IMG/VR virus record: IMGVR_UViG_3300008448_000045
Location: 12,824 to 76,823 of that record
DNA: 64,000 bases
Direction: 5' to 3' (one strand)
Source: a virus
In this document: positions 1 to 64,000 of the stretch, in pieces
Layout of the letters: every line of letters begins with the position of its first letter
Numbering within the stretch: position 1 is the first letter of the stretch
The notes under the pieces: generated by a model
Told to the model about the DNA's origin: nothing
Seen by the model: the letters and a program-made list of their open reading frames with translations, nothing else
Database searches by the model: none
Translations under genes and position numbers: made by a program

Positions 1-1
1 A

Positions 2-1294
2 AAAGTTACGGGTGCAACAGATGATGTGCCTAATTCAATAAATGATCCTCAACTATTTTCTAAATTAGGAATTAGCAGAAGTCAAATTAATAAAACTTTA
101 GTTCAAGCAGATGGTGATTGCAATGCTATAGGCAAAGCCCCAATGGGACACGACGCCTCAAGAGCTAAACGCCCGTCGATGGCAAACGATGACCAAACTT
201 TTAATGCAAATACAGGCACACCAGACAAAAGCCAAATTAAAACTACACCAGAACTTGTTGATTATACTTTTAGAAATGGCAGCGATGTATTAAAAATTAT
301 TAATGAAGTTATTGTAAAAAGCGGTTACGCTCAAATTGCGCTTGATAAAGATCAAGTTGATAGCAACGGCATGCGCCCAATGTGGAGAGTGGATGTACAA
401 ACTTTTGGAATTAAAACAGAAGCAAATATGAAACAAACTGGAGATTATCCTAAGTTACACGTTTATCGAGTTGTACCTTATAGAATGCACTCTAGTAAGT
501 TGCTTCTTCCTGGAGCCGGTGCCCCTAATACAGAAACGTTAAAGACTCAAGCGGTAAAAGTCTATAATTACATCTACACTGGCAACAACAGAGATATTAT
601 AAAGTTTGATTTTGAAATTGCAAATGCTTTTTATGCGTTATTTGCAGTTAGTGATATTACAATTGGTGATGAGAGAGATAGAGAAAATAGAAATTCTGCT
701 GGTAATGTTCCTGAAGATGTTGCTCTTAAAAATCCGCAAGGTGGCCCTAATCCGGGATTAGGATTTTTACCAAGAATGGCTAAGTTTGTTGGTATACAGT
801 CAACCCTTGACGCTCAAGGAGGATCAATAGGTGATACTCAAGCTACTAGAGCAATGAAACTTTTTCTTGATGCACTAAAAGCAGATACAGACATGTTAAA
901 CATTACAATGGAAATAGTTGGAGATCCTTACTATATTGCCAACAGCGGCCTAGGAAACTATTCTGCATCTCCGTCAACAAATATTAATATTCATGCAGAC
1001 GGCAGCATTAGTTACCAAAACGGTGAAGTTGATATTGTAATTTATTTTAGAAGCCCTGTTGACATAAATCAAACTACTGGATTGTATGATTTTACAAGAA
1101 ACACTAACCTATCAACTATGTTTAGTGGTCTATATAAACTAACAAGCATTACAAGTTCTTTTAAAGCAGGAAAATTTACACAAACACTTCAAGGATACCG
1201 TCGCCCAGGACAAGAAATAACAGATTCTAAATCAAAAGATAATCTGTTATCATCACAAGTGGAAAAACAAAAACCTGCTGAAGCAGCTGGTTAA
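2..1294 (+). CDS. Baseplate hub / tail protein (gp27/GPD-like C-terminus), 5'-truncated
   Basis: Frame is open from position 2, so the gene starts upstream of the window. C-terminal IVGDPY...FSGLYKLTSITSSFKAGKFTQTL is typical of hub proteins. Lies directly before the gp5-like gene. Confidence 0.6.
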   Translation, partial: KVTGATDDVPNSINDPQLFSKLGISRSQINKTLVQADGDCNAIGKAPMGHDASRAKRPSMANDDQTFNANTGTPDKSQIKTTPELVDYTFRNGSDVLKIINEVIVKSGYAQIALDKDQVDSNGMRPMWRVDVQTFGIKTEANMKQTGDYPKLHVYRVVPYRMHSSKLLLPGAGAPNTETLKTQAVKVYNYIYTGNNRDIIKFDFEIANAFYALFAVSDITIGDERDRENRNSAGNVPEDVALKNPQGGPNPGLGFLPRMAKFVGIQSTLDAQGGSIGDTQATRAMKLFLDALKADTDMLNITMEIVGDPYYIANSGLGNYSASPSTNINIHADGSISYQNGEVDIVIYFRSPVDINQTTGLYDFTRNTNLSTMFSGLYKLTSITSSFKAGKFTQTLQGYRRPGQEITDSKSKDNLLSSQVEKQKPAEAAG

Positions 1295-1305
1295 CAAGGG
1301 AAGCT

Positions 1306-3132
1306 ATGTCAGCACAAGATCAAAATACCGGCGACAAACCAATACTACCTGCGTTTCCGTGTTTAGCTAGAGTAGTTAGCTACGCAGATTCAACATTTAT
1401 GGGGCGCCTTGAAGTAATGCTTCTTAGGCAAGGCCCTGGCAACACAGAATCAACTACACAAGTAGTACAAGTTGATATGATTAGTCCATTTTGGGGTAAT
1501 ACCGGAAGAAAATTTGTTACGGCAGACCCAGATGATTACAATAGTACTCAAAAGTCTTACGGTATGTGGTTTATACCGCCGGACTACGGTTCTACAGTTG
1601 TAGTAATTTTCTTAAACGGTGATCCGTCGAGGGGGTATTGGCTTGGTGGCGTCCCTAGCGAGCATATGAATTTTAGTGTACCTGGACTAGCCGCAACAGA
1701 ATTTGTAGTAGAACAAGACGGAGAAAAAGACAACAAAGGCAACGCACCTAGATTGCCAGTAGCCGAGTTTAACAAAGAAGTTAACAATCCAGAATTTAAA
1801 GTTGGCGATGAAACTAAAACAAAAAAACCAAAGCATCCTTTTGCTGATATACTAACAGAGCAAGGGCTAGTTCTCGATGATATTCGAGGAATTACAACTA
1901 GTAGTGCAAGACGAGAAGCACCAAGCCAAGTATTCGGAGTATCAACACCGGGCCCAGTAGACTATAAAGACGGTGCAACACGAGGTCCGGTAGGAAAAGA
2001 AGAAAGCGAGTATCCAAATGCATTTGTAAGTCGGCTCGGCGGCAGCACATTTGTTATGGATGACGGCGATACTACGTTTAGGAGAAGGAAAAAAGCATTT
2101 GAAGGCCCTCCAGATTATGCTGCAATTCTAAACAAAGAATTTGACGGCCTTCCAGATGTCCCTCATAACGAATTAATTAGACTGAGAACAAGAACCGGGC
2201 ATCAAATTTTATTACATAATTCGGAAGATTTAATTTATATTGGCAATGCCAGAGGTACTAGTTGGATAGAATTGTCCAGCGACGGAAAGATAGACATCTA
2301 TGCAGAAGACAGCATTAGTGTACACACTAAACAAGATATTAATTTCTTAGCAGACCGAGATATTAACTTTGAAGCAAAACGAAATTTTAATATTAAAGTT
2401 GGCGAAGAGATGCATACTCATGTTATTAAAAATCAATTGTTAGTAGTAGACGGTGAGCAACAAACTAAAATTAAAGAAAATGCAAGTTTTACCTATGAAA
2501 GCGATTATTTGTCTAGTGCAATAAACTACCATGTTACTTCATCTAAAAATTATAATTTAAAAGTTGATGCAGATTTTAATCTTAAGGTAAAAGTCAACGG
2601 ACAAATTGAAACTACTGGCAACTTAAATATTTTAACCACCGGTAATAATTTTATACAAGCAACTAAGAGCACAGAAATCACGTCAGAGTTTAACAGACTT
2701 TATGCAAAAAAGATTAATCATATTAATGCTGATAGTCAAGTAAGAATTACTGCAAATAACGGCGCAGGTAAAGTGTGGATAAACTCGTCGGCAGAAGCAG
2801 AAAAGCAAACAATTGTTCCAAAAGTAGCAACAGTAGCTACAGAAATTGCCGACGAAGACGTTCCAAAGATATTAAAAACTTTTAGCCTACCAGATGAAAC
2901 TGGAGAAGAGTTGACACAAGCAATTGTAACTAGAGTTCCAACCCACGAGCCTTGGCCACATCATGAAAATTTAGATCCCTTAACTTTTAAAGCTGAAGAA
3001 TTAGATAGGGACTCTAAGGGCAGGTATGAAGAAAACGACGAGTCGTTAGTTACTCCGCCTGACAGTTGGAAATCTTACACTACAGTTTATGATACATTCA
3101 ATCCTCCTCCTCCCGAGGAAGAAGAACAATAA
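1306..3132 (+). CDS. Baseplate central spike, gp5/VgrG-like (OB fold + beta-helix), no lysozyme domain seen
   Basis: OB-fold motifs GRLEV..SYGMWFIPPDYGSTVVVIFLNGDPSRGYWLG; RLRTRTGHQILLHNSE; WIELSSDGKIDIYA; beta-strand repeats; followed by gp25 and gp6. Confidence 0.8.
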   Translation: MSAQDQNTGDKPILPAFPCLARVVSYADSTFMGRLEVMLLRQGPGNTESTTQVVQVDMISPFWGNTGRKFVTADPDDYNSTQKSYGMWFIPPDYGSTVVVIFLNGDPSRGYWLGGVPSEHMNFSVPGLAATEFVVEQDGEKDNKGNAPRLPVAEFNKEVNNPEFKVGDETKTKKPKHPFADILTEQGLVLDDIRGITTSSARREAPSQVFGVSTPGPVDYKDGATRGPVGKEESEYPNAFVSRLGGSTFVMDDGDTTFRRRKKAFEGPPDYAAILNKEFDGLPDVPHNELIRLRTRTGHQILLHNSEDLIYIGNARGTSWIELSSDGKIDIYAEDSISVHTKQDINFLADRDINFEAKRNFNIKVGEEMHTHVIKNQLLVVDGEQQTKIKENASFTYESDYLSSAINYHVTSSKNYNLKVDADFNLKVKVNGQIETTGNLNILTTGNNFIQATKSTEITSEFNRLYAKKINHINADSQVRITANNGAGKVWINSSAEAEKQTIVPKVATVATEIADEDVPKILKTFSLPDETGEELTQAIVTRVPTHEPWPHHENLDPLTFKAEELDRDSKGRYEENDESLVTPPDSWKSYTTVYDTFNPPPPEEEEQ

Positions 3133-3143
3133 GGAGAGACAAT

Positions 3144-3590
3144 ATGTCTTCTAATGCTAATTTATACGACAAAATAACCTTAACAGGCAAACCAAAAACT
3201 GTTTCTAATATTACACCTAAAACATATAAAGGTTTTAGCACAGTTAATACATCAACAGAGAATTTTGGATTGTTTGATTTTGAATTAATCAAACAAGATC
3301 TTATTAATATGTTTAATATCCGCATGGGCGAGCGTCTGATGCAACCTGAGTTTGGTACTATTATATGGGACCTATTATACGAACCTATGACAGATGAAGT
3401 TAAGTATGCAATTCAAGAAAATGTTAATACAATTATAAATTACGACCCCCGAATAAGAGCAGAGCAGGTAATTGTAACACCGTATGAAAGCGGAATACAA
3501 ATAGAATGTGTGCTATCATATTTGCCCTATAACATACAACAATCATTGCAAATTAGATTTGACCAAGAAAACGGATTGTTGATGGCATAA
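3144..3590 (+). CDS. Baseplate wedge protein gp25-like
   Basis: LIKQDLINMFNIRMGERLMQPEFGTIIWDLLYEP...YDPRI matches the GPW/gp25 signature. Confidence 0.9.
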   Translation: MSSNANLYDKITLTGKPKTVSNITPKTYKGFSTVNTSTENFGLFDFELIKQDLINMFNIRMGERLMQPEFGTIIWDLLYEPMTDEVKYAIQENVNTIINYDPRIRAEQVIVTPYESGIQIECVLSYLPYNIQQSLQIRFDQENGLLMA

Positions 3591-3612
3591 TATATGCACT
3601 TAATTGTATTCG

Positions 3613-3619
3613 ATAAATA
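3613..3619 (+). promoter_or_regulatory. Putative T4-like late promoter core ATAAATA
   Basis: Intergenic, 20 nt before gp6. The same heptamer precedes three other structural genes. Confidence 0.55.
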
Positions 3620-3639
3620 TTGATATAATAGGATAAATC

Positions 3640-6600
3640 ATGAGTGTTACCAATAGACAGAATAGATTACTAGTTACACAAGACTGGAAAAAAGTTTATC
3701 AATCTTTTAAAAACGCAGATTTTCAAAGCTACGATTTTGAAAATTTACGTCGTACAATGATTGATTATATTCGAACTAACTATCCTGAAGATTTCAACGA
3801 CTATATTGAGTCAAGTGAATATCTTGCACTTATTGATTTAATTGCTTTTTTAGGGCAAAGTATTGCATTTAGAGTTGATCTAAATGCTCGCGAAAACTTT
3901 TTAGAATTAGCAGAACGTCGTGACAGTGTATTACGCCTAGCACGGATGATTAGTTATAATGCTAAACGCAATATTCCAAGCCAAGGACTTTTAAAGTTTA
4001 CTACAATTTCAACAACTGAGAATGTTATTGACAGCAACGGTAGAAATCTTGCTAATCAAACAGTATCTTGGAACGACCCAAGTAATTCAAACTGGTATGA
4101 TCAGTTTATTAAAATAATTAATGCCGCACTACCCGGCACTCAACAATTTGGTAATCCAGCAGATAGCGGTAATGTCTACGGCATACCAACAGAACAATAT
4201 AGATTTCAAAGTTCAAATACTAATGTTCCGATTTATGCTTTTACTAAAATTGTAGATGGACGATCTATGAATTTTGAAATTACTAGTACAGTATTTTCAA
4301 ATAACGGATACATTTACGAAGAACCACCAAAACTTGGAAACAAATTATCTTTCATATATAGAGATGATGGCCGTGGATTAGGTAGTGCCTCTAGCGGATT
4401 CTTTTTAAACTTTACAGAAGGTACTCTGAATACAGGTACTTTTACTATTAATCAACCTAGTAGTAATCAATCTGTTGACATAGATGCACAAAATATTAAT
4501 AATAACGATGTTTGGTTGTATAGTTTAGACACTATTGGTGCAGAATCAAATTTGTGGACTCAGGTATCTAACTTTAAAGGTAACAACGTAATTTATAATA
4601 GTATTAATAAAGATATAAGAAACATTTATTCCGCAATTACTAGAGCAAATGACACTATTAGTTTGCAGTTTAGCGATGGAATATTTGGTGATTTACCTCG
4701 AGGCACTTTTAGAACTTATTATAGAACTAGCAACGGATTGCAATATACAATTAATCCAAGAGATATAAGAAATGTTTCTATTAACATAAATTATTTTTCA
4801 GCTCAAGGCCAGCAACAAACTTTAACAGTTACTCTTGCACTGTCTTCAAGTGTTTCTACTTCGTCTGTTACGGAGTCAAACGAAAGCATAAAAGCAAATG
4901 CACCTGCAAACTACTACACTCAAAGTAGAATGATTACAGGAGAAGACTATAACATTAGTCCGTTAGCTGTAAGTTCTCAAATAGCAAAAATTAAAGCCGT
5001 TAACAGATCAAGTAGCGGTGTTAGCAGATATTTTGATCTAGCAGACCCTACTGGCAAATACAGTTCTACAAAATTATTTGCTGATGACGGAATTCTATAT
5101 ACTGAAAACTACAATGGTAGTTTAAGATTTAGTTACAAGAATAAAACTGATATCGAAGGCATCGTATACAATGATGTTTATGATTTATTAAGACGTCCTA
5201 ATCTAAAACATTTTTATTATTCTAATAATGTAAGTTTAATTACGGCTAGTTTAAATGTTGTGTGGAACATGGTGACACAAGATACTGGCATGTCTACCGG
5301 GTATGTTGGAAATTTAACAGATGGAATCATTTATAAAGTTGGATCATTTACTCCAACTGATTTAAAATTTTTAAAACCAAATGCACTTGTTAAATTCAAC
5401 GCTCCACCTGGTTATTATTTTGATACAAATAAATCTAACAAGCTAGTGTTAGGGTCGTCTGCTGAAAAAGGCGCCTTAACGTCTATTTGGGCAGAAGTTA
5501 TTAGTGTAGTCGACGACGGAACAGCATCGGGCAAAGGTGTATTAAATTCAGGATTTGGCCCAATAACACTTAATAAGACAGTTCCTAGTAACTCAATTAT
5601 TAGTGAAGTCATTTCTCCATGGAGAATGTCTATTGAAAGTAGTGTAATTACCACTATGATTGATTTAATCTTCAATAATAAACCGTTTGGTTTGAGATAT
5701 GACTCTTCAGTCCAACAATGGAAAATTGTATTTGAAACTAATTTAAACACGGTTTCAAATTTTAGCCTAGCCAATGCTGGCGATATTACAGGTAAATCGT
5801 TAGATGCAAGTTGGATGTTGTTGTTTACAACGGACAACGAGTTTTATACTATAACCACTCGAGAGCAACAGTATATTTTTGAAAGTGAAAATCAATTAAG
5901 ATTCTTCCTTGACGATCAATCAGATATCTACGACAGCACTACACGATTAGTTATTAAAGATACGTTATCAGTATTAGGAATCAATTCTCAACCAGACACA
6001 AATATGCCTTATACAGTTGATCATATTTGGGAAATAGTGTCAGAGTTTAACGGATTAGATGGATATGTTGATAATAAAAAAATCATTGTAAGTTTTGCCG
6101 ATTCAGACAATAACAGCGTTGTTGATAACCCTGACTTATTCTTAAATATTGTATCACCGTTAACTAACGTTACTAAAAAATATATTTTACAAGAAAAATA
6201 TACAATAGCTGAAGGCCAGGATGATTATAGATATGTTTCTAATCACGATGATAAAGTTATTATTTTAGATAGCGAAGGGTCTGTTGGATCAAAACAAAAA
6301 TACGTTGCAGGCCAACACTTTTATTTTATTGATAAAAAAGTTGTAAAACAATTGAACTCAACAAAAGACGAACTTATTCCTAGTTTAAATTATAAACTTT
6401 TTGTTGGAAGAGATAGTTTAAAGTTTCAATATAATCATTATGCAAAGTATGATTCAAGAATTGACCCAGGCGTGAGCAATTTAATTGATGTATTTGTATT
6501 AATTAAGAATTACGATATTGCATTTAGACAATGGTTACTCAAACCAACACTCTCTAAACCATTGCCCCCTAGCTCGGCTGAGATATTTGACTCAATTTCA

Positions 6601-7107
6601 CCAGAGTTAAACTTAATAAAATCAATAAGCGATGAAATAATTTATCATCCGGCAAGCTACAAGATACTTTTTGGATCAATGGCCGAGTTAGAATTGCAAG
6701 CAAGTTTTAAGGTTGTTAAAAATCCTTCACAGGTCATATCAGATAGCGATATAAAGTTACAAGTTGTTACAGCCATTAACCAATTTTTTAATTTAAGCAA
6801 TTGGGAATTTGGCGACACATTCTATTTTACAGAGTTAGCTACCTACGTAACTTCTACTCTAGCACCAAACATAGCAAATTTTGTTATTGTTCCTAGAAAA
6901 GAAGGTTTAAATTTTGGTAGTCTTTTTGAAGTTAAATCTGCAAGTGATCAGTTGTTTATAAGTGGAGCAACTGTTGACGATGTTGAAGTTGTTACAGGAT
7001 TAACATCAAGTTCTATTAAAGCAATAACTAGTACACAAGCAGATGCGGTTAACATCACCCAACAAAATGTTACAAGTTCACCCTACGGAGTAATGAATGG
7101 CAGATAA
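3640..7107 (+). CDS. Baseplate wedge protein gp6-like
   Basis: DFENLRRTMIDYI..DFNDYIESS..LIDLIAF..ENFLELAERRDSVLRLARMISY; FSDGIFG; ESIKANAP..TQSRMITGEDY. Confidence 0.85.
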   Translation: MSVTNRQNRLLVTQDWKKVYQSFKNADFQSYDFENLRRTMIDYIRTNYPEDFNDYIESSEYLALIDLIAFLGQSIAFRVDLNARENFLELAERRDSVLRLARMISYNAKRNIPSQGLLKFTTISTTENVIDSNGRNLANQTVSWNDPSNSNWYDQFIKIINAALPGTQQFGNPADSGNVYGIPTEQYRFQSSNTNVPIYAFTKIVDGRSMNFEITSTVFSNNGYIYEEPPKLGNKLSFIYRDDGRGLGSASSGFFLNFTEGTLNTGTFTINQPSSNQSVDIDAQNINNNDVWLYSLDTIGAESNLWTQVSNFKGNNVIYNSINKDIRNIYSAITRANDTISLQFSDGIFGDLPRGTFRTYYRTSNGLQYTINPRDIRNVSININYFSAQGQQQTLTVTLALSSSVSTSSVTESNESIKANAPANYYTQSRMITGEDYNISPLAVSSQIAKIKAVNRSSSGVSRYFDLADPTGKYSSTKLFADDGILYTENYNGSLRFSYKNKTDIEGIVYNDVYDLLRRPNLKHFYYSNNVSLITASLNVVWNMVTQDTGMSTGYVGNLTDGIIYKVGSFTPTDLKFLKPNALVKFNAPPGYYFDTNKSNKLVLGSSAEKGALTSIWAEVISVVDDGTASGKGVLNSGFGPITLNKTVPSNSIISEVISPWRMSIESSVITTMIDLIFNNKPFGLRYDSSVQQWKIVFETNLNTVSNFSLANAGDITGKSLDASWMLLFTTDNEFYTITTREQQYIFESENQLRFFLDDQSDIYDSTTRLVIKDTLSVLGINSQPDTNMPYTVDHIWEIVSEFNGLDGYVDNKKIIVSFADSDNNSVVDNPDLFLNIVSPLTNVTKKYILQEKYTIAEGQDDYRYVSNHDDKVIILDSEGSVGSKQKYVAGQHFYFIDKKVVKQLNSTKDELIPSLNYKLFVGRDSLKFQYNHYAKYDSRIDPGVSNLIDVFVLIKNYDIAFRQWLLKPTLSKPLPPSSAEIFDSISPELNLIKSISDEIIYHPASYKILFGSMAELELQASFKVVKNPSQVISDSDIKLQVVTAINQFFNLSNWEFGDTFYFTELATYVTSTLAPNIANFVIVPRKEGLNFGSLFEVKSASDQLFISGATVDDVEVVTGLTSSSIKAITSTQADAVNITQQNVTSSPYGVMNGR

Positions 7108-10100
7108 AACAAATCCAAATGCAAATTTTGGAAACATAACATCGGCAGACTTTTTGCCAAAGTTTTATCAAACTACGGCAAATAAAAAGTTTTTACAGGC
7201 AACAGTAGATCAATTAATTCAACCTGGCACTGTTAAAAAAATTAATGGATACATTGGTCAAGAAAACGCCAAGGCTACCTCCGGAGATGATATTTTTATT
7301 AAAGCTGCTAATAGTGTCCGACAGCAGTACCAGCTTGAACCGGGATTTATAGTAACTGACGAATTAGGTAATAATAATTTTTTTAAAGATTATCAAGATT
7401 ATATTAACCAACTAGGGGTGTTTGGTGGTAATACTAAAGATCATTCTAGATTAAATCAACAAGAGTTTTATTCTTGGGATCCACATATTGATTGGGATAA
7501 GTTTGTAAATTTCCAAAATTATTATTGGTTGCCGTACGGACCAGACGCTATAGAAATTTCCGGCCAACAAGAAAAAATTGAAAGTGTTTATAAAGTAAGA
7601 TTAGAATCACAGTTAAGCAATAATGCTTATATTTTTACTCCTGACGGCTTTGAGAGAAATCCTTCATTAAAACTTTACAAAGGTCAAACTTATATTTTTG
7701 AAATTGATAGTCCTAGTAATCCTTTTGTTATTAAAACACACAGGTCTTCAGGTACATTAGACAAATATCTAAGTGATCTTCTTGTTTATAAAACAGCAGA
7801 CGAAAAAATTACAGAAGCTGTTGAAAGCGGAACTATTACATTTACTGTTCCGTTTGACTGCCCTGATATTTTATTTTATGTTAGCACAACAGATGTGAAT
7901 GTTGGCGGAGTAATCTATGTAACATCAATTGAAGAAAATACATCAATTAATGTTGAAGAAGAAGTACTAGGTAAAAAGAACTATCATCTTCCTGCCGGAT
8001 TTAATCTTAGCAACGGCATGAAGGTAAGATTTGTTGGAAATGTTACACCGGAAAAATATAAAGACACTAACTGGTATGTAGAGGGTGTAGGCAATGAGAT
8101 ATCTTTAATTAACGAAAAAGATTTAGATATTGTTGGCAAATATACAGATATAGAGTCTGTGTTATTTGATAGCACCCCATTTGATAGTTTACCTTTTAGC
8201 GATGCAACAACATTTGCAGGCCAAAAAGATTATATTGTTATTAATCGTGCAAGCTCTGATAGGAATCCTTGGTCAAGATATAATAGATGGTTTCACAAAG
8301 ACGTTGTTGAAACTAGTGCTAAAATAAATGGACAAAATACTGCAAACTTGGACCAAGATGCTAGAGCTGTTAGGCCTATTATTGAATTTGAAGCAGGCTT
8401 AAAATTATTTAATTTTGGTTTAAATTCCATTTCAAATATTGACCTAATTGACACGTTTACAAAAGACGTTTTTTCAAATATTGAAGGTCAATTGGGGTAC
8501 AATATTGACGGTGTTCAAATAATTGAAGGACATAGAATTTTATTTGTTGCCGACGAAGATATTTTAGTTAACAACAAAATATATCGAGTTGAATTTTTAA
8601 CCTACGAAGGCGAAAGAAGAATACACTTGCAAGAAGAAGTTTCTCCTAATATCAACGACGTATTGGTTATTGATGCTGGAGAAATAAATCAAGGGTTGGC
8701 CTATTGGTTTAATGGCACATCTTGGGATTTAGCCCAGCAAAAAAATACAGTAAATCAACCTCCTCTATTTGATGTTTTTGATAATAATTTAATTAGCTTT
8801 GGTGATGTAACAGAGTATCCAGGATCAACTTTCATTGGTACAAAAATATTTTCTTACAAAATTGGTCTAGGATCTAATGATTTAAAATTAGGATTTCCTT
8901 TAACTTATAAAAATATTAGTAACATTGGTGATATTGTATTTGAGTTTAATCTTTCTTGGGATACATTTCAATATAAGACAGACAGTAATCTGGTAACACA
9001 AAAAATTGATGTTGGATATTTGTATAAAAAATCTAATTACAGCCACAATTATATTAACGGTTGGCAAACTTGTAAGACAACTACAACACAAGCAGCAATT
9101 AGAATATACAAAAATTCTAATATTACAAATAATTTTAAGTTAGACATCTTTGACAATGTTGATCAGCTAGAAGATCTCATAATTAAAGTTTACGTCAACG
9201 GAGTTAGATTAGATGGTGCTAAGTGGTCTTTAATTACAAATAATAGTTTTAAAGAAATATTGTTAAATGAAGACATTAAAACATCTGATGTATTGACAAT
9301 AAAAGCATATACAGCTCAACCTGTAAACAACAATGGGTATTATGAAGTCCCAATAAATTTACAGAACAATCCATTAAATGAACCAGTTCAACTGTTCACA
9401 TTAGGTGAAGTTATTGATCATGTATCTTCGATAGAAAATAATGTTCCTTTTACTGGACCGTTAAGAGATTTAGGAAATATTACTCAGTACGGAACACGAT
9501 TTGTACAACACAGTGGGCCATTAAGTTTAGCAATTTACCATTTAACAAATGAGAAAAATAATATTGTAAAAGCAATAGAATTAGCTCGAGACGACTACGG
9601 TAAATTTAAACGACAATTTATTTTAATTGCTGACAAGTTTGGAGAAGATATTGATATACCTTCACAGGTAGATAAGATTCTTCAAATTATGAATAAAGAC
9701 AAGCCTAAAAATAGTCCTTACTATTTTAGCGACATGGTTCCTTTTATTTCTTGTGTTAGCAATGAGTATGAAGTTATTGATTCAAGAATAAAAACATATC
9801 CATTAATTAATAATTTTAACCTAGATACTTTATCATCAAGAGCTGTATTAGTATACATTAACGGAACACAAAAACTTGCAAGAAAAGATTACACATTTAA
9901 TGATCAAGGGTTTATTGTTATCACATCTTCTATTAATGTAGGAGATAAGATTAAAATTTGTGAGTATGAAAATACAAGTGGCTGTTTTATGCCACCTACT
10001 CCTACTAAATTAGGTTTGTGGCCTGCCTACGAACCAAAAATTTATCTTGATACTAGTTTAGTAACACCTAGGGTAATGATACAAGGACATGACGGTAGTC

Positions 10101-13100
10101 AAATTTTAGCTTACGGTGACTATAGGGATGTTTTATTATTAGAGTTAGAAACAAGAATATTTAATAATATTAAAGTTACATACGATACATCTATTTTTGA
10201 CATATGGGATATTGTTCCCGGATATAATAGAAAAAATAATTATTCTTTAGAAGAATACAACAATGTTCTTGCTCCTTCTTTTTATAAGTGGAGTAGTTTA
10301 GTAAATAAAGATTTTACAAAACCTTTAAGTTTTGATAAAACTAATTCTTTAACTTTTAATTATAAAGATAACTTTTCACTTAACGGAACTGATGTTCCAG
10401 GATACTGGAGAGGAATTTATAGATGGATGCTAGATACTGATCGTCCAAATATTGCCCCGTGGGAAATGTTAGGATTTTCAATACAGCCAACATGGTGGGA
10501 AGATGTATATGGTCCTGCTCCGTACACTAGTGACAATTTAATTCTATGGAACGATTTAGCAGACGGTATTATTAGAAAACCTAACAGTCCTGCTGTTTCA
10601 AACAAAAAGTTTCAAAGACCATTTTTAAAAACAAACATTCCTGTTAACGATCAAGGAAACATTATAAGTCCTGCCACTTCAGGATTGGTCAACGGCGTTA
10701 TTATGCCGTCAATCGTTGACAATTTTGTCTTTGGCGATGTTAGCCCAGTTGAAGCAGCATGGCGCCGTAGTAGTTATTATTCTTTTAGTGTTATATTAGC
10801 AGCTATTTTATTACAACCAGCTAAAACATTAGGTTCTTGTTTTGACTTATCAAGAACTAAAAGGAATCTTGCAGGACAGTTAATTTACTCAGACACTGGA
10901 TTACGTATAGCACCGTCGGACCTTAAAATACCAAACGTCTACACAAGTACTGAACGAACACAAACAGCTGGCTTAATTAATTACATAATTGATTACATCG
11001 TAAGCGATAATTTAAGTTTGTACAATGCCTACATTTACGATCTTAAAAATTTGCAGGCAAGACTTACTCACAGAATAGGCGGCTTTACTAGTAAAGAAAA
11101 ATTTAATTTACTGTTAGACAGTAAAACTCCAACCAGTAAAGGAAGCGTGTTTATACCGCAAGAAGACTATTCAATTATATTGAACAGTTCAAGTCCAATT
11201 AAAAAGTTAAGTTATAGTGGTGTTATAATTACAAAATTACCTATTGGGTTTGGCACTGGCTTTGGATTTGAAGTTAAGGGCTACAGCAAAACAACCCCAT
11301 ACTTTATCTATTACCCATATACACAACCTGGTAGTATAGTAAACGTTGGCGGGATATCAGAGGCATTTACAACTTGGTCAACAAATTCTCGCTATGCCGC
11401 AGGAAAGATTGTTTCTTATAATAATAATTTTTTTAGATCAAAAGTTTTACATACTACAACAGATGAATTTATCCCAACCTTTTACGAAGTATTAGGATCC
11501 CTACCAGTTGTAGGCGGCCAAACAGCGTACATAAGAGATACATGGGATAAAACTAGTCCACAAACTATACCCTATGGTACAACATTTTATACGATTCAAG
11601 AAGTAGTTGATTTTCTATTAGGCTACGGAGAATGGCTAAAAGATCAAGGCTTTGTATTTGATGATTTTAATACGGCTATGGAAGCAATAGCTAATTGGGA
11701 AACTAGTGCAAAAGAGTTTTTGTTTTGGACTACCCAAAATTGGTCTATAGGCAAGGATAAATGGAAAGAATGGAAACCTAATACATTCATATCTGTGGGG
11801 TCAGTAGTTCGATATAATTCAGAGTATTACAGGGCAATTGTTGATGCTCAAGAATCGACAATTTTTGTTGAGCAAAATTATGTTAAATTAGACTACTTAA
11901 CTGACCTAGGAAGTTCAGTTATTAGTTTAAGTCCTAGTGCAAATAAAATTTCTTTCAAAGCTGAGTTGTCAATTGCAGAAGATATTAGAAATCCTTTTAA
12001 TCCGTACGAAATCGTTAAGGTAGACGGAACGCCAATTTTACCAGAATTTATAAATTCTTACAGAAAAGAAAATAACATGAGCTACTCGTCGACTAATGGC
12101 GACGGAATTTACGGTGCTTCATTTTACTTAATACAAAAAGAACAAGTAGTGGTGTTGAATAACTCTACTATGTTTAATGATACTATCTATAGTACTTCAA
12201 GTGGTTATAGACAGCAAAGAATAAAAGCTGCAGGTTATGTAAGCACTAATTGGCAAGGGTCGTTTGACGTGCCAGGATTTATTTTTGATCAAGCATACAT
12301 ACTTCCTTGGGAACCTTGGAAAGATTATGTGCTAGGAGATATTGTTAGATATAAAGAATTTTATTATACTGCCATAACATCTTTGCCAGGAGCTGAAATA
12401 TTTGATCTTGAAAGTTGGACAAAATTAGACAAAACTCCAAGCCCGGAATTGTTGCCTAATTGGAATTACAAAGCTACACAGTTTACTGATTTTTATAATC
12501 TAGACAGCGACAATTTTGATATTAGTCAACAAAAAGTAGCGCAACATTTAATAGGTTATCAAAAGAGACAGTACCTTGAAAATATTATTCAAGACGACGT
12601 AAGTGAGTTTAAATTTTATCAAGGAATGATAGGCGAAAAAGGCACTAATAATGCACTTAATAAATTATTTGATGTCTTAAGTGCCAGCAATAAAGAAAGT
12701 GTTGATTTTTTTGAAGAATGGGCTTTACGTGTAGGACAGTACGGTGCTAGTCAGTCTTTTGATTCTCTAGAGTTTATTCTGGATGAAAGATTATTTAAAA
12801 ACAATCCTCAAGGATTTGAACTAGTAAATGAAACTAACTCAAATACTTTTGATTTTATAATTCGCCAAACTCCGGCAGATGTCTATCTTAAACCGTTAGG
12901 GTATAATAGTAAACCTTGGAGATTATTAACAAATAATTCTTCTTATTTAAGATCTCCAGGATATGTTAGACCCGACTCTGTTAAACTGTTGTTAAGATCA
13001 ATTGACGACATAGTTAATGAAGATGTGACAAGTTTTGTTGAAGGTGAGCATGTTTGGTGCGGCTTTGAAGGCGCATCGTGGAATGTTTACAGATACACTG

Positions 13101-16100
13101 AAACTAATCTACAAGTAACAAATGCTGTTTATAAGACTGATACTAAAGAATTAATAATTACTACAAAAACTAACGTTAATTTAGTTCCGGGTACTTACAT
13201 TGGAATTAATCAAACTAAAAAAATTAATGGATTTTATAAAATAAATTCTGTTAATAAAGATTCTTTTACAGTCTCAGCAATAATTACACCGGCCCCTGCA
13301 AAGTTTGAAGATCAAAAAAGTATCCTTATTTTTAAGTTTGACCCTCAGCGAATATCGTCAATTGACCTAGCAGATGAAGTAACACCGGCGTATCCTAACG
13401 CTGGGGAAATAATTTGGACGGACGACGCCGGAAATGGTAAGTGGGCTTCTTGGAAGTATACACCTGTATATGACGAGAATAGAATTGCTAACATTTCTCC
13501 TGCATATAATTTGCAAGTTGGAAAACAGGTTGCTATAAATTCGGCCTCAACTATTGCAGCATCTTCTAGCTTAACTGGAACGGTGACAGTTTATGACAGG
13601 CCTAATTTACTTTCTCCTTGGATTTTAAGAGACGACATTGATCCACCTTTTATTTCTAATCAACAGTTAGGCGTGGAAACATCTAGATACGAAGGTAGCG
13701 TCCTTTCTATAACAAGTGATGCAAGATGGTTAGCAACCGGAACGCCAACAGCAAGTAGAGTTACAACAAAATATTTAGGTAACTGGAACCAATCAACATC
13801 TTATCAAGTAGATGATATTGTTTCCTTTAACAACACGTTTTGGAAAGCAATCCAAACATCGTCAGCGACCCAACCGTCTGCAACTGGGACTAAATGGGAC
13901 GAGATTTATTATATTCCTGTAAATCGTTCTGGAAATAATTCGTCTTTAGTGGGACAGGGTATCATTTCCTTGTACCAAAAAGACAGTAACAACATTTTTA
14001 CCTTAGTCGATAGTATTGTTAGTCCAGAGCCTAGTGCTAATGAAAACTTTGGTTCTACTATTACTTTTGGAAATAATTGTTTGTTTGTTGGAGCTACTGG
14101 CTCAGATAACAGCAGCGGAAAGGTATATCAGTTTAACTACGAAACTATTGTAATGGCGTCGAGTCCTTATAATCCTAGCGGTAGCAACGGTACTAGATTA
14201 AAAGTATCATCTACTGTCGGTATATCAGCAGATATGCTAGTTTCTGGTATAGGTTTCAATAAAGGGCAATATGTAGTATTAATTCTTGATTCTACAACAC
14301 TTCAACTAAGCGACCCGCCAGATCAAACGCCTGACGGTATTTTAAATTTTACTGTTACTAAGTGGAAGTATGTAGGTAAAAAAACCGCAGGATCGCAAGC
14401 AAAAATTCAATTTGGCAAATCAATTGCAATTAGCAAAGATTCGTCTACTCTGTTGATTTCAGCACCAGGCACAACCACCTTCTTGACAAACAACACAGTA
14501 GATGTTAACGGAATTGTTTTTGTTTATAAAAATATTGGAAATAATATATATGAACAATCTCAAGATCCAATTGTTGGTGCAGATGTAAAATTTGGTGAAG
14601 GATTGGCTGTTTCAGACACTGGAGAATATATAGCAATATCTTCGGTGTTGTTTGATGGTTTAAAATTAGATCAAGGAAAAGTTTTAGTTTATAAAACAAC
14701 AACATCTACAACTGCGGTACATGCATCAGATCTTATTCCTGGCAGAGTATATAAAATTAATTCTGCTGGATCAACAAACTTTATAAATGCCGGAGCATTT
14801 GAAAATAAAGTAGGCGAAACATTTACTGCTACAAATAATTTAGTAGTAGCTCAAGGAAATCTTGAAGTAGGAAAATCTTACAAAATTTCTTCAATTGGAA
14901 CAACAGATTTTACTCTTATCGGAGCAGCATCAAATACACTAGGATTAGAGTTCATTGCAACATCTACTGGTACAGTAGGGTCAAGATTTTTAGTAAACGG
15001 AAAAACTTATAGAATAAAAACATTAGGAGATACTAATTGGGCTAGTGTTGGCGCAGTTTCTGCTACCTTCGAAGCAAGCATTATAAATGCAACCATGACA
15101 GTGTTTTCAGTAGCATCGGGAACACTACAGCCAGAGCAAGGTATTTCTGGAGTCGGAATCGTTGCGGGTACTTATATTATAAATCAACTCACTGGCACAC
15201 CAGGCCAAGCAGGCACATATACAGTTAGTATCAACCAGCCATCTTTAGTATCAAATACTACTGTAAAATCTTTTGCTGTTGGAATGACATTCCAAGCAAC
15301 TGGCGCTAGCTCAGCCCTTGCAACCGGAACAGCCGTTCAAGGAACCGGCGTTGTTACTACAACAGGTATAGTAAATCAAATTTTATATACCCAGTATCAA
15401 GAAATTTTAAGTAAGACACCTGGGGTAGCAGAATTTTTTGGATCTAAAATATCATTCTTAAATGATTCAGAAAGCCTTGTAATTTTTAGTCCCAATGCTA
15501 CAGTTAAAAACATTGTTACTTTTGATAATAATGGAACTACATTCGACGATGAGACAACGGACTTTTTATATAATAAACCAAATACTGGTCGAGTAGATGT
15601 TTATGATAAGTATTCAGAAAAATGGATCTTTGCTGAAAGCCTTACGAATAAAACTCAAGGTTCAGGCTACGGACATGCAATAGCTGTTGGCTACAATACA
15701 GTATTAGTTGGAGCACCTTACGAGTATGATAGATTTAGTTTCTCAGGAAAAGTTTTTACATATCAAAAATTAAGAAATTCTTATAGCTGGAAAATTTTAA
15801 ATTCTGAAGGTAATAAGGTAGATTTAACTAAGATTAAACAGGCGTTTTTGTACAATAGCCGATCTAATAAAGTTATTACACAGTTAGATGTTGTCGATGT
15901 AGTACAAGGTAAGTTACCAAAGATTGCCAACGAAGAAATCAAATATAAAACTTTTTATGATCCAGCAATTTACTCGTCTGGATTAGATAATGTTAATGTA
16001 GACGAAGGCGCCGCCTGGACTAAAGAATATGTTGGGCAACTATGGTGGGATTTAAGAACAGCTAAGTTTATTGACAGTTACGATAAAACTGATGTTGTAT

Positions 16101-19100
16101 ACAGAAATAGTACTTGGAATACGCTGTTTCCTGGTGCAAGCGTGGATGTATATGAATGGGTAGAAACTACACTAACACCAGATCAGTGGAATGCTCAAGC
16201 AGACACTGATGCCGGGCTGTCAAACGGAATTAGCGGAACTTCTTTGTATAATAACACTACCTATAGCATAGTTAAACGATACGATCGCATTTCAAAGTCT
16301 TTTAAAAATACCTATTACTATTGGGTAAAAAATAAAAAGACTATTCCAGCAAATAAATCTAGAATAATATCAGCTATTGATGTGGCAAATTTAATTGCCA
16401 ACCCTAGAGGTGCCGGCTATAAATTCTTAGCATTAACAAGTGAAAATAGTTTTAGTCTTGTTAATGTACAACCGTTATTAGATAATAAAGATGTTATTTT
16501 AGGAATAGAATATTGGAATACAGAAAATATTGATCAGAACATTCATAGTCAATGGAAAATTATCAGTAATACTGACCGAGATGTAATTCCTAAAAACATA
16601 GAACAAAAATGGTTTGATAGTCTTTCTGGCAAAGACTTATACGGAAGGCCCGTGCCCGATCCGCTATTACCTCCAAAGTTAATGTTTGGAATTGAAAATA
16701 GACCCCGCCAGGGAATGTTTATTAATCGATTTGAAGCGTTAAAACAATTCATCGAAACTGTAAATTTAACTTTAGCAGGTTATCAATTAGTAGGACAAAA
16801 AAATCTTACTTCTTTTGATCAGTACGAACTAGAACCATCAAAAGAAACTACCGGACTATATGATGATGTTAAAGACACAGATGCAGAGTTAAGATTTGCC
16901 AGTGTTGGCTTGTTTAAGAAACCAGTGTTAATTCCAGTTATAGAAGATGGTAAAATAACAGATGTTATCATCGAAGAAAAAGGCAATGGCTATTTAAATC
17001 CACCGTATCTTCAAATTTTTGGAACAGGACAAGATGCAAGTATTAGAACAATTATTAATAGTATAGGTCAAGTAGTCGACATTGATATTATTAATCCAGG
17101 AGAAGGCTACACTTCTAATACTATATTAAGTATTAGAAATTATTCTGTTTTAGTCCATGCCGATAGTCAAGCTCAAGGTGTATGGAGTATATATTCTTAT
17201 GATTCTGATACTCTTTTATGGACTAGAGAAAGATCTCAGAGTTATGATGTAAGACGCTTCTGGAATTTTATAGATTGGTATGCATTAGGATATAATCAAT
17301 TTACTTCTGTAGATTACATTGTGAATAGTTTTTCTGATTTAATTAGCCTAGATACAGCAGTTGGACAAACTGTAAAACTTACATCGTCGTCAAGCGATAG
17401 TACATGGTTATTATTAGAAAAATATACTAATTCGGAATCAGTTGATTGGACACAAAGTTATAAAGTTATTGGAAGAGAAAAGGGCACAATACAGTTAAGT
17501 CCGGCTTTGTATAATTTTGAAAATACAGTATTTGGATACGATGGCTCTTTATATGATGGTACAGTTTTTGATAGCGCAGCATCAAAAGAATTACAAATTA
17601 TGTTAGAGTCAATAAAAAATAATATTTTTATTGATGATTTAAGATCTAAATATTTAGAATTATTCTTTAATAGTATTCGATATGCATTTAGCGAACAAAT
17701 TTATGTTGACTGGGCTTTTAAAACTAGTTTTGTACGAGCTCAACATAATGTTGGAGAATTAAGACAGCCAGTAACTTACAAAAATGACAATCTAGAAAAT
17801 TTTGAAGATTACATAGACGAAGTTAAGCCTTACAGAACAATTATAAGAGAATACATTAGCTCTTATGATTCAACTGATGTTGTATCTTCTTCTGTAACAG
17901 ATTTTGACTTAATACCTGCTAGCGAAGACAAACAATCACGATCAATAATAACAGAAGTTGTTAATGGTAAAATACTTGCCAAAGATAATTTAATTAATAG
18001 TTATCCTTGGAAATTTTGGCTTGATAATATAGGTTTTGTTGTAACTGAAATTAAAGTTACAAGTGGCGGATCTGAGTATAAAACTGAGCCGACAGTTAGA
18101 ATAATCAGCAACTCTGGAACGGGAGCATCAGCAAAGGCTTTTGTTGCTAACGGCCAAGTAACTAGAGTTGTTGTTGTTGAGAACGGTGCTGGATACCTAA
18201 GTGCTCCTCAAATTGTTATAGAAGGCGGCACCCGAGGCACAGTTGCTAAGGCAATCGCAGTTATAGGTGATTCTGTAGTAAGGTCTAACAAAATTCAAAT
18301 TAAATTTGATAGAATAACTTATAATTATTTTCTCAATCAGTTAGAATCAGTTGACACACATACTGGAACAAATACTAAATTTCAGTTTCCGTTAACATGG
18401 GCACCCGATGTTAGAATTAATAAATCAACAGTTTCCATTAAGTTAGCAAACACAACAGAATTTAACGAAGTTCTTAGAGATACTTATAAATTATCTATCG
18501 TTACGTCTTTAGTAAACGGGTCTACACAATATAGCGGATCAATTACATTTAATTCAGCGCCACCTAAGAATTCAACAATTAAAATTGAATATTTAAAGGA
18601 TTGGTCTTTATTAAATGCAGCTGACAGGATACAGTATTATTACAATCCGTTAGACGGAATGCCGGGAAAAGATTTAGAACAGTTAATGGACGGTATTGAT
18701 TACGGCGGAGTCCAAATTTTAGGATTAGGATTCGAAATTGGCCAAGGATGGGATAGTTTACCTTTCTTTAGCGATAGATGGGATTCCTTTGATTCAGAGT
18801 ATGACGATTATGTAACTACAATATCTGATATAAATGAAAATACATTTATCTTAAATTATGTTCCAAATGCAGGTACTAAATTAAATGTTTACCATGCTAA
18901 GTTAGTAGTTGATAATGTAGTATCCGATGGAGCAAATTTAAGATATCCGTATGATGCATTAGGTAGAAATCAAGTAGTAACAATTTTAACACCTACAACA
19001 AATCAAGCAATTGGCATACTTGTAAATTATGTTCCGACTGGCAGTAGCGGAACTACGTTAAAAGTTTCAAGCACAGTTGGAATCGAACCAAACATGACAG

Positions 19101-22087
19101 TAATTGGAGATGGATTCTTCTCAAGTCAGTTTGTGGTAGAGATTATTGATAATACAACCCTAAAACTTAGTAACGGTCCTAATATACAAATTGGCACTAA
19201 CAGTCGCTTATATTTTACAAAAAATATTGCCGGCAGGAATATTATTCATGTACAGAGTACACACGGTGTTGAAGTAGGTGATACGGTAATAATTAATCCT
19301 TTAGTAAGTAACACAATTGCATTTGATACAGTAGTAACAAATGTCTTAGATAGTCGTAGAGTTGAAATTGATCAGATTTTATTTAGAGATATCGCTCCTC
19401 CTTCTACCGATACTACTGATCCAATTCCGCCACTAATTTACGTAAATTTTTCTAGAACTTTAACGCCCGGAGTTGATTATGTTCAAGGAATAACTTCTGA
19501 AATAAAATTAACAGAAGCAGCAGAAGTAGGAAGCGTAGTATCAATATCTTCATTATTAGCCCCAATTAGGATTGATGCTGAAGATTATGACGCTATTGAA
19601 GGTTCGCCCACAAATGAAAATGCTGTTATGGAAACAGTTATTTCAACTGGCGAACCAGACGCTCCTAACTCAACAAAATATTCTGTTGAAATTCCTTCTG
19701 ATTATGTGTTGTCTCAAGGCGACAAAATTATTATCCGTAAAGATACTAGTGATGGATCTATAAACCCACAAGAGGGCGATTACGATACATCCTTAGTTGG
19801 AGGTCAGTTTGCAGAATCAAGTTTAATTTCTGCACTTGGAATAGCAGCCGATGAAATTATAGTAGACGGTGATGGATTTGTGACTACTACTAACAGTCAT
19901 GCTCCTGAAGAAATAGTGCCTGGGCAGATAGTTGATGCAGTTGCAATTAAAGTATACGAAAGACCAAGTAGTGGATCTGCAACAATTAAGGTTGACAATT
20001 ATCTAGCAAATGGTGATCAGAAAGAATTTGCTTTATCTCAAACACCAAACAGTCAAGAAGCTGTTATTGTAAAATTAACTAAAAAGATAGAAGTTGATGG
20101 CGAGATAACAACAATATCTAGTATTATGAACAGGATTGAGGATTATGATGTATTGTTTAACAACCGATCAGTTAAATTCAATGTTCCTCCTGAAGCCGGA
20201 AATACAGTTTCTTTATTCTCAATTGGGTTTAGTGGAACTGATATTTTAGATATCGATTATTTTGTTGGAGATAGTAATAACATTGACTTTGTAACAAAAG
20301 CTTCATGGGTAGATCAGTTTGTAGCACTGGTATATATCAATGGTATTAAAGCTGATCCAAGATTCTTTAAAACTGACGATTCTTACGAAGAACCAAACAG
20401 AATTGGTATAAGATTTGGTGTTGCGCCTGCTCAGTCAGATATTATCAATTATATTTTAGTTGCTAACTCTGAACAAACTTTTGCTTTAACAAAAACAGAA
20501 AGACTCCAAACAGATGGATCATTGGTATACGATCTAAGTTATCAAGTTGGTGATTCTCTTCCTTACGAGTCTAATATGATAGTTAGAGTAAATCAACAGA
20601 TACTGCAAGGTCCTTCAAACTCTTATTTTACCATAGGAAGTAATAGATTAAACTATTCAATCGACCCAGCAAAGTTTCCTCCTAATTCTGTATCAATACA
20701 AAATATCGTAGTATTAGCAGATGGAAAACCTTTAATTTCAAATGTAGATTATACGATAGATTTATCAGGAATAACTGTTAAAATTAATAGGACAACCTAT
20801 GCTAAGTATGTAAAGAAAGACTTGACAGTTAGCATTAAACCAGACACTGGATATGTTTATATACCAGCAACTCCTACGGAATCTCCTAAAATATCATTTA
20901 GTGAATCATATGATGAAAGTGACATTGTTGAAGTTATTTCGTCGTATAAACATGATGTGTTAGACATTAAAAGAACATCTATTCCTGTATCACCTAACTT
21001 GAGTCTTGAACCAGACACAGTTGAATTTTACTCTTATGTTGGTATTGCAGGCGGAATAGTACCTTTAGAAAGAGCCGTAAATAGTTCAGAATATATTTGG
21101 GTAATTAATAATGGAGAATTATTAGTTCCTGGTTCAGACTATATTTTGAATAGCGATAAAAAATCATTAAGATTATCATCGCCTCCATCTTCAACTGACA
21201 AGGTTGACATTATCACTTACAGTTCTAACATTATTAGTACCGGTGTGTCTTATATGCAATTTAAGGATATGTTAAATCGTGTTCATTATAAACGACTAAG
21301 TGCTAGAAAACAAACTCGTCTTGCAGCAGATTTAAAATATACAGATACTACTATCACAGTTGAAGATGCGTCTAACCTTTCAATACCTAATCCAGCAGGC
21401 AATAAACCTGGAATTATTGAAATTAGAGGAGAACGAATTGAATACTTTACAATTAACGGGACTGTACTCGGACAACTACGAAGAGGTACACTAGGAACAA
21501 GTACTCCAAAGATACACAAACAAGATGCATTTGTTCAAGATATAAGTTCAAGTGAAACTATACCGTATAGTGATACTCTAATATCAGATAGTGTTGTAAG
21601 TTCAGGAACTAGCTCTGTTACTGTAGATTTTAGTCCCGCAGAATTTAACTCAACTTGGAATTACCAAGGAAAACCGTTAACAACAGAAGTTATAAATTCT
21701 ATTAAGAATAATGTTGCAGAAGTGTTTGTAAGCGGTATGCGATTAAAGAAAAAAAATTATCTAATGTACGATAAAGATCTAGGCCCTTACAGCCCTGCTG
21801 CAGATAGATCATATCCTGCAGAATTTACAATTAATAATCTAAACTCTCAAATTTTGTTAACTGAAAGTCCAACCTATGGGGATACAGTAACAGTTGCAAA
21901 GAAAATAGGTGTTGATTGGGACGGAGTTACAAAAGTCACAAATACAGAGTCTAATATTTCTAGCTTCTTAAAAGCAGAACAAGGTATTTGGTATAATAGC
22001 ATCGGTAAATATCCAGAAGGTCAATCTACGTTTGACAACAACACTGGAACATTTGACAACGATTCGATAACATTTGATCAAGGATAA
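7097..22087 (+). CDS. Giant (4996 aa) baseplate wedge / virion structural protein (gp7 position) with FG-GAP-like propeller and carbohydrate-binding-like repeats
   Basis: Follows gp6 with overlapping stop/start. N-terminus FLPKFYQT..KKFLQATVDQL; internal FG-GAP-like and W-x5-Y-x2-G-x2-V-x-Y repeats. Confidence 0.7.
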   Translation: MADKTNPNANFGNITSADFLPKFYQTTANKKFLQATVDQLIQPGTVKKINGYIGQENAKATSGDDIFIKAANSVRQQYQLEPGFIVTDELGNNNFFKDYQDYINQLGVFGGNTKDHSRLNQQEFYSWDPHIDWDKFVNFQNYYWLPYGPDAIEISGQQEKIESVYKVRLESQLSNNAYIFTPDGFERNPSLKLYKGQTYIFEIDSPSNPFVIKTHRSSGTLDKYLSDLLVYKTADEKITEAVESGTITFTVPFDCPDILFYVSTTDVNVGGVIYVTSIEENTSINVEEEVLGKKNYHLPAGFNLSNGMKVRFVGNVTPEKYKDTNWYVEGVGNEISLINEKDLDIVGKYTDIESVLFDSTPFDSLPFSDATTFAGQKDYIVINRASSDRNPWSRYNRWFHKDVVETSAKINGQNTANLDQDARAVRPIIEFEAGLKLFNFGLNSISNIDLIDTFTKDVFSNIEGQLGYNIDGVQIIEGHRILFVADEDILVNNKIYRVEFLTYEGERRIHLQEEVSPNINDVLVIDAGEINQGLAYWFNGTSWDLAQQKNTVNQPPLFDVFDNNLISFGDVTEYPGSTFIGTKIFSYKIGLGSNDLKLGFPLTYKNISNIGDIVFEFNLSWDTFQYKTDSNLVTQKIDVGYLYKKSNYSHNYINGWQTCKTTTTQAAIRIYKNSNITNNFKLDIFDNVDQLEDLIIKVYVNGVRLDGAKWSLITNNSFKEILLNEDIKTSDVLTIKAYTAQPVNNNGYYEVPINLQNNPLNEPVQLFTLGEVIDHVSSIENNVPFTGPLRDLGNITQYGTRFVQHSGPLSLAIYHLTNEKNNIVKAIELARDDYGKFKRQFILIADKFGEDIDIPSQVDKILQIMNKDKPKNSPYYFSDMVPFISCVSNEYEVIDSRIKTYPLINNFNLDTLSSRAVLVYINGTQKLARKDYTFNDQGFIVITSSINVGDKIKICEYENTSGCFMPPTPTKLGLWPAYEPKIYLDTSLVTPRVMIQGHDGSQILAYGDYRDVLLLELETRIFNNIKVTYDTSIFDIWDIVPGYNRKNNYSLEEYNNVLAPSFYKWSSLVNKDFTKPLSFDKTNSLTFNYKDNFSLNGTDVPGYWRGIYRWMLDTDRPNIAPWEMLGFSIQPTWWEDVYGPAPYTSDNLILWNDLADGIIRKPNSPAVSNKKFQRPFLKTNIPVNDQGNIISPATSGLVNGVIMPSIVDNFVFGDVSPVEAAWRRSSYYSFSVILAAILLQPAKTLGSCFDLSRTKRNLAGQLIYSDTGLRIAPSDLKIPNVYTSTERTQTAGLINYIIDYIVSDNLSLYNAYIYDLKNLQARLTHRIGGFTSKEKFNLLLDSKTPTSKGSVFIPQEDYSIILNSSSPIKKLSYSGVIITKLPIGFGTGFGFEVKGYSKTTPYFIYYPYTQPGSIVNVGGISEAFTTWSTNSRYAAGKIVSYNNNFFRSKVLHTTTDEFIPTFYEVLGSLPVVGGQTAYIRDTWDKTSPQTIPYGTTFYTIQEVVDFLLGYGEWLKDQGFVFDDFNTAMEAIANWETSAKEFLFWTTQNWSIGKDKWKEWKPNTFISVGSVVRYNSEYYRAIVDAQESTIFVEQNYVKLDYLTDLGSSVISLSPSANKISFKAELSIAEDIRNPFNPYEIVKVDGTPILPEFINSYRKENNMSYSSTNGDGIYGASFYLIQKEQVVVLNNSTMFNDTIYSTSSGYRQQRIKAAGYVSTNWQGSFDVPGFIFDQAYILPWEPWKDYVLGDIVRYKEFYYTAITSLPGAEIFDLESWTKLDKTPSPELLPNWNYKATQFTDFYNLDSDNFDISQQKVAQHLIGYQKRQYLENIIQDDVSEFKFYQGMIGEKGTNNALNKLFDVLSASNKESVDFFEEWALRVGQYGASQSFDSLEFILDERLFKNNPQGFELVNETNSNTFDFIIRQTPADVYLKPLGYNSKPWRLLTNNSSYLRSPGYVRPDSVKLLLRSIDDIVNEDVTSFVEGEHVWCGFEGASWNVYRYTETNLQVTNAVYKTDTKELIITTKTNVNLVPGTYIGINQTKKINGFYKINSVNKDSFTVSAIITPAPAKFEDQKSILIFKFDPQRISSIDLADEVTPAYPNAGEIIWTDDAGNGKWASWKYTPVYDENRIANISPAYNLQVGKQVAINSASTIAASSSLTGTVTVYDRPNLLSPWILRDDIDPPFISNQQLGVETSRYEGSVLSITSDARWLATGTPTASRVTTKYLGNWNQSTSYQVDDIVSFNNTFWKAIQTSSATQPSATGTKWDEIYYIPVNRSGNNSSLVGQGIISLYQKDSNNIFTLVDSIVSPEPSANENFGSTITFGNNCLFVGATGSDNSSGKVYQFNYETIVMASSPYNPSGSNGTRLKVSSTVGISADMLVSGIGFNKGQYVVLILDSTTLQLSDPPDQTPDGILNFTVTKWKYVGKKTAGSQAKIQFGKSIAISKDSSTLLISAPGTTTFLTNNTVDVNGIVFVYKNIGNNIYEQSQDPIVGADVKFGEGLAVSDTGEYIAISSVLFDGLKLDQGKVLVYKTTTSTTAVHASDLIPGRVYKINSAGSTNFINAGAFENKVGETFTATNNLVVAQGNLEVGKSYKISSIGTTDFTLIGAASNTLGLEFIATSTGTVGSRFLVNGKTYRIKTLGDTNWASVGAVSATFEASIINATMTVFSVASGTLQPEQGISGVGIVAGTYIINQLTGTPGQAGTYTVSINQPSLVSNTTVKSFAVGMTFQATGASSALATGTAVQGTGVVTTTGIVNQILYTQYQEILSKTPGVAEFFGSKISFLNDSESLVIFSPNATVKNIVTFDNNGTTFDDETTDFLYNKPNTGRVDVYDKYSEKWIFAESLTNKTQGSGYGHAIAVGYNTVLVGAPYEYDRFSFSGKVFTYQKLRNSYSWKILNSEGNKVDLTKIKQAFLYNSRSNKVITQLDVVDVVQGKLPKIANEEIKYKTFYDPAIYSSGLDNVNVDEGAAWTKEYVGQLWWDLRTAKFIDSYDKTDVVYRNSTWNTLFPGASVDVYEWVETTLTPDQWNAQADTDAGLSNGISGTSLYNNTTYSIVKRYDRISKSFKNTYYYWVKNKKTIPANKSRIISAIDVANLIANPRGAGYKFLALTSENSFSLVNVQPLLDNKDVILGIEYWNTENIDQNIHSQWKIISNTDRDVIPKNIEQKWFDSLSGKDLYGRPVPDPLLPPKLMFGIENRPRQGMFINRFEALKQFIETVNLTLAGYQLVGQKNLTSFDQYELEPSKETTGLYDDVKDTDAELRFASVGLFKKPVLIPVIEDGKITDVIIEEKGNGYLNPPYLQIFGTGQDASIRTIINSIGQVVDIDIINPGEGYTSNTILSIRNYSVLVHADSQAQGVWSIYSYDSDTLLWTRERSQSYDVRRFWNFIDWYALGYNQFTSVDYIVNSFSDLISLDTAVGQTVKLTSSSSDSTWLLLEKYTNSESVDWTQSYKVIGREKGTIQLSPALYNFENTVFGYDGSLYDGTVFDSAASKELQIMLESIKNNIFIDDLRSKYLELFFNSIRYAFSEQIYVDWAFKTSFVRAQHNVGELRQPVTYKNDNLENFEDYIDEVKPYRTIIREYISSYDSTDVVSSSVTDFDLIPASEDKQSRSIITEVVNGKILAKDNLINSYPWKFWLDNIGFVVTEIKVTSGGSEYKTEPTVRIISNSGTGASAKAFVANGQVTRVVVVENGAGYLSAPQIVIEGGTRGTVAKAIAVIGDSVVRSNKIQIKFDRITYNYFLNQLESVDTHTGTNTKFQFPLTWAPDVRINKSTVSIKLANTTEFNEVLRDTYKLSIVTSLVNGSTQYSGSITFNSAPPKNSTIKIEYLKDWSLLNAADRIQYYYNPLDGMPGKDLEQLMDGIDYGGVQILGLGFEIGQGWDSLPFFSDRWDSFDSEYDDYVTTISDINENTFILNYVPNAGTKLNVYHAKLVVDNVVSDGANLRYPYDALGRNQVVTILTPTTNQAIGILVNYVPTGSSGTTLKVSSTVGIEPNMTVIGDGFFSSQFVVEIIDNTTLKLSNGPNIQIGTNSRLYFTKNIAGRNIIHVQSTHGVEVGDTVIINPLVSNTIAFDTVVTNVLDSRRVEIDQILFRDIAPPSTDTTDPIPPLIYVNFSRTLTPGVDYVQGITSEIKLTEAAEVGSVVSISSLLAPIRIDAEDYDAIEGSPTNENAVMETVISTGEPDAPNSTKYSVEIPSDYVLSQGDKIIIRKDTSDGSINPQEGDYDTSLVGGQFAESSLISALGIAADEIIVDGDGFVTTTNSHAPEEIVPGQIVDAVAIKVYERPSSGSATIKVDNYLANGDQKEFALSQTPNSQEAVIVKLTKKIEVDGEITTISSIMNRIEDYDVLFNNRSVKFNVPPEAGNTVSLFSIGFSGTDILDIDYFVGDSNNIDFVTKASWVDQFVALVYINGIKADPRFFKTDDSYEEPNRIGIRFGVAPAQSDIINYILVANSEQTFALTKTERLQTDGSLVYDLSYQVGDSLPYESNMIVRVNQQILQGPSNSYFTIGSNRLNYSIDPAKFPPNSVSIQNIVVLADGKPLISNVDYTIDLSGITVKINRTTYAKYVKKDLTVSIKPDTGYVYIPATPTESPKISFSESYDESDIVEVISSYKHDVLDIKRTSIPVSPNLSLEPDTVEFYSYVGIAGGIVPLERAVNSSEYIWVINNGELLVPGSDYILNSDKKSLRLSSPPSSTDKVDIITYSSNIISTGVSYMQFKDMLNRVHYKRLSARKQTRLAADLKYTDTTITVEDASNLSIPNPAGNKPGIIEIRGERIEYFTINGTVLGQLRRGTLGTSTPKIHKQDAFVQDISSSETIPYSDTLISDSVVSSGTSSVTVDFSPAEFNSTWNYQGKPLTTEVINSIKNNVAEVFVSGMRLKKKNYLMYDKDLGPYSPAADRSYPAEFTINNLNSQILLTESPTYGDTVTVAKKIGVDWDGVTKVTNTESNISSFLKAEQGIWYNSIGKYPEGQSTFDNNTGTFDNDSITFDQG

Positions 22088-22091
22088 AAAA

Positions 22092-22697
22092 ATGACAAAG
22101 CAAGTTATTCAAGTAGGCAGCACAGTCAACGATGGCACGGGCGATACGTTACGGCAAGCCGGGATAAAAATAAATTCTAATTTTAGTGAGTTATATACAG
22201 CACTTGACAATGTTGGGTACACACTACCTATAGCATCTAACAATGTTCTTGGCGGGGTAAAAGTAGGTACTGGTTTAAGTATAGTCGATGGGACATTAAA
22301 TGCACTAGCAAATAGCTATGTCTTACCAACATCGACTACTCAATCGCTTGGCGGCGTAAAAATTGACGGGTCTACAATAGTTATTAATGGCGCTGGCACT
22401 ATTAGCGCCATTCAGTACGCTTTGCCAACAGCAACAACTTCGATCAAAGGCGGCGTAAAAGTTGACGGAACATCAATTACAATTGATGGCAATGGCGTTA
22501 TAAGTGCTAACTTAATTGCTAGTAGCAATCAACCTTTTAAGTTGCCGTCGTTTACAACAGTACAGCGAGATGCGCTGTCTGCTCAAAATGGAGACGTAAT
22601 CTATAATACTTCTGCTGGTAAATTTCAAGGTTATCAAAACGGAACATGGGTTGATTTAGCGCCTACAATTTTAGATGGTGGCGCTGCCCCCCAATAA
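22092..22697 (+). CDS. gp9/gp10-like baseplate-fibre connector with LPxAx4LGGVK repeats
   Basis: KQVIQVGSTVNDGTGDTLRQAGIKINSNFSELY matches the T4 gp9/gp10 N-terminal motif; three YxLPxxxxxxxGGVK repeats. ATG at 22092 preferred over the TTG at 22074. Confidence 0.75.
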   Translation: MTKQVIQVGSTVNDGTGDTLRQAGIKINSNFSELYTALDNVGYTLPIASNNVLGGVKVGTGLSIVDGTLNALANSYVLPTSTTQSLGGVKIDGSTIVINGAGTISAIQYALPTATTSIKGGVKVDGTSITIDGNGVISANLIASSNQPFKLPSFTTVQRDALSAQNGDVIYNTSAGKFQGYQNGTWVDLAPTILDGGAAPQ

Positions 22698-22726
22698 TTT
22701 ATTAAATTAGCAGATTATAAGACTTG

Positions 22727-22733
22727 ATAAATA
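22727..22733 (+). promoter_or_regulatory. Putative late promoter core ATAAATA
   Basis: Intergenic, 20 nt before the ATG at 22754. Confidence 0.55.
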
Positions 22734-22753
22734 TAAGATAAAGAGAGATTATT

Positions 22754-23362
22754 ATGCAGAGTAAAGACGTTACTGGAGTTCATATTGAAGGGCATATTAA
22801 AATATATGACCCTATTTCGGCTGAAGTTTACATTAATAAACGAAACGCAATACACTATGAAAATATTAGTATAGCTCTAGCAAGCAGCCTAGCAAATAGT
22901 GGACAAGGATTTATTTACGAAATGGCTTTTGGTAACGGCGGCACCGCGGTTGACCCAACAGGAATAATAACATACTTAACTCCCAACAGTTCGGGGACAA
23001 ATGCTAGCTTATATAATGAAACTTATTCAAAAGTAGTTGATGATCGTTCAAGTAACAACGTTGATCCTACACGAAACTTTATTGAAACTAGGCACGTTAC
23101 AGGAATGAATTACACTGATATTTTTGTAACATGTTTATTAGATTACGGCGAACCGCCTGCTCAATCAGCATTTGATAACACAACTAATAATCAAAATGAT
23201 TTTGTATTTGATGAACTTGGATTAAAAAGTTATAGCCAAATTGGAACTCCATTATTGCTTACGCATGTTATTTTTCACCCTGTGCAAAAATCTTTAAACA
23301 GATTAATACAGATTGATTATACGGTACGTATTCAGAGTTTAACAGGTTTAATGGGGGTATAA
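22754..23362 (+). CDS. Virion structural protein (baseplate/tail-fibre attachment)
   Basis: MAFGNGGT...FDELGL...LTHVIFHPVQKS..IQIDYTV beta-rich pattern in tail context. Confidence 0.55.
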   Translation: MQSKDVTGVHIEGHIKIYDPISAEVYINKRNAIHYENISIALASSLANSGQGFIYEMAFGNGGTAVDPTGIITYLTPNSSGTNASLYNETYSKVVDDRSSNNVDPTRNFIETRHVTGMNYTDIFVTCLLDYGEPPAQSAFDNTTNNQNDFVFDELGLKSYSQIGTPLLLTHVIFHPVQKSLNRLIQIDYTVRIQSLTGLMGV

Positions 23363-23365
23363 CAA

Positions 23366-25606
23366 ATGGCATCATATAAAGTTACGTATACAGAAACTAC
23401 AAATCCTGCTAAGCCACCAATAAATGTTAATGACCAAGAACTAAACACAAGCACAAGTCTTACTTTTCCTGGAAAAAATTATGCAGGTTATGGTTCTATA
23501 ATTGCAGAAAATTTTTTACATCTACTAGAAAATTTTGCTAGAGGAACAGCCCCAGGAACACAACCCGGCGAAGGGCAAGCTGTCCAAGGTCAGCTATGGT
23601 ATGACAATACACCCGGTATAAATTTATTAAAAGTATATGATGGCACATCTTGGGTAGCTGCTGGCAATATTAAAAAAGCAACTCCTGCAGAAATAAATGC
23701 ATTATCGTCTAGTAGTTTTAAAGGGGATTTGTGGGTAGATACTACTAACCAACAACTATACATCTTCTCAGGATCAAACTGGTTGCTAGTTGGTCCTCAA
23801 TTTAGTGACGGAACTAAAACAGGACCGTTAATCGAAACAATTACAGATGCAAGCAACGTTGATCATACTGTTACATCAATTTGGGCCGAAGATACTAGGG
23901 TAATGATTATCAGTAGTAGTCCTTCGTTTACGCCAAAGCAAACAATATCTGGATTTAGTAGTATCAATAAAGGGATTAATCTTAACAGCGTTGATATTTC
24001 AAATACAACATCCCCAATTAAACTTTGGGGAGTAGCACAATCTGCAGACTCATTGATTGTTAATGGAAGAAGCGTAGCGTCTGCTAATTTCATGCGTAAT
24101 GATGATATTGCTACTACAGATTTTCCAATTAACATACGAGCAGCGGGCGGAGTTACTGTTGGAAGCCAGTTAAATTTTATTATTGGTGCTGAAGAAAAAA
24201 ATGGAAGTTTATATGCCTCAAGTCCGGGCGGAAGTATTCAATTAAAAGTTAATAATTCTGGTACCTCTCTTATTGCAACATATATTTCGTCTACTGGAAA
24301 AGTTGGTATTGGTACTAATAATACAAATCCTAGCGAAGTTTTAGATGTATTAGGAAATATAAAAGCAGACGGAGTCATATACACACTTTCAGATGCTGAG
24401 TCTAACATATTAGGCACAGGTAGCATTGTAACTAACGGTGGCGTATCGGTTTTAAAAAGTGCAAATATTGGTGGAAGCATAACTGTTAATAATAAAGTTT
24501 TATTAAACAATTTAGATATCAACGGAACTCCTGTTAACGGAGCTGTTGTATTACCCCAGTATACTTCTTTACAATCTGAATCAAACAGCAAAGTCCAACT
24601 GGTAGCTCAACCGTTATATGACATTGGAACCCCAACAAGAAAATTTAGGAATATTTACGCAGAATCGTTTGTTGGAAATTTTACAGGAACACTATCAACA
24701 GCTGAAACAATACAGGGAAGTATTTCTGGATCAGCATCTAAATTAGCTAGTGCAACAACTTTTAGAATAGGCGACAGTACAAACCCTGCAATTCCTAGAA
24801 GCGAAGTTACAAGTAATATTGTATCATTTGACGGACAAGGCGACGATCCTGTTATTTTTACAGCAACAGTAACACAAGATGTAATTGCTAATAAACCAGT
24901 AATTACTGATTCTAGTGCTACTGATATGTTTTTAGTTTATAGAGGTTCAGGAGCAACTCCGGGTTTAAAACAAATAAGCAAAGCTTCTATTTTTTATAAT
25001 GTTGCTACAGTGCCAACTGGTGCAATTTTTCCATATGCAGGCACTATTCTTCCTGCAGGGTATTTGTTATGCGACGGATCCGAAGTAACTCAAGCTGAAT
25101 ATCCAGAACTATTTGCAATTGTTTCATTTACATATAAAGCATCATCACAACTTAACGGATTAGGCACATTTGCTCTCCCTGATCTTCGAGGCAGATTCCC
25201 GTTAGGATTAGATAACATGGACAATAACAACCGTGTACCAAGTAGAGATAGTACTCCTGAAAATCCGGTTAACATTGATGCAGGCGGCGGTCCTGTTGGG
25301 AGAGTAATAGATCCTACCGCATCAAATTTAGGAAATCCTGGCGGAGCTGATCGAGTTTCGTTAGAAACAAAAAATATTCCAGACCATAGACATACTCTTA
25401 ATAGCGGGGTTGCTCAATATTATGCAGCAGGCGATCCTACAACGGTAGGAGATTCAGCTAGTCAACCGGGGTACGGCTTTGGAACTAGTGTAGGATCCGG
25501 TGTACCAAATACAGGAACAGTGATTAGTTCAGAAACTTCTGTTGCTTTTAGTGTGATGAATCCATATCAAGCACTAAATTACATTATTTTTACTGGTAAG
25601 ATATAA
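23366..25606 (+). CDS. Tail fibre protein with C-terminal tail collar domain
   Basis: VPTGAIFPYAG..PAGYLLCDG..YPELFAIV..FALPDLRGRFPLG..MNPYQALNYII is a phage tail collar domain. Shares its N-terminal GKNY..ENF..LLENFA domain with the next two genes. Confidence 0.85.
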   Translation: MASYKVTYTETTNPAKPPINVNDQELNTSTSLTFPGKNYAGYGSIIAENFLHLLENFARGTAPGTQPGEGQAVQGQLWYDNTPGINLLKVYDGTSWVAAGNIKKATPAEINALSSSSFKGDLWVDTTNQQLYIFSGSNWLLVGPQFSDGTKTGPLIETITDASNVDHTVTSIWAEDTRVMIISSSPSFTPKQTISGFSSINKGINLNSVDISNTTSPIKLWGVAQSADSLIVNGRSVASANFMRNDDIATTDFPINIRAAGGVTVGSQLNFIIGAEEKNGSLYASSPGGSIQLKVNNSGTSLIATYISSTGKVGIGTNNTNPSEVLDVLGNIKADGVIYTLSDAESNILGTGSIVTNGGVSVLKSANIGGSITVNNKVLLNNLDINGTPVNGAVVLPQYTSLQSESNSKVQLVAQPLYDIGTPTRKFRNIYAESFVGNFTGTLSTAETIQGSISGSASKLASATTFRIGDSTNPAIPRSEVTSNIVSFDGQGDDPVIFTATVTQDVIANKPVITDSSATDMFLVYRGSGATPGLKQISKASIFYNVATVPTGAIFPYAGTILPAGYLLCDGSEVTQAEYPELFAIVSFTYKASSQLNGLGTFALPDLRGRFPLGLDNMDNNNRVPSRDSTPENPVNIDAGGGPVGRVIDPTASNLGNPGGADRVSLETKNIPDHRHTLNSGVAQYYAAGDPTTVGDSASQPGYGFGTSVGSGVPNTGTVISSETSVAFSVMNPYQALNYIIFTGKI

Positions 25607-25607
25607 T

Positions 25608-27419
25608 ATGAGTTATACTATTAACAAGACCAACGGCGACTTACTAACTAATGTTGTAGATGGCGAAATCAATCAGATAGCAAGTAGTCTTTCTTTAGTA
25701 GGAAAAAATGCTAGTTCTTACGGAGAAATAATGAATGAAAACTTCATAAGACTACTTGAAAATTTTGCAAATGGGGATAGCCCCATTAAGCCATTAGCAG
25801 GACAGTTATGGTACGATACTAATCAAAGCCGTTTAAAGATTTATGACGGCACAAGCTGGAAAGTTTCTAGTGGTACTATTGTAGCTAATCCTCCCCAAAC
25901 ATTATCTAGGGGCGAATTGTGGATTGATAGTCTTCGTCAACAACTATATTTTAATGATGGTGCTGCTACAGTTCTTGCTGGCCCAAACTATACAAAGGAT
26001 CAAGGTGTATCCGGTTTTCAAACTTTAGATATAGTAGACATTAATCAGATTAATCATACAGTAGTATTTTTATATGTTGCTAAAGTATTAATTGGAATTT
26101 TTAGCCAAGATACCTTTACACCTTTAACTAAAGTTGTTGGATGGTCTGGAGACACATGGGATCCAACTAAGTCAGATTACATACTTGGCGATCGAGTAAT
26201 TTATCTAACACAAGGTAAACCTTTAGTTTATGAAGTGTATACTGTATCACAAACTAGTCCAAATATAAATGTTGTTCCAGCTGGGACACTTCCTACAAAT
26301 ACAGTTTATTGGAAAGAAATTAAAATTAATCCAGGATTTAATTCTAGTCAGTATAGACCAGTGTTTGATGTTTTAACTTCCCAAGCATCTAGCTTAAGAG
26401 CTGCCGACGGAACACTACGAACAGCTGAACAGTTTTTATCTTCTACTCAGAATTCTACAGCTATTGGTAGGTTAGAAATTCAAAATAGCACCCCGCTTAT
26501 ATTAGGCCCGGATTCAAATAATACGATTACTGTTAGTAATAGTTTATTTAAATTAAGTTCGGCAAGTAACAATCAAGATTATCAGATTAGTGTTTTTGCT
26601 AACAATCAAGAAACATCAGCTCTTTTTATAAATGCTGAAACAAACCAAGTTGGAATATTTACAGGATTACCAACAGCAACTTTAGATGTTAACGGCGATG
26701 TTCGAATAAGAGGTAACATTGTTATTGAAGGTGCTACAACTTCAATTAATGCGACAAATTTATTAGTAGAAGATCTACTTATTGAAATTGGAAAAGTATC
26801 TTCTCCAAGTAACACTACAGCTAACGGTGGCGGAATTAGCCTTGAAGGTGGCGGTGATGGAGATAAAACATTAACATGGAACAGCACTACAGAAGCATGG
26901 ACGTCTTCAGAACACATAAATTTAGGCGCCGGAAAGTCATATCATGTTGAAGGATTTTCAGTTCTTAGTAAAACAACGTTAGGACAGACAGTAACTAATG
27001 CTCCGGGATTGACAACTATTGGTCAGTTAGATGAACTTAGAGTTGACTATTTAAGGTTAAACAACAATGCAATTTCTTACGTTAATCCAGTAGTTTCTGA
27101 TGGCGACATAGTATTGCAACCTAAAGGAACTGGGTTAGTTAATGTAAGTAATGCTAGAATTACAGGAGTATCTAATCCAGTAGCTGTCGACGATGCTGTT
27201 AATTTAACAACATTAGTGTCAACAGTTAAATCTGCTCCTTTAGGACTTTCTGCTAATTTTACTGGGTTAACTGATAATCAGATAGCTGGAAACATTGTAG
27301 CCGCTGTTTATCTTCCAGGAGAGCACGAAGAAGGCACAAAAGTAAGAGTTTGGGGTGTGGATACTAGCACATTAAAAACTTTTGTGTTAACTAGCGGTTC
27401 TTGGACAATTGAAATATAA
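25608..27419 (+). CDS. Tail fibre protein
   Basis: N-terminal SLSLVGKN..YG..ENFIRLLENFA..GQLWYD; VGIFTGLPTATLDVNG fibre motif. Confidence 0.75.
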   Translation: MSYTINKTNGDLLTNVVDGEINQIASSLSLVGKNASSYGEIMNENFIRLLENFANGDSPIKPLAGQLWYDTNQSRLKIYDGTSWKVSSGTIVANPPQTLSRGELWIDSLRQQLYFNDGAATVLAGPNYTKDQGVSGFQTLDIVDINQINHTVVFLYVAKVLIGIFSQDTFTPLTKVVGWSGDTWDPTKSDYILGDRVIYLTQGKPLVYEVYTVSQTSPNINVVPAGTLPTNTVYWKEIKINPGFNSSQYRPVFDVLTSQASSLRAADGTLRTAEQFLSSTQNSTAIGRLEIQNSTPLILGPDSNNTITVSNSLFKLSSASNNQDYQISVFANNQETSALFINAETNQVGIFTGLPTATLDVNGDVRIRGNIVIEGATTSINATNLLVEDLLIEIGKVSSPSNTTANGGGISLEGGGDGDKTLTWNSTTEAWTSSEHINLGAGKSYHVEGFSVLSKTTLGQTVTNAPGLTTIGQLDELRVDYLRLNNNAISYVNPVVSDGDIVLQPKGTGLVNVSNARITGVSNPVAVDDAVNLTTLVSTVKSAPLGLSANFTGLTDNQIAGNIVAAVYLPGEHEEGTKVRVWGVDTSTLKTFVLTSGSWTIEI

Positions 27420-27448
27420 CTACGGGTAATTTAACTTTTTGAAATAGA

Positions 27449-27455
27449 ATAAATA
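27449..27455 (+). promoter_or_regulatory. Putative late promoter core ATAAATA
   Basis: Intergenic, before the ATG at 27479. Confidence 0.55.
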
Positions 27456-27478
27456 CTAGGACCTAAGGAATAACGGAA

Positions 27479-28999
27479 ATGCCATATCCAATAAAGAAAT
27501 ATAACGGAGATTTGTTAACAACAATCCCGGACGGTACAGTAGATACAACTACTAGTCTAAAATTAATCGGTAAAAATTACGCCGGATACGGTGAAACTCA
27601 GAACGAAAATTTTGTCTATTTGCTAGAAAATTTTGCAAGTAGCAGCGAGCCTTTGAGGAAAACTACTGGACAGATCTGGTATGATTCATCTGCAGGCGGA
27701 AAATTAAAATTCTATGACGGCGCCAAGTGGAGAACAACTGGGGGCGCTGAGATTAGTGATCTTCAACCGTCGGGCTTAACTGTTGGAGATTTTTGGTTTA
27801 ATACTGAAACACAACAACTGTTTGCTTTTAACAGCCAGAATACATTCACTTTAATTGGCCCACAGGCAGCTGCAGGTGCAGCTACTACTGAGATGGTTTC
27901 TAGAACGGTTGTTGATGCAGAAAATAGTGCTACTCATGCAATTATTGAAGCAAAGGTAAACGGAACTACAGTTTTTGTAATAAGTGCAGATGGTGATTTT
28001 ACTCTTAAATCGCAACAAGGTAATACCATTACCGGCTTTAACAAAATTAGACAAGGTGTTACTCTTTACGAAACTACAAACGAATCCCAACCAGGTCAAA
28101 CAACTAGTAATCATAGATTCTGGGGTACGGCATCAAATTCTGATAGATTAGGCGGCCTAGGTGTAAACAGTTTTATTAGATCAGATAATGCTATTTTTAG
28201 TAATACTGTAAATTTTGCTCATACAGGTTTTACTGTAGGACAAACTCCAATTTTAAGAATTTATAATTCTAATCAAACTGATCCAACGATTCAAAATCAA
28301 TTAAACGATAACGGTATTACCTTCCAAACTACACAAGGTGTAACTACTCTTACTCCGTTAAAATTAGTTGGATTACATACAGTTCCTGGCAGCGACGGAG
28401 TGTCTGACATAGGAACTGCGTTAGTTAAATTTAGAAATGTATATGCAGGTAATTTTTATGGCGTAGCAGAAAAAGCTTCTACAGTTAATGTAGGAGGAAC
28501 TTATTATACGGCCAGTACAGCGGTTAGCGTTGGAACTATTGTAGCAAGGACTAGCGTAGACGAGACAATAGCAGGGGGATTAGTAATCTCTTCAGGATCT
28601 GTCAAAGCAAACTACTTTGTTGGTACAGCTACAACAGCTAACTATGCTGACTTAGCAGAAAAATATCTTACTGATTCTAATTATGAAGTTGGTACAGTAG
28701 TATCTGTCGGTGGCGCTAAAGAAGTAACAGCATGTAATTACGGACAACGTGTACTCGGTGTAGTTTCTGGAAAGCCAGGACTCATGATGAACAGCGAATT
28801 AGAAGGCGGCACATTTATTGCATTAAAAGGTAGAGTACCTGTTTTTGTAACAGGCCCAGTTAATAAGGGAGATGAACTAGTAGCAGGTCCAAACGGTACC
28901 GCAGAAGCAGCTGTTAGTGGAGCATCCCGAGTTTTTGGTATAGCCTTAGAATCAAATGCAGATGCTGGTGTCAAACTCGTTGAATGCGTTGTTCTTTAA
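27479..28999 (+). CDS. Tail fibre protein with C-terminal chaperone-like (peptidase G2-type) domain
   Basis: Same N-terminal domain as the two previous fibres; C-terminal ANYADLAEKY..GTVV..GVVS..MN..IALKGRVPV..KGDELV. Confidence 0.75.
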   Translation: MPYPIKKYNGDLLTTIPDGTVDTTTSLKLIGKNYAGYGETQNENFVYLLENFASSSEPLRKTTGQIWYDSSAGGKLKFYDGAKWRTTGGAEISDLQPSGLTVGDFWFNTETQQLFAFNSQNTFTLIGPQAAAGAATTEMVSRTVVDAENSATHAIIEAKVNGTTVFVISADGDFTLKSQQGNTITGFNKIRQGVTLYETTNESQPGQTTSNHRFWGTASNSDRLGGLGVNSFIRSDNAIFSNTVNFAHTGFTVGQTPILRIYNSNQTDPTIQNQLNDNGITFQTTQGVTTLTPLKLVGLHTVPGSDGVSDIGTALVKFRNVYAGNFYGVAEKASTVNVGGTYYTASTAVSVGTIVARTSVDETIAGGLVISSGSVKANYFVGTATTANYADLAEKYLTDSNYEVGTVVSVGGAKEVTACNYGQRVLGVVSGKPGLMMNSELEGGTFIALKGRVPVFVTGPVNKGDELVAGPNGTAEAAVSGASRVFGIALESNADAGVKLVECVVL

Positions 29000-29001
29000 A
29001 A

Positions 29002-29008
29002 ATAAATA
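29002..29008 (+). promoter_or_regulatory. Putative late promoter core ATAAATA
   Basis: Intergenic, 19 nt before the ATG at 29028. Confidence 0.55.
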
Positions 29009-29027
29009 TCAAACTAAAGGATGACAG

Positions 29028-32000
29028 ATGGCGGGCCAATATTCACCAATTTTAGCAACTGACTATAATATCATACAAGCAAAGGTTGACAAAGTTTTAG
29101 GTTCCGGCCTTGAAAACTTTGGATACGGCCAACCCGTTAAAAGTGGTCAAGTTTTAAGAAGAACAAACATTACTTCTAATCAATGGAATAACTTAAGAAA
29201 AGATTTAATTAAAACTCGGTTACATCAAACAAACATTGATTATGCAAACACATTAAAAGAAGCCGGCAGAGTCGATCCCGAAGATAGCAATAAAAAAATA
29301 CCTATTAATGACAGTGATTTTCAAGTTTTTAGCCAAATGGCCGAAGATGTCATTAACGATAGATTTAATTTACCAGCAGGCCAAGGCACAAGAGAAGCAT
29401 TAGTTCCGACTCAGCAACTATCAACAGCATGGAACGGCACTATAACTCAAGTAATAACAATTACGTTTTCAAGTGTAGAAGCAACTCGTTATTTTTTCAA
29501 TAGCGGTGGAAAAATAGAATTTAGCGGAAATAGAACCGGGGGAACATCTAGTACTAAAAACACTACTTGGTCGAGCATGTTAGGCCAAGGAGCTAACGGT
29601 ATGGGCGTCATTCAATTTGGACACAACTCTACAACTTGTTCAGGTACCGGCCAACCAGCAGCCATCGGATATTATAATCTATTAGAAACAACTACAACTG
29701 ATCAATTATTGTTTACTAAAGGCCCTCCAGAAGGTCCGTATTCCACAGCTTACTATTACATTTATGGACGCTCACCTGTACCTAATCAAATAGTTTTTAC
29801 TATTCAATGGCAAGATGGTCAAGAAGAAAATTCTCAAGATGAGAATGTTGATGGAACATTATCTAGTTATGTACAAGTTTTTAGAGCATCGTCGGCTACA
29901 GATAGCGAAGGCGAATACATTAGTGTAAACATTCCTAAACCGCCAGCAATTACAACAGGACTAGCCGGGGGTATTCCAACACCAGCTCCAGAAATTGTTA
30001 TTGGTCCTTCACAAAATAGTATCGCTCAACCACAAGTGGGGGTGGCGTATACACTAGCGTTTGGTGCGATCAACGGTACAAGTCCTTATACTTGGAGTTC
30101 AATTGGAACTTTACCAGCAGGCTTGACTCTTAATCCTACAACTGGAGTGTTAAGCGGAACACCAACAACAGCATTAAGTTATCTATTTTATGTAGTTGCA
30201 CAAGATGCAGATGGATATACTGGATCTGCTCAATATAATTTAATCGTAGAAGCTGGTGTTAGCCCAACAATTACAGTTACTCCAGTTACTTTAAATCAAA
30301 TGCAAGTTGGATCAGCATTTTCACAAGTGTTTAGTGCCACCGGCGGCACCGGTCCCTATACATGGACGACTCTTGGTAGCGTACCGTTAGGAATAACATT
30401 AGGGACAAATAATAATGGATTCCCAACATTAAGCGGTACTCCTACCGCACCTCAAGCATATAGTTTTACAGTAAGGGCCACTGATGTTAATAATTTCTTT
30501 GGAGAACAGGCTTTTATTATTACTGTAGCCGCTGCCCCAACAATAACAATCAATCCAGGGTCTCCGTTAGCGTCACAGAGTGTTGGACTAGCTACAACCC
30601 AAAGTTTTACAGCTACTGGCGGCACTTCGCCCTATACTTGGTCTAAGACAGGTACCCTACCCGCCGGCCTAACTTTATCGTCAGCTGGTGTATTGTCAGG
30701 AACCCCAACCACAGCAGCAACATATAACTTTACAGTTATAGCAACAGACTCAAGAAGTTATACTGGCGAAAAAGCATATTCTCAAATTATAACAGCTGCA
30801 CCAACTTTATCAGTATCTCCAACTACTTTAACTATGCAGGTGGGCGTGTATTATACACAACAATTATCGGCAATTGGTGGAACAACTCCCTACACGTTTG
30901 AGCTATCAAGCGGATCATTACCAGCAGGAATAACTTTACAAGGTAATGGTTTAAGCGGTACTCCTACTTCGACAACAGCTGCGTCATTTAATATTAGAGT
31001 TACTGATGCAAATAATTTTACTGGTGTTACTCAGTATCTTGTTTCTCCAGCCCCTGCACCGCAATTTGCAACAACAATAACACCAGCAAGCAGTAGTACA
31101 ACTGCTGGAACTTATGCCGACACTTATAGATTTAGTAAAACTGGTTCAACTACCTTTACAGTTAATTGTACTTCTGGATCAGGGCAAGTTACCTTAACTA
31201 CTCAAAGTAATTCTGAACTGACGTCAGCATACACCTATTTTGGTGCAGGTGAAAATGCATTCGGTGGTGAATTTGATATAGCATCTACTGGCGACATTGG
31301 ACTTGCAAAAACTATAGGTGATTATTTTTATGCTAGCAATAATGCTTGGTATAAGACAGAAACTGTTGCAGGTGTTGATCGAACAGTTTATAATAAATCT
31401 AATAATGCTTGGACACAGTTCCTTAACAATTATGCAGTATGGCCTGACTCAGGCGACGGCCCCGTTAATTCTTGGGTTGGAGTATCTTATAACGTAAATA
31501 TTGCAACAGCAGGTAATTATGTATTAAGAATTAGTTCAGATAATCAATTAGAAGTATCCGTTGATGGGACACTAGCAGCTAGTATTTCAAGTTATACAAC
31601 AACTTCTGATACAACAATTAGTTTAACACAAGGCTTGCACACAATTACTTGTAGAGGAAAAAATACAGGAGGTCCTGCAGGCTTTGCCGCAGCTTTGTAT
31701 GCACAAGGTAATTTAAGTAGTGCAGTTTGGACAACTAGAAATACTAGTGACATTACGGTACAGGTAGTTAAGTACGGCCTTTATAGAAAACCGGATGCTC
31801 AAGGACTAAAATCTTGGTTAGACTATGCAAAGAACAATAATATAAGCGACCCCATAACTTCTCAACAATTTAAAAATGCTTTTGCAGCAGTTTTAGACAA
31901 TGGTTCTAGATCAGCGGATAGCGATTGGGCAAGAAGCACAACAGCTACAAAAACATTTGCATCTGGAACAGGTAATGGAGATTTTTATGACAGGCCCGTA

Positions 32001-32168
32001 GCTGTTAATGCTACTTGCTCACCTGCGTCCTTTAGTTTAAGTGCTGGTAATTCACAAGTAGTAACAATGAATTGGACTGTACAAGCCGGATCTGCTGTTA
32101 ATCCGTGGCAATTCACAGCAATATCAAGTGCCGGTGGAACGTACCTATTTACAATTTATAGAACATAA
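29028..32168 (+). CDS. Virion protein with four putative Ig (He_PIG-like) repeats and a PA14-like insert
   Basis: Repeated A(T/I)GGTxPYTW..GxLPAGLTL..GVLSGTPT units; YVLRISSDNQLEVSVDG..LTQGLHTI. Confidence 0.75.
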   Translation: MAGQYSPILATDYNIIQAKVDKVLGSGLENFGYGQPVKSGQVLRRTNITSNQWNNLRKDLIKTRLHQTNIDYANTLKEAGRVDPEDSNKKIPINDSDFQVFSQMAEDVINDRFNLPAGQGTREALVPTQQLSTAWNGTITQVITITFSSVEATRYFFNSGGKIEFSGNRTGGTSSTKNTTWSSMLGQGANGMGVIQFGHNSTTCSGTGQPAAIGYYNLLETTTTDQLLFTKGPPEGPYSTAYYYIYGRSPVPNQIVFTIQWQDGQEENSQDENVDGTLSSYVQVFRASSATDSEGEYISVNIPKPPAITTGLAGGIPTPAPEIVIGPSQNSIAQPQVGVAYTLAFGAINGTSPYTWSSIGTLPAGLTLNPTTGVLSGTPTTALSYLFYVVAQDADGYTGSAQYNLIVEAGVSPTITVTPVTLNQMQVGSAFSQVFSATGGTGPYTWTTLGSVPLGITLGTNNNGFPTLSGTPTAPQAYSFTVRATDVNNFFGEQAFIITVAAAPTITINPGSPLASQSVGLATTQSFTATGGTSPYTWSKTGTLPAGLTLSSAGVLSGTPTTAATYNFTVIATDSRSYTGEKAYSQIITAAPTLSVSPTTLTMQVGVYYTQQLSAIGGTTPYTFELSSGSLPAGITLQGNGLSGTPTSTTAASFNIRVTDANNFTGVTQYLVSPAPAPQFATTITPASSSTTAGTYADTYRFSKTGSTTFTVNCTSGSGQVTLTTQSNSELTSAYTYFGAGENAFGGEFDIASTGDIGLAKTIGDYFYASNNAWYKTETVAGVDRTVYNKSNNAWTQFLNNYAVWPDSGDGPVNSWVGVSYNVNIATAGNYVLRISSDNQLEVSVDGTLAASISSYTTTSDTTISLTQGLHTITCRGKNTGGPAGFAAALYAQGNLSSAVWTTRNTSDITVQVVKYGLYRKPDAQGLKSWLDYAKNNNISDPITSQQFKNAFAAVLDNGSRSADSDWARSTTATKTFASGTGNGDFYDRPVAVNATCSPASFSLSAGNSQVVTMNWTVQAGSAVNPWQFTAISSAGGTYLFTIYRT

Positions 32169-32177
32169 AGGTATCTT

Positions 32178-34832
32178 ATGGCAGCTGGAATAGGTAGTAA
32201 AATAGAATGGTCAGATTATCAAGCAATTCAAACATTAGCCGCTAAAGTTCTTGGAACTGGTACAGGATCATACGGCTATGGACAAACAATATCTAGTAGT
32301 GCAACGTCTCAACAGTTTCAAAAAATTACAACACAACAGTGGTTAGATGTTAGAAGAGATATTTTAAGATGCCGTATGCACCAAACAGGTGTTGACTATT
32401 CGGCAAGTTTAACCTCACCGACTACCGATATAAAATTACAAGAAGCTGATAGACTTGCCTACTTAAATATGGCAACCCTAGCGGAAACAAATGCTTTAGT
32501 AGTAGCATCTACTCAAGCTACTCGAGCAACTATTGTTTCCGCTGTATTTGAAGATACATGGTACACTTCAGTAGGACTAACCTATACAGTAGAATTTCCT
32601 ACGTACGATGACGGCCGGTACTTTTTTAATGCTGGCGGCCAGATTGAAATAAGTTCTAGTAGAGCCGGCGGAACTAGCCCATCCCCAAAGAATTCAACTT
32701 GGTCTACAATGCTTTCTACTATGGGTAATATAATTTTTAATTACACTTCTACTACAAAAACAGGCACAGGCGGAACAGGATCAACTATTGGATTTTATGA
32801 TCTTACTACAAGCGATCAAAAAATATTTGAACAAAATGCTCCAACTGGAGGATCTTACTCTTTAAATAAATTTGTTATTAATGCTAAAAAGAATGTTAGC
32901 GGAACACAAATAATTTTTACTATTCAATATCTTGACCTTGCTACATATACTAATACAACTGTTTTTGGGCCTGGACTAGGTCCGTACGGTCTAGACGAAG
33001 CTGTTGACGGCACACTAACTAATACAGTAAAAACTTATAGAGCTACACAGCCTACTGGTGTAGACAGTGTAGAAGTAAGCAATCCTTCAATTTTTGTTTC
33101 TAATAACTGGTCAATAATTGAAGGAGGTGACGGGTCAACTATAGCACCTAGTGTAGTTATTACTCCTGCAACACTGACTAATCCTCAAGTTGAAATTGCA
33201 TACAATCAAACATTTACAGCTACTGGTGGAACATCTCCGTATACGTGGAGTTATACAGGACAGTTGCCAGCTGGTTTATCTTTAAGTACAGGTGGAGTAT
33301 TGAGTGGTACTCCTGCAACAGCACAGGGCTACAGTTTTGCAATCACCGCCACTGACTCAACTGGATATATTGGAGTTAAAGGCTATACGGTTACTGTATC
33401 ACAACCTACAATTACAGTTTCGCCAACATCATTAACTGCTCCTAAAGTAGGAACAAGTTATGGAGTGTCTTTTAGTGCTACAGGCGGAACCGGACCATAT
33501 TCTTGGCAAAGTTCGGGAACACTTCCTCCAGGTCTTTCTTTAACTACTGGCGGCGTGTTAAGCGGAATTCCTACAACGTCAGGCACATATTCATTTACTA
33601 TACAAGTGTTTGACAGATTTGCTGCACCTGGCGCAAGAGCCTTTAGTGTAACAGTTGCAGCAGCATCAGTAATTACTATATTACCTAGTACAATTTCAAA
33701 TTCAGCAATGCAAAAAGGTGTTGCTTATTCTCAAACATTTACAGCCAGCGGTGGTACAGCACCGTACTTATGGACAAGCGGTGGAGCTGTTCCTTCTGGA
33801 TTATCATTAACTACTGGCGGCGTGTTAAGCGGCACTCCGACAGCAGATACAACATATACATTTACAATTAAGGCTCAAGATAGTTCAGCAGGAGCATATA
33901 GCGCCACAAACAGCTATACTGTCACAGTACAAGCCCCAGTCCTTCCTCCTGTTCCAACAATTACAGTTACACCTACTACGCCTAGTACAATGGCTGTCGA
34001 TTCTGCCTACAGTAGGCAATATTCAGCAACTGGCGGCACCGCACCTTATACATTTAGCCTAGTTAACGTTTTACCACCTGGAATAGGATTATCACCAGGC
34101 GGCCTTGTAAGCGGCACTCCTAGTTTTGATGCAGGCGGAAAAACTTATAGCTATGGAATACGGGCTACTGATCAAGGCGGCTATTCTGGAACAAGAGCTG
34201 TGTCAATTACAGTTACAGCAGCTCCTCCCCCAACTACTAATATTAGCCCAGCATCGTCTACTGAATATGTGTCCTATGGAGATACCTTTAACACCGCTTC
34301 AAGTGGTAGTAGCGGATTCCAAGTTAACTGTACAGCAAACTATGGACTAGTTGACATGTCTGGTAGAGTTTTATCAGGACAAACTGGCGGAACCGCAACA
34401 ACAAACATTGATCAATTTAGTATTAGTTCTGGTAACTCAAGAACTGTAGTATTAAATTACACACAGGCCAGGGGAAGTTTACAAAATCCTTGGAAATACT
34501 ATGCTGATGCAAATACAGGCGGCACTCACGAATTAATAGTCATGCGATCAGCATCAAATATTTCAAGTCCAGCTCCGGGCAATTATAGTTTACGAGTTGG
34601 AGTTGCACAGTCTTTTCAATTTACCGGTTCCGGTGCATATTCGCCGTTTACAAATTGGGAAGTATCTCAAGGAACGTTGCCAACAGGATTAAATCTTAGC
34701 AGCAGCGGGCTTTTATCTGGGACTATTGTTGGATCAGCTGTAAACCAAACTTTTATTTTTAAAGTTAGATCTCTTGATAGTGTTGGTGTTTATATGACTG
34801 AAGGTACATATACAGTTACCACAACAGCGTAA
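32178..34832 (+). CDS. Virion protein with five putative Ig (He_PIG-like) repeats, paralogue of the preceding gene
   Basis: Shared N-terminal domain (KVLGxG..GYGQ..RxHQT..RYFFNxGGxIE..KNxTWSxML) plus ATGGTxPY..LPxGLSL..GVLSGTP repeats. Confidence 0.75.
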   Translation: MAAGIGSKIEWSDYQAIQTLAAKVLGTGTGSYGYGQTISSSATSQQFQKITTQQWLDVRRDILRCRMHQTGVDYSASLTSPTTDIKLQEADRLAYLNMATLAETNALVVASTQATRATIVSAVFEDTWYTSVGLTYTVEFPTYDDGRYFFNAGGQIEISSSRAGGTSPSPKNSTWSTMLSTMGNIIFNYTSTTKTGTGGTGSTIGFYDLTTSDQKIFEQNAPTGGSYSLNKFVINAKKNVSGTQIIFTIQYLDLATYTNTTVFGPGLGPYGLDEAVDGTLTNTVKTYRATQPTGVDSVEVSNPSIFVSNNWSIIEGGDGSTIAPSVVITPATLTNPQVEIAYNQTFTATGGTSPYTWSYTGQLPAGLSLSTGGVLSGTPATAQGYSFAITATDSTGYIGVKGYTVTVSQPTITVSPTSLTAPKVGTSYGVSFSATGGTGPYSWQSSGTLPPGLSLTTGGVLSGIPTTSGTYSFTIQVFDRFAAPGARAFSVTVAAASVITILPSTISNSAMQKGVAYSQTFTASGGTAPYLWTSGGAVPSGLSLTTGGVLSGTPTADTTYTFTIKAQDSSAGAYSATNSYTVTVQAPVLPPVPTITVTPTTPSTMAVDSAYSRQYSATGGTAPYTFSLVNVLPPGIGLSPGGLVSGTPSFDAGGKTYSYGIRATDQGGYSGTRAVSITVTAAPPPTTNISPASSTEYVSYGDTFNTASSGSSGFQVNCTANYGLVDMSGRVLSGQTGGTATTNIDQFSISSGNSRTVVLNYTQARGSLQNPWKYYADANTGGTHELIVMRSASNISSPAPGNYSLRVGVAQSFQFTGSGAYSPFTNWEVSQGTLPTGLNLSSSGLLSGTIVGSAVNQTFIFKVRSLDSVGVYMTEGTYTVTTTA
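33540..33832 (+). repeat. Exact 26-bp direct repeat between Ig units (33540-33565 and 33807-33832)
   Basis: TTAACTACTGGCGGCGTGTTAAGCGG occurs at both positions. Confidence 0.85.
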
Positions 34833-34857
34833 ATCAATATCCCCAACTATATACCTC

Positions 34858-34886
34858 TTGACAAGCTAATTATTGTAGTGTACAAT
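34858..34886 (+). promoter_or_regulatory. Sigma70-type promoter for the glycosyltransferase operon
   Basis: TTGACA-N17-TACAAT, followed by GGAGG RBS (34896-34900) before ATG 34907. Confidence 0.75.
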
Positions 34887-34906
34887 AGATTGTCTGGAGG
34901 TTTCTT

Positions 34907-35257
34907 ATGGATGAAAGAGTTGAAAAAGCATTCTCTGTTGCTAATCATATGGCAACATTATCAAATCAACGAAGAATTATTTTAGAAGAATTTAACCAAA
35001 AACGGGTATATTATGTTAATGGCGGCACATTTAACATAACCCCGGAGTTGATCAATTTTACTAAAACAACATTAGATTTAGGTTATACAACTGACGTTGC
35101 ATTTATTGATGCAAATAATTTTCCAGTTGTTATTTCAAACGTACAAGAGTTTTTAGATAATATTGTAGGAGTATACTACGAAGTTCTTAATGACTATAGT
35201 GCTAAGTTTGCAGAATTAAAATCAAAAAGAAAAATAAAGGATATTATTGATCTATGA
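34907..35257 (+). CDS. Hypothetical protein, first gene of the GT operon (possibly tail-assembly related)
   Basis: Strong RBS; ATGA overlap with the next gene. Confidence 0.6.
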   Translation: MDERVEKAFSVANHMATLSNQRRIILEEFNQKRVYYVNGGTFNITPELINFTKTTLDLGYTTDVAFIDANNFPVVISNVQEFLDNIVGVYYEVLNDYSAKFAELKSKRKIKDIIDL

Positions 35258-36099
35258 CAGTTGGTGCTGTATTTTTTGCTCAAAATAACGGTGCAATTGA
35301 TTATGTAAAATTAGCAAATTTCGCCGCTATTAGAGTAAAAGAATTTTTAGATATACCTGTATCGATAGTTACAGACAGCCCAGATTGGCTTAATAAATCG
35401 TGCCCTAATCATCCTTTTGAAAATATCATTGTTGTTCCAGAAGAAGAAAGTTATAAAAAAGAATTTTATGACGGATCGCTAACATCAAAACCGTACAATT
35501 GGAAAAACTTGTCTAGACCAAAGATATACGAAATTACCCCGTACGAAAAAACACTAGTGCTTGATAGCGATTATATTATAAATTCAAATATTTTAAAGAT
35601 TGCTCTTGACAGAGATGTTGAGTTTCAAATATACAAGAAAAGTTTTGATCTATCTACCTGGAGAGATCCAGCACCATTTACAAGAATTAATAGTTATAGT
35701 ATACCGTTTTATTGGGCAACTGTCTTTATCTTTGAAAAATCTCCAGTTAGCGAAGCATTTTTTGATTTAGTAAACTATATAAAGATTAATTGGGTATATT
35801 TTAGAATGTTATACAACATAGATCCTCCTATGTTTAGAAATGATTTTGCTTTTAGTATAGCTATTCATATTATGAATGGAAAAACTAATGGGGGGTTTGC
35901 TACAGAACTCCCTGGGAAAATGACTTATTCTCTTGATCGAGATGTATTAGTAAGTATGAATCAGACAGAAATGAAATTTTTAATTGAAAAGAAAGACCAT
36001 CTTGGAGAATACATCTTAGCTAAAACTAATGGCCTTGATGTACATGTTATGAATAAATTTAGTCTTTCAAGGTGTGTTGATAGGAGCACAGGTGTCTAA
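35254..36099 (+). CDS. GT-A fold glycosyltransferase-like protein (GT8-like)
   Basis: YEITPYEKTLVLDSDY (DxD motif), WATVFIF, RNDFAFSIA, HVMNK. Confidence 0.7.
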   Translation: MTVGAVFFAQNNGAIDYVKLANFAAIRVKEFLDIPVSIVTDSPDWLNKSCPNHPFENIIVVPEEESYKKEFYDGSLTSKPYNWKNLSRPKIYEITPYEKTLVLDSDYIINSNILKIALDRDVEFQIYKKSFDLSTWRDPAPFTRINSYSIPFYWATVFIFEKSPVSEAFFDLVNYIKINWVYFRMLYNIDPPMFRNDFAFSIAIHIMNGKTNGGFATELPGKMTYSLDRDVLVSMNQTEMKFLIEKKDHLGEYILAKTNGLDVHVMNKFSLSRCVDRSTGV

Positions 36100-36925
36100 A
36101 GGTTTTTTAGTTTTTGCTCAAAATACCGCTGATGTTGACTATGTTAAACAGGCTTATGCATTAGCCTTGTCTATAAAATTTAGTCAAAAACAAATTAACA
36201 ATATTTCAATTGTAACTAACGAATTGTTAGATGACAAATATCGTTCTGTATTTGATCAAGTAATTCCTATTCCTTGGGTTAAGGACGGCACACGATATCA
36301 GGCCGAGAATAGATGGAAGTTATATCATGCCACGCCATATGAAGAAACTATAGTTCTTGATACTGATATGTTACTATTAGAGGACATTAGTAGTTGGTGG
36401 GAATATTGCTCTAATCATAATTTAAAATTTTGTTCTAAAATAACTAATCATAAATTAGATCCAATTGTTGATACTATACATAGGAAAGCATTTGTAGTTA
36501 ATAATTTAACTAGCCCTTATTATGCATTACACTATTTTAAAAAGCATCAGTCTACACACGAATTTTATAAAGTTTTAGAGTTTGTGTGCAACAATTGGGA
36601 GTGGTGCTGGACAAAGTTTGCGCCTAACGAATATCAAAATTGGTTAAGCATGGACCTTGCTGTTGCAATAGCTATAGAAATTACCGGTAGATATGATTCA
36701 GTTGATGATGTTTGTTCTCCGTTAGAGTTTGTTCACATGAAACCTAGTATCCAGCAATGGATAATGACTCCTGGGCAATGGCAAGACGGAGTTCAAAGTT
36801 TATTAACAAAAAAAGGCGACCTTGTTGTTGGAAATATTAAACAATCAAAGTTGTTTCACTATATCGATAAAAATTTTATTACAGCAAAGATACTTGAACG
36901 GCTTGAGGATTTAGCAAATGCCTAA
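36092..36925 (+). CDS. GT-A fold glycosyltransferase-like protein, paralogue of the preceding gene
   Basis: YHATPYEETIVLDTDM (DxD motif), MDLAVAIA, FVHMK. GTG at 36092 with GGAG RBS preferred as start. Confidence 0.7.
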   Translation: MSKGFLVFAQNTADVDYVKQAYALALSIKFSQKQINNISIVTNELLDDKYRSVFDQVIPIPWVKDGTRYQAENRWKLYHATPYEETIVLDTDMLLLEDISSWWEYCSNHNLKFCSKITNHKLDPIVDTIHRKAFVVNNLTSPYYALHYFKKHQSTHEFYKVLEFVCNNWEWCWTKFAPNEYQNWLSMDLAVAIAIEITGRYDSVDDVCSPLEFVHMKPSIQQWIMTPGQWQDGVQSLLTKKGDLVVGNIKQSKLFHYIDKNFITAKILERLEDLANA

Positions 36926-37508
36926 TAAAATTAAAGAACCAACTAGATATATTCCTCAGTGTTATGTTTACTATAACAAGAAAACAGGAGAGATACTGTC
37001 AGTTACTAATAGAAAAGACGATGCTTATGAAAATGGTATTGAAGTAAACTTTGAAGATGTCGAAAAATTTTTAACTGGCGAATGGCATTTTAGCGACTTC
37101 CAAGTTGGATACCATAAAGATTCAAATAAGACAACTATATTATCTATTACAAATGAATTTTCCGGATACTCATTTAAAAATAATATTTTTGAGTGGATAT
37201 CTGCATCAAATGAATATGCTGAATGCATAGTTGAATGGAATAGTAAAGACCAAGTATGGAATTTTTTCTTAAGTAATGATTTTAAAAGAGAATACAATAC
37301 AATACTATCCCCAAAGTTAGTATTTTTTGTAACTTTAGAGAATGACCCTGATTTTTTAATAAGGACAGTTTTTATTAATACACAAGATCTTTTAAAATTT
37401 GATTGTGTCACTGTTCCTTTTGAAAGTACTTTTGAAAAATATATAGATAAAATTTCCATAAGCTCTAAATTAGTGTTTAAAACTTATAAATTAAAGGTAG
37501 TTGAATGA
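36918..37508 (+). CDS. Hypothetical protein in the GT operon
   Basis: Overlaps both neighbours; no recognised motif. Confidence 0.6.
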   Translation: MPNKIKEPTRYIPQCYVYYNKKTGEILSVTNRKDDAYENGIEVNFEDVEKFLTGEWHFSDFQVGYHKDSNKTTILSITNEFSGYSFKNNIFEWISASNEYAECIVEWNSKDQVWNFFLSNDFKREYNTILSPKLVFFVTLENDPDFLIRTVFINTQDLLKFDCVTVPFESTFEKYIDKISISSKLVFKTYKLKVVE

Positions 37509-38401
37509 ACAACATTATAAAAATTATTGATCAAGATATCGTATTTTTAAGTTACGATGAACCTAATGCAGAAAAAAACTATGCAGATTTATGCAGCAAA
37601 GTGCCGTGGGCTAAACGAATTCATGGAGTTAAGGGAAGTGATGCCGCACACAAGGCATGTGCTGCGGTAAGTGAAACAGAATATTTTGTTACAGTAGATG
37701 CAGATAATATAGTAGATCCAAAATTCTTTGAAGTTGAAATTAATCTAAACGGCCTTGGACTGTCAAGTGATAATGTTTTTAGTTGGTGCGGCAAGGTACA
37801 TGTTAATCACCTAATGTATGGCAATGGCGGCCTTAAGCTATGGACTCGCAAGTTTGTAAATGAAATGAAAACTCATGAGAACAGCGATCCTAATGATGTT
37901 AAGGGAAAAGTCGAATTCTGTTTTGATGAGAGATATTATCAGTTTAATGAAAACTACAGTGAGAGCTTTACAAATTCTACACCATTCCAAGCATGGCGAG
38001 CAGGTTTCCGTGAAGGTGTGAAGATGTCGTTAGACCAAGGAGCAAAGATACAAGATGTGCGTAAAGTCTGGTGGCAAAATTATCAAAGATTACTTATTTG
38101 GTGTAATATTGGTGCCGATGTTTCTAACGGCTTTTGGTCAATGCTTGGTGCAAGAGAGGGGTGTTATCTAACTAATTGCACTGAGTGGGATTATGCAAAT
38201 GTTAGAGATTTTGAATATCTTACAGAATATTGGAAAGAACATTGGGTTGACAAAGACGATAATTACTCAAAAGAAAAATTTTTATTTTTTGGTAATGAGC
38301 TAAAAAACAAATGCGGTTTACCTATTTCTAATTTAGATGTAGAAGGTAGTAAGTTTTTTAAGTCAGTTTACAATAATACCCCAAGAATAATTAGAAGATA
38401 A
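37505..38401 (+). CDS. GT-A fold glycosyltransferase-like protein
   Basis: DIVFLSYDEPNAE..RIHGVKGSDAAHKAC..FVTVDADN..YGNGGLKLW..AWRAGFREGVK. Confidence 0.7.
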   Translation: MNNIIKIIDQDIVFLSYDEPNAEKNYADLCSKVPWAKRIHGVKGSDAAHKACAAVSETEYFVTVDADNIVDPKFFEVEINLNGLGLSSDNVFSWCGKVHVNHLMYGNGGLKLWTRKFVNEMKTHENSDPNDVKGKVEFCFDERYYQFNENYSESFTNSTPFQAWRAGFREGVKMSLDQGAKIQDVRKVWWQNYQRLLIWCNIGADVSNGFWSMLGAREGCYLTNCTEWDYANVRDFEYLTEYWKEHWVDKDDNYSKEKFLFFGNELKNKCGLPISNLDVEGSKFFKSVYNNTPRIIRR

Positions 38402-38402
38402 T

Positions 38403-40115
38403 ATGTACGATATCTTTTTTATAGGAAACAATAGCTCAGACTTTGAACAATTAAAGTTACGGTTTCCTACAACAAAATATATTCCTGTTGACACAGACAT
38501 ATACGATGCGCTATGTACAGCAGCTAAACGATCTTTTACGAAAATGTTTTGGGTAGTTTGGGATAATTTATTAATTCAGAATAATTTTAATTTTGACTAT
38601 AAAGTTCCTGAGTGGGATACTGGATATAATCATATTTTTCGAAATGGTGAATTCTTTGATGGAGTTTGTCTGTTCCCCAAAAAAATAAAAGTCAGTAAAC
38701 GAGAAGCTGACTACAGATTCTTTACTAATAAAAAAGAAATTGATATACAAGCTAGCTTTTCAAAACCTTATCAACGATTTAAAATTAGTAATTATGATCA
38801 GTACCTAGATGCACTTAAGACTAGTGAAACTGACATGTTTTGGTGTGTATGGCCTGAGATTGAAATTTTAGATAATAGTATATTTAAAACTGTTTTTAGT
38901 TTTCACAATACTTACGATCGACAAGAAAATCATGTATGGAAAAACTTATGTAATGAAAACTCTTCATTTATAAGTGGATTAACACTATTTTCTAAATTTA
39001 AACCTGTCTCAAAAAGAGAAGTAAATTATAAGATGTTGATAAATCGAAAAGAATACGATTTAGCAGTATCAAGGTATCGGTATCCAAAATATTTTATCAA
39101 TACTTACGAAGAATATTTAGAGATACATCAAAAAGAACATCAACCTCTTTTTTGGTGCATATGGCCAGAGATTGAAATTTTAGATCAAACAATTTTTGAT
39201 TTATACTATGATCCGTTAGATGGAACATTTAATTATGATAGAGAAGAAAATCATGTATTTCAAAATCAAGATATTAGTGAAATAAAATATAACGGTCTAA
39301 TGTTAATGTCAACTTTAAAATCTCCAGTTTCGAAAAAAGAAATAGATTTTAGATATATTATTAATAAAAAAGAGCATCAAACTTTAACAAGCAAATTAAA
39401 ATTATATGATGTAGTTTTTATCAGCTATAACGAAGCTAATGCAGATCAAAATTATCAATCTTTGCTTAATATCTGTCCTCGAGCTAAACGAGTTCATGGA
39501 GTAAAAGGTATTCATAACGCACACATTGAAGCAGCAAAATTAGTTAGTACTCCTATGTTTTGGGTTGTTGATGCTGATGCAATTATAGAAAAAGATTTTA
39601 ATTTTAATCTTTTGCTTCCACATTATGATAGAGATGTAGTCCATGTTTGGCAAAGTCAAAATCCTATAAATGATTTAGTATACGGATACGGAGGAGTTAA
39701 ATTGTTGCCAACTAAGCTAACTTTAAATATGGATGTTAATAATCCTGATATGACAACTAGTATTAGTTCAAAATTTAAAGCTGTTGACGCTATATCAAAT
39801 ATAACAGTATTCAATACAGATCCGTTTACCACTTGGCGGTCCGCATTTCGAGAGTGTGTAAAGTTATCTTCGAGAACTATTGCAGGACAAATTGATAAAG
39901 AAACTATTGATCGATTAAACACCTGGTGTACTAAAGGCAAAGAGAAACTTTACGGTGAATTTGCAATTTTAGGCGCACTCGCTGGCAGACAGTACGGACA
40001 TAAAAATGCCGGTAATAAACCGGCACTGATGAGAATTAATAACTATGCTTGGTTACAAGCCGAGTTTAATCGCCAGACACAAACTCTCCAGCCATTGGAA
40101 ATATTTCAGCAATAA
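38403..40115 (+). CDS. Multi-repeat GT-A glycosyltransferase-like protein (three degenerate units + one DxD unit)
   Basis: Four units centred on FWVVWD / FWCVWPE / FWCIWPE / FWVVDAD. The last unit aligns with the preceding gene (DVVFISYNE..RVHGVKG..WRSAFRECVK). Confidence 0.7.
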   Translation: MYDIFFIGNNSSDFEQLKLRFPTTKYIPVDTDIYDALCTAAKRSFTKMFWVVWDNLLIQNNFNFDYKVPEWDTGYNHIFRNGEFFDGVCLFPKKIKVSKREADYRFFTNKKEIDIQASFSKPYQRFKISNYDQYLDALKTSETDMFWCVWPEIEILDNSIFKTVFSFHNTYDRQENHVWKNLCNENSSFISGLTLFSKFKPVSKREVNYKMLINRKEYDLAVSRYRYPKYFINTYEEYLEIHQKEHQPLFWCIWPEIEILDQTIFDLYYDPLDGTFNYDREENHVFQNQDISEIKYNGLMLMSTLKSPVSKKEIDFRYIINKKEHQTLTSKLKLYDVVFISYNEANADQNYQSLLNICPRAKRVHGVKGIHNAHIEAAKLVSTPMFWVVDADAIIEKDFNFNLLLPHYDRDVVHVWQSQNPINDLVYGYGGVKLLPTKLTLNMDVNNPDMTTSISSKFKAVDAISNITVFNTDPFTTWRSAFRECVKLSSRTIAGQIDKETIDRLNTWCTKGKEKLYGEFAILGALAGRQYGHKNAGNKPALMRINNYAWLQAEFNRQTQTLQPLEIFQQ

Positions 40116-40758
40116 CTTGAGCACATGCTCGAGCAACTTCCATATGCTCTTTTTGTGTACCGTTGCCAGAACGTAATTGAATAAAGTGAATCCATGAACG
40201 TAATGTACCATTCATGTATAAACGACTTACTGTAAGACCTTCTGGTAATACAGCACGAGCTTGTTCTTTAGCGATACCGTTATCAATAGCCCATTTATAT
40301 TCTTGTTTGACTGCAAACAATACACGTTTTTGAGCACGTTCCCATTCGTAAGAAAGTTTTCTTTGAGTTTCGTCTTCTAAGTCTAATGCTACACTATTTT
40401 GTCTATTTTTAGTATCTTGAAAACGAGCTTCTCGTAATACAAACGCATCATCAAGTTCTGCTGTTGGGTCAGCATAACGCTGGCTAAATTCTTGGAAACT
40501 AAAACTACGATGTCTAAGAATTTGACGAGCAATGTCTCTAGTAGTTGTAATTTCTAAGCAGGCACTTACCATTTCTAAAGGAGACCAGTGCTGGTGTTTG
40601 ATTAAGTACCTAATTAGCTTTTCGCTTGTTTCAGTGTTAAATTGGTTGCTTGGATTACTTACTCTAGCACAAAACGCAATAAGTTCTTGTGCATCGTAAA
40701 TACCTTCGTCCGCCATATCTCTACTAGCTTTAGAAGAATTAATTAATTTAACTTTCAT
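40066..40758 (-). CDS. thyX: Flavin-dependent thymidylate synthase
   Basis: HWSPLE, RQILRHRSFSFQEFSQRY (ThyX motif), AKEQARAVLP, RSWIHFIQLR, TQKEH. Confidence 0.95.
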   Translation of the reverse strand: MKVKLINSSKASRDMADEGIYDAQELIAFCARVSNPSNQFNTETSEKLIRYLIKHQHWSPLEMVSACLEITTTRDIARQILRHRSFSFQEFSQRYADPTAELDDAFVLREARFQDTKNRQNSVALDLEDETQRKLSYEWERAQKRVLFAVKQEYKWAIDNGIAKEQARAVLPEGLTVSRLYMNGTLRSWIHFIQLRSGNGTQKEHMEVARACAQVIAEIFPMAGEFVSGD

Positions 40759-41079
40759 TTATAATTTTCTTTCTTTTAGAAATTTATTTGTTGTTTTTTT
40801 AACATCTTTTTTGACTCGTTCGGTGTCAAGTTTAAAATCGATATTATCAATTTTGCGTTCATATGTTTTAAAAAGCTCAGCAAGAGACCTTTCAAAAGAA
40901 TCCCAACCTTCTTTTTTCGTTTTGGCTGTTACTTTAATTTCCCAAGTCTTGCCGTCTCTGAACGTAATTAGCACAGCATGAAGATACCTAAGAGGTACTA
41001 CTTTGAGTTTTATGTCCTCAAACACTTCTGGCCAACAATCAATGACATCTCTGGGAAGTGATTTCCCTGAGTCTGTCAC
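40759..41079 (-). CDS. Hypothetical protein
   Basis: 106-aa ORF packed in the minus-strand operon. Confidence 0.6.
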   Translation of the reverse strand: MTDSGKSLPRDVIDCWPEVFEDIKLKVVPLRYLHAVLITFRDGKTWEIKVTAKTKKEGWDSFERSLAELFKTYERKIDNIDFKLDTERVKKDVKKTTNKFLKERKL

Positions 41080-41702
41080 GCTACTTCTTTAGCTTTTTTC
41101 TTTGTTGGTACTAATTCTTCTGCTTTGCGACGAAGTTCTGCAGCTTGTTTACTAAGTTTGTCTGCTTCGCTTCGGAATTGTTTAGCTTGATCTTCTGAAG
41201 TTAAATTTACAGATTCGCTAGTAGACTTAGTGTTAGTAGTCTTTGTTGTAGTAGCTGCTGTTGCGTTTTCTGGTACTTCACTAATTAGCTGTTTCTTTTT
41301 ATCTTCATCGCTTGGCTGAACATGTAGTTCGTCAACAGCAATGCCTCTTTGTTCTGCTATTAGTTGATTAAGCTCTGATAGCACTACCGCTACACCAGGA
41401 ACTGGAGTCATTTCTACTGCAGTAGTTGGCACTTTAATTAACCGACCTGTTGCATGTAAGTTTGGTAACATTCGACTTCCGTCTGGAAAGAATGATCGAT
41501 CTAATGCTTCGCCAAATTCGTAAGATTCCTGTGCCATAGGCCCATCGACTAAATTAATAATTGCATTATGTAATTCGTCTGGTAGGCTTTCTGTTGCAAC
41601 AACTAAACAGCTATATGCATCTCCAGGTAAAGTACGAAACGCTACAAGAACTTTTTTTCCTGAAGCTATAATTCTACCTACGTGTTTTAAATTTTGGGCC
41701 AT
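41076..41702 (-). CDS. Hypothetical protein with C-terminal coiled coil
   Basis: 208-aa ORF with GGAGG-like RBS; Thr-rich linker and helical tail. Confidence 0.65.
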   Translation of the reverse strand: MAQNLKHVGRIIASGKKVLVAFRTLPGDAYSCLVVATESLPDELHNAIINLVDGPMAQESYEFGEALDRSFFPDGSRMLPNLHATGRLIKVPTTAVEMTPVPGVAVVLSELNQLIAEQRGIAVDELHVQPSDEDKKKQLISEVPENATAATTTKTTNTKSTSESVNLTSEDQAKQFRSEADKLSKQAAELRRKAEELVPTKKKAKEVA

Positions 41703-41703
41703 A

Positions 41704-41943
41704 TTAGCCTCCTGTTTTATTAGCTTCAGCTTGTTTTGACACTTGGTCTAAAAATGCTGTTAGCTTGTTATATGTTTGCCCCACGGCCATCATTTCATTT
41801 GGTTTAAAAGCACCTCTTGAACTAGCAATATCAATAATCACTTTCATAGCTTGAAGGTCACTAATGCTTAAATCGTTAGATTCTGCTGCGGGCTGCTGTT
41901 GTTCTGTGCCCGCTGGGGCCTGCTTTTCTGTTTGTTCAGACAT
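41704..41943 (-). CDS. Hypothetical protein
   Basis: Start at MSEQTEKQ (41943) preceded by AAGGAG RBS. Confidence 0.65.
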   Translation of the reverse strand: MSEQTEKQAPAGTEQQQPAAESNDLSISDLQAMKVIIDIASSRGAFKPNEMMAVGQTYNKLTAFLDQVSKQAEANKTGG

Positions 41944-41974
41944 AGTCTCTCCTTTGAATAAACTGCTATTATAA

Positions 41975-42262
41975 TTATCTCGTTTGTAAATACGGGCAAG
42001 CAATCGTGAAGAAACTGAGTTCCTTCTCACTTTCAAACCCTATATTAATTACGTAGACAAACGAGTTAGAATTATCTAATTCTAATCCTTGGCCAATATA
42101 ATACCTATTGTTTAGATTATTTTTAATCCAGGAATTAACATTCTTAACTAAACTTGGCGTATATCTATCTATAGAAATGTATTTAAAGTGCGGAGCAGCA
42201 TAATTAACCCTCCGCACTTCAAAATAATTTAATGAATTTGGTTTTCCGTTCTTTAAAGCCAT
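41975..42262 (-). CDS. Hypothetical protein
   Basis: TAATG overlap with the VWA gene stop. Confidence 0.6.
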   Translation of the reverse strand: MALKNGKPNSLNYFEVRRVNYAAPHFKYISIDRYTPSLVKNVNSWIKNNLNNRYYIGQGLELDNSNSFVYVINIGFESEKELSFFTIACPYLQTR

Positions 42263-43449
42263 TACGCTGACTCTTTAATTTTTTCGTAGTAAGCGTACTC
42301 GCCAAATGGAGGAACAACGGTATTATTTCCATGAATAATGAATACAGTATCACAATAGTTTTCATCACCCCAGCTACCCCAAGGGTAACCATCAGTAAAC
42401 ATGATAAACTTCTTAGGTTGGATATTATTTTCCTTCATGTAATCCCAGTTAGCATCAAACTCGGTTCCACCCCCGCCGATAACTTCATAGTCGTCAAACT
42501 CGTCGGAATTGTATCCATTAAAGTCTGCTTCGTTATATACCCTAGTATCAAAACACCAAAGTTTCATATTAAAGTCTTTAAACTCTTGCATAATACCTTT
42601 GATTTCGCTAATGAAATCTTTAGCTTGCTCGTCTCCAATTGAACCTGACATGTCAATTCCTACACAGATGTCAATAGTAGTATCAAAATTTTGACCAGGC
42701 AAGACAGCGTTCATATGCCAACCTTTACGATTAGGCCGCATAAAAGTATAGTCATTTCGAATAGTACTTTGAATTTGCTGACGAAGAATTTCGCGCCAAT
42801 TCATTTTAGGTTCGGTTAAATCTTTAATCATTCGAGCTACACTTGCCGGTACATTTCCTGCACCAGCGGCTTGCGCAGCTTGAATAACAGCCTCACGCAT
42901 CTCGTCTCGAATTTGTTTAAGTTCTTCTTTGCTATATGAAGGCTTGTTACTTTTATTATCGCTATTACCCCAATCAACGTGTTCGTCTAGAAGTTGGCCT
43001 AATGCAGCAAGTTCTTCCTCATCCATTTTGTCATAGATTTCGTCATACACTTGTTCAGCGCCCCAGCCGTAATACTTAGGGTCGTGAAAGATTTTAATGT
43101 CGGGGAGATTGTGGTCACCGATTCTATCTCGGACTAATTGTCCGTTAACACAATAATCGGCTGCAACATTCCAAATTTGACGATGCCTGCCTTCGTTTCT
43201 TCCCATATGGTCAAATACAGCATGGAGAATTTCGTGTGCAATAACAAATTCTACCTGCTTGGTAGTAAGAGGCTCAAAAAACTTACGGTTGTAAAAAATA
43301 TGACGACCGTCAGTAGCAGCTGTTGGCAACCAATCGTCTGCTTCTTTAATTTGAAGTCTAGTAGCAAGATTACCAAAAAACGGATGGCGAAGCAATAAGC
43401 CAACCCTTGCAACAATAATTTTATCTACGACTGGATCTGAATGTCCCAT
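42262..43449 (-). CDS. Metallopeptidase-like (HExxH) + VWA domain protein (DUF2201-like)
   Basis: TAATDG, AHEILH, WNVAADYCVN; MIDAS-like IDMSGSI, GGGGTEF, FTDGY. Confidence 0.85.
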   Translation of the reverse strand: MGHSDPVVDKIIVARVGLLLRHPFFGNLATRLQIKEADDWLPTAATDGRHIFYNRKFFEPLTTKQVEFVIAHEILHAVFDHMGRNEGRHRQIWNVAADYCVNGQLVRDRIGDHNLPDIKIFHDPKYYGWGAEQVYDEIYDKMDEEELAALGQLLDEHVDWGNSDNKSNKPSYSKEELKQIRDEMREAVIQAAQAAGAGNVPASVARMIKDLTEPKMNWREILRQQIQSTIRNDYTFMRPNRKGWHMNAVLPGQNFDTTIDICVGIDMSGSIGDEQAKDFISEIKGIMQEFKDFNMKLWCFDTRVYNEADFNGYNSDEFDDYEVIGGGGTEFDANWDYMKENNIQPKKFIMFTDGYPWGSWGDENYCDTVFIIHGNNTVVPPFGEYAYYEKIKESA

Positions 43450-43477
43450 AGCATTTCCTTGTTTTTACAATGTATAT

Positions 43478-43506
43478 ATTGTAACAGGACCCGTAGGTCC
43501 TGTCAA
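43478..43506 (-). promoter_or_regulatory. Sigma70-type promoter with a C(UACG)G hairpin in the spacer
   Basis: Minus strand TTGACA-N17-TACAAT. ACAGGACC-TACG-GGTCCTGT inverted repeat at 43484-43503. Confidence 0.65.
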
Positions 43507-43522
43507 TTGGTTTAGCACCAAA

Positions 43523-44614
43523 TTATTGCTTTTCAGTAGCGGCGGCAATGTACTTGCCAAACTTAGAATGGAACTCGTCAAAGCACTTAATCTCGTCCGG
43601 ATCTAACGGCAACTTGTAAGTACTTAGGGCAAGTTTAGTGCCCATAATGACAAGCTCAGTTTCAAAATTATCCATCATAAACTGGAAGAAGTTGTTAACT
43701 TGATCATTCCAATCTTTAGCCTTTTTGTCGCAACTATCTTTAAGCTCGTAACACAGGCTAACAGTCAAAGAGTACATGGCACTAATTTCTTTAGTATCCA
43801 TCTTCTTAACTTTGCCTTGAAGAATATCGCTAGGATTAGGCATCTTACTAGCTATCTTACGATGAGCCATAAATTTGATAGCAAGCCCTTCACCAATAGC
43901 ACCAGAGGTTAGGTCGGTTAGTGTATCAGCATCAGTATCGTCATCAATGAGCAATTCGCTAACAAATGACCAAGAACGTGGAGTAGCAAATGCACGTGAG
44001 CTAGACTTGGGATCAAAGTCATACAAGTCTTTCTTAGCGAAGCTCAAAAATCCAACTACATCTTTATGGATCTTGTTCTCAGTAGCCCATTCAAACCAGT
44101 CATCCCAATCAACTGACAGTTCCAAGTGAACAAAACGGTTAGCCAACGGAGCAGGCATACGATATGTAACACCCTTGTCAGTTTCACGGTTACCGGCCGC
44201 AACAATCGCAACATTATCTGGCAATTCATAAGTGCCAACACGACGATTAAGAACAAGTTGATAAGCCGCAGCCTGTACGCTAGGCGCCGCCGAGTTCATT
44301 TCGTCAAGGAACAAAACAATATGCTTATGCTTAGATGCAAAATCTTTGCTTGGCAATTCTGAAGGGGGTGCCCAACGCATAGTGCCGTCGTTTGAATCAA
44401 AATATGGAATACCTTTAATATCTGTAGGTTCCCACAAGCTCAACCGAACGTCAATAACGTGAGCATCTAGCTCAACACCGAGTTGCTTGATAATATCGGA
44501 TTTACCAATACCTGGGGGGCCCCACATAAAAATAGGACGCTTGTTTTTAAACGCCTTGCGTAGAGACTTTTTAGCGGCCTTGGGCCCAACGGTGCGGCTA
44601 ATAACTTCGCTCAT
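43523..44614 (-). CDS. MoxR-like AAA+ ATPase
   Basis: Walker A GPPGIGKS, Walker B LFLDEMN, AAGNR, PLANRF, ATPRSW; paired with the VWA gene. Confidence 0.9.
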   Translation of the reverse strand: MSEVISRTVGPKAAKKSLRKAFKNKRPIFMWGPPGIGKSDIIKQLGVELDAHVIDVRLSLWEPTDIKGIPYFDSNDGTMRWAPPSELPSKDFASKHKHIVLFLDEMNSAAPSVQAAAYQLVLNRRVGTYELPDNVAIVAAGNRETDKGVTYRMPAPLANRFVHLELSVDWDDWFEWATENKIHKDVVGFLSFAKKDLYDFDPKSSSRAFATPRSWSFVSELLIDDDTDADTLTDLTSGAIGEGLAIKFMAHRKIASKMPNPSDILQGKVKKMDTKEISAMYSLTVSLCYELKDSCDKKAKDWNDQVNNFFQFMMDNFETELVIMGTKLALSTYKLPLDPDEIKCFDEFHSKFGKYIAAATEKQ

Positions 44615-44664
44615 TTGATTTCCTTTAAAAAGTAAGGGGGGTTGAAATAACTTGCTATGTGCTT

Positions 44665-44693
44665 ATTATAAGCGAAGAAGTCTTAAAAGTCAA
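44665..44693 (-). promoter_or_regulatory. Sigma70-type (early) promoter for the AAA-VWA genes
   Basis: Minus strand TTGACT-N17-TATAAT. Confidence 0.75.
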
Positions 44694-44701
44694 CTAGAAT
44701 T

Positions 44702-45097
44702 TTAACGATCTAGCTCTTTTTGGCGTTCGTTCATTGCTTTAACTAGTCCAAATTTTCTAATATCGTCCGAGAACAAGTAAAGCTCAAAACTTTTACGTTC
44801 AGAAAATACAGTAATACTTTGGTTTGTTAAATAATATGGACAGTCTATATATCTTTCCAAAAAGATAATAGTTTGCGGACTTAAATCAATTGGCTCGGTA
44901 AACGGAACTTCATACATTCTAATGTTAAGCTCGTTGGTTAAAAACTCAAAACCATCTTCACTAAGTCTAAACGCATTCTTTTTGTTTACTCTATTGCTTT
45001 GCCACCATTTATGAGAGTACAGTTGTACATTGGCATCGTCAACACTCTTCCCCCATTCTTTTAAAAAAATTTTAGTTAGAGCATCTCGATTTATCAT
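44702..45097 (-). CDS. Hypothetical protein
   Basis: 131-aa ORF in operon. Confidence 0.6.
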   Translation of the reverse strand: MINRDALTKIFLKEWGKSVDDANVQLYSHKWWQSNRVNKKNAFRLSEDGFEFLTNELNIRMYEVPFTEPIDLSPQTIIFLERYIDCPYYLTNQSITVFSERKSFELYLFSDDIRKFGLVKAMNERQKELDR

Positions 45098-45098
45098 A

Positions 45099-45383
45099 TT
45101 AAGGTATGATAGTTCCAGTGGTTAATTTTACTACTTGAAAATCTTTGCAGCCAAATGTAAGGTTTAATTTTTTTGCTAAATTATGTGCGTGGCCTGGATT
45201 TGAAAAACTTACTTTTTTATATTTAGGTCCGGGGTAACTTGTCAAACTATTAGAACTTTTTAAGTTAAAAGGTTCGCCTTTATAGAAAACAGCCCAAATT
45301 GCATCAGCCTCTAAAATTTGTTCACTTTTATAGGTCTTTTTATCAATATGTTCTAATAGTATCTTAGGCTTTGGTCTACTCAT
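45099..45383 (-). CDS. Hypothetical protein
   Basis: Likely start MSRPKPK at 45383; CTAAATA motif upstream. Confidence 0.6.
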   Translation of the reverse strand: MSRPKPKILLEHIDKKTYKSEQILEADAIWAVFYKGEPFNLKSSNSLTSYPGPKYKKVSFSNPGHAHNLAKKLNLTFGCKDFQVVKLTTGTIIP

Positions 45384-45415
45384 ATATACATAATCTCTTT
45401 GATTAACTACGTATA

Positions 45416-45422
45416 TATTTAG
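45416..45422 (-). promoter_or_regulatory. Putative late promoter variant CTAAATA
   Basis: Intergenic. The same heptamer lies upstream of folE and the clamp gene. Confidence 0.4.
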
Positions 45423-45425
45423 CAT

Positions 45426-45674
45426 TTATTTGTTGGTTTCGAAACCACCACCGTCCATAGAAACAGATATAGTTTCTGTATTTGACGTTTGTTTTAATTG
45501 ATTAAACATGGTTTCGTAGTCTTTATTAGACTTTTCTAACATTTCTAATAAAGCCAAGTTTAATAGCCGTGCTTGAACAATTGGAATTCTTACTTCTTTA
45601 GATTGACTCAATTCTGCTGATCTTAATAACTGAGCAAATTGTGATAAAGGTAAAGTATTAATTTGATTTTGCAT
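45426..45674 (-). CDS. Hypothetical protein
   Basis: 82-aa ORF ending in MDGGGF. Confidence 0.55.
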   Translation of the reverse strand: MQNQINTLPLSQFAQLLRSAELSQSKEVRIPIVQARLLNLALLEMLEKSNKDYETMFNQLKQTSNTETISVSMDGGGFETNK

Positions 45675-46137
45675 TTGATAGAATTGCCTTCATCTCAATT
45701 TCATTTTTAAAAGGTCCTTTAAACGGATACCGTTCAATAGTAATTGCTTTTGGGCAAAAACTTTTAACCCAACCTTTGTTAAATTTTATAATGTAATACC
45801 CTGCACAGTATAAACTTTTGCTAGCATTAGATTTAGTAAACAGCGGAAGTTTTCTTCTAACATCATACATAGAGTTATAGGGTTTACAAACAGTTGGATA
45901 CCCATGACACTCCTTTGGTTCAAGAGTTGTAACTTTAACTTTATCATTGGATAAAAAGAACCCGTTGCCAAACTGTTTTACAAGATCATCTTTTTTATTA
46001 AACATGACTTCGCCAGTAGTACTACTCAACACAAATTTATTATTTTCTTTTTTGTGTAAGGTGGCAACTTTTTCTCCGTCTTGTTCAATGATCCAAAACT
46101 TTCCTTCAACGATTGGTTTTGCATAAATTTCTGTCAT
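45658..46137 (-). CDS. Hypothetical protein
   Basis: 159-aa ORF with ATGA overlap. Confidence 0.6.
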   Translation of the reverse strand: MTEIYAKPIVEGKFWIIEQDGEKVATLHKKENNKFVLSSTTGEVMFNKKDDLVKQFGNGFFLSNDKVKVTTLEPKECHGYPTVCKPYNSMYDVRRKLPLFTKSNASKSLYCAGYYIIKFNKGWVKSFCPKAITIERYPFKGPFKNEIEMKAILSNAKSN

Positions 46138-46631
46138 TGTGTTTCTCCTTTGTTAGGAAATGGCCATGCATTGCTAGGTTTTGGTCTAGTTTTAAGTTTA
46201 ACATTTTCTTCGATAACTGTACCGTCGTCTTCACATAGATTGACTTGATATGGAGCAATGATATGTACAGCAGAATCTTCTTCCATCCAATCATGATCAG
46301 CATCATACACCCAACTTGCACCACCTTCATAGTATGAGTTTTTAATGTCTTCTTGTTCTTCTTCGTCGATATCATCACTAAACTCAAACTCAATATTAAT
46401 GCTATCGTCAAACTCACAACCCCAACCTGCATCTTGTCTAGTATACGCTACAGGATCACCTTCCCAAGGCAGATTACAATCTAAATCTGCTTCAATAAAA
46501 CCTTGTCCCCATCGATAGGTTTCGTCAATATTAAACCAGCTAATAGAACCATCTGCATTATTACGGTACATTTCTACATGCCATACAATGCTTTTCTTTT
46601 CAAGCGGTTTGATGAGATATACTTTAGACAT
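46134..46631 (-). CDS. Acidic hypothetical protein
   Basis: Likely start MSKVYLIKP at 46631; very D/E-rich. Confidence 0.6.
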   Translation of the reverse strand: MSKVYLIKPLEKKSIVWHVEMYRNNADGSISWFNIDETYRWGQGFIEADLDCNLPWEGDPVAYTRQDAGWGCEFDDSINIEFEFSDDIDEEEQEDIKNSYYEGGASWVYDADHDWMEEDSAVHIIAPYQVNLCEDDGTVIEENVKLKTRPKPSNAWPFPNKGETQ

Positions 46632-46776
46632 CGTCGTATCCTTTCCCAAATCCAATATAAACAGTAAAGAATCCAATTAACAAATTAATCGATACTTCGT
46701 GCGGAAATCTATCAAAATATACTGCTAATCCAAGTCCTTTAGTAGTACTGATGCTAAAACGTGGCCCGCTTCCCAT
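46624..46776 (-). CDS. Small hypothetical protein (50 aa), not in the ORF track
   Basis: MGSGPRFSISTTKGLGLAVYFDRFPHEVSINLLIGFFTVYIGFGKGYDDV; TAATG coupling upstream and fills the gap exactly. Confidence 0.55.
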   Translation of the reverse strand: MGSGPRFSISTTKGLGLAVYFDRFPHEVSINLLIGFFTVYIGFGKGYDDV

Positions 46777-47270
46777 TATTCTTCCTTAAATTCTATGCAT
46801 TTTCCGTCTTCGTCGGCAATAACAATTTTAACTTGATTACCATTTTCGTCTTCAATAAGAATAGGACCCCAGCACCATGCTTCGCTTTCGTCTAATATCC
46901 AACCTTCTTGATCCTCTAGAACTTCGTAAGCACTTTCTTCTGCAATGAGATCTTCTAATCGTTGAATTTCGTCGTCGTCCATTTCTTCAGGCCAGTCATA
47001 ATCTTCCCAACAGCCGTCATTCATTCCTTCAAGTTCAGAACTTTCAATGTTAGGGCCTGATAGATTGTACATATTGACACTATCTTTTCGACCATCTCCG
47101 CCCGGTACAAACTCGAACTCAAACTCTGGAGGATTATCATCAGATGTTTCAACATAAAAACTAGCCCAGCGGAAACCAGTTTTACGTCGAATAGTCATTC
47201 CATCTTTAGTATAAAGTTCGTGTTCTTCGCATGATTTTTTATAATAAGTAGAAATTTTCCAGTTAGCCAT
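46776..47270 (-). CDS. Acidic hypothetical protein, distant paralogue of 46134-46631
   Basis: Likely start MANWKIS at 47270 with AAGGA RBS. Confidence 0.6.
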   Translation of the reverse strand: MANWKISTYYKKSCEEHELYTKDGMTIRRKTGFRWASFYVETSDDNPPEFEFEFVPGGDGRKDSVNMYNLSGPNIESSELEGMNDGCWEDYDWPEEMDDDEIQRLEDLIAEESAYEVLEDQEGWILDESEAWCWGPILIEDENGNQVKIVIADEDGKCIEFKEE

Positions 47271-47281
47271 ATTAATATTCC

Positions 47282-47473
47282 TTAGTTGTCTAAGTCCATA
47301 GAATTCCATTCTTTGATCAGCGCAATTAATTCTTCTTCTGTATTGCACATAATCTTAGCGGTTTTCCAATCTTCTTTTTTGTCTCTGCCACCTATCTCAA
47401 CCATCCAACCGTTATCATATCGATAGAGACTGATGTTCTCATTTACTTTTGTTAGTTTAGTTAATTTTGCCAT
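47282..47473 (-). CDS. Hypothetical protein
   Basis: Start MAKLTK at 47473 with AAGGAG RBS. Confidence 0.6.
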   Translation of the reverse strand: MAKLTKLTKVNENISLYRYDNGWMVEIGGRDKKEDWKTAKIMCNTEEELIALIKEWNSMDLDN

Positions 47474-47474
47474 A

Positions 47475-48458
47475 TTATTCTCCTTGGTATTTGGCTTGGA
47501 ATGGTTCTGCATATTGCTGAACATTGTCTGCAACCTTTTTCATATCCCATGCATTACAGAACTTTAATAAACGAATACCAACTTGTGTTACATCCTTAGG
47601 AACACAGTCGACTTTAATAGTTTTACTAATAAGTTCTTTAATGTTTTCTGGTTGATATTTTAGGTCAATTAATCGACGATTGCGTTCGTAGTCATCTAAG
47701 ACGCGATGCTCTGCACCTTCGTGGTCAACCCATCTCTGCAGCATGAGATTATTCCACGAATAGCCTTTGCTTTTACGATCTTCGAACGCTTCAGTAAGAC
47801 CCACTTTGTTTTTTGTGCCTTTAACACGCACACCCGGATACGCCGAGAAGACATTATCACTGGTATCACCACGCATACACTTCTCAAACAATAACCATTC
47901 TGGGTGAACTTCTTTTGGTTCTTTTGTTTTTTTATCAACAACACGTTTACCCTTTGCATCAAAAATACCTTCGTGTGTAATATGATGTTCTTGTACACCA
48001 TTATACTGGCTAACATTTGGAGCAATTAATTGATAAAAGTCGCTGTCAGTTGAAATGATTACGTGATTGTCATCGGTATGACTTTGTATAAATCCAGCAA
48101 TTAAATCATCTGCTTCTAGTTGTGGATGATGTAAAACTGTACAGTTAGTTTTTTCAATGATAAAGTTTTTAAATTCATCAAATGCTTCCCAGAACAATTT
48201 ATCTTCTTCTTGTTCTTTAACAGTCATAGCTGCACGAGTTTCGCTGCGATTACGTTTATAAGGCTCGTAAAAGTCCTTACGCCACGAACGACCTTCGAGG
48301 CAGAACACTACATGTTTCCCCTCAAAGTCATTCCATGCTTTTTTAATACTATTAAAGGTAATATGAAAAGCCATTCCTAGCTTAATATCACTAGATCCTT
48401 GAACAACATGTCTAGCACGAAAAAAAGTATTGGCTGTATCAACCAAAATATATGTCAT
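47475..48458 (-). CDS. rnh: T4-type RNase H / 5'-3' flap exonuclease
   Basis: ILVDTAN, SWRKDFYEPYKRNR, EADDLIA, IISTDSDFYQL, GDTSDNV, YERNRRLIDL. Confidence 0.88.
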   Translation of the reverse strand: MTYILVDTANTFFRARHVVQGSSDIKLGMAFHITFNSIKKAWNDFEGKHVVFCLEGRSWRKDFYEPYKRNRSETRAAMTVKEQEEDKLFWEAFDEFKNFIIEKTNCTVLHHPQLEADDLIAGFIQSHTDDNHVIISTDSDFYQLIAPNVSQYNGVQEHHITHEGIFDAKGKRVVDKKTKEPKEVHPEWLLFEKCMRGDTSDNVFSAYPGVRVKGTKNKVGLTEAFEDRKSKGYSWNNLMLQRWVDHEGAEHRVLDDYERNRRLIDLKYQPENIKELISKTIKVDCVPKDVTQVGIRLLKFCNAWDMKKVADNVQQYAEPFQAKYQGE

Positions 48459-49033
48459 ATGTAATATTCCATGTCTGCAGCAAAAACAAATCTGTAATCA
48501 TCTGAGTCTATGATTCCAGGCCTATGCCATATTTTACTAGGATATATGACCCAAGTCAACTCCTTTGGTTTTAAGTAAAAAATATCTTTTTTGGTTGGCC
48601 AATCCATACAAAATTCTGTGCCAGCTGTATCTTGATTAGTAATTGACTTAGGAATATCCGCATACCAAACACCGCTAATTGAATTAGTTGTTCCGTTATT
48701 GTTACTCAAATGGTGTGTGTGCCAAAGGTCGTCTCTATCCTCAACTTCGTTTTGACTGGTCATAAAACACCAAGCCATCATGTTTTTAATTTTAACTTCA
48801 CCGCCTAAAAATTGAAAAACAGAATAAATGAAACTTTGTCTCATTTTTAAAAAAACTGCTTCGTTGCGAGCAAACAAGTTTTCTTGTGTTTGAAACTTTG
48901 GACTATTTTTAAAATAATTGCCAGAGTCAATAATTTGTTTAACTACAGAAGTTAATTGATTCATATCTTCTTGTTTAATTAAAGAAGACCAGTCGTATAA
49001 ATCAATATATTCATTCTTATCAACAACTACCAT
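48455..49033 (-). CDS. Putative 2OG-Fe(II) oxygenase / DSBH protein
   Basis: WHTHH..ISGVWY..GTEF..VIYPSKIWHRP..YRFVFA fits an HxH...H...R DSBH pattern. Confidence 0.55.
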   Translation of the reverse strand: MVVVDKNEYIDLYDWSSLIKQEDMNQLTSVVKQIIDSGNYFKNSPKFQTQENLFARNEAVFLKMRQSFIYSVFQFLGGEVKIKNMMAWCFMTSQNEVEDRDDLWHTHHLSNNNGTTNSISGVWYADIPKSITNQDTAGTEFCMDWPTKKDIFYLKPKELTWVIYPSKIWHRPGIIDSDDYRFVFAADMEYYI

Positions 49034-49461
49034 TAGCTAGCCTCTGATTTATCTTTAGTTATTTTGTTTATATTAATGAATCCTGCTCCACGACTAGCAT
49101 CCATACCTTCGTCGGTTAGCATATTTCTAACAATGTCTCGAAACCATCGATCTACAATTTCTTCTTCAGGATCTCCATCAAACCCGTACCCAGCTTTTTT
49201 TAAATCTAAAATAAAGTGTGCATTCCAATCAAGCTCAAAAAAACCGTTACGAGGATTATCCTTATTAACTTTAGTGTCTAATACTGAAACCCACGGTTCT
49301 CCTTTTTTAGTAGCACGTTCTTTTGGAGTTAGTTTTGCAAGCTCTTCTTTTTCTTGTGCTAGAACTGTTTCTGCTATTGCCTTATCTCTAGCGTCTTGAA
49401 GATTTTGTTTTTCTAATTCTATTTTATCAATGCCAAACAACTTTCTAATTATTTTTTTCAT
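49033..49461 (-). CDS. Hypothetical protein
   Basis: Likely start MKKIIRK with TAATG overlap to queE; PWVSV..NGFFELDWN..EEIVDRWF. Confidence 0.6.
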   Translation of the reverse strand: MKKIIRKLFGIDKIELEKQNLQDARDKAIAETVLAQEKEELAKLTPKERATKKGEPWVSVLDTKVNKDNPRNGFFELDWNAHFILDLKKAGYGFDGDPEEEIVDRWFRDIVRNMLTDEGMDASRGAGFININKITKDKSEAS

Positions 49462-50327
49462 TAAGTACCCCACTCATTTTTAAATAATGGCACTTGCAAG
49501 CGGTCACTATAACGTAAACCTGCATTCATTGCCATAATAGCCACTGCTCGATTGTTTAATGCGTAGACACTTTCTACTCCGCCGACTGGCATAAGATAAA
49601 CATGTCCAGCAAATCCAGCCGCACGATATTCTTCAGTTGCACGTTTAGCATCTTCGAAGTCTTGCTCTGTGGCAATAACAAATTTTAGATATGCTGTACC
49701 AACTTGTTCATATTCGCAAACAACTTCTGGAAGTATTGCTTCTTCCCATTTCTCACCACTACACGGAAGTTTGGCACTAACACTAAATGTTAATGCATTA
49801 TATCCTCTTGATTCAATACCCCAATTGAGTAAGTATTCTTTAAATTCCGGAGTAAGTTTTTGAGTACCGTTTGTTTCAAATGTAATTTCTTTTAATCCTG
49901 CCATTTTAGGATGATCTAGCAAATCTGGATAAGCACGTTGCCAACCTAGTAAAGGTTCTCCGCCAGTGATGACTAGATGTTCATCTTTCCATTCGTGGAA
50001 AGGAATAATTTCCATAATGCGATCTACAATAGCATCACTAGTAAGCATTGGACTTAGTTCTTTAAAGCTAGGATGCCAGCTAGCATAACTATCGCAACCT
50101 GTACTAACTAATGGAAGGTCTTCATATTTTTTAAATGGAGGCTCATCGTGAATGTCTTGCAATAGTGCAAGATTGTTTGCCTCTTCGCTTAGTTCACCTC
50201 TAGGCATACCAAAGCCGGCACATTTAAAATTACAACCGAATGTACGTAAGAAAACGGACGGTACACCCATGTAACGTCCTTCGCCTTGTACGCTATAAAA
50301 TAATTCTGCAATTTTTAATTTACTCAT
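49461..50327 (-). CDS. queE: 7-carboxy-7-deazaguanine synthase (radical SAM) with split Cys motif
   Basis: IAELFYSVQGEGRYMGVPSVFLRTFGCNFKC...GCDS, VITGGEPLL, FETNGT, SVSAKL, YLMP, YSDRLQ. Confidence 0.88.
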   Translation of the reverse strand: MSKLKIAELFYSVQGEGRYMGVPSVFLRTFGCNFKCAGFGMPRGELSEEANNLALLQDIHDEPPFKKYEDLPLVSTGCDSYASWHPSFKELSPMLTSDAIVDRIMEIIPFHEWKDEHLVITGGEPLLGWQRAYPDLLDHPKMAGLKEITFETNGTQKLTPEFKEYLLNWGIESRGYNALTFSVSAKLPCSGEKWEEAILPEVVCEYEQVGTAYLKFVIATEQDFEDAKRATEEYRAAGFAGHVYLMPVGGVESVYALNNRAVAIMAMNAGLRYSDRLQVPLFKNEWGT

Positions 50328-50550
50328 TTTCGTTTCTTTCTAAAAACATCGATACTTGATCTTCTGCATCAACATAGCTCTCCGCCCATACTGTAAACGT
50401 AGCAATACCATTCTTTGCACTTATATCAAACGGAACAACTCCGTTGGGTAACCAATTTTCTCCAACCTCTCTTTTAATTTCAAATTTTTGCAAAGCGGTG
50501 GTTTTCATTCTATATATTAGTTCATCGGCAAGTTGCTTTGCGGTTGTCAT
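50320..50550 (-). CDS. Hypothetical protein
   Basis: 76-aa ORF overlapping its neighbours. Confidence 0.55.
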   Translation of the reverse strand: MTTAKQLADELIYRMKTTALQKFEIKREVGENWLPNGVVPFDISAKNGIATFTVWAESYVDAEDQVSMFLERNENE

Positions 50551-50825
50551 ATGATTTCCTTTTCATAAATCTTTGACCATATTTTAAGCTTCTCTGATTT
50601 TTTTTGGCTTGCTTCTAATAGCTCTTGTTGGCTAAAAACTCCATGGTCGACTAACAGTTGTATCATTAACATAACATCACCGGCTTCTTGAGTCAAGTGT
50701 GCTCTCTGAGTACCGCCGTCTTTATAACTATTGTCTAAACCGAATCTACGAATTTTACTAGCAGATACAATTAATTCTCCACATTCTTCTTGCAGGATAT
50801 CTAAGATTTCTTGTATCTTGTTCAT
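50547..50825 (-). CDS. MazG-like NTP pyrophosphohydrolase
   Basis: LQEECGELIVSASKIRRFG...LTQEAGDV (EExxE...ExxD). Confidence 0.7.
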   Translation of the reverse strand: MNKIQEILDILQEECGELIVSASKIRRFGLDNSYKDGGTQRAHLTQEAGDVMLMIQLLVDHGVFSQQELLEASQKKSEKLKIWSKIYEKEII

Positions 50826-51211
50826 ACACAATCTCCTTGCTCTGCTAATTTAGATACTTCTTTATTGCTAGCTTTTACTTTTTTTTGCTTTCTAAATTCT
50901 GCTACATCATTAACAGCAGAGCGTAATGCTTGGGAATAATTAAGAGCTTGTTGTTCATTCATTATAGTACTAACTTCAGTTTCGATATAACCCTTAGTAA
51001 GCAACTTCCAAATTATTTGCCAACGATTTAACCCCCACCAAAGAGATTTCTGTTGTGTGTATATAGTTACAGTAACTCCAGCATCTTCAGCTTCTATCCA
51101 CACATTTTGCATATGGTCAGTACTTGTACATTCACACATAATTGAATAGTGTTTGGCATCGCCGTAATCTCTGTGTACTAAAATTCCTTGTGCTGGTGTT
51201 TGCGGAGTCAT
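50822..51211 (-). CDS. Hypothetical protein
   Basis: 129-aa ORF with a CEC..H motif; ATGA overlaps. Confidence 0.55.
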   Translation of the reverse strand: MTPQTPAQGILVHRDYGDAKHYSIMCECTSTDHMQNVWIEAEDAGVTVTIYTQQKSLWWGLNRWQIIWKLLTKGYIETEVSTIMNEQQALNYSQALRSAVNDVAEFRKQKKVKASNKEVSKLAEQGDCV

Positions 51212-51438
51212 TGTAAATTGGTCTCTATTTTAATAATTTTTACATCGTCTCTTGAATCTGAAATAGTATCAATCATCATTTCAAATTCATTAGGTTTGAG
51301 TATGGTTTTATAAATGCTAAGGGCTTGTGCTAACATAACGCCTGCAACAGAAAGCGGTCGATTACCATTTTCAATTAAATTTACTGTTAATTTCCAGTAA
51401 TTTTGATACGCTTCTTCTAATTTTAAATCATCGTTCAT
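51208..51438 (-). CDS. Hypothetical protein
   Basis: 76-aa ORF with ATGA overlap to folE. Confidence 0.55.
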   Translation of the reverse strand: MNDDLKLEEAYQNYWKLTVNLIENGNRPLSVAGVMLAQALSIYKTILKPNEFEMMIDTISDSRDDVKIIKIETNLQ

Positions 51439-52271
51439 CTTGGGGCAAACTCCTGTTGAAGTTTAATATTGTCAAAGAATTCTTTCTTTGTATTACCATC
51501 TTCTTTAAACGCACCTTTAAGCACCGTAGTTTGTGTCAGTGAGCTATGTGCCATAATACCGCGATTCTCACAGCAACCGTGTGTGGCTTGAATGTATACG
51601 CCTAGATCTTTGGCTCCTGTGGCCTTTTCGATTTCCCTAGCAATGTCATTGCAAAGTTCCTCCTGGAGAGTACCACGTCGGGCACACCACTGGGCAATGC
51701 GTGTGTACTTGCTAAGTCCGATAAGTTTCTCGGCAGCAATAAGACCAATATAAGCAACGCCAGTAACGGGTTGGTGATGATGGCTACACATACTGCGAAG
51801 CTCGCTACGGACAACCAACATACCTTCGTAACGGTCCTGCGAGTCATTTGGAAATGCTGTTGCGTCTGGTGCTTGTTCATATCTACCTGCCATTATTTCA
51901 TTAAAGTACATTTTAGCAAGGCGTCTTGCTGTACCTTTACTATTTGGATCATTTTCACGATCAATCAGCAAGCGATCAAGCACTAGTTCAAATGCTTCTG
52001 TTGCTTCGTTGATAAGTTTATCTTTATGTTCTTCTGTGACATAATCGCTAATATTGTCGCCTGCCCAGAAACGTTTATTGTCACGTTTCATTTTAAAGCG
52101 AATTGTATCTGCTAGATACGCTTCTTCGTATCCTTTGTCGCTCATCATTTCGCCGGCTTTAACGTATACCTTTTGGGGTAAAGGCACATACTGGTCTTCA
52201 AATGTATCCTTTACAAAAGTTTTATCAATTTCTGTATTGAGTGCAGGATCTGGTTTAAATTCGTTTGTCAA
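51435..52271 (-). CDS. folE: GTP cyclohydrolase I
   Basis: TARRLAKMY, SMCSHHHQP, LIGLSKYTRI, RRGTLQE, ATHGCCENRG, GAFKED..KKEF. TTG start with GGAG RBS. Confidence 0.93.
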   Translation of the reverse strand: MTNEFKPDPALNTEIDKTFVKDTFEDQYVPLPQKVYVKAGEMMSDKGYEEAYLADTIRFKMKRDNKRFWAGDNISDYVTEEHKDKLINEATEAFELVLDRLLIDRENDPNSKGTARRLAKMYFNEIMAGRYEQAPDATAFPNDSQDRYEGMLVVRSELRSMCSHHHQPVTGVAYIGLIAAEKLIGLSKYTRIAQWCARRGTLQEELCNDIAREIEKATGAKDLGVYIQATHGCCENRGIMAHSSLTQTTVLKGAFKEDGNTKKEFFDNIKLQQEFAPR

Positions 52272-52288
52272 TTATTATTCTCCGAGTT

Positions 52289-52341
52289 ATAGACGTGGAT
52301 GTCTATTGTTAAATTATACAGTCTTATTTAGGTTTTTGCAA
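52289..52341 (-). promoter_or_regulatory. folE promoter (TTGCAA-N17-TATAAT, embedded CTAAATA) and leader hairpin ATAGAC-ATCCAC-GTCTAT
   Basis: Read directly on the minus strand. The hairpin (52289-52306) lies just before the RBS. Confidence 0.55.
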
Positions 52342-52552
52342 AATTTTTAGAAAGTTTTTCACTCAAAAGTATACGACAAATATCAGCATCTTTTTTTGAT
52401 TTAAATTCAAACTCCATGTAATCTTCATACGGGTGATATATAAATCTATTACCAGGTAGTCCAAATACTTCTAAAACCGTAGCACAACATTCATTCCACC
52501 ACGGTACACTTTGATTATCCCAATCTATCCTAACTGTATGTTCAAAATTCAT
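52328..52552 (-). CDS. Hypothetical protein
   Basis: WWNECCATVLEVFGLPGNRF, small phage protein. Confidence 0.55.
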   Translation of the reverse strand: MNFEHTVRIDWDNQSVPWWNECCATVLEVFGLPGNRFIYHPYEDYMEFEFKSKKDADICRILLSEKLSKNFAKT

Positions 52553-52722
52553 TTGATAGATCTTTGTAATTCTTTTAACTCTTCTTCGAGGTATTCTTTG
52601 TACTCCGACAGCACTTCAAATCTACGACCTACATCGCCTGTAGATTGCAAGGCTTGTAAGTCTTTCATAACTTTTGCAATTTTTTCTCTAATTGCTTCAG
52701 GAGTTAAATTAGGTTCTTCCAC
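52549..52722 (-). CDS. Small coiled-coil hypothetical protein
   Basis: GTG start at 52722 with GGAGG RBS. Confidence 0.5.
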   Translation of the reverse strand: MEEPNLTPEAIREKIAKVMKDLQALQSTGDVGRRFEVLSEYKEYLEEELKELQRSIK

Positions 52723-52915
52723 GACCGCCTCCAAATCGTAATCCAGTCATACTACCAAACAGCAGTAAGAATGCCAGCCAAGTATCCCACGCATACGGAA
52801 TCTTTAAAACTGGAAATAAGGTATTTAAAGACCAAATTCCTAAAATAGGTCCTATAACTATTACTAGAACAATTGCTAGTAATGCAACAACTAATTTTAC
52901 TACAGATTTAATCAT
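52709..52915 (-). CDS. Small membrane protein (two hydrophobic segments)
   Basis: Start MIKSVV with ATGA overlap to the PRTase gene. Confidence 0.55.
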   Translation of the reverse strand: MIKSVVKLVVALLAIVLVIVIGPILGIWSLNTLFPVLKIPYAWDTWLAFLLLFGSMTGLRFGGGRGRT

Positions 52916-53460
52916 AACCAAAATTCCTCCCAAGGATAAACTAACCAACAGTCTTCCTCTGCTTTGTTAACGTTCCAAACACTGTAATCTGGATCTTTAA
53001 ATTCACTTGATTGATTGTGCGTTAGAACTGCAAATCGAACGTTATCACCCCATACTTGATTCCATTCAGTATCGTCCGGATAACAGCCGCTTGGCCAATC
53101 TTGTTTAATCCAATCGACAGTAGCGCCTGTATCGTTAATATCGTCAACTATAAGAATTTTCTTTTTAAGTTTCTCAACCCACTTGTTACCACCAAACTCT
53201 GCTCTACGATCAAACGGGACAGAACCTATTGCGTCTTCGGCCATGCCTAAATCACTTACACAGTCTCCGCCGTCACGCAAACTAACTTGTAATGGGCGCA
53301 TTGGAATGCCTGTGTATTGACTCAATAAAATAGCAGGAACAGCACCGCCTCTAGTAATGCCAACAATATAATCAGGTTTCCAATTGTCTGCTGACATTTG
53401 TCGAGCAATGTCTAAACACGCACCTTCTACTTGTTGCCAAGTGTAATAGACTTTTTTCAT
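52912..53460 (-). CDS. Type I phosphoribosyltransferase (xanthine/guanine PRTase-like)
   Basis: YYTWQQV, IVGITRGG, ILIVDDINDTGAT (PRPP-binding loop), WLVYPWE. Confidence 0.88.
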   Translation of the reverse strand: MKKVYYTWQQVEGACLDIARQMSADNWKPDYIVGITRGGAVPAILLSQYTGIPMRPLQVSLRDGGDCVSDLGMAEDAIGSVPFDRRAEFGGNKWVEKLKKKILIVDDINDTGATVDWIKQDWPSGCYPDDTEWNQVWGDNVRFAVLTHNQSSEFKDPDYSVWNVNKAEEDCWLVYPWEEFWL

Positions 53461-53693
53461 GAAGTTAAACCGTAGGCTAATGTTTGTAATTCTTCTTTAG
53501 TCATATGAAAATTATATGTGCTAGTTTGCCATACATCCCCATCTTCATCAAGGCTTTCTTGAATAAGGTCGATATTGAACAACCCTTTAGGATTAATAGA
53601 TTCCCATTTTTCTAAACGAATTCTAAATCCTTCGTTTTCTTTAATAACCATTTCTTTAGCAGTGTGCGCTACATCAGGGTGTAACTCTCTCAT
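53457..53693 (-). CDS. Hypothetical protein
   Basis: 78-aa ORF with ATGA overlaps. Confidence 0.55.
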   Translation of the reverse strand: MRELHPDVAHTAKEMVIKENEGFRIRLEKWESINPKGLFNIDLIQESLDEDGDVWQTSTYNFHMTKEELQTLAYGLTS

Positions 53694-54169
53694 TCCTCAT
53701 CTCCTTTAATTGATTCAAATGTTCTATATTTGCCCAATGCATTAATATAGTCGTCATACAACTTCTTTAGCTTTGGATGCTTTTTCTCTAGTTTAATATC
53801 TCTTTCAGGAATACACAAGACTTTTTCAATTGTGTTTAACCGTTCTTCTAAGTCTTGTCCGTTAAGTATCATCTTACCTTTGACTTCCAAACTAGCAGGA
53901 TCTTGTTTAACAATCATTACGTTGTCATTTGGATTGGCCCAACTTGTTCCGTTAGTAGCACTTGTTAAAAACTGGCCGGCAGTGGTATTGGTTGTATAAA
54001 CTTGCCCAGATCCCCCGCCGCCACCGCCAAAGATTGATACAGTAGATCCAACAGCTCCAATACTGTTAGTAGCTATAGTAACATTTCCTGCTGGCGGAGT
54101 AGGTCCGTATCCTGCTTGATAACCGCCGTTAGATATTGTGTGTTTTCCTGTTGCGTAAGTAGTTGTCAT
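53690..54169 (-). CDS. Hypothetical protein (Gly/Thr-rich N-terminus, helical C-terminus)
   Basis: LEERLNTIEKVL..KHPKLKKLYDDY. Confidence 0.55.
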   Translation of the reverse strand: MTTTYATGKHTISNGGYQAGYGPTPPAGNVTIATNSIGAVGSTVSIFGGGGGGSGQVYTTNTTAGQFLTSATNGTSWANPNDNVMIVKQDPASLEVKGKMILNGQDLEERLNTIEKVLCIPERDIKLEKKHPKLKKLYDDYINALGKYRTFESIKGDEE

Positions 54170-54614
54170 TGTGTATCCATTTATTCTTTACAAGAAATCC
54201 CCATTCTCGTTTTTGTGGCCCCGGCATAAACAAAGTCCAAGCTGTTACACCGTCCTTAAGCTCAATGCGATGATATGAATTAGAACTGCAAACACGGAAA
54301 TGACCTGGCCCACGCCATAAACGATGTTCACCAATCATAACCCCGTTAACAAATTGTGGAACCCATTCGTAGTATCCACCTTTTAATATTAATGTAGCAT
54401 ATGGCCACGGATGATCGTGGACATCATCCGGATCTCCTTTTAGGAACTTGTGTAAAAATACATTAAATGGAAATTTTTTTCTTTCTTTTAAGAAAAGATA
54501 ATATCTTTCCAAATAAGGCTCGTTATCTACACGGTCAAATATAATTCTCTTTCTGCCGGCTTTTTCAAGAAAACTAAGGAATTTATTTTTGAGTGTCTGG
54601 ATTATCATAATCAT
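54129..54614 (-). CDS. Cupin-fold protein
   Basis: LHKF..DVHDHPW..ILKGGYYE..SYHRIEL..WTLF (metal-binding HxH...E...H). Confidence 0.7.
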   Translation of the reverse strand: MIMIIQTLKNKFLSFLEKAGRKRIIFDRVDNEPYLERYYLFLKERKKFPFNVFLHKFLKGDPDDVHDHPWPYATLILKGGYYEWVPQFVNGVMIGEHRLWRGPGHFRVCSSNSYHRIELKDGVTAWTLFMPGPQKREWGFLVKNKWIHNDNYLRNRKTHNI

Positions 54615-54972
54615 CCTTTACAAGTTTGTAAGTAGTCTTAAATTTTTCAAAGGCAATTTTAAGACCTGGATAAATGTCACACATTTTTTGTATTCGATCC
54701 CATTCCGGAAAACTATTTGACCATTCTTCAGGCGGATTAAAAATAAAAGATTCTAAATCAGTTGCGCTAATTGGGCCAAGAGTTACTGTACTAATATTAC
54801 CTGGGGTAGTGTACATAGTACTGTTGTCAATATAAATTTGATTAGAACCACTACCTCCAGATATAGTTATAGTATCTGAAGATGCATAATCATAACCAAC
54901 ATCGATAGTTATATCACCGATATTATCATCGGATATTGTCAAGTATTCTGTTTGCTGAGAAGAATTGCTCAT
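54583..54972 (-). CDS. Hypothetical protein (Ser/Thr-rich N-terminus)
   Basis: C-terminal MCDIYPGLKIAFEKFKTTYKLV. Confidence 0.55.
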   Translation of the reverse strand: MSNSSQQTEYLTISDDNIGDITIDVGYDYASSDTITISGGSGSNQIYIDNSTMYTTPGNISTVTLGPISATDLESFIFNPPEEWSNSFPEWDRIQKMCDIYPGLKIAFEKFKTTYKLVKDDYDNPDTQK

Positions 54973-55999
54973 ATAACATCTCCTTTTGTTTGTTAAGCAT
55001 AGGGAGTCGAGTCTTGTAGTTATCCATGTGCTCTATAATTTTAGAGCATATATCTGGTCTATATACTGTGTAGGCATCAAAACTTTCAGTCCACTTGCTA
55101 GGATACTTAAAAGTATCAAAATACATCTCTGTATAACTAAGTCTGTCTGGCACCATAGGAATAGCATCTACTACAGCACCTTCATAACAACTAATACCTA
55201 ATGTTTCTTGTAAATTAGCACTGAACACTATCTTTGCTTCACCTAACAAGTTATGATATTCATTTTTTGTTAGCTGTTGATCCTGACACACAATAAATTC
55301 ATACTGTGGTAGATGTTCTTTTAAATCTCGAAAGATTTCAACTTGCTTTTCTGGAGCAATGCGATGCGGAAATAATATGAGATCTCTTTTAGGCATATTT
55401 TTATACGGATTTAAAATATCTTCCATATATTCCATAGGCCAACCTGTACGCACTATTTTATTGCTGTTAATATATGACAGTTTTGCTGTTTCATAATCTA
55501 TGCTTAGTAGATTATGAGCAAACATATCAATATGAAAGTCTGTGGCAAAGTAGTTGTGATCAAACGCATGGAAGAAACTCTTTTCAGCATTTCTAACCCA
55601 AGGTGTATCACCTACAAGACGTCCTAAGAAGTCTTGTGGATCATAACTACCTGCATGCCAAAGTCCGTGTGTAATAACTGGAATGCCCAGCAACTCGCTC
55701 ATGTACTTTAAGTTGATGATACCCGGGTGCCAAGCATCAGTAAAAATAAAGTGATCGCCGGGATGAACGGCTCCGTTGCAAAATAAGCGGCCCATCTGCT
55801 CCACTTGTGCTGACTTATAAACATTGGTACCGCCAAAATTAAGGAAAGCACCAGGAGTAGTGGCTGAAGGAATATCCGCAGGGCCAGATAAAATTTGAAC
55901 ATTGTGACCTGCCTTTTTTAATAATTTAGGTATATGGGTCTTCCATTGACCCGTATACCTTGTCTCAACTGATTCTAAATCAACTAAAAATATTGTCAT
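54926..55999 (-). CDS. GT-B (GT4-like) glycosyltransferase resembling DUF3524/GTDC1
   Basis: FPHRIAPEKQ, IVFSANLQETLGISCYE (E-x7-E motif), PMVPDRLSYTEMY. Confidence 0.78.
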   Translation of the reverse strand: MTIFLVDLESVETRYTGQWKTHIPKLLKKAGHNVQILSGPADIPSATTPGAFLNFGGTNVYKSAQVEQMGRLFCNGAVHPGDHFIFTDAWHPGIINLKYMSELLGIPVITHGLWHAGSYDPQDFLGRLVGDTPWVRNAEKSFFHAFDHNYFATDFHIDMFAHNLLSIDYETAKLSYINSNKIVRTGWPMEYMEDILNPYKNMPKRDLILFPHRIAPEKQVEIFRDLKEHLPQYEFIVCQDQQLTKNEYHNLLGEAKIVFSANLQETLGISCYEGAVVDAIPMVPDRLSYTEMYFDTFKYPSKWTESFDAYTVYRPDICSKIIEHMDNYKTRLPMLNKQKEMLYEQFFSANRILDNIR

Positions 56000-56259
56000 T
56001 GGTTATAGCGTGGCTTATTGCCTTGATAAGGCTTGCGCTCACCACTCCAAGGCTTTTTCTCACCGTTCCACGGTTTACGTGGGCGTGTACTCTTTTCATA
56101 GTTACGCCATTGCCAACTTTCTCTATTGTAAAGATGAGCTTCGTTAAATTCAATCAATTCCAAACGACAGTAGTTATGGAATGCTTCCAAGTCGTCAAAG
56201 ATTTTGACAATGTCGGGGCGAGTTTCGAGATAGTTGATATCGTTATAATTTTTAGCCAT
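55996..56259 (-). CDS. Hypothetical protein with basic repetitive tail
   Basis: KPWNGEKKPWSGERKPYQG repeats; ATGA overlap with the GT gene. Confidence 0.55.
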   Translation of the reverse strand: MAKNYNDINYLETRPDIVKIFDDLEAFHNYCRLELIEFNEAHLYNRESWQWRNYEKSTRPRKPWNGEKKPWSGERKPYQGNKPRYNQ

Positions 56260-56274
56260 TGCAGCCTCTTATAG

Positions 56275-56670
56275 TTAGTACTTAATAAATGAACCATTTT
56301 CTCCGTCTTCGGAGACCTCAATCCAAACCTCACGGTCTGGATACTTTGTGTGAATCTGAGCATATAAGTCATCGCTCATCATCTCACAACTCTTATAGTC
56401 TAGCGACAATACACCTTCGTTGCTAGAATACAATTTTTCCAACCATCGTTTGAATTGTATAAATTCCACATCTCTGTCATTGTGGGTAACACTAAGATAA
56501 ACCCTAAAATGAAAAATATGGCGATGGGGATTAGCCAAAAACGAGACATCATATTCATCTCCTGTTGCTAGATTGGGATCAGTTGCGGCTGCGGGATATT
56601 TGTGAATACCTTCTTTTCGAAAGGTAACCCAAATCATTTTATGTGGACGTATATCTTGTTTAATAATCAT
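56275..56670 (-). CDS. dpdL: QueD/PTPS-paralogous T-fold protein, DpdL type
   Basis: EGIH..FLANPHRHIF (LxxxHRHxF in place of CxxxHGH)..SCEM..IEVSEDGENG. Confidence 0.65.
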   Translation of the reverse strand: MIIKQDIRPHKMIWVTFRKEGIHKYPAAATDPNLATGDEYDVSFLANPHRHIFHFRVYLSVTHNDRDVEFIQFKRWLEKLYSSNEGVLSLDYKSCEMMSDDLYAQIHTKYPDREVWIEVSEDGENGSFIKY

Positions 56671-57185
56671 TTGATAATTTCGTCGTTTTTATATTGTGAC
56701 CAGTCTGTGAACTTACTACGATCCATTAGTGTATGTAGACTGTGGGACCATACACCGGGATTAGTTGCTTTAAAATCTTTGTCATCAATTTTAAGCATTG
56801 TATTATAATTCCATAATTTAATATAAGGAATTGGAATTCTAATTTGCGGGATAAAGTTATCGTATTCGCAATACCCACTCTCGTGAAATTCTTCAACTTG
56901 ACTTAAGGGAATATCTAAAGAACAAAGATAACCTTTTTCTAAAAAGAAGAAAATCATTTCCTCCCACTGTTTATGGTTATCATATCCTTGCGGATTAAAA
57001 CTATGATTAGCACCAAAGAAAATATGATTAATTTTTTGATTAACTAATGCACCTTCAATTGCGTCAATCGGTTGAATATCAACTACAAATAATGTATTCA
57101 TACCATATGCCGGCGTGTGTTCTACTTCTTTGCCAAAGAAGAATACAACACTACTCGATTGCCCATCTGTATAATCACGATTCAT
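56667..57185 (-). CDS. Hypothetical protein in the deazaguanine locus
   Basis: EVEHTPAYG, HIFFGANHSF, KIDDKDFKATNPGVW; overlaps both neighbours. Confidence 0.6.
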   Translation of the reverse strand: MNRDYTDGQSSSVVFFFGKEVEHTPAYGMNTLFVVDIQPIDAIEGALVNQKINHIFFGANHSFNPQGYDNHKQWEEMIFFFLEKGYLCSLDIPLSQVEEFHESGYCEYDNFIPQIRIPIPYIKLWNYNTMLKIDDKDFKATNPGVWSHSLHTLMDRSKFTDWSQYKNDEIIK

Positions 57186-57426
57186 TTTTATTTTGCTCGT
57201 ATTGTTTGAATAAACGGGTTACTTCTTCCATGCGTTCTGCAAATACATGCGGGCTAGCTTCGGCTGCTTGTTGCATGTCCCAACTATTAGGGTAGTGACG
57301 TAGGCAACCGCTAGCTCGTTGCCTAATGATTTTAGGAACTTTGGGTGTAACAGTACGGTCACATAAATCCTTTAGTAGTTGTTCTGCCATTTTAACAGCA
57401 CGATATCGTTCATCTGGTAAGGTCAT
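57175..57426 (-). CDS. Hypothetical protein
   Basis: MTLPDERYRAV..LRHYP; ATGA overlap with the TGT-like gene. Confidence 0.6.
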   Translation of the reverse strand: MTLPDERYRAVKMAEQLLKDLCDRTVTPKVPKIIRQRASGCLRHYPNSWDMQQAAEASPHVFAERMEEVTRLFKQYEQNKNES

Positions 57427-58973
57427 TCTTTTACCTGTAATTCTAGCTGGTCTAATTTTGATTCTTCTTCGTCAGTAAATTCGTCACTATGCTCTGATTG
57501 TAGTGTATTTGAATCTGTTTCGTCAAATAGATTGGCAAACATAGTGCTAGCATTGACAGTCTTTTTACCAGTAGCTCCCCTAGTGCCAATGATACTCATC
57601 CAAAAACGACTATATTCTTCAACAACAGCATCGGCAGTACCTCTATCACTAGTTGCAAAAATAGCTTCTACAATATCTTTAAAGAATAGTCTATCAAATT
57701 TCTCTTGTACCAACATAGCTGGAACATTGCCAGCATCATATTTTCTATTAGCTTCTTGTACAGCATTAATATGATGCCAAACATTGTGCCCCATTTGAAT
57801 GGCATAGCTAAAACTATCCCATGAAGTTTTACCTTCTTTGCCTATTTTATTTAGGTCGCCGGGCTTATAGATACAAATATCTTTAATTTGACACTGATCA
57901 ATTATTGGACTTGATTCAAAGTTTTTAAAGATGCCATCTTGTATTACCGCGTCTTTGAAGAGACGAGTATCCGCGGCATATTTTTTGTCATCTGCACTAG
58001 CTTGCATTCTGTAGACCCACTTAGTTCTGTCTTCTGTTTCTGTTTGGATGTAGATTTGTCCGTTTGCTGTTGCCAAAAACGGTGAGGCGCAGTCAAAAGA
58101 TATGGTAAAGTTTTCATTATGATATTTCCTTACAGCACGTTGAATGTCTGTGAGCAAAGTTGCCCACTCCAATTTTGATGTTCCTAAGAAGTGCATCCAG
58201 TCTTGTTTGCCTTTTTCTAGTAGTCCATCAAATCTTAGTGCCACTAACCGCTTTAGCGTTAAGTGTACATCGCACATATTCTGTCCGCCCATAGCCCAAC
58301 CGTTAAAAGCACGGTCACCATAGACTTTAGGATCGCAATACTTCTTCATTCTATCATACCAATCATCTGCATCAGTATGATTTTCACCTTGAAGAACATT
58401 TAAGAATTTACAATTGCCATTACGATTGTTTACGAACCAATCATTGTTAATATATGTTCCTTGCACTGCTTCTGCGTATGTAGTAATACCTGTGGCTTTT
58501 TGTCCAGCAGGACTACGAGCTACCCAAGCAGGAATATCTAAACACATACCATAGTCCATAAGTGCATCCATCCACTTAAGAACTTGTTCACGTTTCTTTT
58601 GTGCTTTAGGACAGTTAGGATTTTTCCAGTCACCTTCCCACACACCTTTACCAATTTGGAAACCACCTGAATCACCAAGTACCCAACTAGTACTACGATT
58701 GCGATTACGGAACATGTCTTCGCTTTCGTCTTGTTTATTGAGATCTAAATTAGCGTGACCTGCAGAGTATAGACAGTGGTCATAGTAAAATAACCCTTTG
58801 TCCGGGTCTAAATAATTTAGGCTTTCTATCCCATTAGTAAAGCTAGCGGGGATACGGGCAGGGTCAACATAGTTGCCATACCGTTGTTTGCCTATAAATG
58901 TAGCATAAAATCCTGACGTTGCTGGCAGGAAATATGCGTAGTCATTTTGAGCTATTGTTAAGTTCTTATTCAA
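57423..58973 (-). CDS. TGT/DpdA-like guanine transglycosylase (7-deazaguanine insertase)
   Basis: GDSGGFQ, MCLDIP, NVLQG, GWAMGG, MHFLG, ISFDCASP and terminal HN, all in TGT order. TTG start. Confidence 0.8.
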   Translation of the reverse strand: MNKNLTIAQNDYAYFLPATSGFYATFIGKQRYGNYVDPARIPASFTNGIESLNYLDPDKGLFYYDHCLYSAGHANLDLNKQDESEDMFRNRNRSTSWVLGDSGGFQIGKGVWEGDWKNPNCPKAQKKREQVLKWMDALMDYGMCLDIPAWVARSPAGQKATGITTYAEAVQGTYINNDWFVNNRNGNCKFLNVLQGENHTDADDWYDRMKKYCDPKVYGDRAFNGWAMGGQNMCDVHLTLKRLVALRFDGLLEKGKQDWMHFLGTSKLEWATLLTDIQRAVRKYHNENFTISFDCASPFLATANGQIYIQTETEDRTKWVYRMQASADDKKYAADTRLFKDAVIQDGIFKNFESSPIIDQCQIKDICIYKPGDLNKIGKEGKTSWDSFSYAIQMGHNVWHHINAVQEANRKYDAGNVPAMLVQEKFDRLFFKDIVEAIFATSDRGTADAVVEEYSRFWMSIIGTRGATGKKTVNASTMFANLFDETDSNTLQSEHSDEFTDEEESKLDQLELQVKE

Positions 58974-59145
58974 TTCTACCCCACTTTATTTTTAACCATA
59001 GTCGTTCAAAAATATAATGTACTATAGTTAATATAATATGTATGATTATGGCATCTCCAAGACCAGTCCATATAGCAGTAATAAGCAAAGCCGCAATTCT
59101 ATAACTTACGGTCCTTGCTATAGTTCTTTTATGTGTTTCTAACAT
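58966..59145 (-). CDS. DUF2061-like small membrane protein (59 aa), not in the ORF track
   Basis: MLETHKRTIARTVSYRIAALLITAIW..HYIFERLWLKIKWG; TAATG coupling to the clamp gene. Confidence 0.7.
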   Translation of the reverse strand: MLETHKRTIARTVSYRIAALLITAIWTGLGDAIIIHIILTIVHYIFERLWLKIKWGRIE

Positions 59146-59876
59146 TACTTGCTTTGCGCTGGGAGAATATAGTTGTATTCAGCCATACCGCTATCCACAG
59201 TGATCATCATAGCACCTGCATCACTAATTTTAACAGTCTTATCTCCAGCAAGTGCTAGAATACTCATAACTTGAATAACAGGCCATGCCCAGGTAGATTT
59301 TAATTTGCCAACAACATTAGCTTCAAAAACAAATTCTCCTGCATGGGTACTAGCATCTCCAAAACTAAAAACAAGATTATTGTTTTCAGTCTTTACTTGG
59401 AATACAGTTTCCTCACTGTGGGCGTTTGCTTGGAATTTTAATCTTTGAATAGAAGACACGTTAGGTTCAAAATCAACACTCCATGTTGCACCTTTAAACT
59501 TAACAGATTTTAATTTCTCATTAATAATCTCAGTGTTCATAAATCTGTAATCATTTTGAAAATCACCAGCGGCGTTTTTAAAATGTAATCCAGTTGGAAT
59601 TACTTCATTATTTCTTTCTGCGGTTGTAACACCAATTGATGCACCTTCTTTATATTCAGGACACTTTAAATGAATGTCTAGCTTGTTTAAATTAGGCATG
59701 CCAAAAATACCTTCAAATTCTGATACAGGTGTTTTAGTCTTTGCATTAATGATTACTGATCGATCCTCAGCCATACCTTCAATTTGAGTCTCTTCTTCAG
59801 AAGACGAAATCTTAATTAAAGGAATAAATCCAAGTGCATGAGTGTGTGCTACTAGGTCTTGTAAAATATCTTTCAT
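59145..59876 (-). CDS. DNA polymerase sliding clamp (gp45-like)
   Basis: About 243 aa two-domain alpha/beta pattern (FGMPNLNKL..DYRFM..YNYILPA) near polB. Start MKDIL with GGAG RBS. Confidence 0.65.
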   Translation of the reverse strand: MKDILQDLVAHTHALGFIPLIKISSSEEETQIEGMAEDRSVIINAKTKTPVSEFEGIFGMPNLNKLDIHLKCPEYKEGASIGVTTAERNNEVIPTGLHFKNAAGDFQNDYRFMNTEIINEKLKSVKFKGATWSVDFEPNVSSIQRLKFQANAHSEETVFQVKTENNNLVFSFGDASTHAGEFVFEANVVGKLKSTWAWPVIQVMSILALAGDKTVKISDAGAMMITVDSGMAEYNYILPAQSK

Positions 59877-59896
59877 GTTTTTCTCCATTGTTAATG

Positions 59897-59925
59897 ATTA
59901 TATTTAGGTTTTTGTTAAAGGTCAA
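59897..59925 (-). promoter_or_regulatory. Promoter TTGACC-N17-TATAAT with overlapping CTAAATA
   Basis: Upstream of the clamp/TGT operon. Shares the 14-mer CAAAAACCTAAATA with the folE promoter. Confidence 0.65.
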
Positions 59926-60709
59926 GAGTCTTTCTTACCGTTTTATTATATTCAATTGCTGATTTAAGCACATCTAACGATACACCTAATTGATCTGAAT
60001 ATTTTATTAATGCTTTAGTATCTTTTGGAAAACAATGCCCCCCAAAGCCACGATCTTCATCAATCCCGGGGACTAATGTATGACTAGATCCAATTCTATG
60101 ATCGTGGACTAAAATTTGTCTTACAACATTAAAATCTGCCCCATTGGCATTGCAAAGATCAAACATATGATTAAAGAAAGCTACTTTGGTTGCTAAAAAC
60201 GAATTAGCTGCGTATTTTATTGTAGATGCTTCGGTTAGTGTGCATTTAAAAAATATTTTAGATAATGGCAACGCTTCAGAGAGTATAGTTTCCCAGAAAC
60301 TGTCTGGATCGTCACCTCCTAAAATTGTAAACCTTTGGTTAGTAAAGTCAAACTCTGCTGATCTAGCACGTAAGAATTCCGGACTATAACATATAGGGTT
60401 ATCTGGAAAATCTGTTACTAACTTTTCAAGATTGTCTGGAGTTACTGTAGATTTGATTAAAATAGGTGTGTTTGGCGAAGTCTTTGAAATAACATCTCTA
60501 ATCTGACTGTCATCACACCCGCCGTCTTCTAAACTTGGTGTTCCTACACAAATAACAACCCCGTCTGCTAATGGATAGTCCTCCATTTTAGAACTATTAT
60601 AGAGTGGATCTATAATTGAACATTGATTAAATTCTCTCAAGGCTTTAAATACAGCTTTACCAACAAAGCCGTAGCCTGCAACTAGTATTTCTTTTTTTTC
60701 TTGTTTCAT
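59915..60709 (-). CDS. ugd: UDP-glucose/GDP-mannose dehydrogenase family protein (C-terminal domain absent)
   Basis: GYGFVG, CVGTP, IKSTV, SPEFLR, KYAANSFLATKVAFFN, GFGGHCFPKD. Confidence 0.85.
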   Translation of the reverse strand: MKQEKKEILVAGYGFVGKAVFKALREFNQCSIIDPLYNSSKMEDYPLADGVVICVGTPSLEDGGCDDSQIRDVISKTSPNTPILIKSTVTPDNLEKLVTDFPDNPICYSPEFLRARSAEFDFTNQRFTILGGDDPDSFWETILSEALPLSKIFFKCTLTEASTIKYAANSFLATKVAFFNHMFDLCNANGADFNVVRQILVHDHRIGSSHTLVPGIDEDRGFGGHCFPKDTKALIKYSDQLGVSLDVLKSAIEYNKTVRKTLDL

Positions 60710-60710
60710 A

Positions 60711-63380
60711 TTATATGTCAAATAAACTATTAAATGTATTTTTTTCTTCAGTGCTAGTAATATTCCAGTTTAGAACACCAATAAGATTTTCTAACTTCTT
60801 ATCAATAATAGTAGCTTCCATTTCAGCATGATCAAACGGCAAATCTTTGAACCATTGTGGCAAACGTAATTCATCCACTGGGTAAGCAACACTATTATAT
60901 TCTAATGGATTTTGTTTTAGTTTACAAACAATAACCTTAGCACCATCAGTAATACCCATTGAATATTTGTCGCTAAACATACGCTTCAATGTATCCCAAT
61001 TAATACTTGCACGAACGTGCCCTGGCATATTAGCTTTACCTTGTTTGACTTCTTTAGCTTGATATTCAGTAATGTTGTTAGCACGTTTAGGACTACCTTT
61101 TTCCCATCCGGGTCTTGCTTTAAACTTAGCACGGAATTCACTAATAAAATCTAATACTTGTTGTTCAGTAGATCCGGTCAACACCATTTCAAGTACATCG
61201 CTTAAAAAGTTTTGAATGAATTCTGGTGTGTCACTTCGTTTAAGATCTAGCCCCATGGCCTTGATCTTACCAGGCTTACCTTCTACATCTGCTCGCTTAC
61301 CTTCTTTGTCATAGTATAATACAGCATACCGTTTTTTAGTAATAAACAACGCTTTAGAACCAACAATTTCTCGTCCTGCTTTAATAACTTCGCCCCTTGA
61401 TTTAGGACAATGAAATGCATCTAACATAAATTGTGGAAAAGTTGCATTAACTTCCTCTCCAATTTGATCATATAGTTGAACTACAGTTTCTTTAGTCCAC
61501 GGTATATGTCCTGCATCAATTTCTTTCTTTAGTATTTTGTAAGCACTAAAGTAACAAGAGTCAGTATCGCCGTAGATGATTGCTTTACCGCGATAGTCAT
61601 AATCACCCGCAACAATCTCATTTACTTTACTTGCCATGTGTTTAACAATTTGGCGACCAGTAAGTGTAGTTGATTGGCCAATACGCTTGTCAAAGAATCT
61701 ACAACCAGCATTAAGAATAGCACCATACAAACTGTTCAAGTTAATCTTCTTAACTAGCTGACGTTTATCCCAATATTCTTCCTCAACTTTATTACCTGCT
61801 TTAATTGCTTCTTTAAGTTTAGCCTGCATCTCTTTACGTTCTGCATACCAACGTTTCAGTAGCCCTGGAATGATACCTTCTTTCTCATATGTAAAGATTG
61901 TACCGTTAGCTGAAAGCATCCAAGGTTGATTGCTTTCAAAAATTAATCTATAAACTTCTGCGGCACTTACTATATCACTAGAACCATCTTCCCAGTCGAT
62001 AGCAATATCTGTACCTATTTCTTGATTCATTACAGCAGTATATTCTAAACTACCAAACACACCTTCCCATGCTGATGCAAATGACTTACCTTTATTAATT
62101 TGTTCTTGAATAAAATTATCAGTAAGAATTGGCCTTAATTGCCCAATAATAGTTTCAGGCCCCATATTCAACGCACGAATCGCTGATGGGTAAAGTGAGT
62201 TAATATCTAGTGAGCCGATCCAGTCTTGCAAACCTTCTTTAGGATATGCAACATAAGCACCGGCAGCACCTTCATTGCTTTCTCTTTCATTCATTTTTGT
62301 TCTATTAGGAACAACAAAGCCTCTACGATGTGCTTCGTTAATAATAGCTTGCTCAGTAACAGCTACAGCCCCCATAGTTGTTTGTACTAGTACTGTATTT
62401 TCATGTGCTAGTGTATTGGCTAGATCCAAGAACTTGAGTTTCTTGTCGAGTCTATCCAATAGCGCACAGTCTTGTCTGTTATATTCGACGAATGTTTTAA
62501 AATCGTTGTTGTAGAGTTGGTCCAAAGTTCCTTCATACTGAGTTTTTCTTTCACCAAGCTCGTATTCCGCGATGGCATCCAATCGATAGGAGTGTCTTTC
62601 TTCATAAGTATATTTCCTATAAAGTTCTAGATAATCAACGTGAACTCGACCAACAAAATCATACGTAGTCGACTCTCTTCCAAATTTTTCAAATTCTCTT
62701 CTACGAGGAAATAAATTAAACAGACAGAACCGTCTAGTATCTTCTTTGCTCAATACTTTTGTTACACGGTTAACAGTATAGGGAATATCGAATCCCTCAC
62801 TGTTCCATCCAGACAACACATCTGCTTCTTGTATTAGATCTAAGAATGTGTCCAACAAGTCTGCCTCGTTGTCAAACAACATAGTATTAGGAAAGTCTTT
62901 AACCATTTCTTTGGCATCTTCCATTTTAACTTTCTTTGGAGGAATTGCCAAACAAATCATAGTGTCTAACCACTGCAGGTGAATAGCGATAGCAGTAATT
63001 GGCATGAATGCATCGTCGGGGGATGCATAGCCACGTTCTGGGTCAAAGTCCACCTCAATATCGAAAAACGCTACATTTAGTTTAGGTGCATCTGCATTAA
63101 GATAGTTTTCGCTTAAACAAACAAAAATAGGATTAATATCAGATTCGTAAAGTTGTCGACTACTATTAATAGCCATTTCTTTACGGAGCTCTTTAGTGTT
63201 TTTACAAACTATTCTTGAAACTGGATCCCCATAGATTGAATTAAACTTTCCTTTGGGGTCTTTAACATAGAATGTATGGCGTACCGGAATATCTTTATAT
63301 TCTCTTTCGCCTTTTTTATTTCGTTCGACAATTCTGATAATATCATTATCTCGGTCGAAGTATGCATCTACATACGACAT
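60711..63380 (-). CDS. Family B DNA polymerase (gp43-like)
   Basis: FFDIEVD, GWNSEGFDIPY, YNRQD exonuclease motifs; DINSLYPS, KINLNSLYG, YGDTDS, KKRY polymerase motifs. Confidence 0.95.
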   Translation of the reverse strand: MSYVDAYFDRDNDIIRIVERNKKGEREYKDIPVRHTFYVKDPKGKFNSIYGDPVSRIVCKNTKELRKEMAINSSRQLYESDINPIFVCLSENYLNADAPKLNVAFFDIEVDFDPERGYASPDDAFMPITAIAIHLQWLDTMICLAIPPKKVKMEDAKEMVKDFPNTMLFDNEADLLDTFLDLIQEADVLSGWNSEGFDIPYTVNRVTKVLSKEDTRRFCLFNLFPRRREFEKFGRESTTYDFVGRVHVDYLELYRKYTYEERHSYRLDAIAEYELGERKTQYEGTLDQLYNNDFKTFVEYNRQDCALLDRLDKKLKFLDLANTLAHENTVLVQTTMGAVAVTEQAIINEAHRRGFVVPNRTKMNERESNEGAAGAYVAYPKEGLQDWIGSLDINSLYPSAIRALNMGPETIIGQLRPILTDNFIQEQINKGKSFASAWEGVFGSLEYTAVMNQEIGTDIAIDWEDGSSDIVSAAEVYRLIFESNQPWMLSANGTIFTYEKEGIIPGLLKRWYAERKEMQAKLKEAIKAGNKVEEEYWDKRQLVKKINLNSLYGAILNAGCRFFDKRIGQSTTLTGRQIVKHMASKVNEIVAGDYDYRGKAIIYGDTDSCYFSAYKILKKEIDAGHIPWTKETVVQLYDQIGEEVNATFPQFMLDAFHCPKSRGEVIKAGREIVGSKALFITKKRYAVLYYDKEGKRADVEGKPGKIKAMGLDLKRSDTPEFIQNFLSDVLEMVLTGSTEQQVLDFISEFRAKFKARPGWEKGSPKRANNITEYQAKEVKQGKANMPGHVRASINWDTLKRMFSDKYSMGITDGAKVIVCKLKQNPLEYNSVAYPVDELRLPQWFKDLPFDHAEMEATIIDKKLENLIGVLNWNITSTEEKNTFNSLFDI

Positions 63381-63391
63381 GTGTTATTTTC

Positions 63392-63459
63392 TCCTTTGTC
63401 ATTTTCGGCTGACAAATACCGATACGGCGGATTATGGCCCGCCTTACCTTTATATTATA
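63392..63459 (-). promoter_or_regulatory. Structured 5' leader of the polymerase gene (two hairpins next to the RBS)
   Basis: Minus strand TATAAT..GGCGG-gccataat-CCGCC..TTTGTCA-gccgaaaa-TGACAAA-GGAG..ATG. Confidence 0.5.
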
Positions 63460-63465
63460 CTATCT

Positions 63466-63723
63466 TTAGATACGTTTTGTAATATCTAGAATTGCTTCAA
63501 TTTCTTCCCAATCTTCGTTATATTGGCTCCAGTCACCTTTGTGTGCAATCTTAATTGCTTTGTTAATTACACTGGGTTTGACCTGTAATTCTTCAGCAAC
63601 TGCTTTAACAGTTTCCTTCAAGCCTTCTTGTAGATCTTCAATTTCACGTAATACTGTAGAACCTTCTGTAATTAAACGTTCTAATTTAGCCTTTTCTTCT
63701 GCACCGTATGAACGACCAGCCAT
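63466..63723 (-). CDS. DsbA/GapR-like dsDNA-binding protein
   Basis: 85-aa helical pattern KLERLITEG..IEDLQEGLKETVKAVAEELQVKPSVINKAIKIAHK..EEIEAI, similar to T4 DsbA. Confidence 0.6.
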   Translation of the reverse strand: MAGRSYGAEEKAKLERLITEGSTVLREIEDLQEGLKETVKAVAEELQVKPSVINKAIKIAHKGDWSQYNEDWEEIEAILDITKRI

Positions 63724-63746
63724 GTAAATCTCCTATTAATTTGCCT

Positions 63747-63775
63747 ATTGTACTATACTTATGTAGCTTAGTCAA
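63747..63775 (-). promoter_or_regulatory. Sigma70-type promoter
   Basis: Minus strand TTGACT-N17-TACAAT, then AGGAG RBS. Confidence 0.7.
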
Positions 63776-63784
63776 TGATCTATG

Positions 63785-63814
63785 AAAAAAATGGCAGAAT
63801 AAATCTGCCATTTT
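63785..63814 (-). terminator. Rho-independent terminator (possibly bidirectional)
   Basis: AAAATGGCAGA-ATAAA-TCTGCCATTTT inverted repeat with a U7 run on the minus strand, downstream of the partial gene. Confidence 0.7.
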
Positions 63815-63848
63815 AAGAAAAGTGGAATATACTTCCACGGAGCGATTA

Positions 63849-64000
63849 TTACTTAATCAATTGTAAAATACGAGACAACTCAGTGTTTTCCCTTAAAAGT
63901 TGTGGGTTGTATAAATTTTCAAAACCCATTGCTTTTAATTCTGCTTTAATTGCATCTAAGTCTTTTTTGCAATCTGGTTCTTTCTCTAGTTCTTGTATTA
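63849..64000 (-). CDS. C-terminal end of a protein (partial)
   Basis: Open frame ..IQELEKEPDCKKDLDAIKAELKAMGFENLYNPQLLRENTELSRILQLIK* followed by the terminator. Confidence 0.55.
   Translation of the reverse strand, partial: IQELEKEPDCKKDLDAIKAELKAMGFENLYNPQLLRENTELSRILQLIK

Follow-up and report, generated by a model that had tools for sequence, protein, structure and literature searches.

Does a phage locus that encodes enzymes of 7-deazaguanine synthesis next to a glycosyltransferase (GT) place a sugar-bearing guanine derivative in viral DNA? We addressed this question for a window of 64,000 nt, positions 12,824 to 76,823 of virus record IMGVR_UViG_3300008448_000045, in which a sequence-only reading had noted a deazaguanine locus without queC, coupled to a GT, and had proposed a new hypermodified guanine. 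The 76.8-kb record is a fragment (genome 21% complete according to CheckV) of an uncultured jumbo (giant) phage of about 350 kb. Our analysis supports that interpretation in part: a DpdL-type deazaguanine module and its linkage to the GT stand, while the supposed absence of queD is not supported and the roles assigned to several accessory genes are weakened.

Gene layout and the predicted route to CDG

In the open reading frame listing of the window, minus-strand genes run unbroken from 47475 to 63380, with 4-nt overlaps of the ATGA type at ten junctions and a 1-nt overlap at another. As had been claimed, all genes named earlier are co-oriented and densely packed on this strand, from the 5'-3' exonuclease to the clamp and PolB genes. 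The flanking genes and those for the first pathway step are:

47475..48458, minus: 5'-3' exonuclease / RNase H, flank (Pfam 5_3_exonuc_N, E 2e-20)
49033..49473, minus: 146-aa protein p13349, between QueE and the exonuclease (phrog_13349, E 3e-14)
49461..50327, minus: QueE-like radical-SAM CDG synthase (phrog_2076, E 2e-48; NCBIfam QueE models, E 1e-15, below their cut-offs)
51435..52271, minus: FolE, GTP cyclohydrolase I, extended at the N terminus by about 90 aa (Pfam E 2e-39, residues 100-269)
59145..59888, minus: sliding-clamp-like protein, flank (phrog_12062, E 7e-37; the Phosso homologue is annotated as sliding clamp)
60711..63380, minus: family B DNA polymerase, flank (Pfam DNA_pol_B, E 3e-39)

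Presence was counted in close relatives with enough flank, 47 for the core genes and 24 for FolE, QueE and the accessory genes. FolE was found in 24 of 24 and QueE in 23 of 24; the Cys spacing of the QueE-like protein reads as unusual (CX3C, 41 residues, then C). The order QueE-p13349-RNase H is preserved in most loci, also in Paride and Phosso, and the 146-aa protein is perhaps part of the replication module. By homology, FolE and QueE, together with a QueD encoded elsewhere in the genome, would make 7-carboxy-7-deazaguanine (CDG) from GTP.

The apparent lack of a canonical queD proved to be a window artefact, as a QueD with a CxxxHGH motif is encoded elsewhere in Paride and in a close relative (G001, outside the cluster; CRHLHGH). 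As for the reported absence of queC, neither Pfam QueC nor Pfam PTPS matched anywhere in the 76.8-kb record, but at 21% completeness this carries little weight for the whole genome, in whose unseen part QueC could sit, and one distant relative, G008, has a QueC-like ORF (34 bits). Searches for QueC found none in Paride and Phosso, none in the complete G007 and none in five fragments from close relatives; among complete relatives, its absence holds for Paride, Phosso and a contig of 480 kb.

A core of DpdL, u172, a TGT-like protein and a glycosyltransferase

The genes between FolE and the clamp that concern decarboxylation, insertion and glycosylation, with the small ORFs among them, are:

54926..55999, minus: 357-aa GT-B glycosyltransferase, GT4-like, retaining type, seen by fold
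55996..56259, minus: 87-aa ORF between DpdL and GT (same position in 57/80 close and 40/73 distant loci)
56275..56670, minus: 131-aa DpdL-family protein, QueD-like, proposed CDG decarboxylase (LxxxHRHxF motif; phrog_17812, E 4e-33)
56667..57185, minus: 172-aa conserved protein (u172), core member of the module
57175..57426, minus: 83-aa ORF overlapping both neighbours (62/80 close-relative but only 2/73 distant loci), with no match in family searches
57423..58973, minus: 516-aa DpdA-like transglycosylase with a TGT fold, from a divergent subfamily, seen only by fold and profile-profile comparison

What had been described as a QueD paralogue is a homologue of DpdL, a family defined in PMC10516641: it carries LxxxHRHxF, matches phiST CGPG_00067 (tblastn, E 3e-9), and is 54%, 55% and 66% identical to its counterparts in ACP17, PA5oct and Phosso, respectively. 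Homologues of u172 share strongly conserved motifs, and the one in ACP17 lies between FolE and DpdA (E 2e-20); u172 had no match in Pfam, PHROGs, a PDB profile search or the ESM Atlas.

The 516-aa protein had no sequence match in Pfam, NCBIfam or PDB, and Pfam TGT matched nothing in the 76.8-kb record of the 21%-complete genome. The TGT likeness noted earlier was nevertheless confirmed by three comparisons: (i) Foldseek on the AF2 model (pLDDT 89.6) gave Z. mobilis TGT as best matches (E 1.5e-7); (ii) VIA-align Z scores were 18.3 for ArcTGT, 18.2 for QTRT2, 17.4 for TGT and 16.3 for DpdA 7ui4, against 12.1 or less for generic TIM barrels; and (iii) hhalign against the DpdA of ACP17, X1 and BCSR5 gave 98% (E 2.5e-13), the motifs DSGGFQ, LD-IP, QG, HxLG and SxD lining up. 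D101, S102, G104, D146, N192, G225, H261, G264 and D294 are invariant in the family; its alignment contains no invariant Cys, and the C-terminal tail is acidic and disordered. The protein thus has a TGT fold and is remotely homologous to phage DpdA. A second TGT is absent from Paride, Phosso and G007, whose genomes are complete, and from PA5oct, where the homologue adjoins the GT. From the fold, the conserved catalytic Asp residues and elimination, we infer that this protein performs the insertion.

For the GT, the AF2 model (pLDDT 90.8) matched glycogen synthase and BshA (Foldseek, E about 1e-10), with VIA-align Z scores of 25.1 for sucrose-phosphate synthase, 23.6 for BshA and 18.1 for T4 alpha-GT. 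Residues E265 and E273 are invariant, giving the EX7E spacing, and Pfam Glycos_transf_1 was weakly detected in three of eight homologues. A likeness to GTDC1/QTMAN was not detected: a domain search that included homologues gave no DUF3524 signal.

Each of the four core genes (TGT-like, u172, DpdL and GT) occurred in all 47 close relatives. Across 36 more distant loci the gene order is kept, and the GT accompanies TGT-like and DpdL genes in 35 of them, as it does in PA5oct-like phages and Phosso. It adjoins DpdL in at least seven phage lineages and lies inside the clusters of ACP17, X1, BCSR5 and BUCT-ZZ01, whose DpdA is of another type. About 20 bacterial chromosomal loci have the GT beside the 516-aa type; in these islands a YhhQ-like transporter is paired with module genes, and one in Magnetospirillum, with the order GT-DpdL-TGT-like-QueD, also encodes a nuclease-like protein and an integrase. 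Across many phages and some bacteria, the GT is genuinely linked to deazaguanine genes.

The remaining genes of the run are:

48455..49033, minus: 192-aa 2OG-Fe(II)-oxygenase-like protein (weak; Pfam 24.3 bits against a cut-off of 27)
50547..50831, minus: 94-aa MazG-like NTP pyrophosphohydrolase, a rare accessory (phrog_4856, E 1e-21)
52912..53460, minus: 182-aa purine (6-oxopurine type) phosphoribosyltransferase, PRTase (Pfam Pribosyltran; PDB 1vdm, E 8e-13)
54129..54614, minus: 161-aa cupin, a common accessory (phrog_4786 'cysteine dioxygenase', E 4e-39)
59915..60721, minus: 268-aa nucleotide-sugar-dehydrogenase-like (Ugd-like) protein (GxGxxG and catalytic GGHCFPKD)

The PRTase, whose best PDB matches are 1vdm (P. 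horikoshii purine PRTase), HGPRT and XGPRT, occurs in 19 of 24 close relatives and most distant loci; it is absent from ACP17, X1 and the bacterial islands, and the BUCT-ZZ01 cluster also encodes an XGPRT. Four genes count as extras of particular lineages: those for the cupin, the short Ugd-like protein, MazG and the 2OG oxygenase. Of 24 close relatives, 19 carry the cupin, as do 20 of 73 distant loci. MazG and the oxygenase, listed earlier as genes of the locus, proved to be rare accessories (4/24 and 1/24 close relatives; 5/73 distant loci for the oxygenase), the oxygenase lying outside the conserved system. The Ugd-like gene is indeed present, also in 20 of 24 close relatives, but its role as UDP-sugar supplier is doubtful because the C-terminal UDP-binding domain is missing: its alignment with Ugd structures of 450 aa spans roughly their residues 75-300, and this short form (roughly 270-280 aa) is conserved, directly following the GT in loci L108 and L122.

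A proposed pathway and its alternatives

The reading we favour, with confidence about evenly divided, is a replication-linked DNA-modification module that would insert CDG-derived 7-deazaguanine (DG) in DNA and then probably glycosylate it to a hypermodified G. DpdL would turn CDG into DG, a published but unproven prediction, and the 516-aa protein would exchange guanine in phage DNA for this base after replication. The GT, probably with u172, would then modify the base, with attachment of a sugar to the inserted deazaguanine as the likeliest form, and the product would block restriction. Displaced guanine would most simply be salvaged by the PRTase to GMP/GTP, the pathway's own substrate. DNA of PA5oct, a cultured relative, is restriction-resistant at G-containing sites, from which its authors infer a modified G in GA/GG (PMC12191111); this fits site-specific post-replicative insertion. 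Because the GT is inseparable from DpdL and the transglycosylase, we read it as acting on the base and infer that the base carries the sugar. The linkage predicts a sugar-bearing purine in DNA and, consistent with the novelty claimed earlier, we found no paper describing a glycosylated deazaguanine there.

It is possible, though unlikely, that the end product is plain 2'-deoxy-7-deazaguanosine (dDG; or dCDG) and that the GT spares the base, glycosylating a protein or some other site in the DNA instead, or serving DpdL and DpdA as a structural component or chaperone. phiST makes dDG with 100% replacement using FolE, QueD, QueE, DpdL and DpdA3 and no GT (PMC10516641), so dDG formation as such does not require a GT. 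An obvious hydroxyl acceptor is missing in DG, and a sugar would need a nitrogen or a further-modified C7 group; among the 24 close relatives, moreover, the core includes no gene of NDP-sugar synthesis. It also speaks against our reading that the nearest structural neighbours of the GT are mostly small-molecule enzymes (BshA, MshA, tetrahydrobiopterin glucosyltransferase, LmbT), T4 alpha-GT ranking lower. However, an unrelated target would hardly explain the GT-DpdL adjacency in so many phage lineages, with two DpdA types and in bacterial islands, and the invariant EX7E residues make a mere scaffold role unlikely.

The small-molecule neighbours, including the tetrahydrobiopterin enzyme, would also suit a GT whose substrate is the deazapurine before its insertion, still free, or else a pterin intermediate; we regard this as rather improbable. 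The large TGT-like enzyme, with 516 aa and extra C-terminal elements, would then insert a glycosylated base, or a soluble glycoside would be the product; HuiG of huimycin synthesis similarly transfers from UDP-GlcNAc to a nitrogen of a preQ0-derived free base (bioRxiv 10.64898/2026.04.15.718813). The PolB-clamp operon position and the PA5oct restriction data, however, point to DNA as the final target. Classical TGTs use conserved Asp residues to recognize the 2-amino/N1 face of the base; as these residues are retained here, a base with a bulky N2 substituent seems an unlikely substrate for insertion.

Less plausible again is a pre-replicative, tubercidin-like route in which the PRTase couples CDG with PRPP, the nucleotide is decarboxylated, reduced and phosphorylated to a dNTP that PolB incorporates, and MazG clears dGTP. 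TubE, a PRTase specific for CDG and PRPP in a QueC-less pathway, is a precedent (PMC6112128), and the module, with a purine PRTase in most loci and in BUCT-ZZ01, adjoins PolB. Yet a DpdA is found in each of the deazaguanine phages studied to date (PMC10516641), all relatives carry a TGT-like enzyme whose catalytic residues are intact, the distribution of the PRTase and the rarity of MazG do not fit, and the PA5oct modification appears motif-specific rather than global. That the target is tRNA, with a glycosylated deazaguanosine built into phage or host tRNA (e.g., against anticodon nucleases), is very improbable: although the TGT superfamily consists mostly of tRNA enzymes, the GT4 enzyme QTMAN glycosylates queuosine and the islands pair a YhhQ-like transporter with the module, PA5oct DNA itself is resistant and its genome has no other TGT, the nearest relatives by profile are phage DpdA DNA enzymes, the Magnetospirillum nuclease-like gene is as expected of a DNA modification-restriction pair, and the GT has no DUF3524 signal.

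Comparison with known deazaguanine and glycosylation systems

The locus shares with phiST a QueC-less CDG pathway, an LxxxHRHxF DpdL, a TGT-superfamily inserter, a clustered MazG-like gene and adjacent replication genes. phiST differs in lacking GT, u172 and PRTase; its DpdA3 (259 aa) is only marginally similar to the 516-aa protein (hhalign 73%), and its dDG was measured, whereas the product here is predicted from the genes. In the Acidovorax phage ACP17 (QueD-FolE-u172-like-DpdA-GT-DpdL-QueE), GT (35%), DpdL (54%) and the 172-aa protein (31%) form one operon with FolE and QueE, but this 156-kb T4-like phage has a classical 424-aa DpdA. The annotation lists its GT and u172-like genes as hypothetical. 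When DpdL and DpdA of phiST and ACP17 were expressed alone in E. coli, dDG did not form, and the authors suspected that further enzymes were lacking (PMC10516641), a result that we count in favour of our reading; the word part 'glycosyl' has no match in that text, whose ACP17 test names only dpdL and dpdA.

The Pseudomonas phages PA5oct and Paride (Wroclawvirus) share the order PolB-clamp-TGT-like-GT-DpdL...QueE-p13349-exonuclease, with 33% identity for the TGT-like protein, 44% for GT and 55% for DpdL, QueD elsewhere and no QueC. They differ in host and genome, in lacking a detectable u172 homologue and in having a weak PRTase-like gene.

Bacterial Dpd (DpdA/DpdB/DpdC plus dpdD-K restriction genes) likewise uses a TGT-fold DNA transglycosylase, but it inserts preQ0 and makes dADG, requires QueC and DpdB/DpdC, and has neither GT nor DpdL. 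By analogy, the bacterial GT-DpdL-TGT-like islands with a nuclease-like gene look like a modification-restriction pair.

HuiG and QTMAN/GTDC1 show that a deazapurine can serve as glycosyl acceptor. HuiG differs in acting on free O-methylated preQ0 in a secondary-metabolite cluster; QTMAN, which glycosylates a queuosine hydroxyl in eukaryotic tRNA, requires the queuosine cyclopentenediol, which this phage pathway cannot make. The T4 alpha- and beta-glucosyltransferases are, like the GT described here, GT-B enzymes, and they glycosylate a modified phage-DNA base after replication; they are not its nearest structural neighbours, however, and their substrate is 5-hydroxymethylcytosine, for which this phage locus encodes no hydroxymethylase.

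Gene layout of the locus and the pathway genes outside it

The source contig, of which the window represents bases 12824–76823, is 76.8 kb long and was estimated by CheckV to be 21% complete, which makes it a fragment of a jumbo phage genome of approximately 350 kb; genes reported as absent from it are absent from this 76.8-kb fragment only. The ORF listing places all genes between 47475 and 63380 on the minus strand, with ten junctions at which neighboring genes overlap by 4 nt and one at which they overlap by 1 nt. Family searches confirmed FolE, a QueE-like radical-SAM enzyme, a purine-type PRTase, a cupin, a short MazG-like protein, a nucleotide-sugar-dehydrogenase-like (Ugd-like) protein, PolB and a 5'-3' exonuclease, FolE and QueE having matches in Pfam, PHROG and NCBIfam. 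Thus, the co-oriented, coupled run of deazaguanine genes described in the sequence-only reading is upheld, while its 2OG-oxygenase-like gene is weak, scoring 24.3 bits in Pfam, under the cut-off. Three central genes, encoding the TGT-like protein, DpdL and the glycosyltransferase (GT), match nothing in Pfam or NCBIfam, and none of 50,697 phage records matched the locus by megablast.

Genes of the locus referred to by position:
49033–49473, minus strand, 146-aa protein p13349 (phrog_13349)
49461–50327, minus strand, QueE-like protein
51435–52271, minus strand, FolE
54926–55999, minus strand, GT, 357 aa
56275–56670, minus strand, DpdL, 131 aa
56667–57185, minus strand, u172, 172 aa
57423–58973, minus strand, TGT-like protein, 516 aa
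59915–60721, minus strand, Ugd-like protein

In FolE, the Pfam domain is preceded by some 90 additional aa at the N-terminus. The QueE-like protein matches QueE models, but below their curated cut-offs, and has a CX3C motif followed by 41 residues before the third cysteine, as compared with the CX3CX2C arrangement.

No QueD with the CxxxHGH motif was found in the 76.8-kb, 21% complete record. However, PTPS/QueD genes lie at a distance from the locus in seven of ten large relatives as well as in the Pseudomonas phage Paride and in phage Phosso, and the close relative G001 has the QueD motif CRHLHGH; the ‘missing’ QueD is therefore probably an artefact of the window, in which the earlier reading saw no canonical queD. 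The PTPS-family genes of the relatives (L083–L087, L170–L174) comprise at least three motif types, namely CxxxHGH, a THSHC type, and some without HxH in the ORF that was picked, and Paride has two PTPS genes approximately 2 kb apart.

The sequence-only reading saw neither queC nor queF. QueC was detected neither in the 76.8-kb record nor in five close-relative fragments (33–55% complete), nor in the complete genomes of Paride, Phosso and the 480-kb contig G007, and no QueF match exceeded the cut-off in Paride, Phosso, G007, G001 or G002. A classical TGT was likewise not found in these five. However, the distant, GT-bearing relative G008 (80% complete) encodes a 196-aa QueC-like PP-loop ORF (L167:1105–1695, on the IMG/VR contig behind L135; Pfam QueC, 34 bits), from which its deazaguanine locus is separated by about 100 kb, which indicates that the wider clade is not uniformly QueC-less.

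The TGT-like protein, DpdL and the glycosyltransferase

Searches with the sequence of the 516-aa protein found nothing in Pfam, including its TGT model, in NCBIfam, or in the PDB by phmmer or profile search, and the protein was identified solely by its fold and by profile–profile comparison. The confident AlphaFold model (pLDDT 89.6) has a Zymomonas TGT as its top Foldseek match (E 1.5e-7), and the VIA-align Z scores of ArcTGT (18.3), QTRT2 (18.2), bacterial TGT (17.4) and DpdA, the DNA preQ0 insertase (16.3), are clearly above those of generic TIM barrels (12.1 or lower). In hhalign, its profile matches the classical DpdA of ACP17 (Acidovorax), X1 (Xanthomonas) and BCSR5 with 98% probability (E 2.5e-13), the DSGGFQ, LD-IP, QG, HxLG and SxD motifs being in register. 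An alignment of 46 diverse homologues revealed nine invariant residues (D101, S102, G104, D146, N192, G225, H261, G264, D294) and no invariant cysteine. These features are those of a TGT-fold, DpdA-family transglycosylase with catalytic aspartates (D101, D146, D294). The match to DpdA3 of the Cellulophaga phage phiST is marginal (73%, E 3e-5, 82 columns) and does not place the protein in the DpdA3 subfamily, and no DUF6610 (DpdA4) signal was found in it. We read the 516-aa protein as a distinct DpdA-like subfamily, a very large family in which clustering at 90% leaves at least 7,961 proteins and clustering at 50% identity leaves 986 clusters. At the C-terminus (residues ~463–516), an acidic stretch modelled with low confidence leads into a short helix; as the gene also lies directly after the clamp gene, this end of the protein might tether it to the clamp or the replisome.

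The 131-aa protein carries LxxxHRHxF instead of CxxxHGH, the motif expected of DpdL, and in tblastn it matches its phiST homologue CGPG_00067 (E 3e-9), which has been named DpdL (Nucleic Acids Res 2023, PMC10516641). Homologues are also present in ACP17, PA5oct-like phages, Phosso, X1, BCSR5 and BUCT-ZZ01. Its comparison with phage QueD by hhalign was weakly positive (12–16%), and the QueD likeness of DpdL itself is a published HHpred result (PMC10516641). In Rhizobium phage RHph_I1_18 (L175:7411–8235), the gene for a DpdL with 57% identity precedes that for a macro-domain (Appr-1-p processing) protein, and the annotation of the surrounding genes includes no GT.

The predicted structure of the 357-aa protein (pLDDT 90.8) is a full-length GT-B fold of two Rossmann domains, most similar to sucrose-phosphate synthase (VIA-align Z 25.1) and BshA (23.6), with a best Foldseek E of about 1e-10. 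In its C-terminal domain, both glutamates of the EX7E motif (E265 and E273) are invariant among 21 homologues. Neither Pfam Glycos_transf_1 nor Glyco_transf_4 matches the protein itself; a weak Glycos_transf_1 signal was obtained for three of eight homologues (best E 2.5e-4). The suggested likeness to QTMAN/GTDC1 found no support: DUF3524 gave no signal in eight family members at Pfam E values of up to 10, and the structural matches include no QTMAN/GTDC1 entry, which by itself is not an exclusion. No IMG/VR relatives of the Paride GT were found, and the search with the ACP17 GT found only itself.

For u172, encoded between DpdL and the TGT-like protein, no match was obtained in Pfam, PHROGs, the ESM Atlas or a profile search of the PDB, and hhalign did not link it to the Phosso ‘glycosylase’, Paride_0119, phiST CGPG_00066 or the small neighboring proteins of X1, BCSR5 and BUCT-ZZ01. 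A homologue is also present in ACP17.

Distribution of the module in phages and bacteria

Loci of close relatives were anchored on the TGT-like gene, with a required downstream flank of at least 3 kb (n = 47) or at least 9 kb (n = 24). Genes for u172, DpdL and GT were each present in 47 of 47 loci of the first set. Within the second set, FolE (24/24) and QueE (23/24) are nearly constant, the Ugd-like protein (20/24), the cupin (19/24) and the PRTase (19/24) are frequent, and MazG (4/24) and the 2OG oxygenase (1/24) are so rare that we rejected these two as members of the pathway. The order PolB–clamp–TGT-like–u172–DpdL–(87 aa)–GT–FolE…PRT…QueE–p13349–exonuclease is retained in 36 more distant IMG/VR loci. 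Furthermore, GT is found within the deazaguanine clusters of ACP17, X1, BCSR5 and BUCT-ZZ01, all of which have a classical DpdA, and adjoins the TGT-like gene in the Pseudomonas phages PA5oct and Paride. The coupling of GT to deazaguanine genes, as originally proposed, is therefore well established. In the X1 cluster, a PAPS-reductase-family PP-loop protein (L091:6332–6865) directly follows FolE and is a candidate for a QueC-like enzyme that amidates or adenylates.

The Ugd-like protein retains the NAD-binding GxGxxG motif and the catalytic cysteine in GGxCxxKD, as determined from its translation and an alignment to 3gg2. However, it stops at the equivalent of residue ~300 of 450, and the next ORF is the clamp; Pfam matches only the N-terminal and central domains, the C-terminal UDP-sugar-binding domain being absent. 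Since it lacks this domain, a role in supplying UDP-glucuronate is unsupported and was rejected. One might speculate that it oxidizes an attached sugar instead of a UDP-sugar. The short form is conserved in relatives, where its gene sometimes directly follows GT.

A scan of prokaryotes, with one genome per species, identified 33 loci with a GT homologue. Eight of these resemble phage contigs inside metagenome bins, while approximately 20 are chromosomal, with GT adjoining a TGT-like gene of the same 516-aa type. Magnetospirillum isolates, among them Magnetospirillum aberrantis SpK (L198:6324–12053), have overlapping GT, DpdL and TGT-like genes followed by PTPS/QueD; on the upstream side, a CoiA-nuclease-like gene accompanies the genes for a MASE1 histidine kinase and its response regulator, with an integrase close by. 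In the islands of Pelagibacterium mangrovi (L188) and Shimia ponticola (L196), the GT/TGT-like pair lies beside a YhhQ-like (Vut_1) transporter that matches below threshold, and a resolvase is also present. These loci are consistent with a DNA-modification core that is portable and perhaps coupled to restriction, and may represent a new modification–restriction island.

Predicted pathway and comparison with known systems

By homology, FolE, QueD and QueE would convert GTP to 7-carboxy-7-deazaguanine (CDG), which DpdL, according to the published prediction, would convert to 7-deazaguanine (DG). The 516-aa enzyme would then insert the base into DNA after replication, as suggested by its fold, its conserved residues, elimination of other candidates and data from PA5oct. 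The linkage of the genes suggests that a sugar would subsequently be added by GT, perhaps together with u172, and the PRTase would most simply salvage the released guanine. PA5oct DNA blocks five restriction enzymes, which its authors read as modified G in GA/GG, and they pointed out QueE and PTPS genes in this phage (PMC12191111). This restriction pattern is indirect evidence for a 7-deazaguanine derivative in virion DNA. Expression of phiST or ACP17 DpdL together with DpdA in E. coli yielded no 7-deazaguanine deoxynucleoside (dDG), and missing enzymes were suspected by the authors (PMC10516641); the module described here may explain this result.

Two other uses of a deazapurine have precedents. 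The tubercidin pathway, which also lacks QueC, employs TubE, a PRTase specific for CDG (PMC6112128), and the glycosyltransferase HuiG acts on a nitrogen atom of a deazapurine in its free form (bioRxiv 10.64898/2026.04.15.718813). A tubercidin-type pathway would require a CDG-specific PRTase, a UbiD decarboxylase and a GMP-reductase-like enzyme; the locus has a purine PRTase, and UbiD and GMP-reductase had no match among the window ORFs. A pterin glycoside, made by FolE, PTPS and a GT resembling BH4-glucosyltransferase, was rejected, as the core includes QueE, DpdL and a TGT-fold enzyme and GT matches BGluT no better than other GT4 enzymes.

We consider it possible, if on balance somewhat doubtful, that this very widespread jumbo-phage clade, together with PA5oct, Paride, ACP17 and Phosso, has a glycosylated 7-deazaguanine in its DNA. 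No other purine in DNA is known to bear a sugar, so this would be the first, and it would be the product of four genes that form a portable core, encoding a new DpdA subfamily, DpdL, a GT4 enzyme and u172. In bacteria, this core would provide the modification side of a new island resembling a restriction system. To our knowledge, the known sugar-bearing DNA bases are all pyrimidines and the known DNA deazaguanines are all unglycosylated. Consistent with the initial reading, our literature search yielded no description of a deazaguanine glycosylated in DNA; if present, such a base would constitute a DNA hypermodification of a new class. As judged from the TGT-like homologue counts, the module is very common, and since some of the phages that carry it are in culture, among them PA5oct and Paride, which are relevant to therapy and known to have a modified G, the prediction is testable at once. 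Moreover, a DpdA-like subfamily invisible to Pfam is now defined, and the bacterial loci provide a pointer to a possible new modification–restriction island.

The DNA of phiST is fully dDG (PMC10516641). Its cluster contains DpdL, DpdA3 and MazG but lacks GT, and its DpdA3 has 259 aa as compared with the 516 aa of the TGT-like protein, which is closer to ACP17-type DpdA. We conclude that the module is real, occurs very widely and represents a variant of the known DpdL-type system that includes a GT whose role is unexplained and testable.

Follow-up and report, generated by a model that had tools for sequence, protein, structure and literature searches.

To our knowledge, eight deazaguanine derivatives have been described in phage DNA, none of which bears a sugar, and the only sugar-bearing deazaguanines we know of occur in animal tRNA (manQ and galQ) and in a few antibiotics. 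The described phage 7-deazaguanine systems comprise DpdA, FolE/QueD/QueE, DpdL, DpdM, DpdN, and Gat-QueC (Hutinet 2019; Cui 2023), and no glycosyltransferase has been assigned to them in the literature searched, which likewise contained neither a glycosylated deazaguanine in DNA nor an assignment for the phage glycosyltransferase (GT) considered here. DpdL is recognized by an LxxxHRHxF motif (PMC10516641), and the published proposal is that it decarboxylates 7-carboxy-7-deazaguanine to 7-deazaguanine. Phage phiST carries DpdL and DpdA3 and no GT, and plain dDG replaces all G in its DNA (PMC10516641), while PA5oct, which does carry a GT, has DNA that withstands restriction enzymes whose sites contain G (PMC12191111).

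Sugars are placed on already modified DNA bases, after replication and in nuclease evasion, by the T-even alpha- and beta-glucosyltransferases and the base J glucosyltransferase. On RNA, enzymes of the QTMAN/GTDC1 family transfer mannose from GDP-mannose to queuosine-34 of tRNA-Asp. QTMAN thereby glycosylates a 7-deazaguanine nucleoside within nucleic acid (PMC12518689). In the biosynthesis of huimycin and dapiramicin, 7-deazapurines are N-glycosylated as free bases, with HuiG using UDP-GlcNAc as donor and a free deazapurine base as acceptor. The huimycin sugar is attached at the 2-amino group. These antibiotic enzymes demonstrate that transfer straight onto a 7-deazaguanine scaffold is feasible, although they work on free bases in actinomycete secondary metabolism, unlike the DNA role proposed here.

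We analysed a 64,000-nucleotide stretch of a jumbo-phage record (IMGVR_UViG_3300008448_000045; hereafter the window), which has in common with the described phage systems a core of FolE, QueE, DpdL, and a DpdA-like TGT fold, as well as a position beside replication genes (Table 1). A reading made earlier from the sequence alone had placed DpdL-like and TGT-like genes within about 1.5 kb of the GT, and they indeed lie 276 nt and 1.4 kb upstream. The window DpdL is 32% identical to that of phiST (tblastn, E 3e-9), with the invariant His, Glu, and S-C-E residues aligned. The DpdA-like protein was modelled with AF2 (pLDDT 89), and its best 50 Foldseek matches in the PDB are all tRNA-guanine transglycosylases (E ~2e-7); it is 34% identical to PA5oct EST35_0316 and is tied by BLAST to ACP17 DpdA3 and the BUDD TGT. 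QueE is homologous to its counterparts in PA5oct, ACP17, and BUDD. Canonical QueD (PF01242) was not found in the 76.8-kb record, which covers only ~21% of the genome; each of the five complete GT-bearing phage genomes encodes a PTPS/QueD elsewhere. The phosphoribosyltransferase-like gene recurs in 49 of the 82 close loci, with a weak counterpart in PA5oct, and a gene annotated as MazG-like (gp039) lies directly upstream of DpdL in phiST. Two conserved proteins have no assigned family. The 172-aa protein (72/82 close loci; no Pfam, PHROG, or NCBIfam match) is 31% identical to a 161-aa ORF that lies immediately upstream of the DpdA gene in Acidovorax phage ACP17, and the 87-aa ORF, also without a family match, has homologues at the same position in 80 of the 82 close loci and in a distant lineage (L162/L163).

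Table 1. Features of the window at the GT locus (coordinates are window positions)
Feature	Coordinates	Strand	Basis
Predicted GT: QTMAN-related GT-B, GT4-like, retaining-type glycosyltransferase, 357 aa	54926..55999	(-)	ORF, AF2, fold matches, hhalign
Small 87-aa ORF with basic tail, between DpdL and GT	55996..56259	(-)	Stop overlaps GT start (ATGA)
DpdL, QueD-paralogous T-fold protein, LANPHRHIF motif	56275..56670	(-)	Motif, tblastn, alignment
Conserved 172-aa protein between DpdA-like gene and DpdL	56667..57185	(-)	Homology only
DpdA-like DNA-guanine transglycosylase, TGT fold, 516 aa, DSGGFQ catalytic motif	57423..58973	(-)	Model and homology
FolE, GTP cyclohydrolase I, first deazaguanine synthesis step	51435..52271	(-)	NCBIfam FolE models, E 2e-39
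QueE, 7-carboxy-7-deazaguanine synthase (radical SAM)	49461..50327	(-)	NCBIfam QueE, E 1e-15 to 3e-10, under equivalog cut-offs
Purine/pyrimidine phosphoribosyltransferase-like (PRTase)	52912..53460	(-)	Pfam Pribosyltran E 1e-11; phrog_8995
Truncated nucleotide-sugar 6-dehydrogenase-like, 268 aa, without C-terminal domain	59915..60721	(-)	Pfam UDPG_MGDP_dh central and N domains
Cupin-like protein (phrog 'cysteine dioxygenase'), two genes downstream of GT	54129..54614	(-)	phrog_4786 E 4e-39
Putative 2OG-Fe(II) oxygenase-like, locus edge	48455..49033	(-)	Pfam 2OG-FeII_Oxy_5 E 4e-5, under cut-off
MazG-like nucleotide pyrophosphohydrolase	50547..50831	(-)	Pfam MazG E 8e-4, under cut-off

The strings quoted in the sequence-only reading (FPHRIAPEKQ, IVFSANLQETLGISCYEG, and AIPMVPDRLSYTEMY) are all found in the GT translation, whose ATG shares an ATGA with the stop of the 87-aa ORF upstream. 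With more than 8000 database proteins (80-100% identical among the matches listed) and 1138 clusters at 50% identity similar to it at E<=0.001, and with a fold modelled at a mean pLDDT of 96, the GT is not a chance reading frame. Its family is large, almost purely viral, very abundant in metagenomes, and widespread in environmental jumbo phages, and it is known from cultured phages of at least five groups (PA5oct, ACP17, Phosso, BUDD, and BCSR5). A near-identity DNA search of isolated phages gave no match to the window, a locus search of genome contigs with the window protein found it on two MAG contigs only (probably phage DNA in bins), and two distant GT queries (P0160 and P0246) recovered no viral loci. 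The window GT matched no family in Pfam, PHROGs, or NCBIfam; PF00534 (Glycos_transf_1) did not match it even at E<=10, and weakly matched 41 of 55 relatives (best E 6.5e-7).

The AF2 model of the GT (pTM 0.92) has two Rossmann-like domains with an interdomain cleft. Its best structural matches (Z 22-25) are the retaining GT-B enzymes BshA, sucrose-phosphate synthase, glycogen synthase, and PglA, and it aligns over its full length with more than 20 GT4/GT5/GT20 structures (Z 20-25). On the strength of this model, the GT is predicted to be a soluble, two-domain GT-B enzyme of the retaining GT4 type. The catalytic motifs are H212-R213...K218 (the diphosphate motif), E265-x7-E273, and P284-DRLSY-x-E291; among 55 relatives E273 is invariant and E265, R213, and K218 are conserved in at least 90%. 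Since generic GT4 enzymes (BshA, MshA, PglA, sucrose-phosphate synthase, and glycogen synthase) have the E-x7-E and the R/K diphosphate site in common with the phage GT, the retaining chemistry is likely the same. Sequence similarity between the two is nevertheless at noise level, and the phage protein has H-R where GT4 enzymes usually have G-R, and PDRLSYxE where they usually have a glycine-rich loop. A single-sequence search of the PDB returned nothing meaningful, and the family profile weakly matched generic GT4 enzymes only, among them the Actinobacillus minor glucosyltransferase 8xsg (E 1e-4); neither search gave a sequence match to AGT or BGT. T4 alpha-glucosyltransferase (AGT, 1y6f) matched the model at Z 18.4, ranking 35th and below many GT4 enzymes; the T-even and base J enzymes are all GT-B proteins like the phage GT, with no specific sequence relationship to it seen in these searches.

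A specific relationship was found elsewhere. The sequence-only reading had noted, by eye, a likeness to QTMAN/GTDC1, and profile comparison bears this out, with hhalign aligning the phage-family and QTMAN profiles over 275 columns at 99.5% probability (E 5e-23, score 170). Set against generic GT4 enzymes, the QTMAN match stands well apart, as the best of 19 GT4 control groups scored 38 (E ~1e-4); these controls are thin alignments drawn from five Bacteroidota genomes only. Similarly, the phage-family HMM recovered every one of the 23 QTMAN-like proteins (52-73 bits) and not one of the 30 generic GT4 proteins. The family motifs named in the reading are real, with HRWEYDK, D-x7-E, and PNRLAYPE present in Bacteroidota proteins that match PF12038 at E 1e-44 to 1e-66. 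They align gap-free with HRIAPEK, E-x7-E, and PDRLSYTE of the phage protein, and the motifs HRxxxxK, [D/E]x7E, and P[D/N]RL[S/A]YxE occur in 23 QTMAN-like and 55 phage proteins. QTMAN is also a GT-B enzyme of similar length (about 360-380 aa) with an 'EP' motif on the first strand, as in the phage GT.

Where the reading needs amending is in calling this pattern DUF3524, since the motifs are sited in the C-terminal donor-binding domain and not in the N-terminal DUF3524/QTMAN_N domain. The C-domains alone align at E 2e-23 (score 142), and the N-domains only weakly (hhalign probability 33%, E 5e-4, score 30.6, 138 colinear columns), with EP, His, and D..F..S/T.[FY]H positions in common; the best of the 19 controls reached 22.5 and was non-colinear. 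PF12038 (QTMAN_N) had no match anywhere in the viral record at E<=10, nor does it appear in the family listing for the 55 relatives scanned, whereas it matched 77 of 301 Bacteroidota genomes (1e-39 to 1e-66). In a protein atlas, the clusters nearest to the GT were viral and of GT1 type, with no QTMAN_N among them. Because the N-domain match is weak and PF12038 finds nothing, we read the phage GT, from these profile comparisons, as a putative sister family of QTMAN and not a member of it. The kinship therefore informs mainly on the donor site, as the acceptor-binding N-domain is only marginally similar.

This limit matters for the possibility that the GT is a true functional analogue of QTMAN, acting on the queuosine, or on a different deazaguanine, of host or phage tRNAs and tuning translation rather than modifying DNA. 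Bacterial hosts carry Q34 in four tRNAs, and the homology to QTMAN is specific. However, the acceptor domain at the N-terminus has diverged too far for HMMs to recognize it, translational coupling of the GT with DpdL or DpdA is seen in several phages, and the GT lies inside DNA-modification clusters that mostly lack QueC and are thus unable to make preQ0 or Q. We consider a tRNA role very unlikely. Since most of these clusters cannot make queuosine, the acceptor would also not be the cyclopentenediol of Q. A 7-deazaguanine base in nucleic acid remains the substrate context proposed for the phage GT, as for QTMAN, but the predicted target is DNA where QTMAN acts on tRNA. The gene neighbours of bacterial QTMAN_N proteins (mutL, EEP nuclease, and GNAT) included no queuosine genes and were uninformative.

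The link to deazaguanine modification, first suggested from the window alone, was observed in all 11 GT lineages sampled (less than 60% identical to one another, with most of the distant metagenomic members left out). DpdL is in the locus in 10 of the 11, within 1.5 kb of the GT in seven, together with DpdA, FolE, and QueE, and of 50,697 phage records, 17 contain both a GT and DpdL, against an expectation of 0.013. Deazaguanine genes do lie near the GT, as the reading had it, but it is DpdL, and not the TGT-like gene, that is most tightly linked to it. DpdL sits immediately next to the GT or overlaps it in Phosso, PA5oct, ACP17, and one further lineage (L088/L089), and lies ~200 nt upstream of it in another (L157); the DpdA gene abuts or overlaps the GT in PA5oct, ACP17, and BUDD. 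The eleventh lineage, PhiXhv-12, has Gat-QueC in place of DpdL, two genes from the GT. Every GT locus falls within a replication module, and a common modular layout could explain part of the conserved gene order (PolB, clamp).

Co-location in such a module alone could in principle account for the whole association, leaving an acceptor unrelated to deazaguanine, such as hydroxymethyl-pyrimidine DNA, protein, lipid, or polysaccharide. GT4 acceptors are very diverse, the window GT has no curated family match, and T4 alpha-glucosyltransferase is among the fold matches. We nonetheless find this explanation improbable, as the linkage recurs in 11 lineages despite differing gene orders, DpdA subfamilies, and even deazaguanine branch, the GT was found only in pathway-carrying phages (with FolE and PTPS/QueD in all five complete GT-bearing genomes tested), and the PA5oct restriction data indicate a modified G. 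The FolE, PTPS-like DpdL, and GT trio also resembles the biopterin-glucoside pathway, and structures of the cyanobacterial pterin glycosyltransferase BGluT are among the fold matches (5zer, Z 20.6; 9v0l), which could mean that the product is a pteridine glycoside. BGluT, however, ranks under many other GT4 enzymes, QueE and DpdA accompany the GT in most lineages, DpdL is without the catalytic Cys of PTPS/QueD, DpdL-bearing phiST has dDG DNA, and in one lineage the partner of the GT is Gat-QueC and not DpdL, all of which makes a pterin role highly improbable. As the GT stands beside deazaguanine DNA genes in every lineage examined, it probably makes a sugar-bearing deazaguanine that is undescribed in DNA.

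Our favoured reading, which we hold at a little better than even confidence and for which there is no biochemical or mass-spectrometric evidence, is that the GT is a dedicated accessory enzyme of phage 7-deazaguanine DNA modification that adds a sugar to deazaguanine in DNA after insertion. In such a scheme, FolE, a QueD activity encoded elsewhere, and QueE would yield 7-carboxy-7-deazaguanine (CDG), DpdL would process it (by decarboxylation to 7-deazaguanine, if the published proposal holds), and the TGT-fold DpdA-like enzyme would exchange guanine in phage DNA for the deazaguanine base. The GT would then flip out this base, its inferred acceptor, and move a sugar onto it from a nucleotide-sugar, in an inferred post-insertion step that would parallel the action of QTMAN on queuosine already within tRNA. 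The linkage inferred from the family is alpha, and the inferred role is protective, in that a bulkier hypermodified G would block host nucleases, the same logic as for the T-even and base J enzymes. The GT family is acidic (median pI 5.7) and not basic as a DNA-binding enzyme might be, which speaks against this reading, although pI is only a proxy for DNA binding and is not decisive. Also against it, the GT was never seen fused to DpdL or DpdA; a search for fused forms of at least 626 aa found none, and no DpdL, DpdA, QueE, or FolE domain occurred in any of 270 GT homologues.

The GT might instead act before insertion, on a free base (DG or CDG) or on a nucleotide made by the PRTase, with the glycoside then being inserted, serving as an intermediate, or remaining a soluble product. 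Its tightest partner is DpdL, which was modelled as working on the free base (PMC10516641), and not DpdA; the family's acidity, the huimycin and dapiramicin precedent for free-base N-glycosylation, and the PRTase gene within the locus point the same way. Yet TGT-fold pockets accept small bases, so that DpdA is unlikely to take a base bearing a hexose, conservation of the PRTase does not extend across lineages, and both the QTMAN homologue and all known phage DNA glycosyltransferases work on the polymer. Glycosylation ahead of insertion thus appears unlikely to us.

For glycosylation after insertion, the site of attachment has to be considered. Retaining GT-B enzymes nearly always glycosylate oxygen. 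The T-even and base J enzymes use the hydroxyl of a hydroxymethyl-pyrimidine, whereas the 7-deazapurine predicted for the phage GT has no known hydroxyl handle, and the lack of a hydroxyl acceptor in the proposed DpdL product counts against the main reading. Apart from the pathway itself, no enzyme family is common to all GT loci, so the pathway product itself is likely the acceptor; a search for a further shared enzyme able to create such a handle likewise found none. The cupin-like protein (66/82 close loci, no other lineage, no Pfam match), possibly an oxygenase, and the 2OG-oxygenase-like protein were considered as general makers of a hydroxyl handle and rejected, both being confined to the lineage of the window. 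As 7-deazaguanine is without a hydroxyl, the acceptor would be ring C7/C8, N2 or O6, or the carboxyl of CDG. It is conceivable, though we regard it as rather doubtful, that the guanine of these phages is replaced by a sugar-bearing 7-deazaguanine in which a QTMAN-derived retaining GT-B enzyme puts the sugar straight onto the deazapurine ring (C7, C8, or N2) of dDG within DNA, without any hydroxyl to serve as a handle.

Genes near the GT offer some hints of the sugar supply. In the window, the 268-aa nucleotide-sugar dehydrogenase-like protein (TIGR03026, E 1e-39, model positions 65-297 of 413; 51/82 close loci, no other lineage) is possibly a donor-sugar tailoring enzyme. A nucleotidyltransferase fused to a PMI cupin adjoins the GT in L158 and L162 (the window cupin is unrelated to that of L162), and a PIG-L deacetylase and a GFO/IDH/MocA oxidoreductase adjoin it in PhiXhv-12. 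For some lineages these neighbours are suggestive of manno-type or uronic sugars, and for another of GlcNAc.

Because cultured phages carry this GT family, the prediction is directly testable, and the enzyme could serve as a labelling tool for deazaguanine-containing DNA. Ring glycosylation, if true, would constitute a new class of DNA hypermodification, glycosyl-deazaguanine, with C- or N-glycosylation on DNA by a GT4-type enzyme being chemistry without precedent. More broadly, if the family glycosylates deazaguanine in DNA, it would add one more hypermodified base, and the animal enzymes that glycosylate queuosine would have viral relatives working on DNA. The GT might further help to explain what makes the DNA of PA5oct-like therapeutic phages restriction-resistant, and why these phages are targets of broad modification-sensing nucleases.

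The glycosyltransferase encoded in the window is predicted to glycosylate a 7-deazaguanine in DNA; comparative evidence backs this strongly, but there is no biochemical evidence for it. The window covers 64 kb of an IMG/VR viral contig of 76.8 kb, whose completeness (CheckV, ~21%) points to a jumbo phage with a genome of about 350 kb. The gene itself is real; its start codon and the stop codon of an upstream 87-aa ORF overlap as ATGA, and it sits in a co-oriented block with an RNase H/flap-nuclease-like gene on one side and clamp and PolB genes on the other. All strings quoted in the sequence-only reading were found in its translation. It has over 8000 matches among database proteins, the top 120 of them at 80-100% identity; an exhaustive search returned 1138 clusters (50% identity) at E<=0.001, and the closest protein-atlas clusters are 95-100% viral. 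The only prokaryotic-genome matches were on two short MAG contigs, assigned to Crocinitomicaceae (L092; 10.8 kb, 75% identity) and Erysipelotrichaceae (L093; 4.6 kb, 66% identity), and these probably represent phage sequence that was sorted into bacterial bins.

Positions of features in the window and in compared loci
Feature	Record	Position	Strand	Product
Glycosyltransferase	window	54926-55999	-	357 aa
DpdL	window	56275-56670	-	131 aa
TGT-fold DpdA-like	window	57423-58973	-	516 aa
Nucleotide-sugar 6-dehydrogenase-like	window	59915-60721	-	268 aa
Single ORF, structural half	window	7097-22087	+	4996 aa
Glycosyltransferase paralogues	L089 (IMGVR_UViG_3300032291_002550)	1772-2956; 7001-8095		
Gat-QueC island	L087 (PhiXhv-12, PV764601.1 115242-131982)	498-9755		
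DpdL fusion, gp176	L156 (Vibrio phage Bakedbeans)	6212-7363		383 aa
DpdL region without glycosyltransferase	L154 (Rhizobium phage RHph_I1_18)	6974-8235		
dsrA	L158 (IMGVR_UViG_3300022200_006040)	8539-9867		

Both deazaguanine neighbours proposed from sequence alone were borne out. The DpdL carries the LxxxHRHxF signature and is a homologue of the founding member, from phiST; according to PMC10516641, this signature defines DpdL, a proposed 7-carboxy-7-deazaguanine decarboxylase. The TGT-like protein has a DSGGFQ motif, the top 50 PDB matches of its model (pLDDT 89) are all tRNA-guanine transglycosylases, and it is 34% identical to the product of the gene directly upstream of the glycosyltransferase in the cultured phage PA5oct. 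FolE and QueE were confirmed in the locus. Neither a canonical QueD nor any QueC was seen in the viral record, but this is only a fragment. The His and Glu residues of the active site are the same in DpdL proteins with and without a glycosyltransferase alongside, and both sets have an invariant S-C-E motif. This Ser-Cys-Glu (S94-C95-E96 in the window protein) is invariant in all DpdL proteins of our alignment, beyond the published signature; the available part of PMC10516641 covers the lost catalytic Cys of QueD without mentioning the conserved Cys of DpdL.

The association extends well beyond the window. Among 50,697 isolated-phage records, the glycosyltransferase occurred in 22, DpdL in 29 and both in 17, against an expectation of 0.013. 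DpdL overlaps the glycosyltransferase start in Sinorhizobium phage Phosso; in PA5oct and ACP17 a DpdA gene does so, and DpdL directly follows the glycosyltransferase. The order in Xanthomonas phage BUDD is glycosyltransferase, TGT, DpdL, QueE, and in Burkholderia phage BCSR5 it is glycosyltransferase, a 446-aa protein, QueE, FolE, with DpdL 3 kb upstream. When phage and metagenomic viral loci were grouped into 11 lineages (glycosyltransferases at 60% identity), DpdL was in the locus for 10 and within 1.5 kb for 7; FolE, DpdA and QueE recurred, and no further enzyme family common to all loci was found. The apparent exception, the PhiXhv-12/Ep026 group, carries a Gat-QueC annotated GlmS two genes upstream of the glycosyltransferase, with a PIG-L deacetylase between them and a GFO/IDH/MocA oxidoreductase after. 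All five complete glycosyltransferase-bearing genomes tested encode FolE and PTPS/QueD; only PhiXhv-12 had a QueC match above the family cut-off, and BUDD had a sub-threshold match only. Since the linkage holds over different gene orders, DpdA subfamilies and two pathway branches, the glycosyltransferase is tied to the deazaguanine pathway itself. Glycosylation of the free base before insertion, of tRNA, of a pterin, or of an acceptor unrelated to deazaguanine cannot be excluded, but all four fit these linkage data less well than glycosylation of deazaguanine in DNA. Separately, L089 carries two glycosyltransferase paralogues, one adjoining FolE and one immediately following DpdL.

No curated library that we searched contained a match to the glycosyltransferase. 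Its AlphaFold2 model (mean pLDDT 96), built from 55 aligned relatives (28-54% identity), was placed over its full length among retaining GT-B enzymes by both Foldseek and an exhaustive structural scan, with matches to BshA, sucrose-phosphate synthase, glycogen synthase, PglA and PimA/B (Z 20-25), tetrahydrobiopterin glucosyltransferase (Z 20.6) and T4 alpha-glucosyltransferase (Z 18.4). R213 and K218 (HRxxxxK), E265-x7-E273 and a distinctive PDRLSYxE loop are conserved across the 55 relatives. Retention of anomeric configuration is inferred from the family, so an alpha-linked product would be expected from an alpha-linked nucleotide sugar.

The resemblance to the queuosine-tRNA mannosyltransferase QTMAN, proposed by eye in the sequence-only reading, survived profile comparison, although the motifs ascribed to DUF3524 sit in the C-terminal domain and not in DUF3524. 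PF12038 (QTMAN_N, formerly DUF3524), searched at E<=10, matched nothing in the viral record; in 77 of 301 Bacteroidota genomes it matched proteins 365-430 aa long (E 1e-39 to 1e-66), and 23 of these proteins were extracted for comparison. Their HRWEYDK, D-x7-E and PNRLAYPE positions correspond to the phage HRIAPEK, E-x7-E and PDRLSYTE. The phage and QTMAN profiles matched at 99.5% probability (E 5e-23, score 170, 275 columns), whereas 19 control families, grouped from 30 generic PF00534 glycosyltransferases of five of the same genomes, scored at most 38 (E about 1e-4). Similarly, the phage-family HMM matched 23/23 QTMAN-like proteins (52-73 bits) and 0/30 controls. Taken alone, the C-terminal donor-binding domains matched at E 2e-23, but the match of the N-terminal acceptor domains was weak (33% probability, E 5e-4), though colinear and above every control. 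Judged from these profile and HMM comparisons and the domain split, the phage family is specifically related to QTMAN, above all in the donor site, while its acceptor domain has been remodelled; by Pfam definition it is not a member. The Bacteroidota QTMAN_N proteins (L094-L123) often occur as two paralogues, one of which adjoins mutL in four checked loci; we know of no bacterial function for them.

In the most economical reading of these comparisons, a deazaguanine would be made by the pathway, processed by DpdL and put into DNA by DpdA, and the glycosyltransferase would then act on it on the polymer, in parallel with QTMAN, which acts on queuosine in tRNA. As reported in PMC10516641, phiST has DpdL and DpdA3 and no glycosyltransferase, and plain dDG replaces all its G. 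DNA of the glycosyltransferase-bearing PA5oct resists G-site enzymes (PMC12191111), and no mass spectrometry of this DNA was found in the searched literature. The weak point of the mechanism is chemistry: dDG has no hydroxyl, so the sugar would have to sit on a ring carbon or nitrogen, on the carboxyl of dCDG, or on a handle from an unidentified step. Huimycin and dapiramicin offer a free-base precedent for the ring-nitrogen option.

Sugar genes beside the glycosyltransferase fit an enzyme with heavy donor demand. In two lineages (L158 and L162/L163) its start is overlapped by a 253-257-aa fusion of a heptose-1-phosphate-adenylyltransferase-like nucleotidyltransferase and a mannose-6-phosphate isomerase cupin domain; PhiXhv-12 encodes a deacetylase of GlcNAc type along with a sugar oxidoreductase. 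The window's dehydrogenase-like gene abuts the clamp gene and its product ends after the central domain (typical enzymes have about 390-440 aa); it is either a remnant left by truncation or a functional enzyme of reduced length. By inference, these sugar genes together suggest a sugar that differs by lineage, manno-type or uronic in some and GlcNAc or GlcN in another.

Several loci showed further features. In PhiXhv-12, the Gat-QueC (GATase and QueC, E 2e-49; annotated glutamine-fructose-6-phosphate aminotransferase) comes first in its run, upstream of which are genes for a large GNAT protein and for one resembling Leu/Phe-tRNA-protein transferase. The arrangement has the look of an island that hypermodifies a deazaguanine more elaborately, with a sugar or an amino acid. 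Bakedbeans, without a glycosyltransferase, has DpdL fused at the C-terminus of gp176, whose N-terminal part (roughly 260 aa) matched no Pfam family and is possibly a functional partner of DpdL. In RHph_I1_18, DpdL (57% identical to that of the window) directly follows FolE and precedes a gene annotated macro-domain (Appr-1-p processing), unconfirmed by Pfam at E<=0.01. The viral contig L158 carries a full-length dsrA (dissimilatory sulfite reductase alpha subunit; TIGR02064, E 1e-154), which lies downstream of the glycosyltransferase homologue at a distance of about 500 nt.

The searched literature held no description of a sugar on DNA deazaguanine and no glycosyltransferase assigned to Dpd-type phage clusters. 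Overall, the predicted activity would fall within two kinds of modification already known, base glycosylation in phage DNA and deazaguanine modification of DNA, and is testable in cultured phages.

Follow-up and report, generated by a model that had tools for sequence, protein, structure and literature searches.

DpdA is treated as a signature gene for 7-deazaguanine DNA. In the 64,000-nucleotide stretch of freshwater jumbo phage DNA analysed here (the window), a gene of 516 codons, P0001 (57423..58973, minus strand), lies between a sliding clamp with a family-B DNA polymerase (PolB) and a DpdL-like gene with FolE and QueE. The initial annotation had read it as a divergent TGT/DpdA-like protein of the clamp operon and had inferred a replication-coupled modification of DNA rather than of tRNA. 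We asked whether P0001 belongs with the TGT enzymes, which base it would insert and into which nucleic acid, and how it might be linked to replication. We consider it to be a DpdA-type DNA guanine transglycosylase, with a probability of roughly 0.7; the function is inferred, without activity data or DNA chemistry data.

The P0001 reading frame and its conserved motifs

The open frame and its translation were as first described, and the strand was minus, with a TTG start. Since the stop-to-stop frame leaves just 4 further codons upstream of the TTG, and the first Met (near residue 87) falls downstream of conserved N-terminal columns, the start is the TTG or a directly adjacent codon. Close homologues were of equal length, with 100% coverage.

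The family alignment comprised 45 homologues at 26-60% identity. All of the motifs listed in the initial annotation were present and in order: DSGGFQ (D101), MCLD (D146), LQG (Q195-G196), GWAMGG (225-230), HFLG (261-264) and FDC (D294). The last of these held only in part, with the Asp conserved but not the Cys (Ser or Ala in 36 of 45 homologues). S70, D101, S102, G104, D146, P148, N192, G225, H261, G264 and D294 were invariant in 45/45, and from the alignment we judge that the motifs are not due to chance. The zinc motif, noted as missing from P0001, was missing across the family: there was no conserved Cys column except C367 (kept in 32/45), and among the late His residues H396 alone was conserved (39/45). 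The acidic C-terminal tail was also confirmed, with 13 acidic and 2 basic residues among the last 45.

Fold and active site

The structural model of P0001 had a pLDDT of 90 and a pTM of 0.90. The best 50 PDB matches of the model in Foldseek were all TGT (E ~5e-7), and VIA superposed it on bacterial, archaeal and human TGT with Z 17-18, ~300 aligned residues and an rmsd of 4.4 A, placing P0001 on a TGT-type (beta/alpha)8 barrel. Alignment of the family with E. coli TGT by hhalign (89.4%) put D101, D146 and D294 on D89, D143 and D264. Each of the three is conserved in 45/45. D101 (DSGGFQ; codon 58671..58673, minus) corresponds to Asp95 of bacterial DpdA (bDpdA), the general acid/base (PMC10164549); D146 (L-D-I-P; 58536..58538, minus) to bDpdA Asp130, which reads the base edge; and D294 (S-F-D; 58092..58094, minus) to bDpdA Asp256, the nucleophile. 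The proposed TGT/DpdA kinship was thus upheld by fold and by a profile alignment with the catalytic Asp residues in register. These comparisons showed that P0001 keeps the TGT barrel and the acid/base, base-reading and nucleophile Asp, without the zinc site.

Bacterial TGT (E. coli Tgt, Z. mobilis; PF01702) shares the fold with P0001, and DSGGFQ, Q-G, G-x-A-x-G-G and F-D-C are in register. It differs in that P0001 lacks the C-x-C-x2-C...H zinc site, has ~140 extra residues, falls below the Pfam threshold, and sits in a phage replication context instead of tRNA metabolism. The zinc site is conserved in TGT and in bacterial DpdA (PMC10164549), and its absence counts against our reading. Its loss and the long extra segments mark a strong divergence, and in the absence of activity data P0001 could have kept the fold for another role, as a DNA glycosylase that only excises or as a non-catalytic DNA-binding part of the replisome. 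We hold this to be very unlikely, given that 11 active-site positions, including the three Asp of base exchange, stay invariant down to 26% identity and that in each of the four lineages examined the homologue is accompanied by base-synthesis genes. The zinc-free barrel of this transglycosylase candidate may interest enzymologists.

Sequence methods alone do not place P0001 in TGT. P0001 by itself had no match in Pfam, PHROGs, NCBIfam or PDB sequences; PADLOC models gave only noise against it, as did the 45-homologue profile against PDB sequences. The PF01702 gathering score was not reached: there was no match for P0001, and only 2 of 45 relatives were hit, at E 0.043 or worse. PF01702 also had no match in P0001's own record or in the complete 372-kb genome of a relative (G001). 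The family is large: clustering at 50% identity gives 986 groups and at 90% thousands, with freshwater metagenomes as the main source. In jumbo phages of the PA5oct-like group, of Vibrio and of Sinorhizobium, its members are annotated as 'hypothetical'. Since Pfam, PHROGs, NCBIfam and PADLOC do not recognise the family and its members bear this label, genome surveys undercount guanine-modified phages.

Placement among DpdA families

The initial annotation held that the DpdA subfamily could not be assigned by eye. We compared P0001 with DpdA2, DpdA3 and DpdA4, leaving out DpdA1, for which no phiSM ORF considered yielded a match that could be used. The family aligned by hhalign with a 6-sequence DpdA2 profile at 97.5% (E 7.6e-12, 180 columns); for scale, DpdA2 against E. 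coli TGT gave 81.9%. The family HMM matched the DpdA2 of phage nt-1 (YP_008125322) at E 2.9e-4. With tblastn, nt-1 DpdA2 at E up to 1 returned 71 records, none of them PA5oct-like, Vibrio phage 2.275.O or Phosso, and the reverse BLAST from P0001 had no DpdA2 phage among its matches. On profile comparison, beyond the reach of BLAST, the nearest described family is phage DpdA2. The subfamily question is therefore answered: P0001 can be placed nearest DpdA2, yet stays outside it by BLAST and HMM, and the best reading is a deep DpdA subfamily, so far unnamed. In a 2019 supplement, 2.275.O, which has a P0001 homologue, is listed with empty DpdA columns.

The DpdA2 enzymes share the catalytic core with the three Asp in register and have a comparable size (416-464 aa against 516 aa for P0001); their 6-sequence alignment has no conserved Cys, and so no conserved zinc cysteines. 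They differ in that residues 1-93 and 307-516 of P0001 remain unaligned and that the P0001 family has the exact DSGGFQ and Gln195 of E. coli TGT. In E. coli, the DpdA2 enzymes of nt-1 and VH7D place preQ0 or preQ1 in DNA (PMC10516641).

The match to DpdA3 was weaker. The phiST enzyme (CGPG_00065) reached 63.5% by hhalign over 82 columns only, with a Foldseek E of 2e-3, and the family HMM had no match in the phiST and CPt10 records. In phiST, DpdA3 lies between a polymerase and the CDG pathway with DpdL and no QueC (PMC10516641), and it is expected to use a similar class of substrate, DG or CDG. However, it is 259 aa long and has D-N-G-A-G-D where P0001 has DSGGFQ. CPt10 gp021, considered as a possible DpdA3, was unrelated. 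DpdA4/DUF6610 (HVTV-1 gp69, PF20314) had an hhalign probability of 0.1% and no Pfam match. Bacterial DpdA (Salmonella Montevideo, crystal structure) has a DNA-directed TGT fold with the three catalytic Asp, and by our own reading of motif position its hydrophobic pair Phe99 and Leu236, reported to stack on the base, may correspond to F105 and L263 of P0001. In contrast to P0001 it keeps the zinc site, carries His181 at the position of the P0001 family's Gln, and depends on the DpdB ATPase (PMC10164549).

Gene neighbourhood

The 'clamp operon' of the initial annotation proved correct. The 247-aa neighbour (59145..59888, minus) has Atlas neighbours named PCNA or sliding clamp, and although its model had a pLDDT of only 62, the best 50 Foldseek matches were PCNA-type clamps plus one Rad9-Hus1-Rad1 (E ~1e-9), indicating a PCNA/gp45-like clamp fold. 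PolB (889 aa; 60711..63380, minus) matched phrog_262 at E 1.7e-202, with PF00136 and PF03104. On the other side of P0001 lies a 172-aa protein of unknown function (56667..57185, minus), which matched ACP17 gp122 by tblastn (31%, E 2e-18), a gene adjoining DpdA2 in that phage. It is followed by a DpdL-like QueD paralogue (56275..56670, minus), a proposed CDG decarboxylase, with the L-x3-H-R-H-x-F signature of DpdL (PMC10516641); by tblastn it was 32% identical to phiST DpdL (E 2e-13), 54% to ACP17 gp125 and 55% to a PA5oct gene. A 357-aa protein (54926..55999, minus) matched ACP17 gp124 (35%, E 1.5e-62) and PA5oct gp317 (44%) by tblastn and had no match in Pfam or PHROGs; its Atlas name, family-1 glycosyltransferase, is a lead only. 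Further along are GTP cyclohydrolase I (FolE; 51435..52271, minus; PF01227, E 2.1e-39) and a QueE-like radical SAM enzyme, the CDG synthase (49461..50327, minus; phrog_2076, E 1.9e-48), with 48% identity to the QueE of BUCT-ZZ01. A UGD-like gene adjoins the clamp. Cupin and 2OG-oxygenase-like genes are further neighbours.

QueD (PF01242) and QueC (PF06508) were absent from the 76.8-kb record, which is itself only ~21% complete. The ORFs at 50822-51211 and 49033-49473, considered as QueD or DpdL, had no Pfam match and no T-fold signature. A 10-sequence search for the locus found close relatives only (65-89% identity). The complete relative G001 has QueD, FolE and QueE; it has no QueC and no other TGT. 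Across four lineages with a P0001 homologue, FolE was present in 4/4 and a clear QueE in 3/4, with a weak match only in Phosso. In Vibrio phage 2.275.O the homologue is adjoined by preQ pathway genes, and ACP17 has the same module (172-aa gene, DpdA, 357-aa gene, DpdL, QueE), with its DpdA2, gp123, in the equivalent slot.

DNA or tRNA as the target

The fold and catalytic residues of P0001 are also those of tRNA TGTs, and it has the Gln of E. coli TGT at position 195, so that it could act as a tRNA-guanine transglycosylase on host or phage tRNA. We largely discount this. No tRNA gene was found in the window, the zinc subdomain is missing and the Pfam TGT model failed. The gene shares a replication operon with a DpdL-like gene, the family closest to it is the DNA-modifying DpdA2, and the tail of the protein copies the clamp motif of the polymerase. 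The inference of a DNA target is supported by the DpdL, FolE and QueE neighbours and by the DpdA2 kinship, with the function itself still inferred. It further fits PA5oct, whose homologue of P0001 is gp316 (EST35_0316). The DNA of PA5oct reportedly contains a modified G and is a target of END nucleases; it also resists several restriction enzymes with G in their sites while others cut (PMC12191111). The family supplies the likely missing transglycosylase of PA5oct.

The inserted base and its origin

As a DNA transglycosylase, P0001 would exchange guanine in phage DNA for a 7-deazaguanine base, passing through an intermediate in which an Asp is covalently bound to the deoxyribose. FolE, QueD and QueE would make this base as CDG, and the DpdL-like enzyme would probably decarboxylate CDG to 7-deazaguanine. 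We infer that the inserted base is derived from CDG and is probably 7-deazaguanine; since the window lacks QueD and QueC, its identity is a guess. Against our reading, Hutinet et al. found that dpdL and dpdA of phiST or ACP17 yielded no dDG in E. coli (PMC10516641).

The fact that dpdA and dpdL alone were insufficient in that experiment also favours a variant in which P0001 is a DNA transglycosylase but the final base is not plain 7-deazaguanine. It would then be CDG or a further processed derivative, perhaps one with a sugar, to which the products of the neighbouring 357-aa glycosyltransferase-like, UDP-sugar-dehydrogenase-like, cupin and 2OG-oxygenase-like genes would contribute. The 357-aa gene stays beside DpdA in ACP17 and PA5oct, with Atlas neighbours named GT family 1, and the UGD-like gene recurs next to QueE in Campylobacter phage CPt10. 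On the other hand, the glycosyltransferase call has no Pfam or PHROG match behind it, 7-deazaguanine offers no obvious acceptor group, and phiST, likewise with DpdL, carries plain dDG (PMC10516641). We keep the variant as a minority possibility, with plain 7-deazaguanine as the probable base.

The operon also encodes a phosphoribosyltransferase (52912..53460, minus; PF00156, E 1.3e-11) and a small MazG-like protein with a weak match under the cut-off (50547..50831, minus; PF03819, E 7.8e-4). These two genes also fit a nucleotide-pool route and to that extent count against a DNA transglycosylase. The phosphoribosyltransferase would make a deazaguanine nucleotide, the MazG-like protein would trim dGTP, and PolB would incorporate the modified dNTP, leaving the TGT-like enzyme to act on free nucleotides or only to patch residual G. 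Homologues of the phosphoribosyltransferase occur in phiST and in the deazaguanine cluster of BUCT-ZZ01; in phiST and Campylobacter phages the replacement of G is complete, and free ADG nucleoside has been detected in infected cells (PMC10516641). However, the nearest characterised relatives work on DNA (PMC10516641), a nucleotide-pool enzyme has no use for a clamp-binding motif, and the phosphoribosyltransferase could instead salvage the released guanine. The cutting of PA5oct DNA by some enzymes with G in their sites indicates partial, context-dependent modification (PMC12191111). We consider such a pre-replicative origin unlikely and retain exchange on DNA as the preferred reading.

A polymerase-like motif in the P0001 tail

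What is new here is a candidate clamp-binding motif, resembling the end of PolB, in the disordered tail of P0001, and it gives the inference of replication coupling an additional line of support. The motif, F-x-x-L-F-D (residues 478-485; 57519..57542, minus), is a candidate PIP-like element followed by the acidic tail, within a region of low model confidence (residues 464-495, pLDDT < 50). It mirrors the C-terminus of the PolB of the same phage, whose last 8 residues (60714..60737, minus) contain F-x-x-L-F-D and are presumed to be its clamp-binding tail. The F-x-x-L-F motif was present in 22/45 family tails (49%) but in only 16/421 body windows (4%), a 12-fold enrichment. In 5 of 10 lineages the DpdA tail of the same phage was the best match to the PolB tail, and in 2 more it ranked second. 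Own pairs scored 193 in sum, swapped pairs 115 ± 19 and shuffled tails 81 ± 10, without correction for relatedness among the phages. Phosso, pf16 and KVP40 fitted the tail pattern poorly.

Modelling P0001 with the clamp had been suggested as a check at the outset; the clamp-tail model gave only weak support. The predicted complex of the clamp trimer with residues 460-516 scored 0.52, against 0.00 for the best of 3 controls, with a contact agreement of at least 34% and a partner pLDDT of at least 41. This mark was attained by 58/80 solved complexes and 2/110 mismatched pairs, and among these only 7 of the 80 solved complexes, plus both mismatches, scored 0.60 or less. The score thus falls in a band where, unless the pairing is likely beforehand, predictions are rated as more frequently wrong than correct. 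The chance that the motif tethers P0001 to the clamp appears close to even, with the binding itself only predicted.

A close known parallel is the gp43 tail of T4/RB69 on gp45 (PDB 1b8h), where a flexible C-terminal hydrophobic-aromatic motif with acidic flanks acts in clamp binding (PMC3012046) and a trimeric PCNA-like clamp likewise lies alongside. In P0001, unlike in T4/RB69, the motif is carried by a base-exchange enzyme and not by a polymerase, ligase or RNase H, and its binding is predicted only. By inference, the F-x-x-L-F motif would bind the PCNA-like clamp in the pocket for the polymerase tail, and the enzyme would travel on clamps that remain on the new DNA, modifying that DNA close behind the fork. 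If true, this would be a replication-coupled base-exchange machine acting on nascent DNA, and it could explain very high or complete guanine replacement by a 'post-replicative' enzyme. The motif bears on the pre- or post-replicative origin of high-level deazaguanine replacement and suggests a mechanism, open to test, by which base exchange could be tied to replication.

The pairing of tail motifs recurred in other lineages, including 3/5 of the DpdA2 phages compared. It is a tentative proposal, a little short of even odds, that the members of this family, and at least some of the DpdA2 enzymes, are clients of the sliding clamp and copy the clamp-binding tail of their own polymerase. In P0001 the motif is internal and followed by the acidic tail, whereas the DpdA2 enzymes of ACP17, BUDD and BUCT-ZZ01 end in the tail motif of their own PolB.

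Fold and active site

The P0001 gene, encoding a 516-aa DpdA-like protein, lies at 57423-58973 on the minus strand as a 516-codon frame with a TTG start. The stop-to-stop frame was just four codons longer and the close homologues were identical in length. The open frame of the initial annotation was thereby borne out. AlphaFold2, given 45 homologues, produced a model with a pLDDT of 90 and a pTM of 0.90, in which disorder was confined to residues 464-495. The best 50 matches in a Foldseek search of the PDB with this model were all tRNA-guanine transglycosylases (TGTs). VIA-align matched residues 9-423 of the model with bacterial, archaeal and human TGT (Z 17-18, about 300 residues, rmsd 4.4 Å).

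Comparison of the P0001 family profile with E. coli Tgt (89.4%, E 2e-6) aligned D101, D146 and D294 of P0001 with D89, D143 and D264, and placed DSGGFQ, Q-G, G-x-A-x-G-G, L-G and F-D-C in register. In TGT and bacterial DpdA these residues act, respectively, as acid/base, as reader of the base and as nucleophile (PMC10164549). All three were invariant in 45/45 homologues, as were S70, S102, G104, P148, N192, G225, H261 and G264. No zinc triad was found anywhere in the 45-homologue alignment. The TGT/DpdA kinship, the intact catalytic Asps with TGT motifs and the missing zinc motif claimed in the initial annotation were thus all upheld, the last of them family-wide. The base-reading Asp of P0001 lies within D-I-P, with the Pro invariant (residues 146-148; 58536-58544, minus strand), whereas the matching site is D-E-C in E. 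coli TGT and D-E-I-P in the six compared DpdA2 sequences.

Distribution and relationship to DpdA subfamilies

P0001 had no match in Pfam, PHROGs, NCBIfam, PADLOC or PDB sequences, and the 45-member family profile found no solved structure among PDB sequences. PF01702 was touched by just 2 of the 45 relatives, at E 0.043 or worse. At 90% identity the family numbers upwards of 7,900 clusters, as a minimum, and at 50% identity 986. Its homologues in isolated phages (PA5oct-like Pseudomonas jumbo phages, 33%; Vibrio phage 2.275.O, 29%; Sinorhizobium phage Phosso, 27%) are all annotated as hypothetical. The results support the view that P0001 belongs to a large branch of phage DpdA enzymes that has gone unannotated, with function inferred.

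The family HMM found the nt-1 DpdA2 gene (E 2.9e-4) and nothing in the phiST and Campylobacter phage CPt10 records. With hhalign, the family scored 93.7% against nt-1 DpdA2 alone and 97.5% against a six-phage DpdA2 profile (E 7.6e-12, 180 columns), compared with 63.5% over just 82 columns for phiST DpdA3 and 0.1% for HVTV-1 DpdA4; as a yardstick, DpdA2 and E. coli TGT scored 81.9% against each other. BLAST did not join the P0001 family and DpdA2 in either direction, and the P0001 family retains more TGT-like motifs than DpdA2. On these sequence comparisons, which did not include DpdA1, we read the family as a putative separate deep branch adjoining DpdA2. The six DpdA2 sequences had no conserved Cys, so zinc-site loss may not be unique to the P0001 family.

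The parent of the window is a 76.8-kb IMG/VR viral contig with an estimated completeness of only ~21%, suggesting a jumbo phage as the source; a relative with direct terminal repeats (G001) measures 372 kb. Near-identical DNA was present in lake and freshwater metagenomes, where 16 DNA runs, drawn from about ten studies, contained at least a fifth of the sampled words.

Operon and proposed 7-deazaguanine pathway

The P0001 gene is fifth in a minus-strand operon. It is preceded by PolB, a short, 268-aa UDP-glucose/GDP-mannose-dehydrogenase-like (UGD-like) gene (59915-60721), a 247-aa clamp-fold gene and a 59-aa ORF, and followed by an 83-aa ORF, a 172-aa ORF (56667-57185), a 131-aa DpdL-like QueD paralogue, a 357-aa gene (54926-55999), a cupin-like gene, a phosphoribosyltransferase (52912-53460), FolE, a weak MazG-like gene, QueE, a 2OG-oxygenase-like gene and RNase H.

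The 131-aa protein carries the DpdL signature L-x3-H-R-H-x-F and shared 32% identity with phiST DpdL (E 2e-13) and 54-55% with ACP17 and PA5oct genes. DpdL is a proposed CDG decarboxylase (PMC10516641). The complete genome G001 encodes FolE, QueE and a canonical QueD (C-x3-H-G-H), and neither QueC nor a PF01702 match was found in it; the phage pathway would therefore end at CDG or DG, leaving P0001 as the sole TGT-fold candidate. In ACP17 the module comprises the 172-aa homologue, DpdA2, the 357-aa homologue, DpdL and QueE, with DpdA2 in the slot of P0001. In Vibrio phage 2.275.O, entered without DpdA in a 2019 census, the P0001 homologue lies beside QueF, a YhhQ-type transporter, QueC and FolE. 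FolE was present in all four lineages carrying a P0001 homologue and a clear QueE in three; Phosso showed only a weak QueE match, near its FolE. For PA5oct, QueE and PTPS have been noted and a transglycosylase not named (PMC12191111). The DpdL-like, FolE and QueE genes fit the DNA-modification context proposed initially.

Several neighbours recur in other deazaguanine phages. The UGD-like gene has a counterpart (27% identity, E 1e-21) two genes from QueE in CPt10 (L002:10011-10781), another QueC-less deazaguanine phage. The 357-aa gene also adjoins the DpdA gene in ACP17 (L097:7257-8285; 35%, E 1.5e-62) and PA5oct (L001:9620-10681; 44%); it had no match in Pfam or PHROGs, and its Atlas neighbours, named glycosyltransferase family 1, are a lead only. 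A homologue of the 172-aa protein lies directly upstream of DpdA2 in ACP17 (L097:5504-5986; 31%, E 2e-18), and this unknown protein is a candidate partner or missing pathway step. The phosphoribosyltransferase recurs in phiST (L003:28221-28640) and Synechococcus phage BUCT-ZZ01 (L096:5736-6197), where it is annotated xanthine-guanine PRTase, between QueE and QueD. The phosphoribosyltransferase and MazG-like genes of the operon leave room for a nucleotide-pool route to modified DNA.

For base exchange by P0001, observation extends to the fold, the conserved catalytic triad, the absent zinc site, the gene neighbourhood and a tail motif shared with PolB. By inference, P0001 would replace guanine in duplex DNA with a CDG-derived base by double displacement, and would be recruited to clamps on nascent DNA. 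What base is inserted, probably 7-deazaguanine made by DpdL, is the weakest step. The 357-aa, UGD-like and 172-aa genes may add pathway steps, with which the failure to reconstitute dDG from dpdA and dpdL alone (PMC10516641) is compatible. The DpdA-like protein of the initial annotation was confirmed as an observation, and its reading as an enzyme of replication-coupled DNA modification is supported, every function being inferred.

Sliding clamp and the shared tail motif

The 247-aa neighbour had PCNA or gp45-like Atlas neighbours. Its model was of moderate confidence (pLDDT 62), and the best 50 Foldseek matches were all sliding clamps, nearly every one PCNA (E about 1e-9, TM about 0.6), in agreement with the clamp operon named initially. 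PA5oct and 2.275.O each have a homologue of it ahead of their P0001 homologue. That of PA5oct, gp314 (L001:6915-7661; 34%, E 1.6e-41), bears the annotation "structural protein" on mass-spectrometric evidence; either this label misleads or the clamp enters the virion. A 240-aa Phosso gene at the equivalent position (L091:9202-9924), annotated "virion structural protein", showed no tblastn similarity to the 247-aa protein.

Many of the 45 homologue tails carry a hydrophobic-x-x-hydrophobic-Phe motif, often with acidic flanks (22/45 tails versus 16/421 body windows). F-x-x-L-F-D is common to the P0001 tail and the C-terminus of the same phage's PolB; among operon genes scored against the PolB tail, only a 79-aa ORF scored as high as P0001. 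In T4 and RB69 the polymerase tail serves as the PIP-box peptide for gp45 binding, in which acidic groups of the motif face basic residues of the clamp (PMC3012046).

The last seven PolB residues were compared with DpdA tails in ten lineages (the window, G001, PA5oct, 2.275.O, Phosso and the DpdA2 phages ACP17, BUDD, BUCT-ZZ01, pf16 and KVP40), without correction for shared ancestry. The own phage's DpdA tail ranked first among the matches in five lineages and second in two. Own pairs scored 193 in sum; swapped pairs gave 115 ± 19 (a fraction of 1.2e-4 attained the own-pair sum, kinship uncorrected) and shuffled tails 81 ± 10. Phosso, pf16 and KVP40 fitted poorly, and in 2.275.O, ACP17, BUDD and BUCT-ZZ01 the DpdA-type protein and PolB end in nearly identical residues. 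The DpdA2 ends of the last three, of which only ACP17's DpdA is named as such in the cited papers, extend the clamp-motif idea beyond the P0001 family.

The prediction with the clamp suggested in the initial annotation was run with three clamp copies and P0001 residues 460-516 only, and lent the complex weak support (score 0.52, compared with 0.00 for the best of three controls; contact agreement at least 34%, partner pLDDT at least 41). Of 80 solved complexes, 58 attained the mark for this score, as did 2 of 110 mismatched pairs; with scores no higher than 0.60 it was attained by just 7 of the 80 and by both mismatches. No literature link between DpdA and a sliding clamp was found. That the P0001 family and part of DpdA2 are clamp clients is an idea we add, without binding data.

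The window PolB is one uninterrupted frame of 889 aa; in PA5oct the polymerase annotation is split in two, with a homing-endonuclease gene between the parts (L001:1608-6834). On the plus strand of the window, one frame stays open for 4,996 codons (7097-22087), and the plus-strand half that holds it is probably structural.
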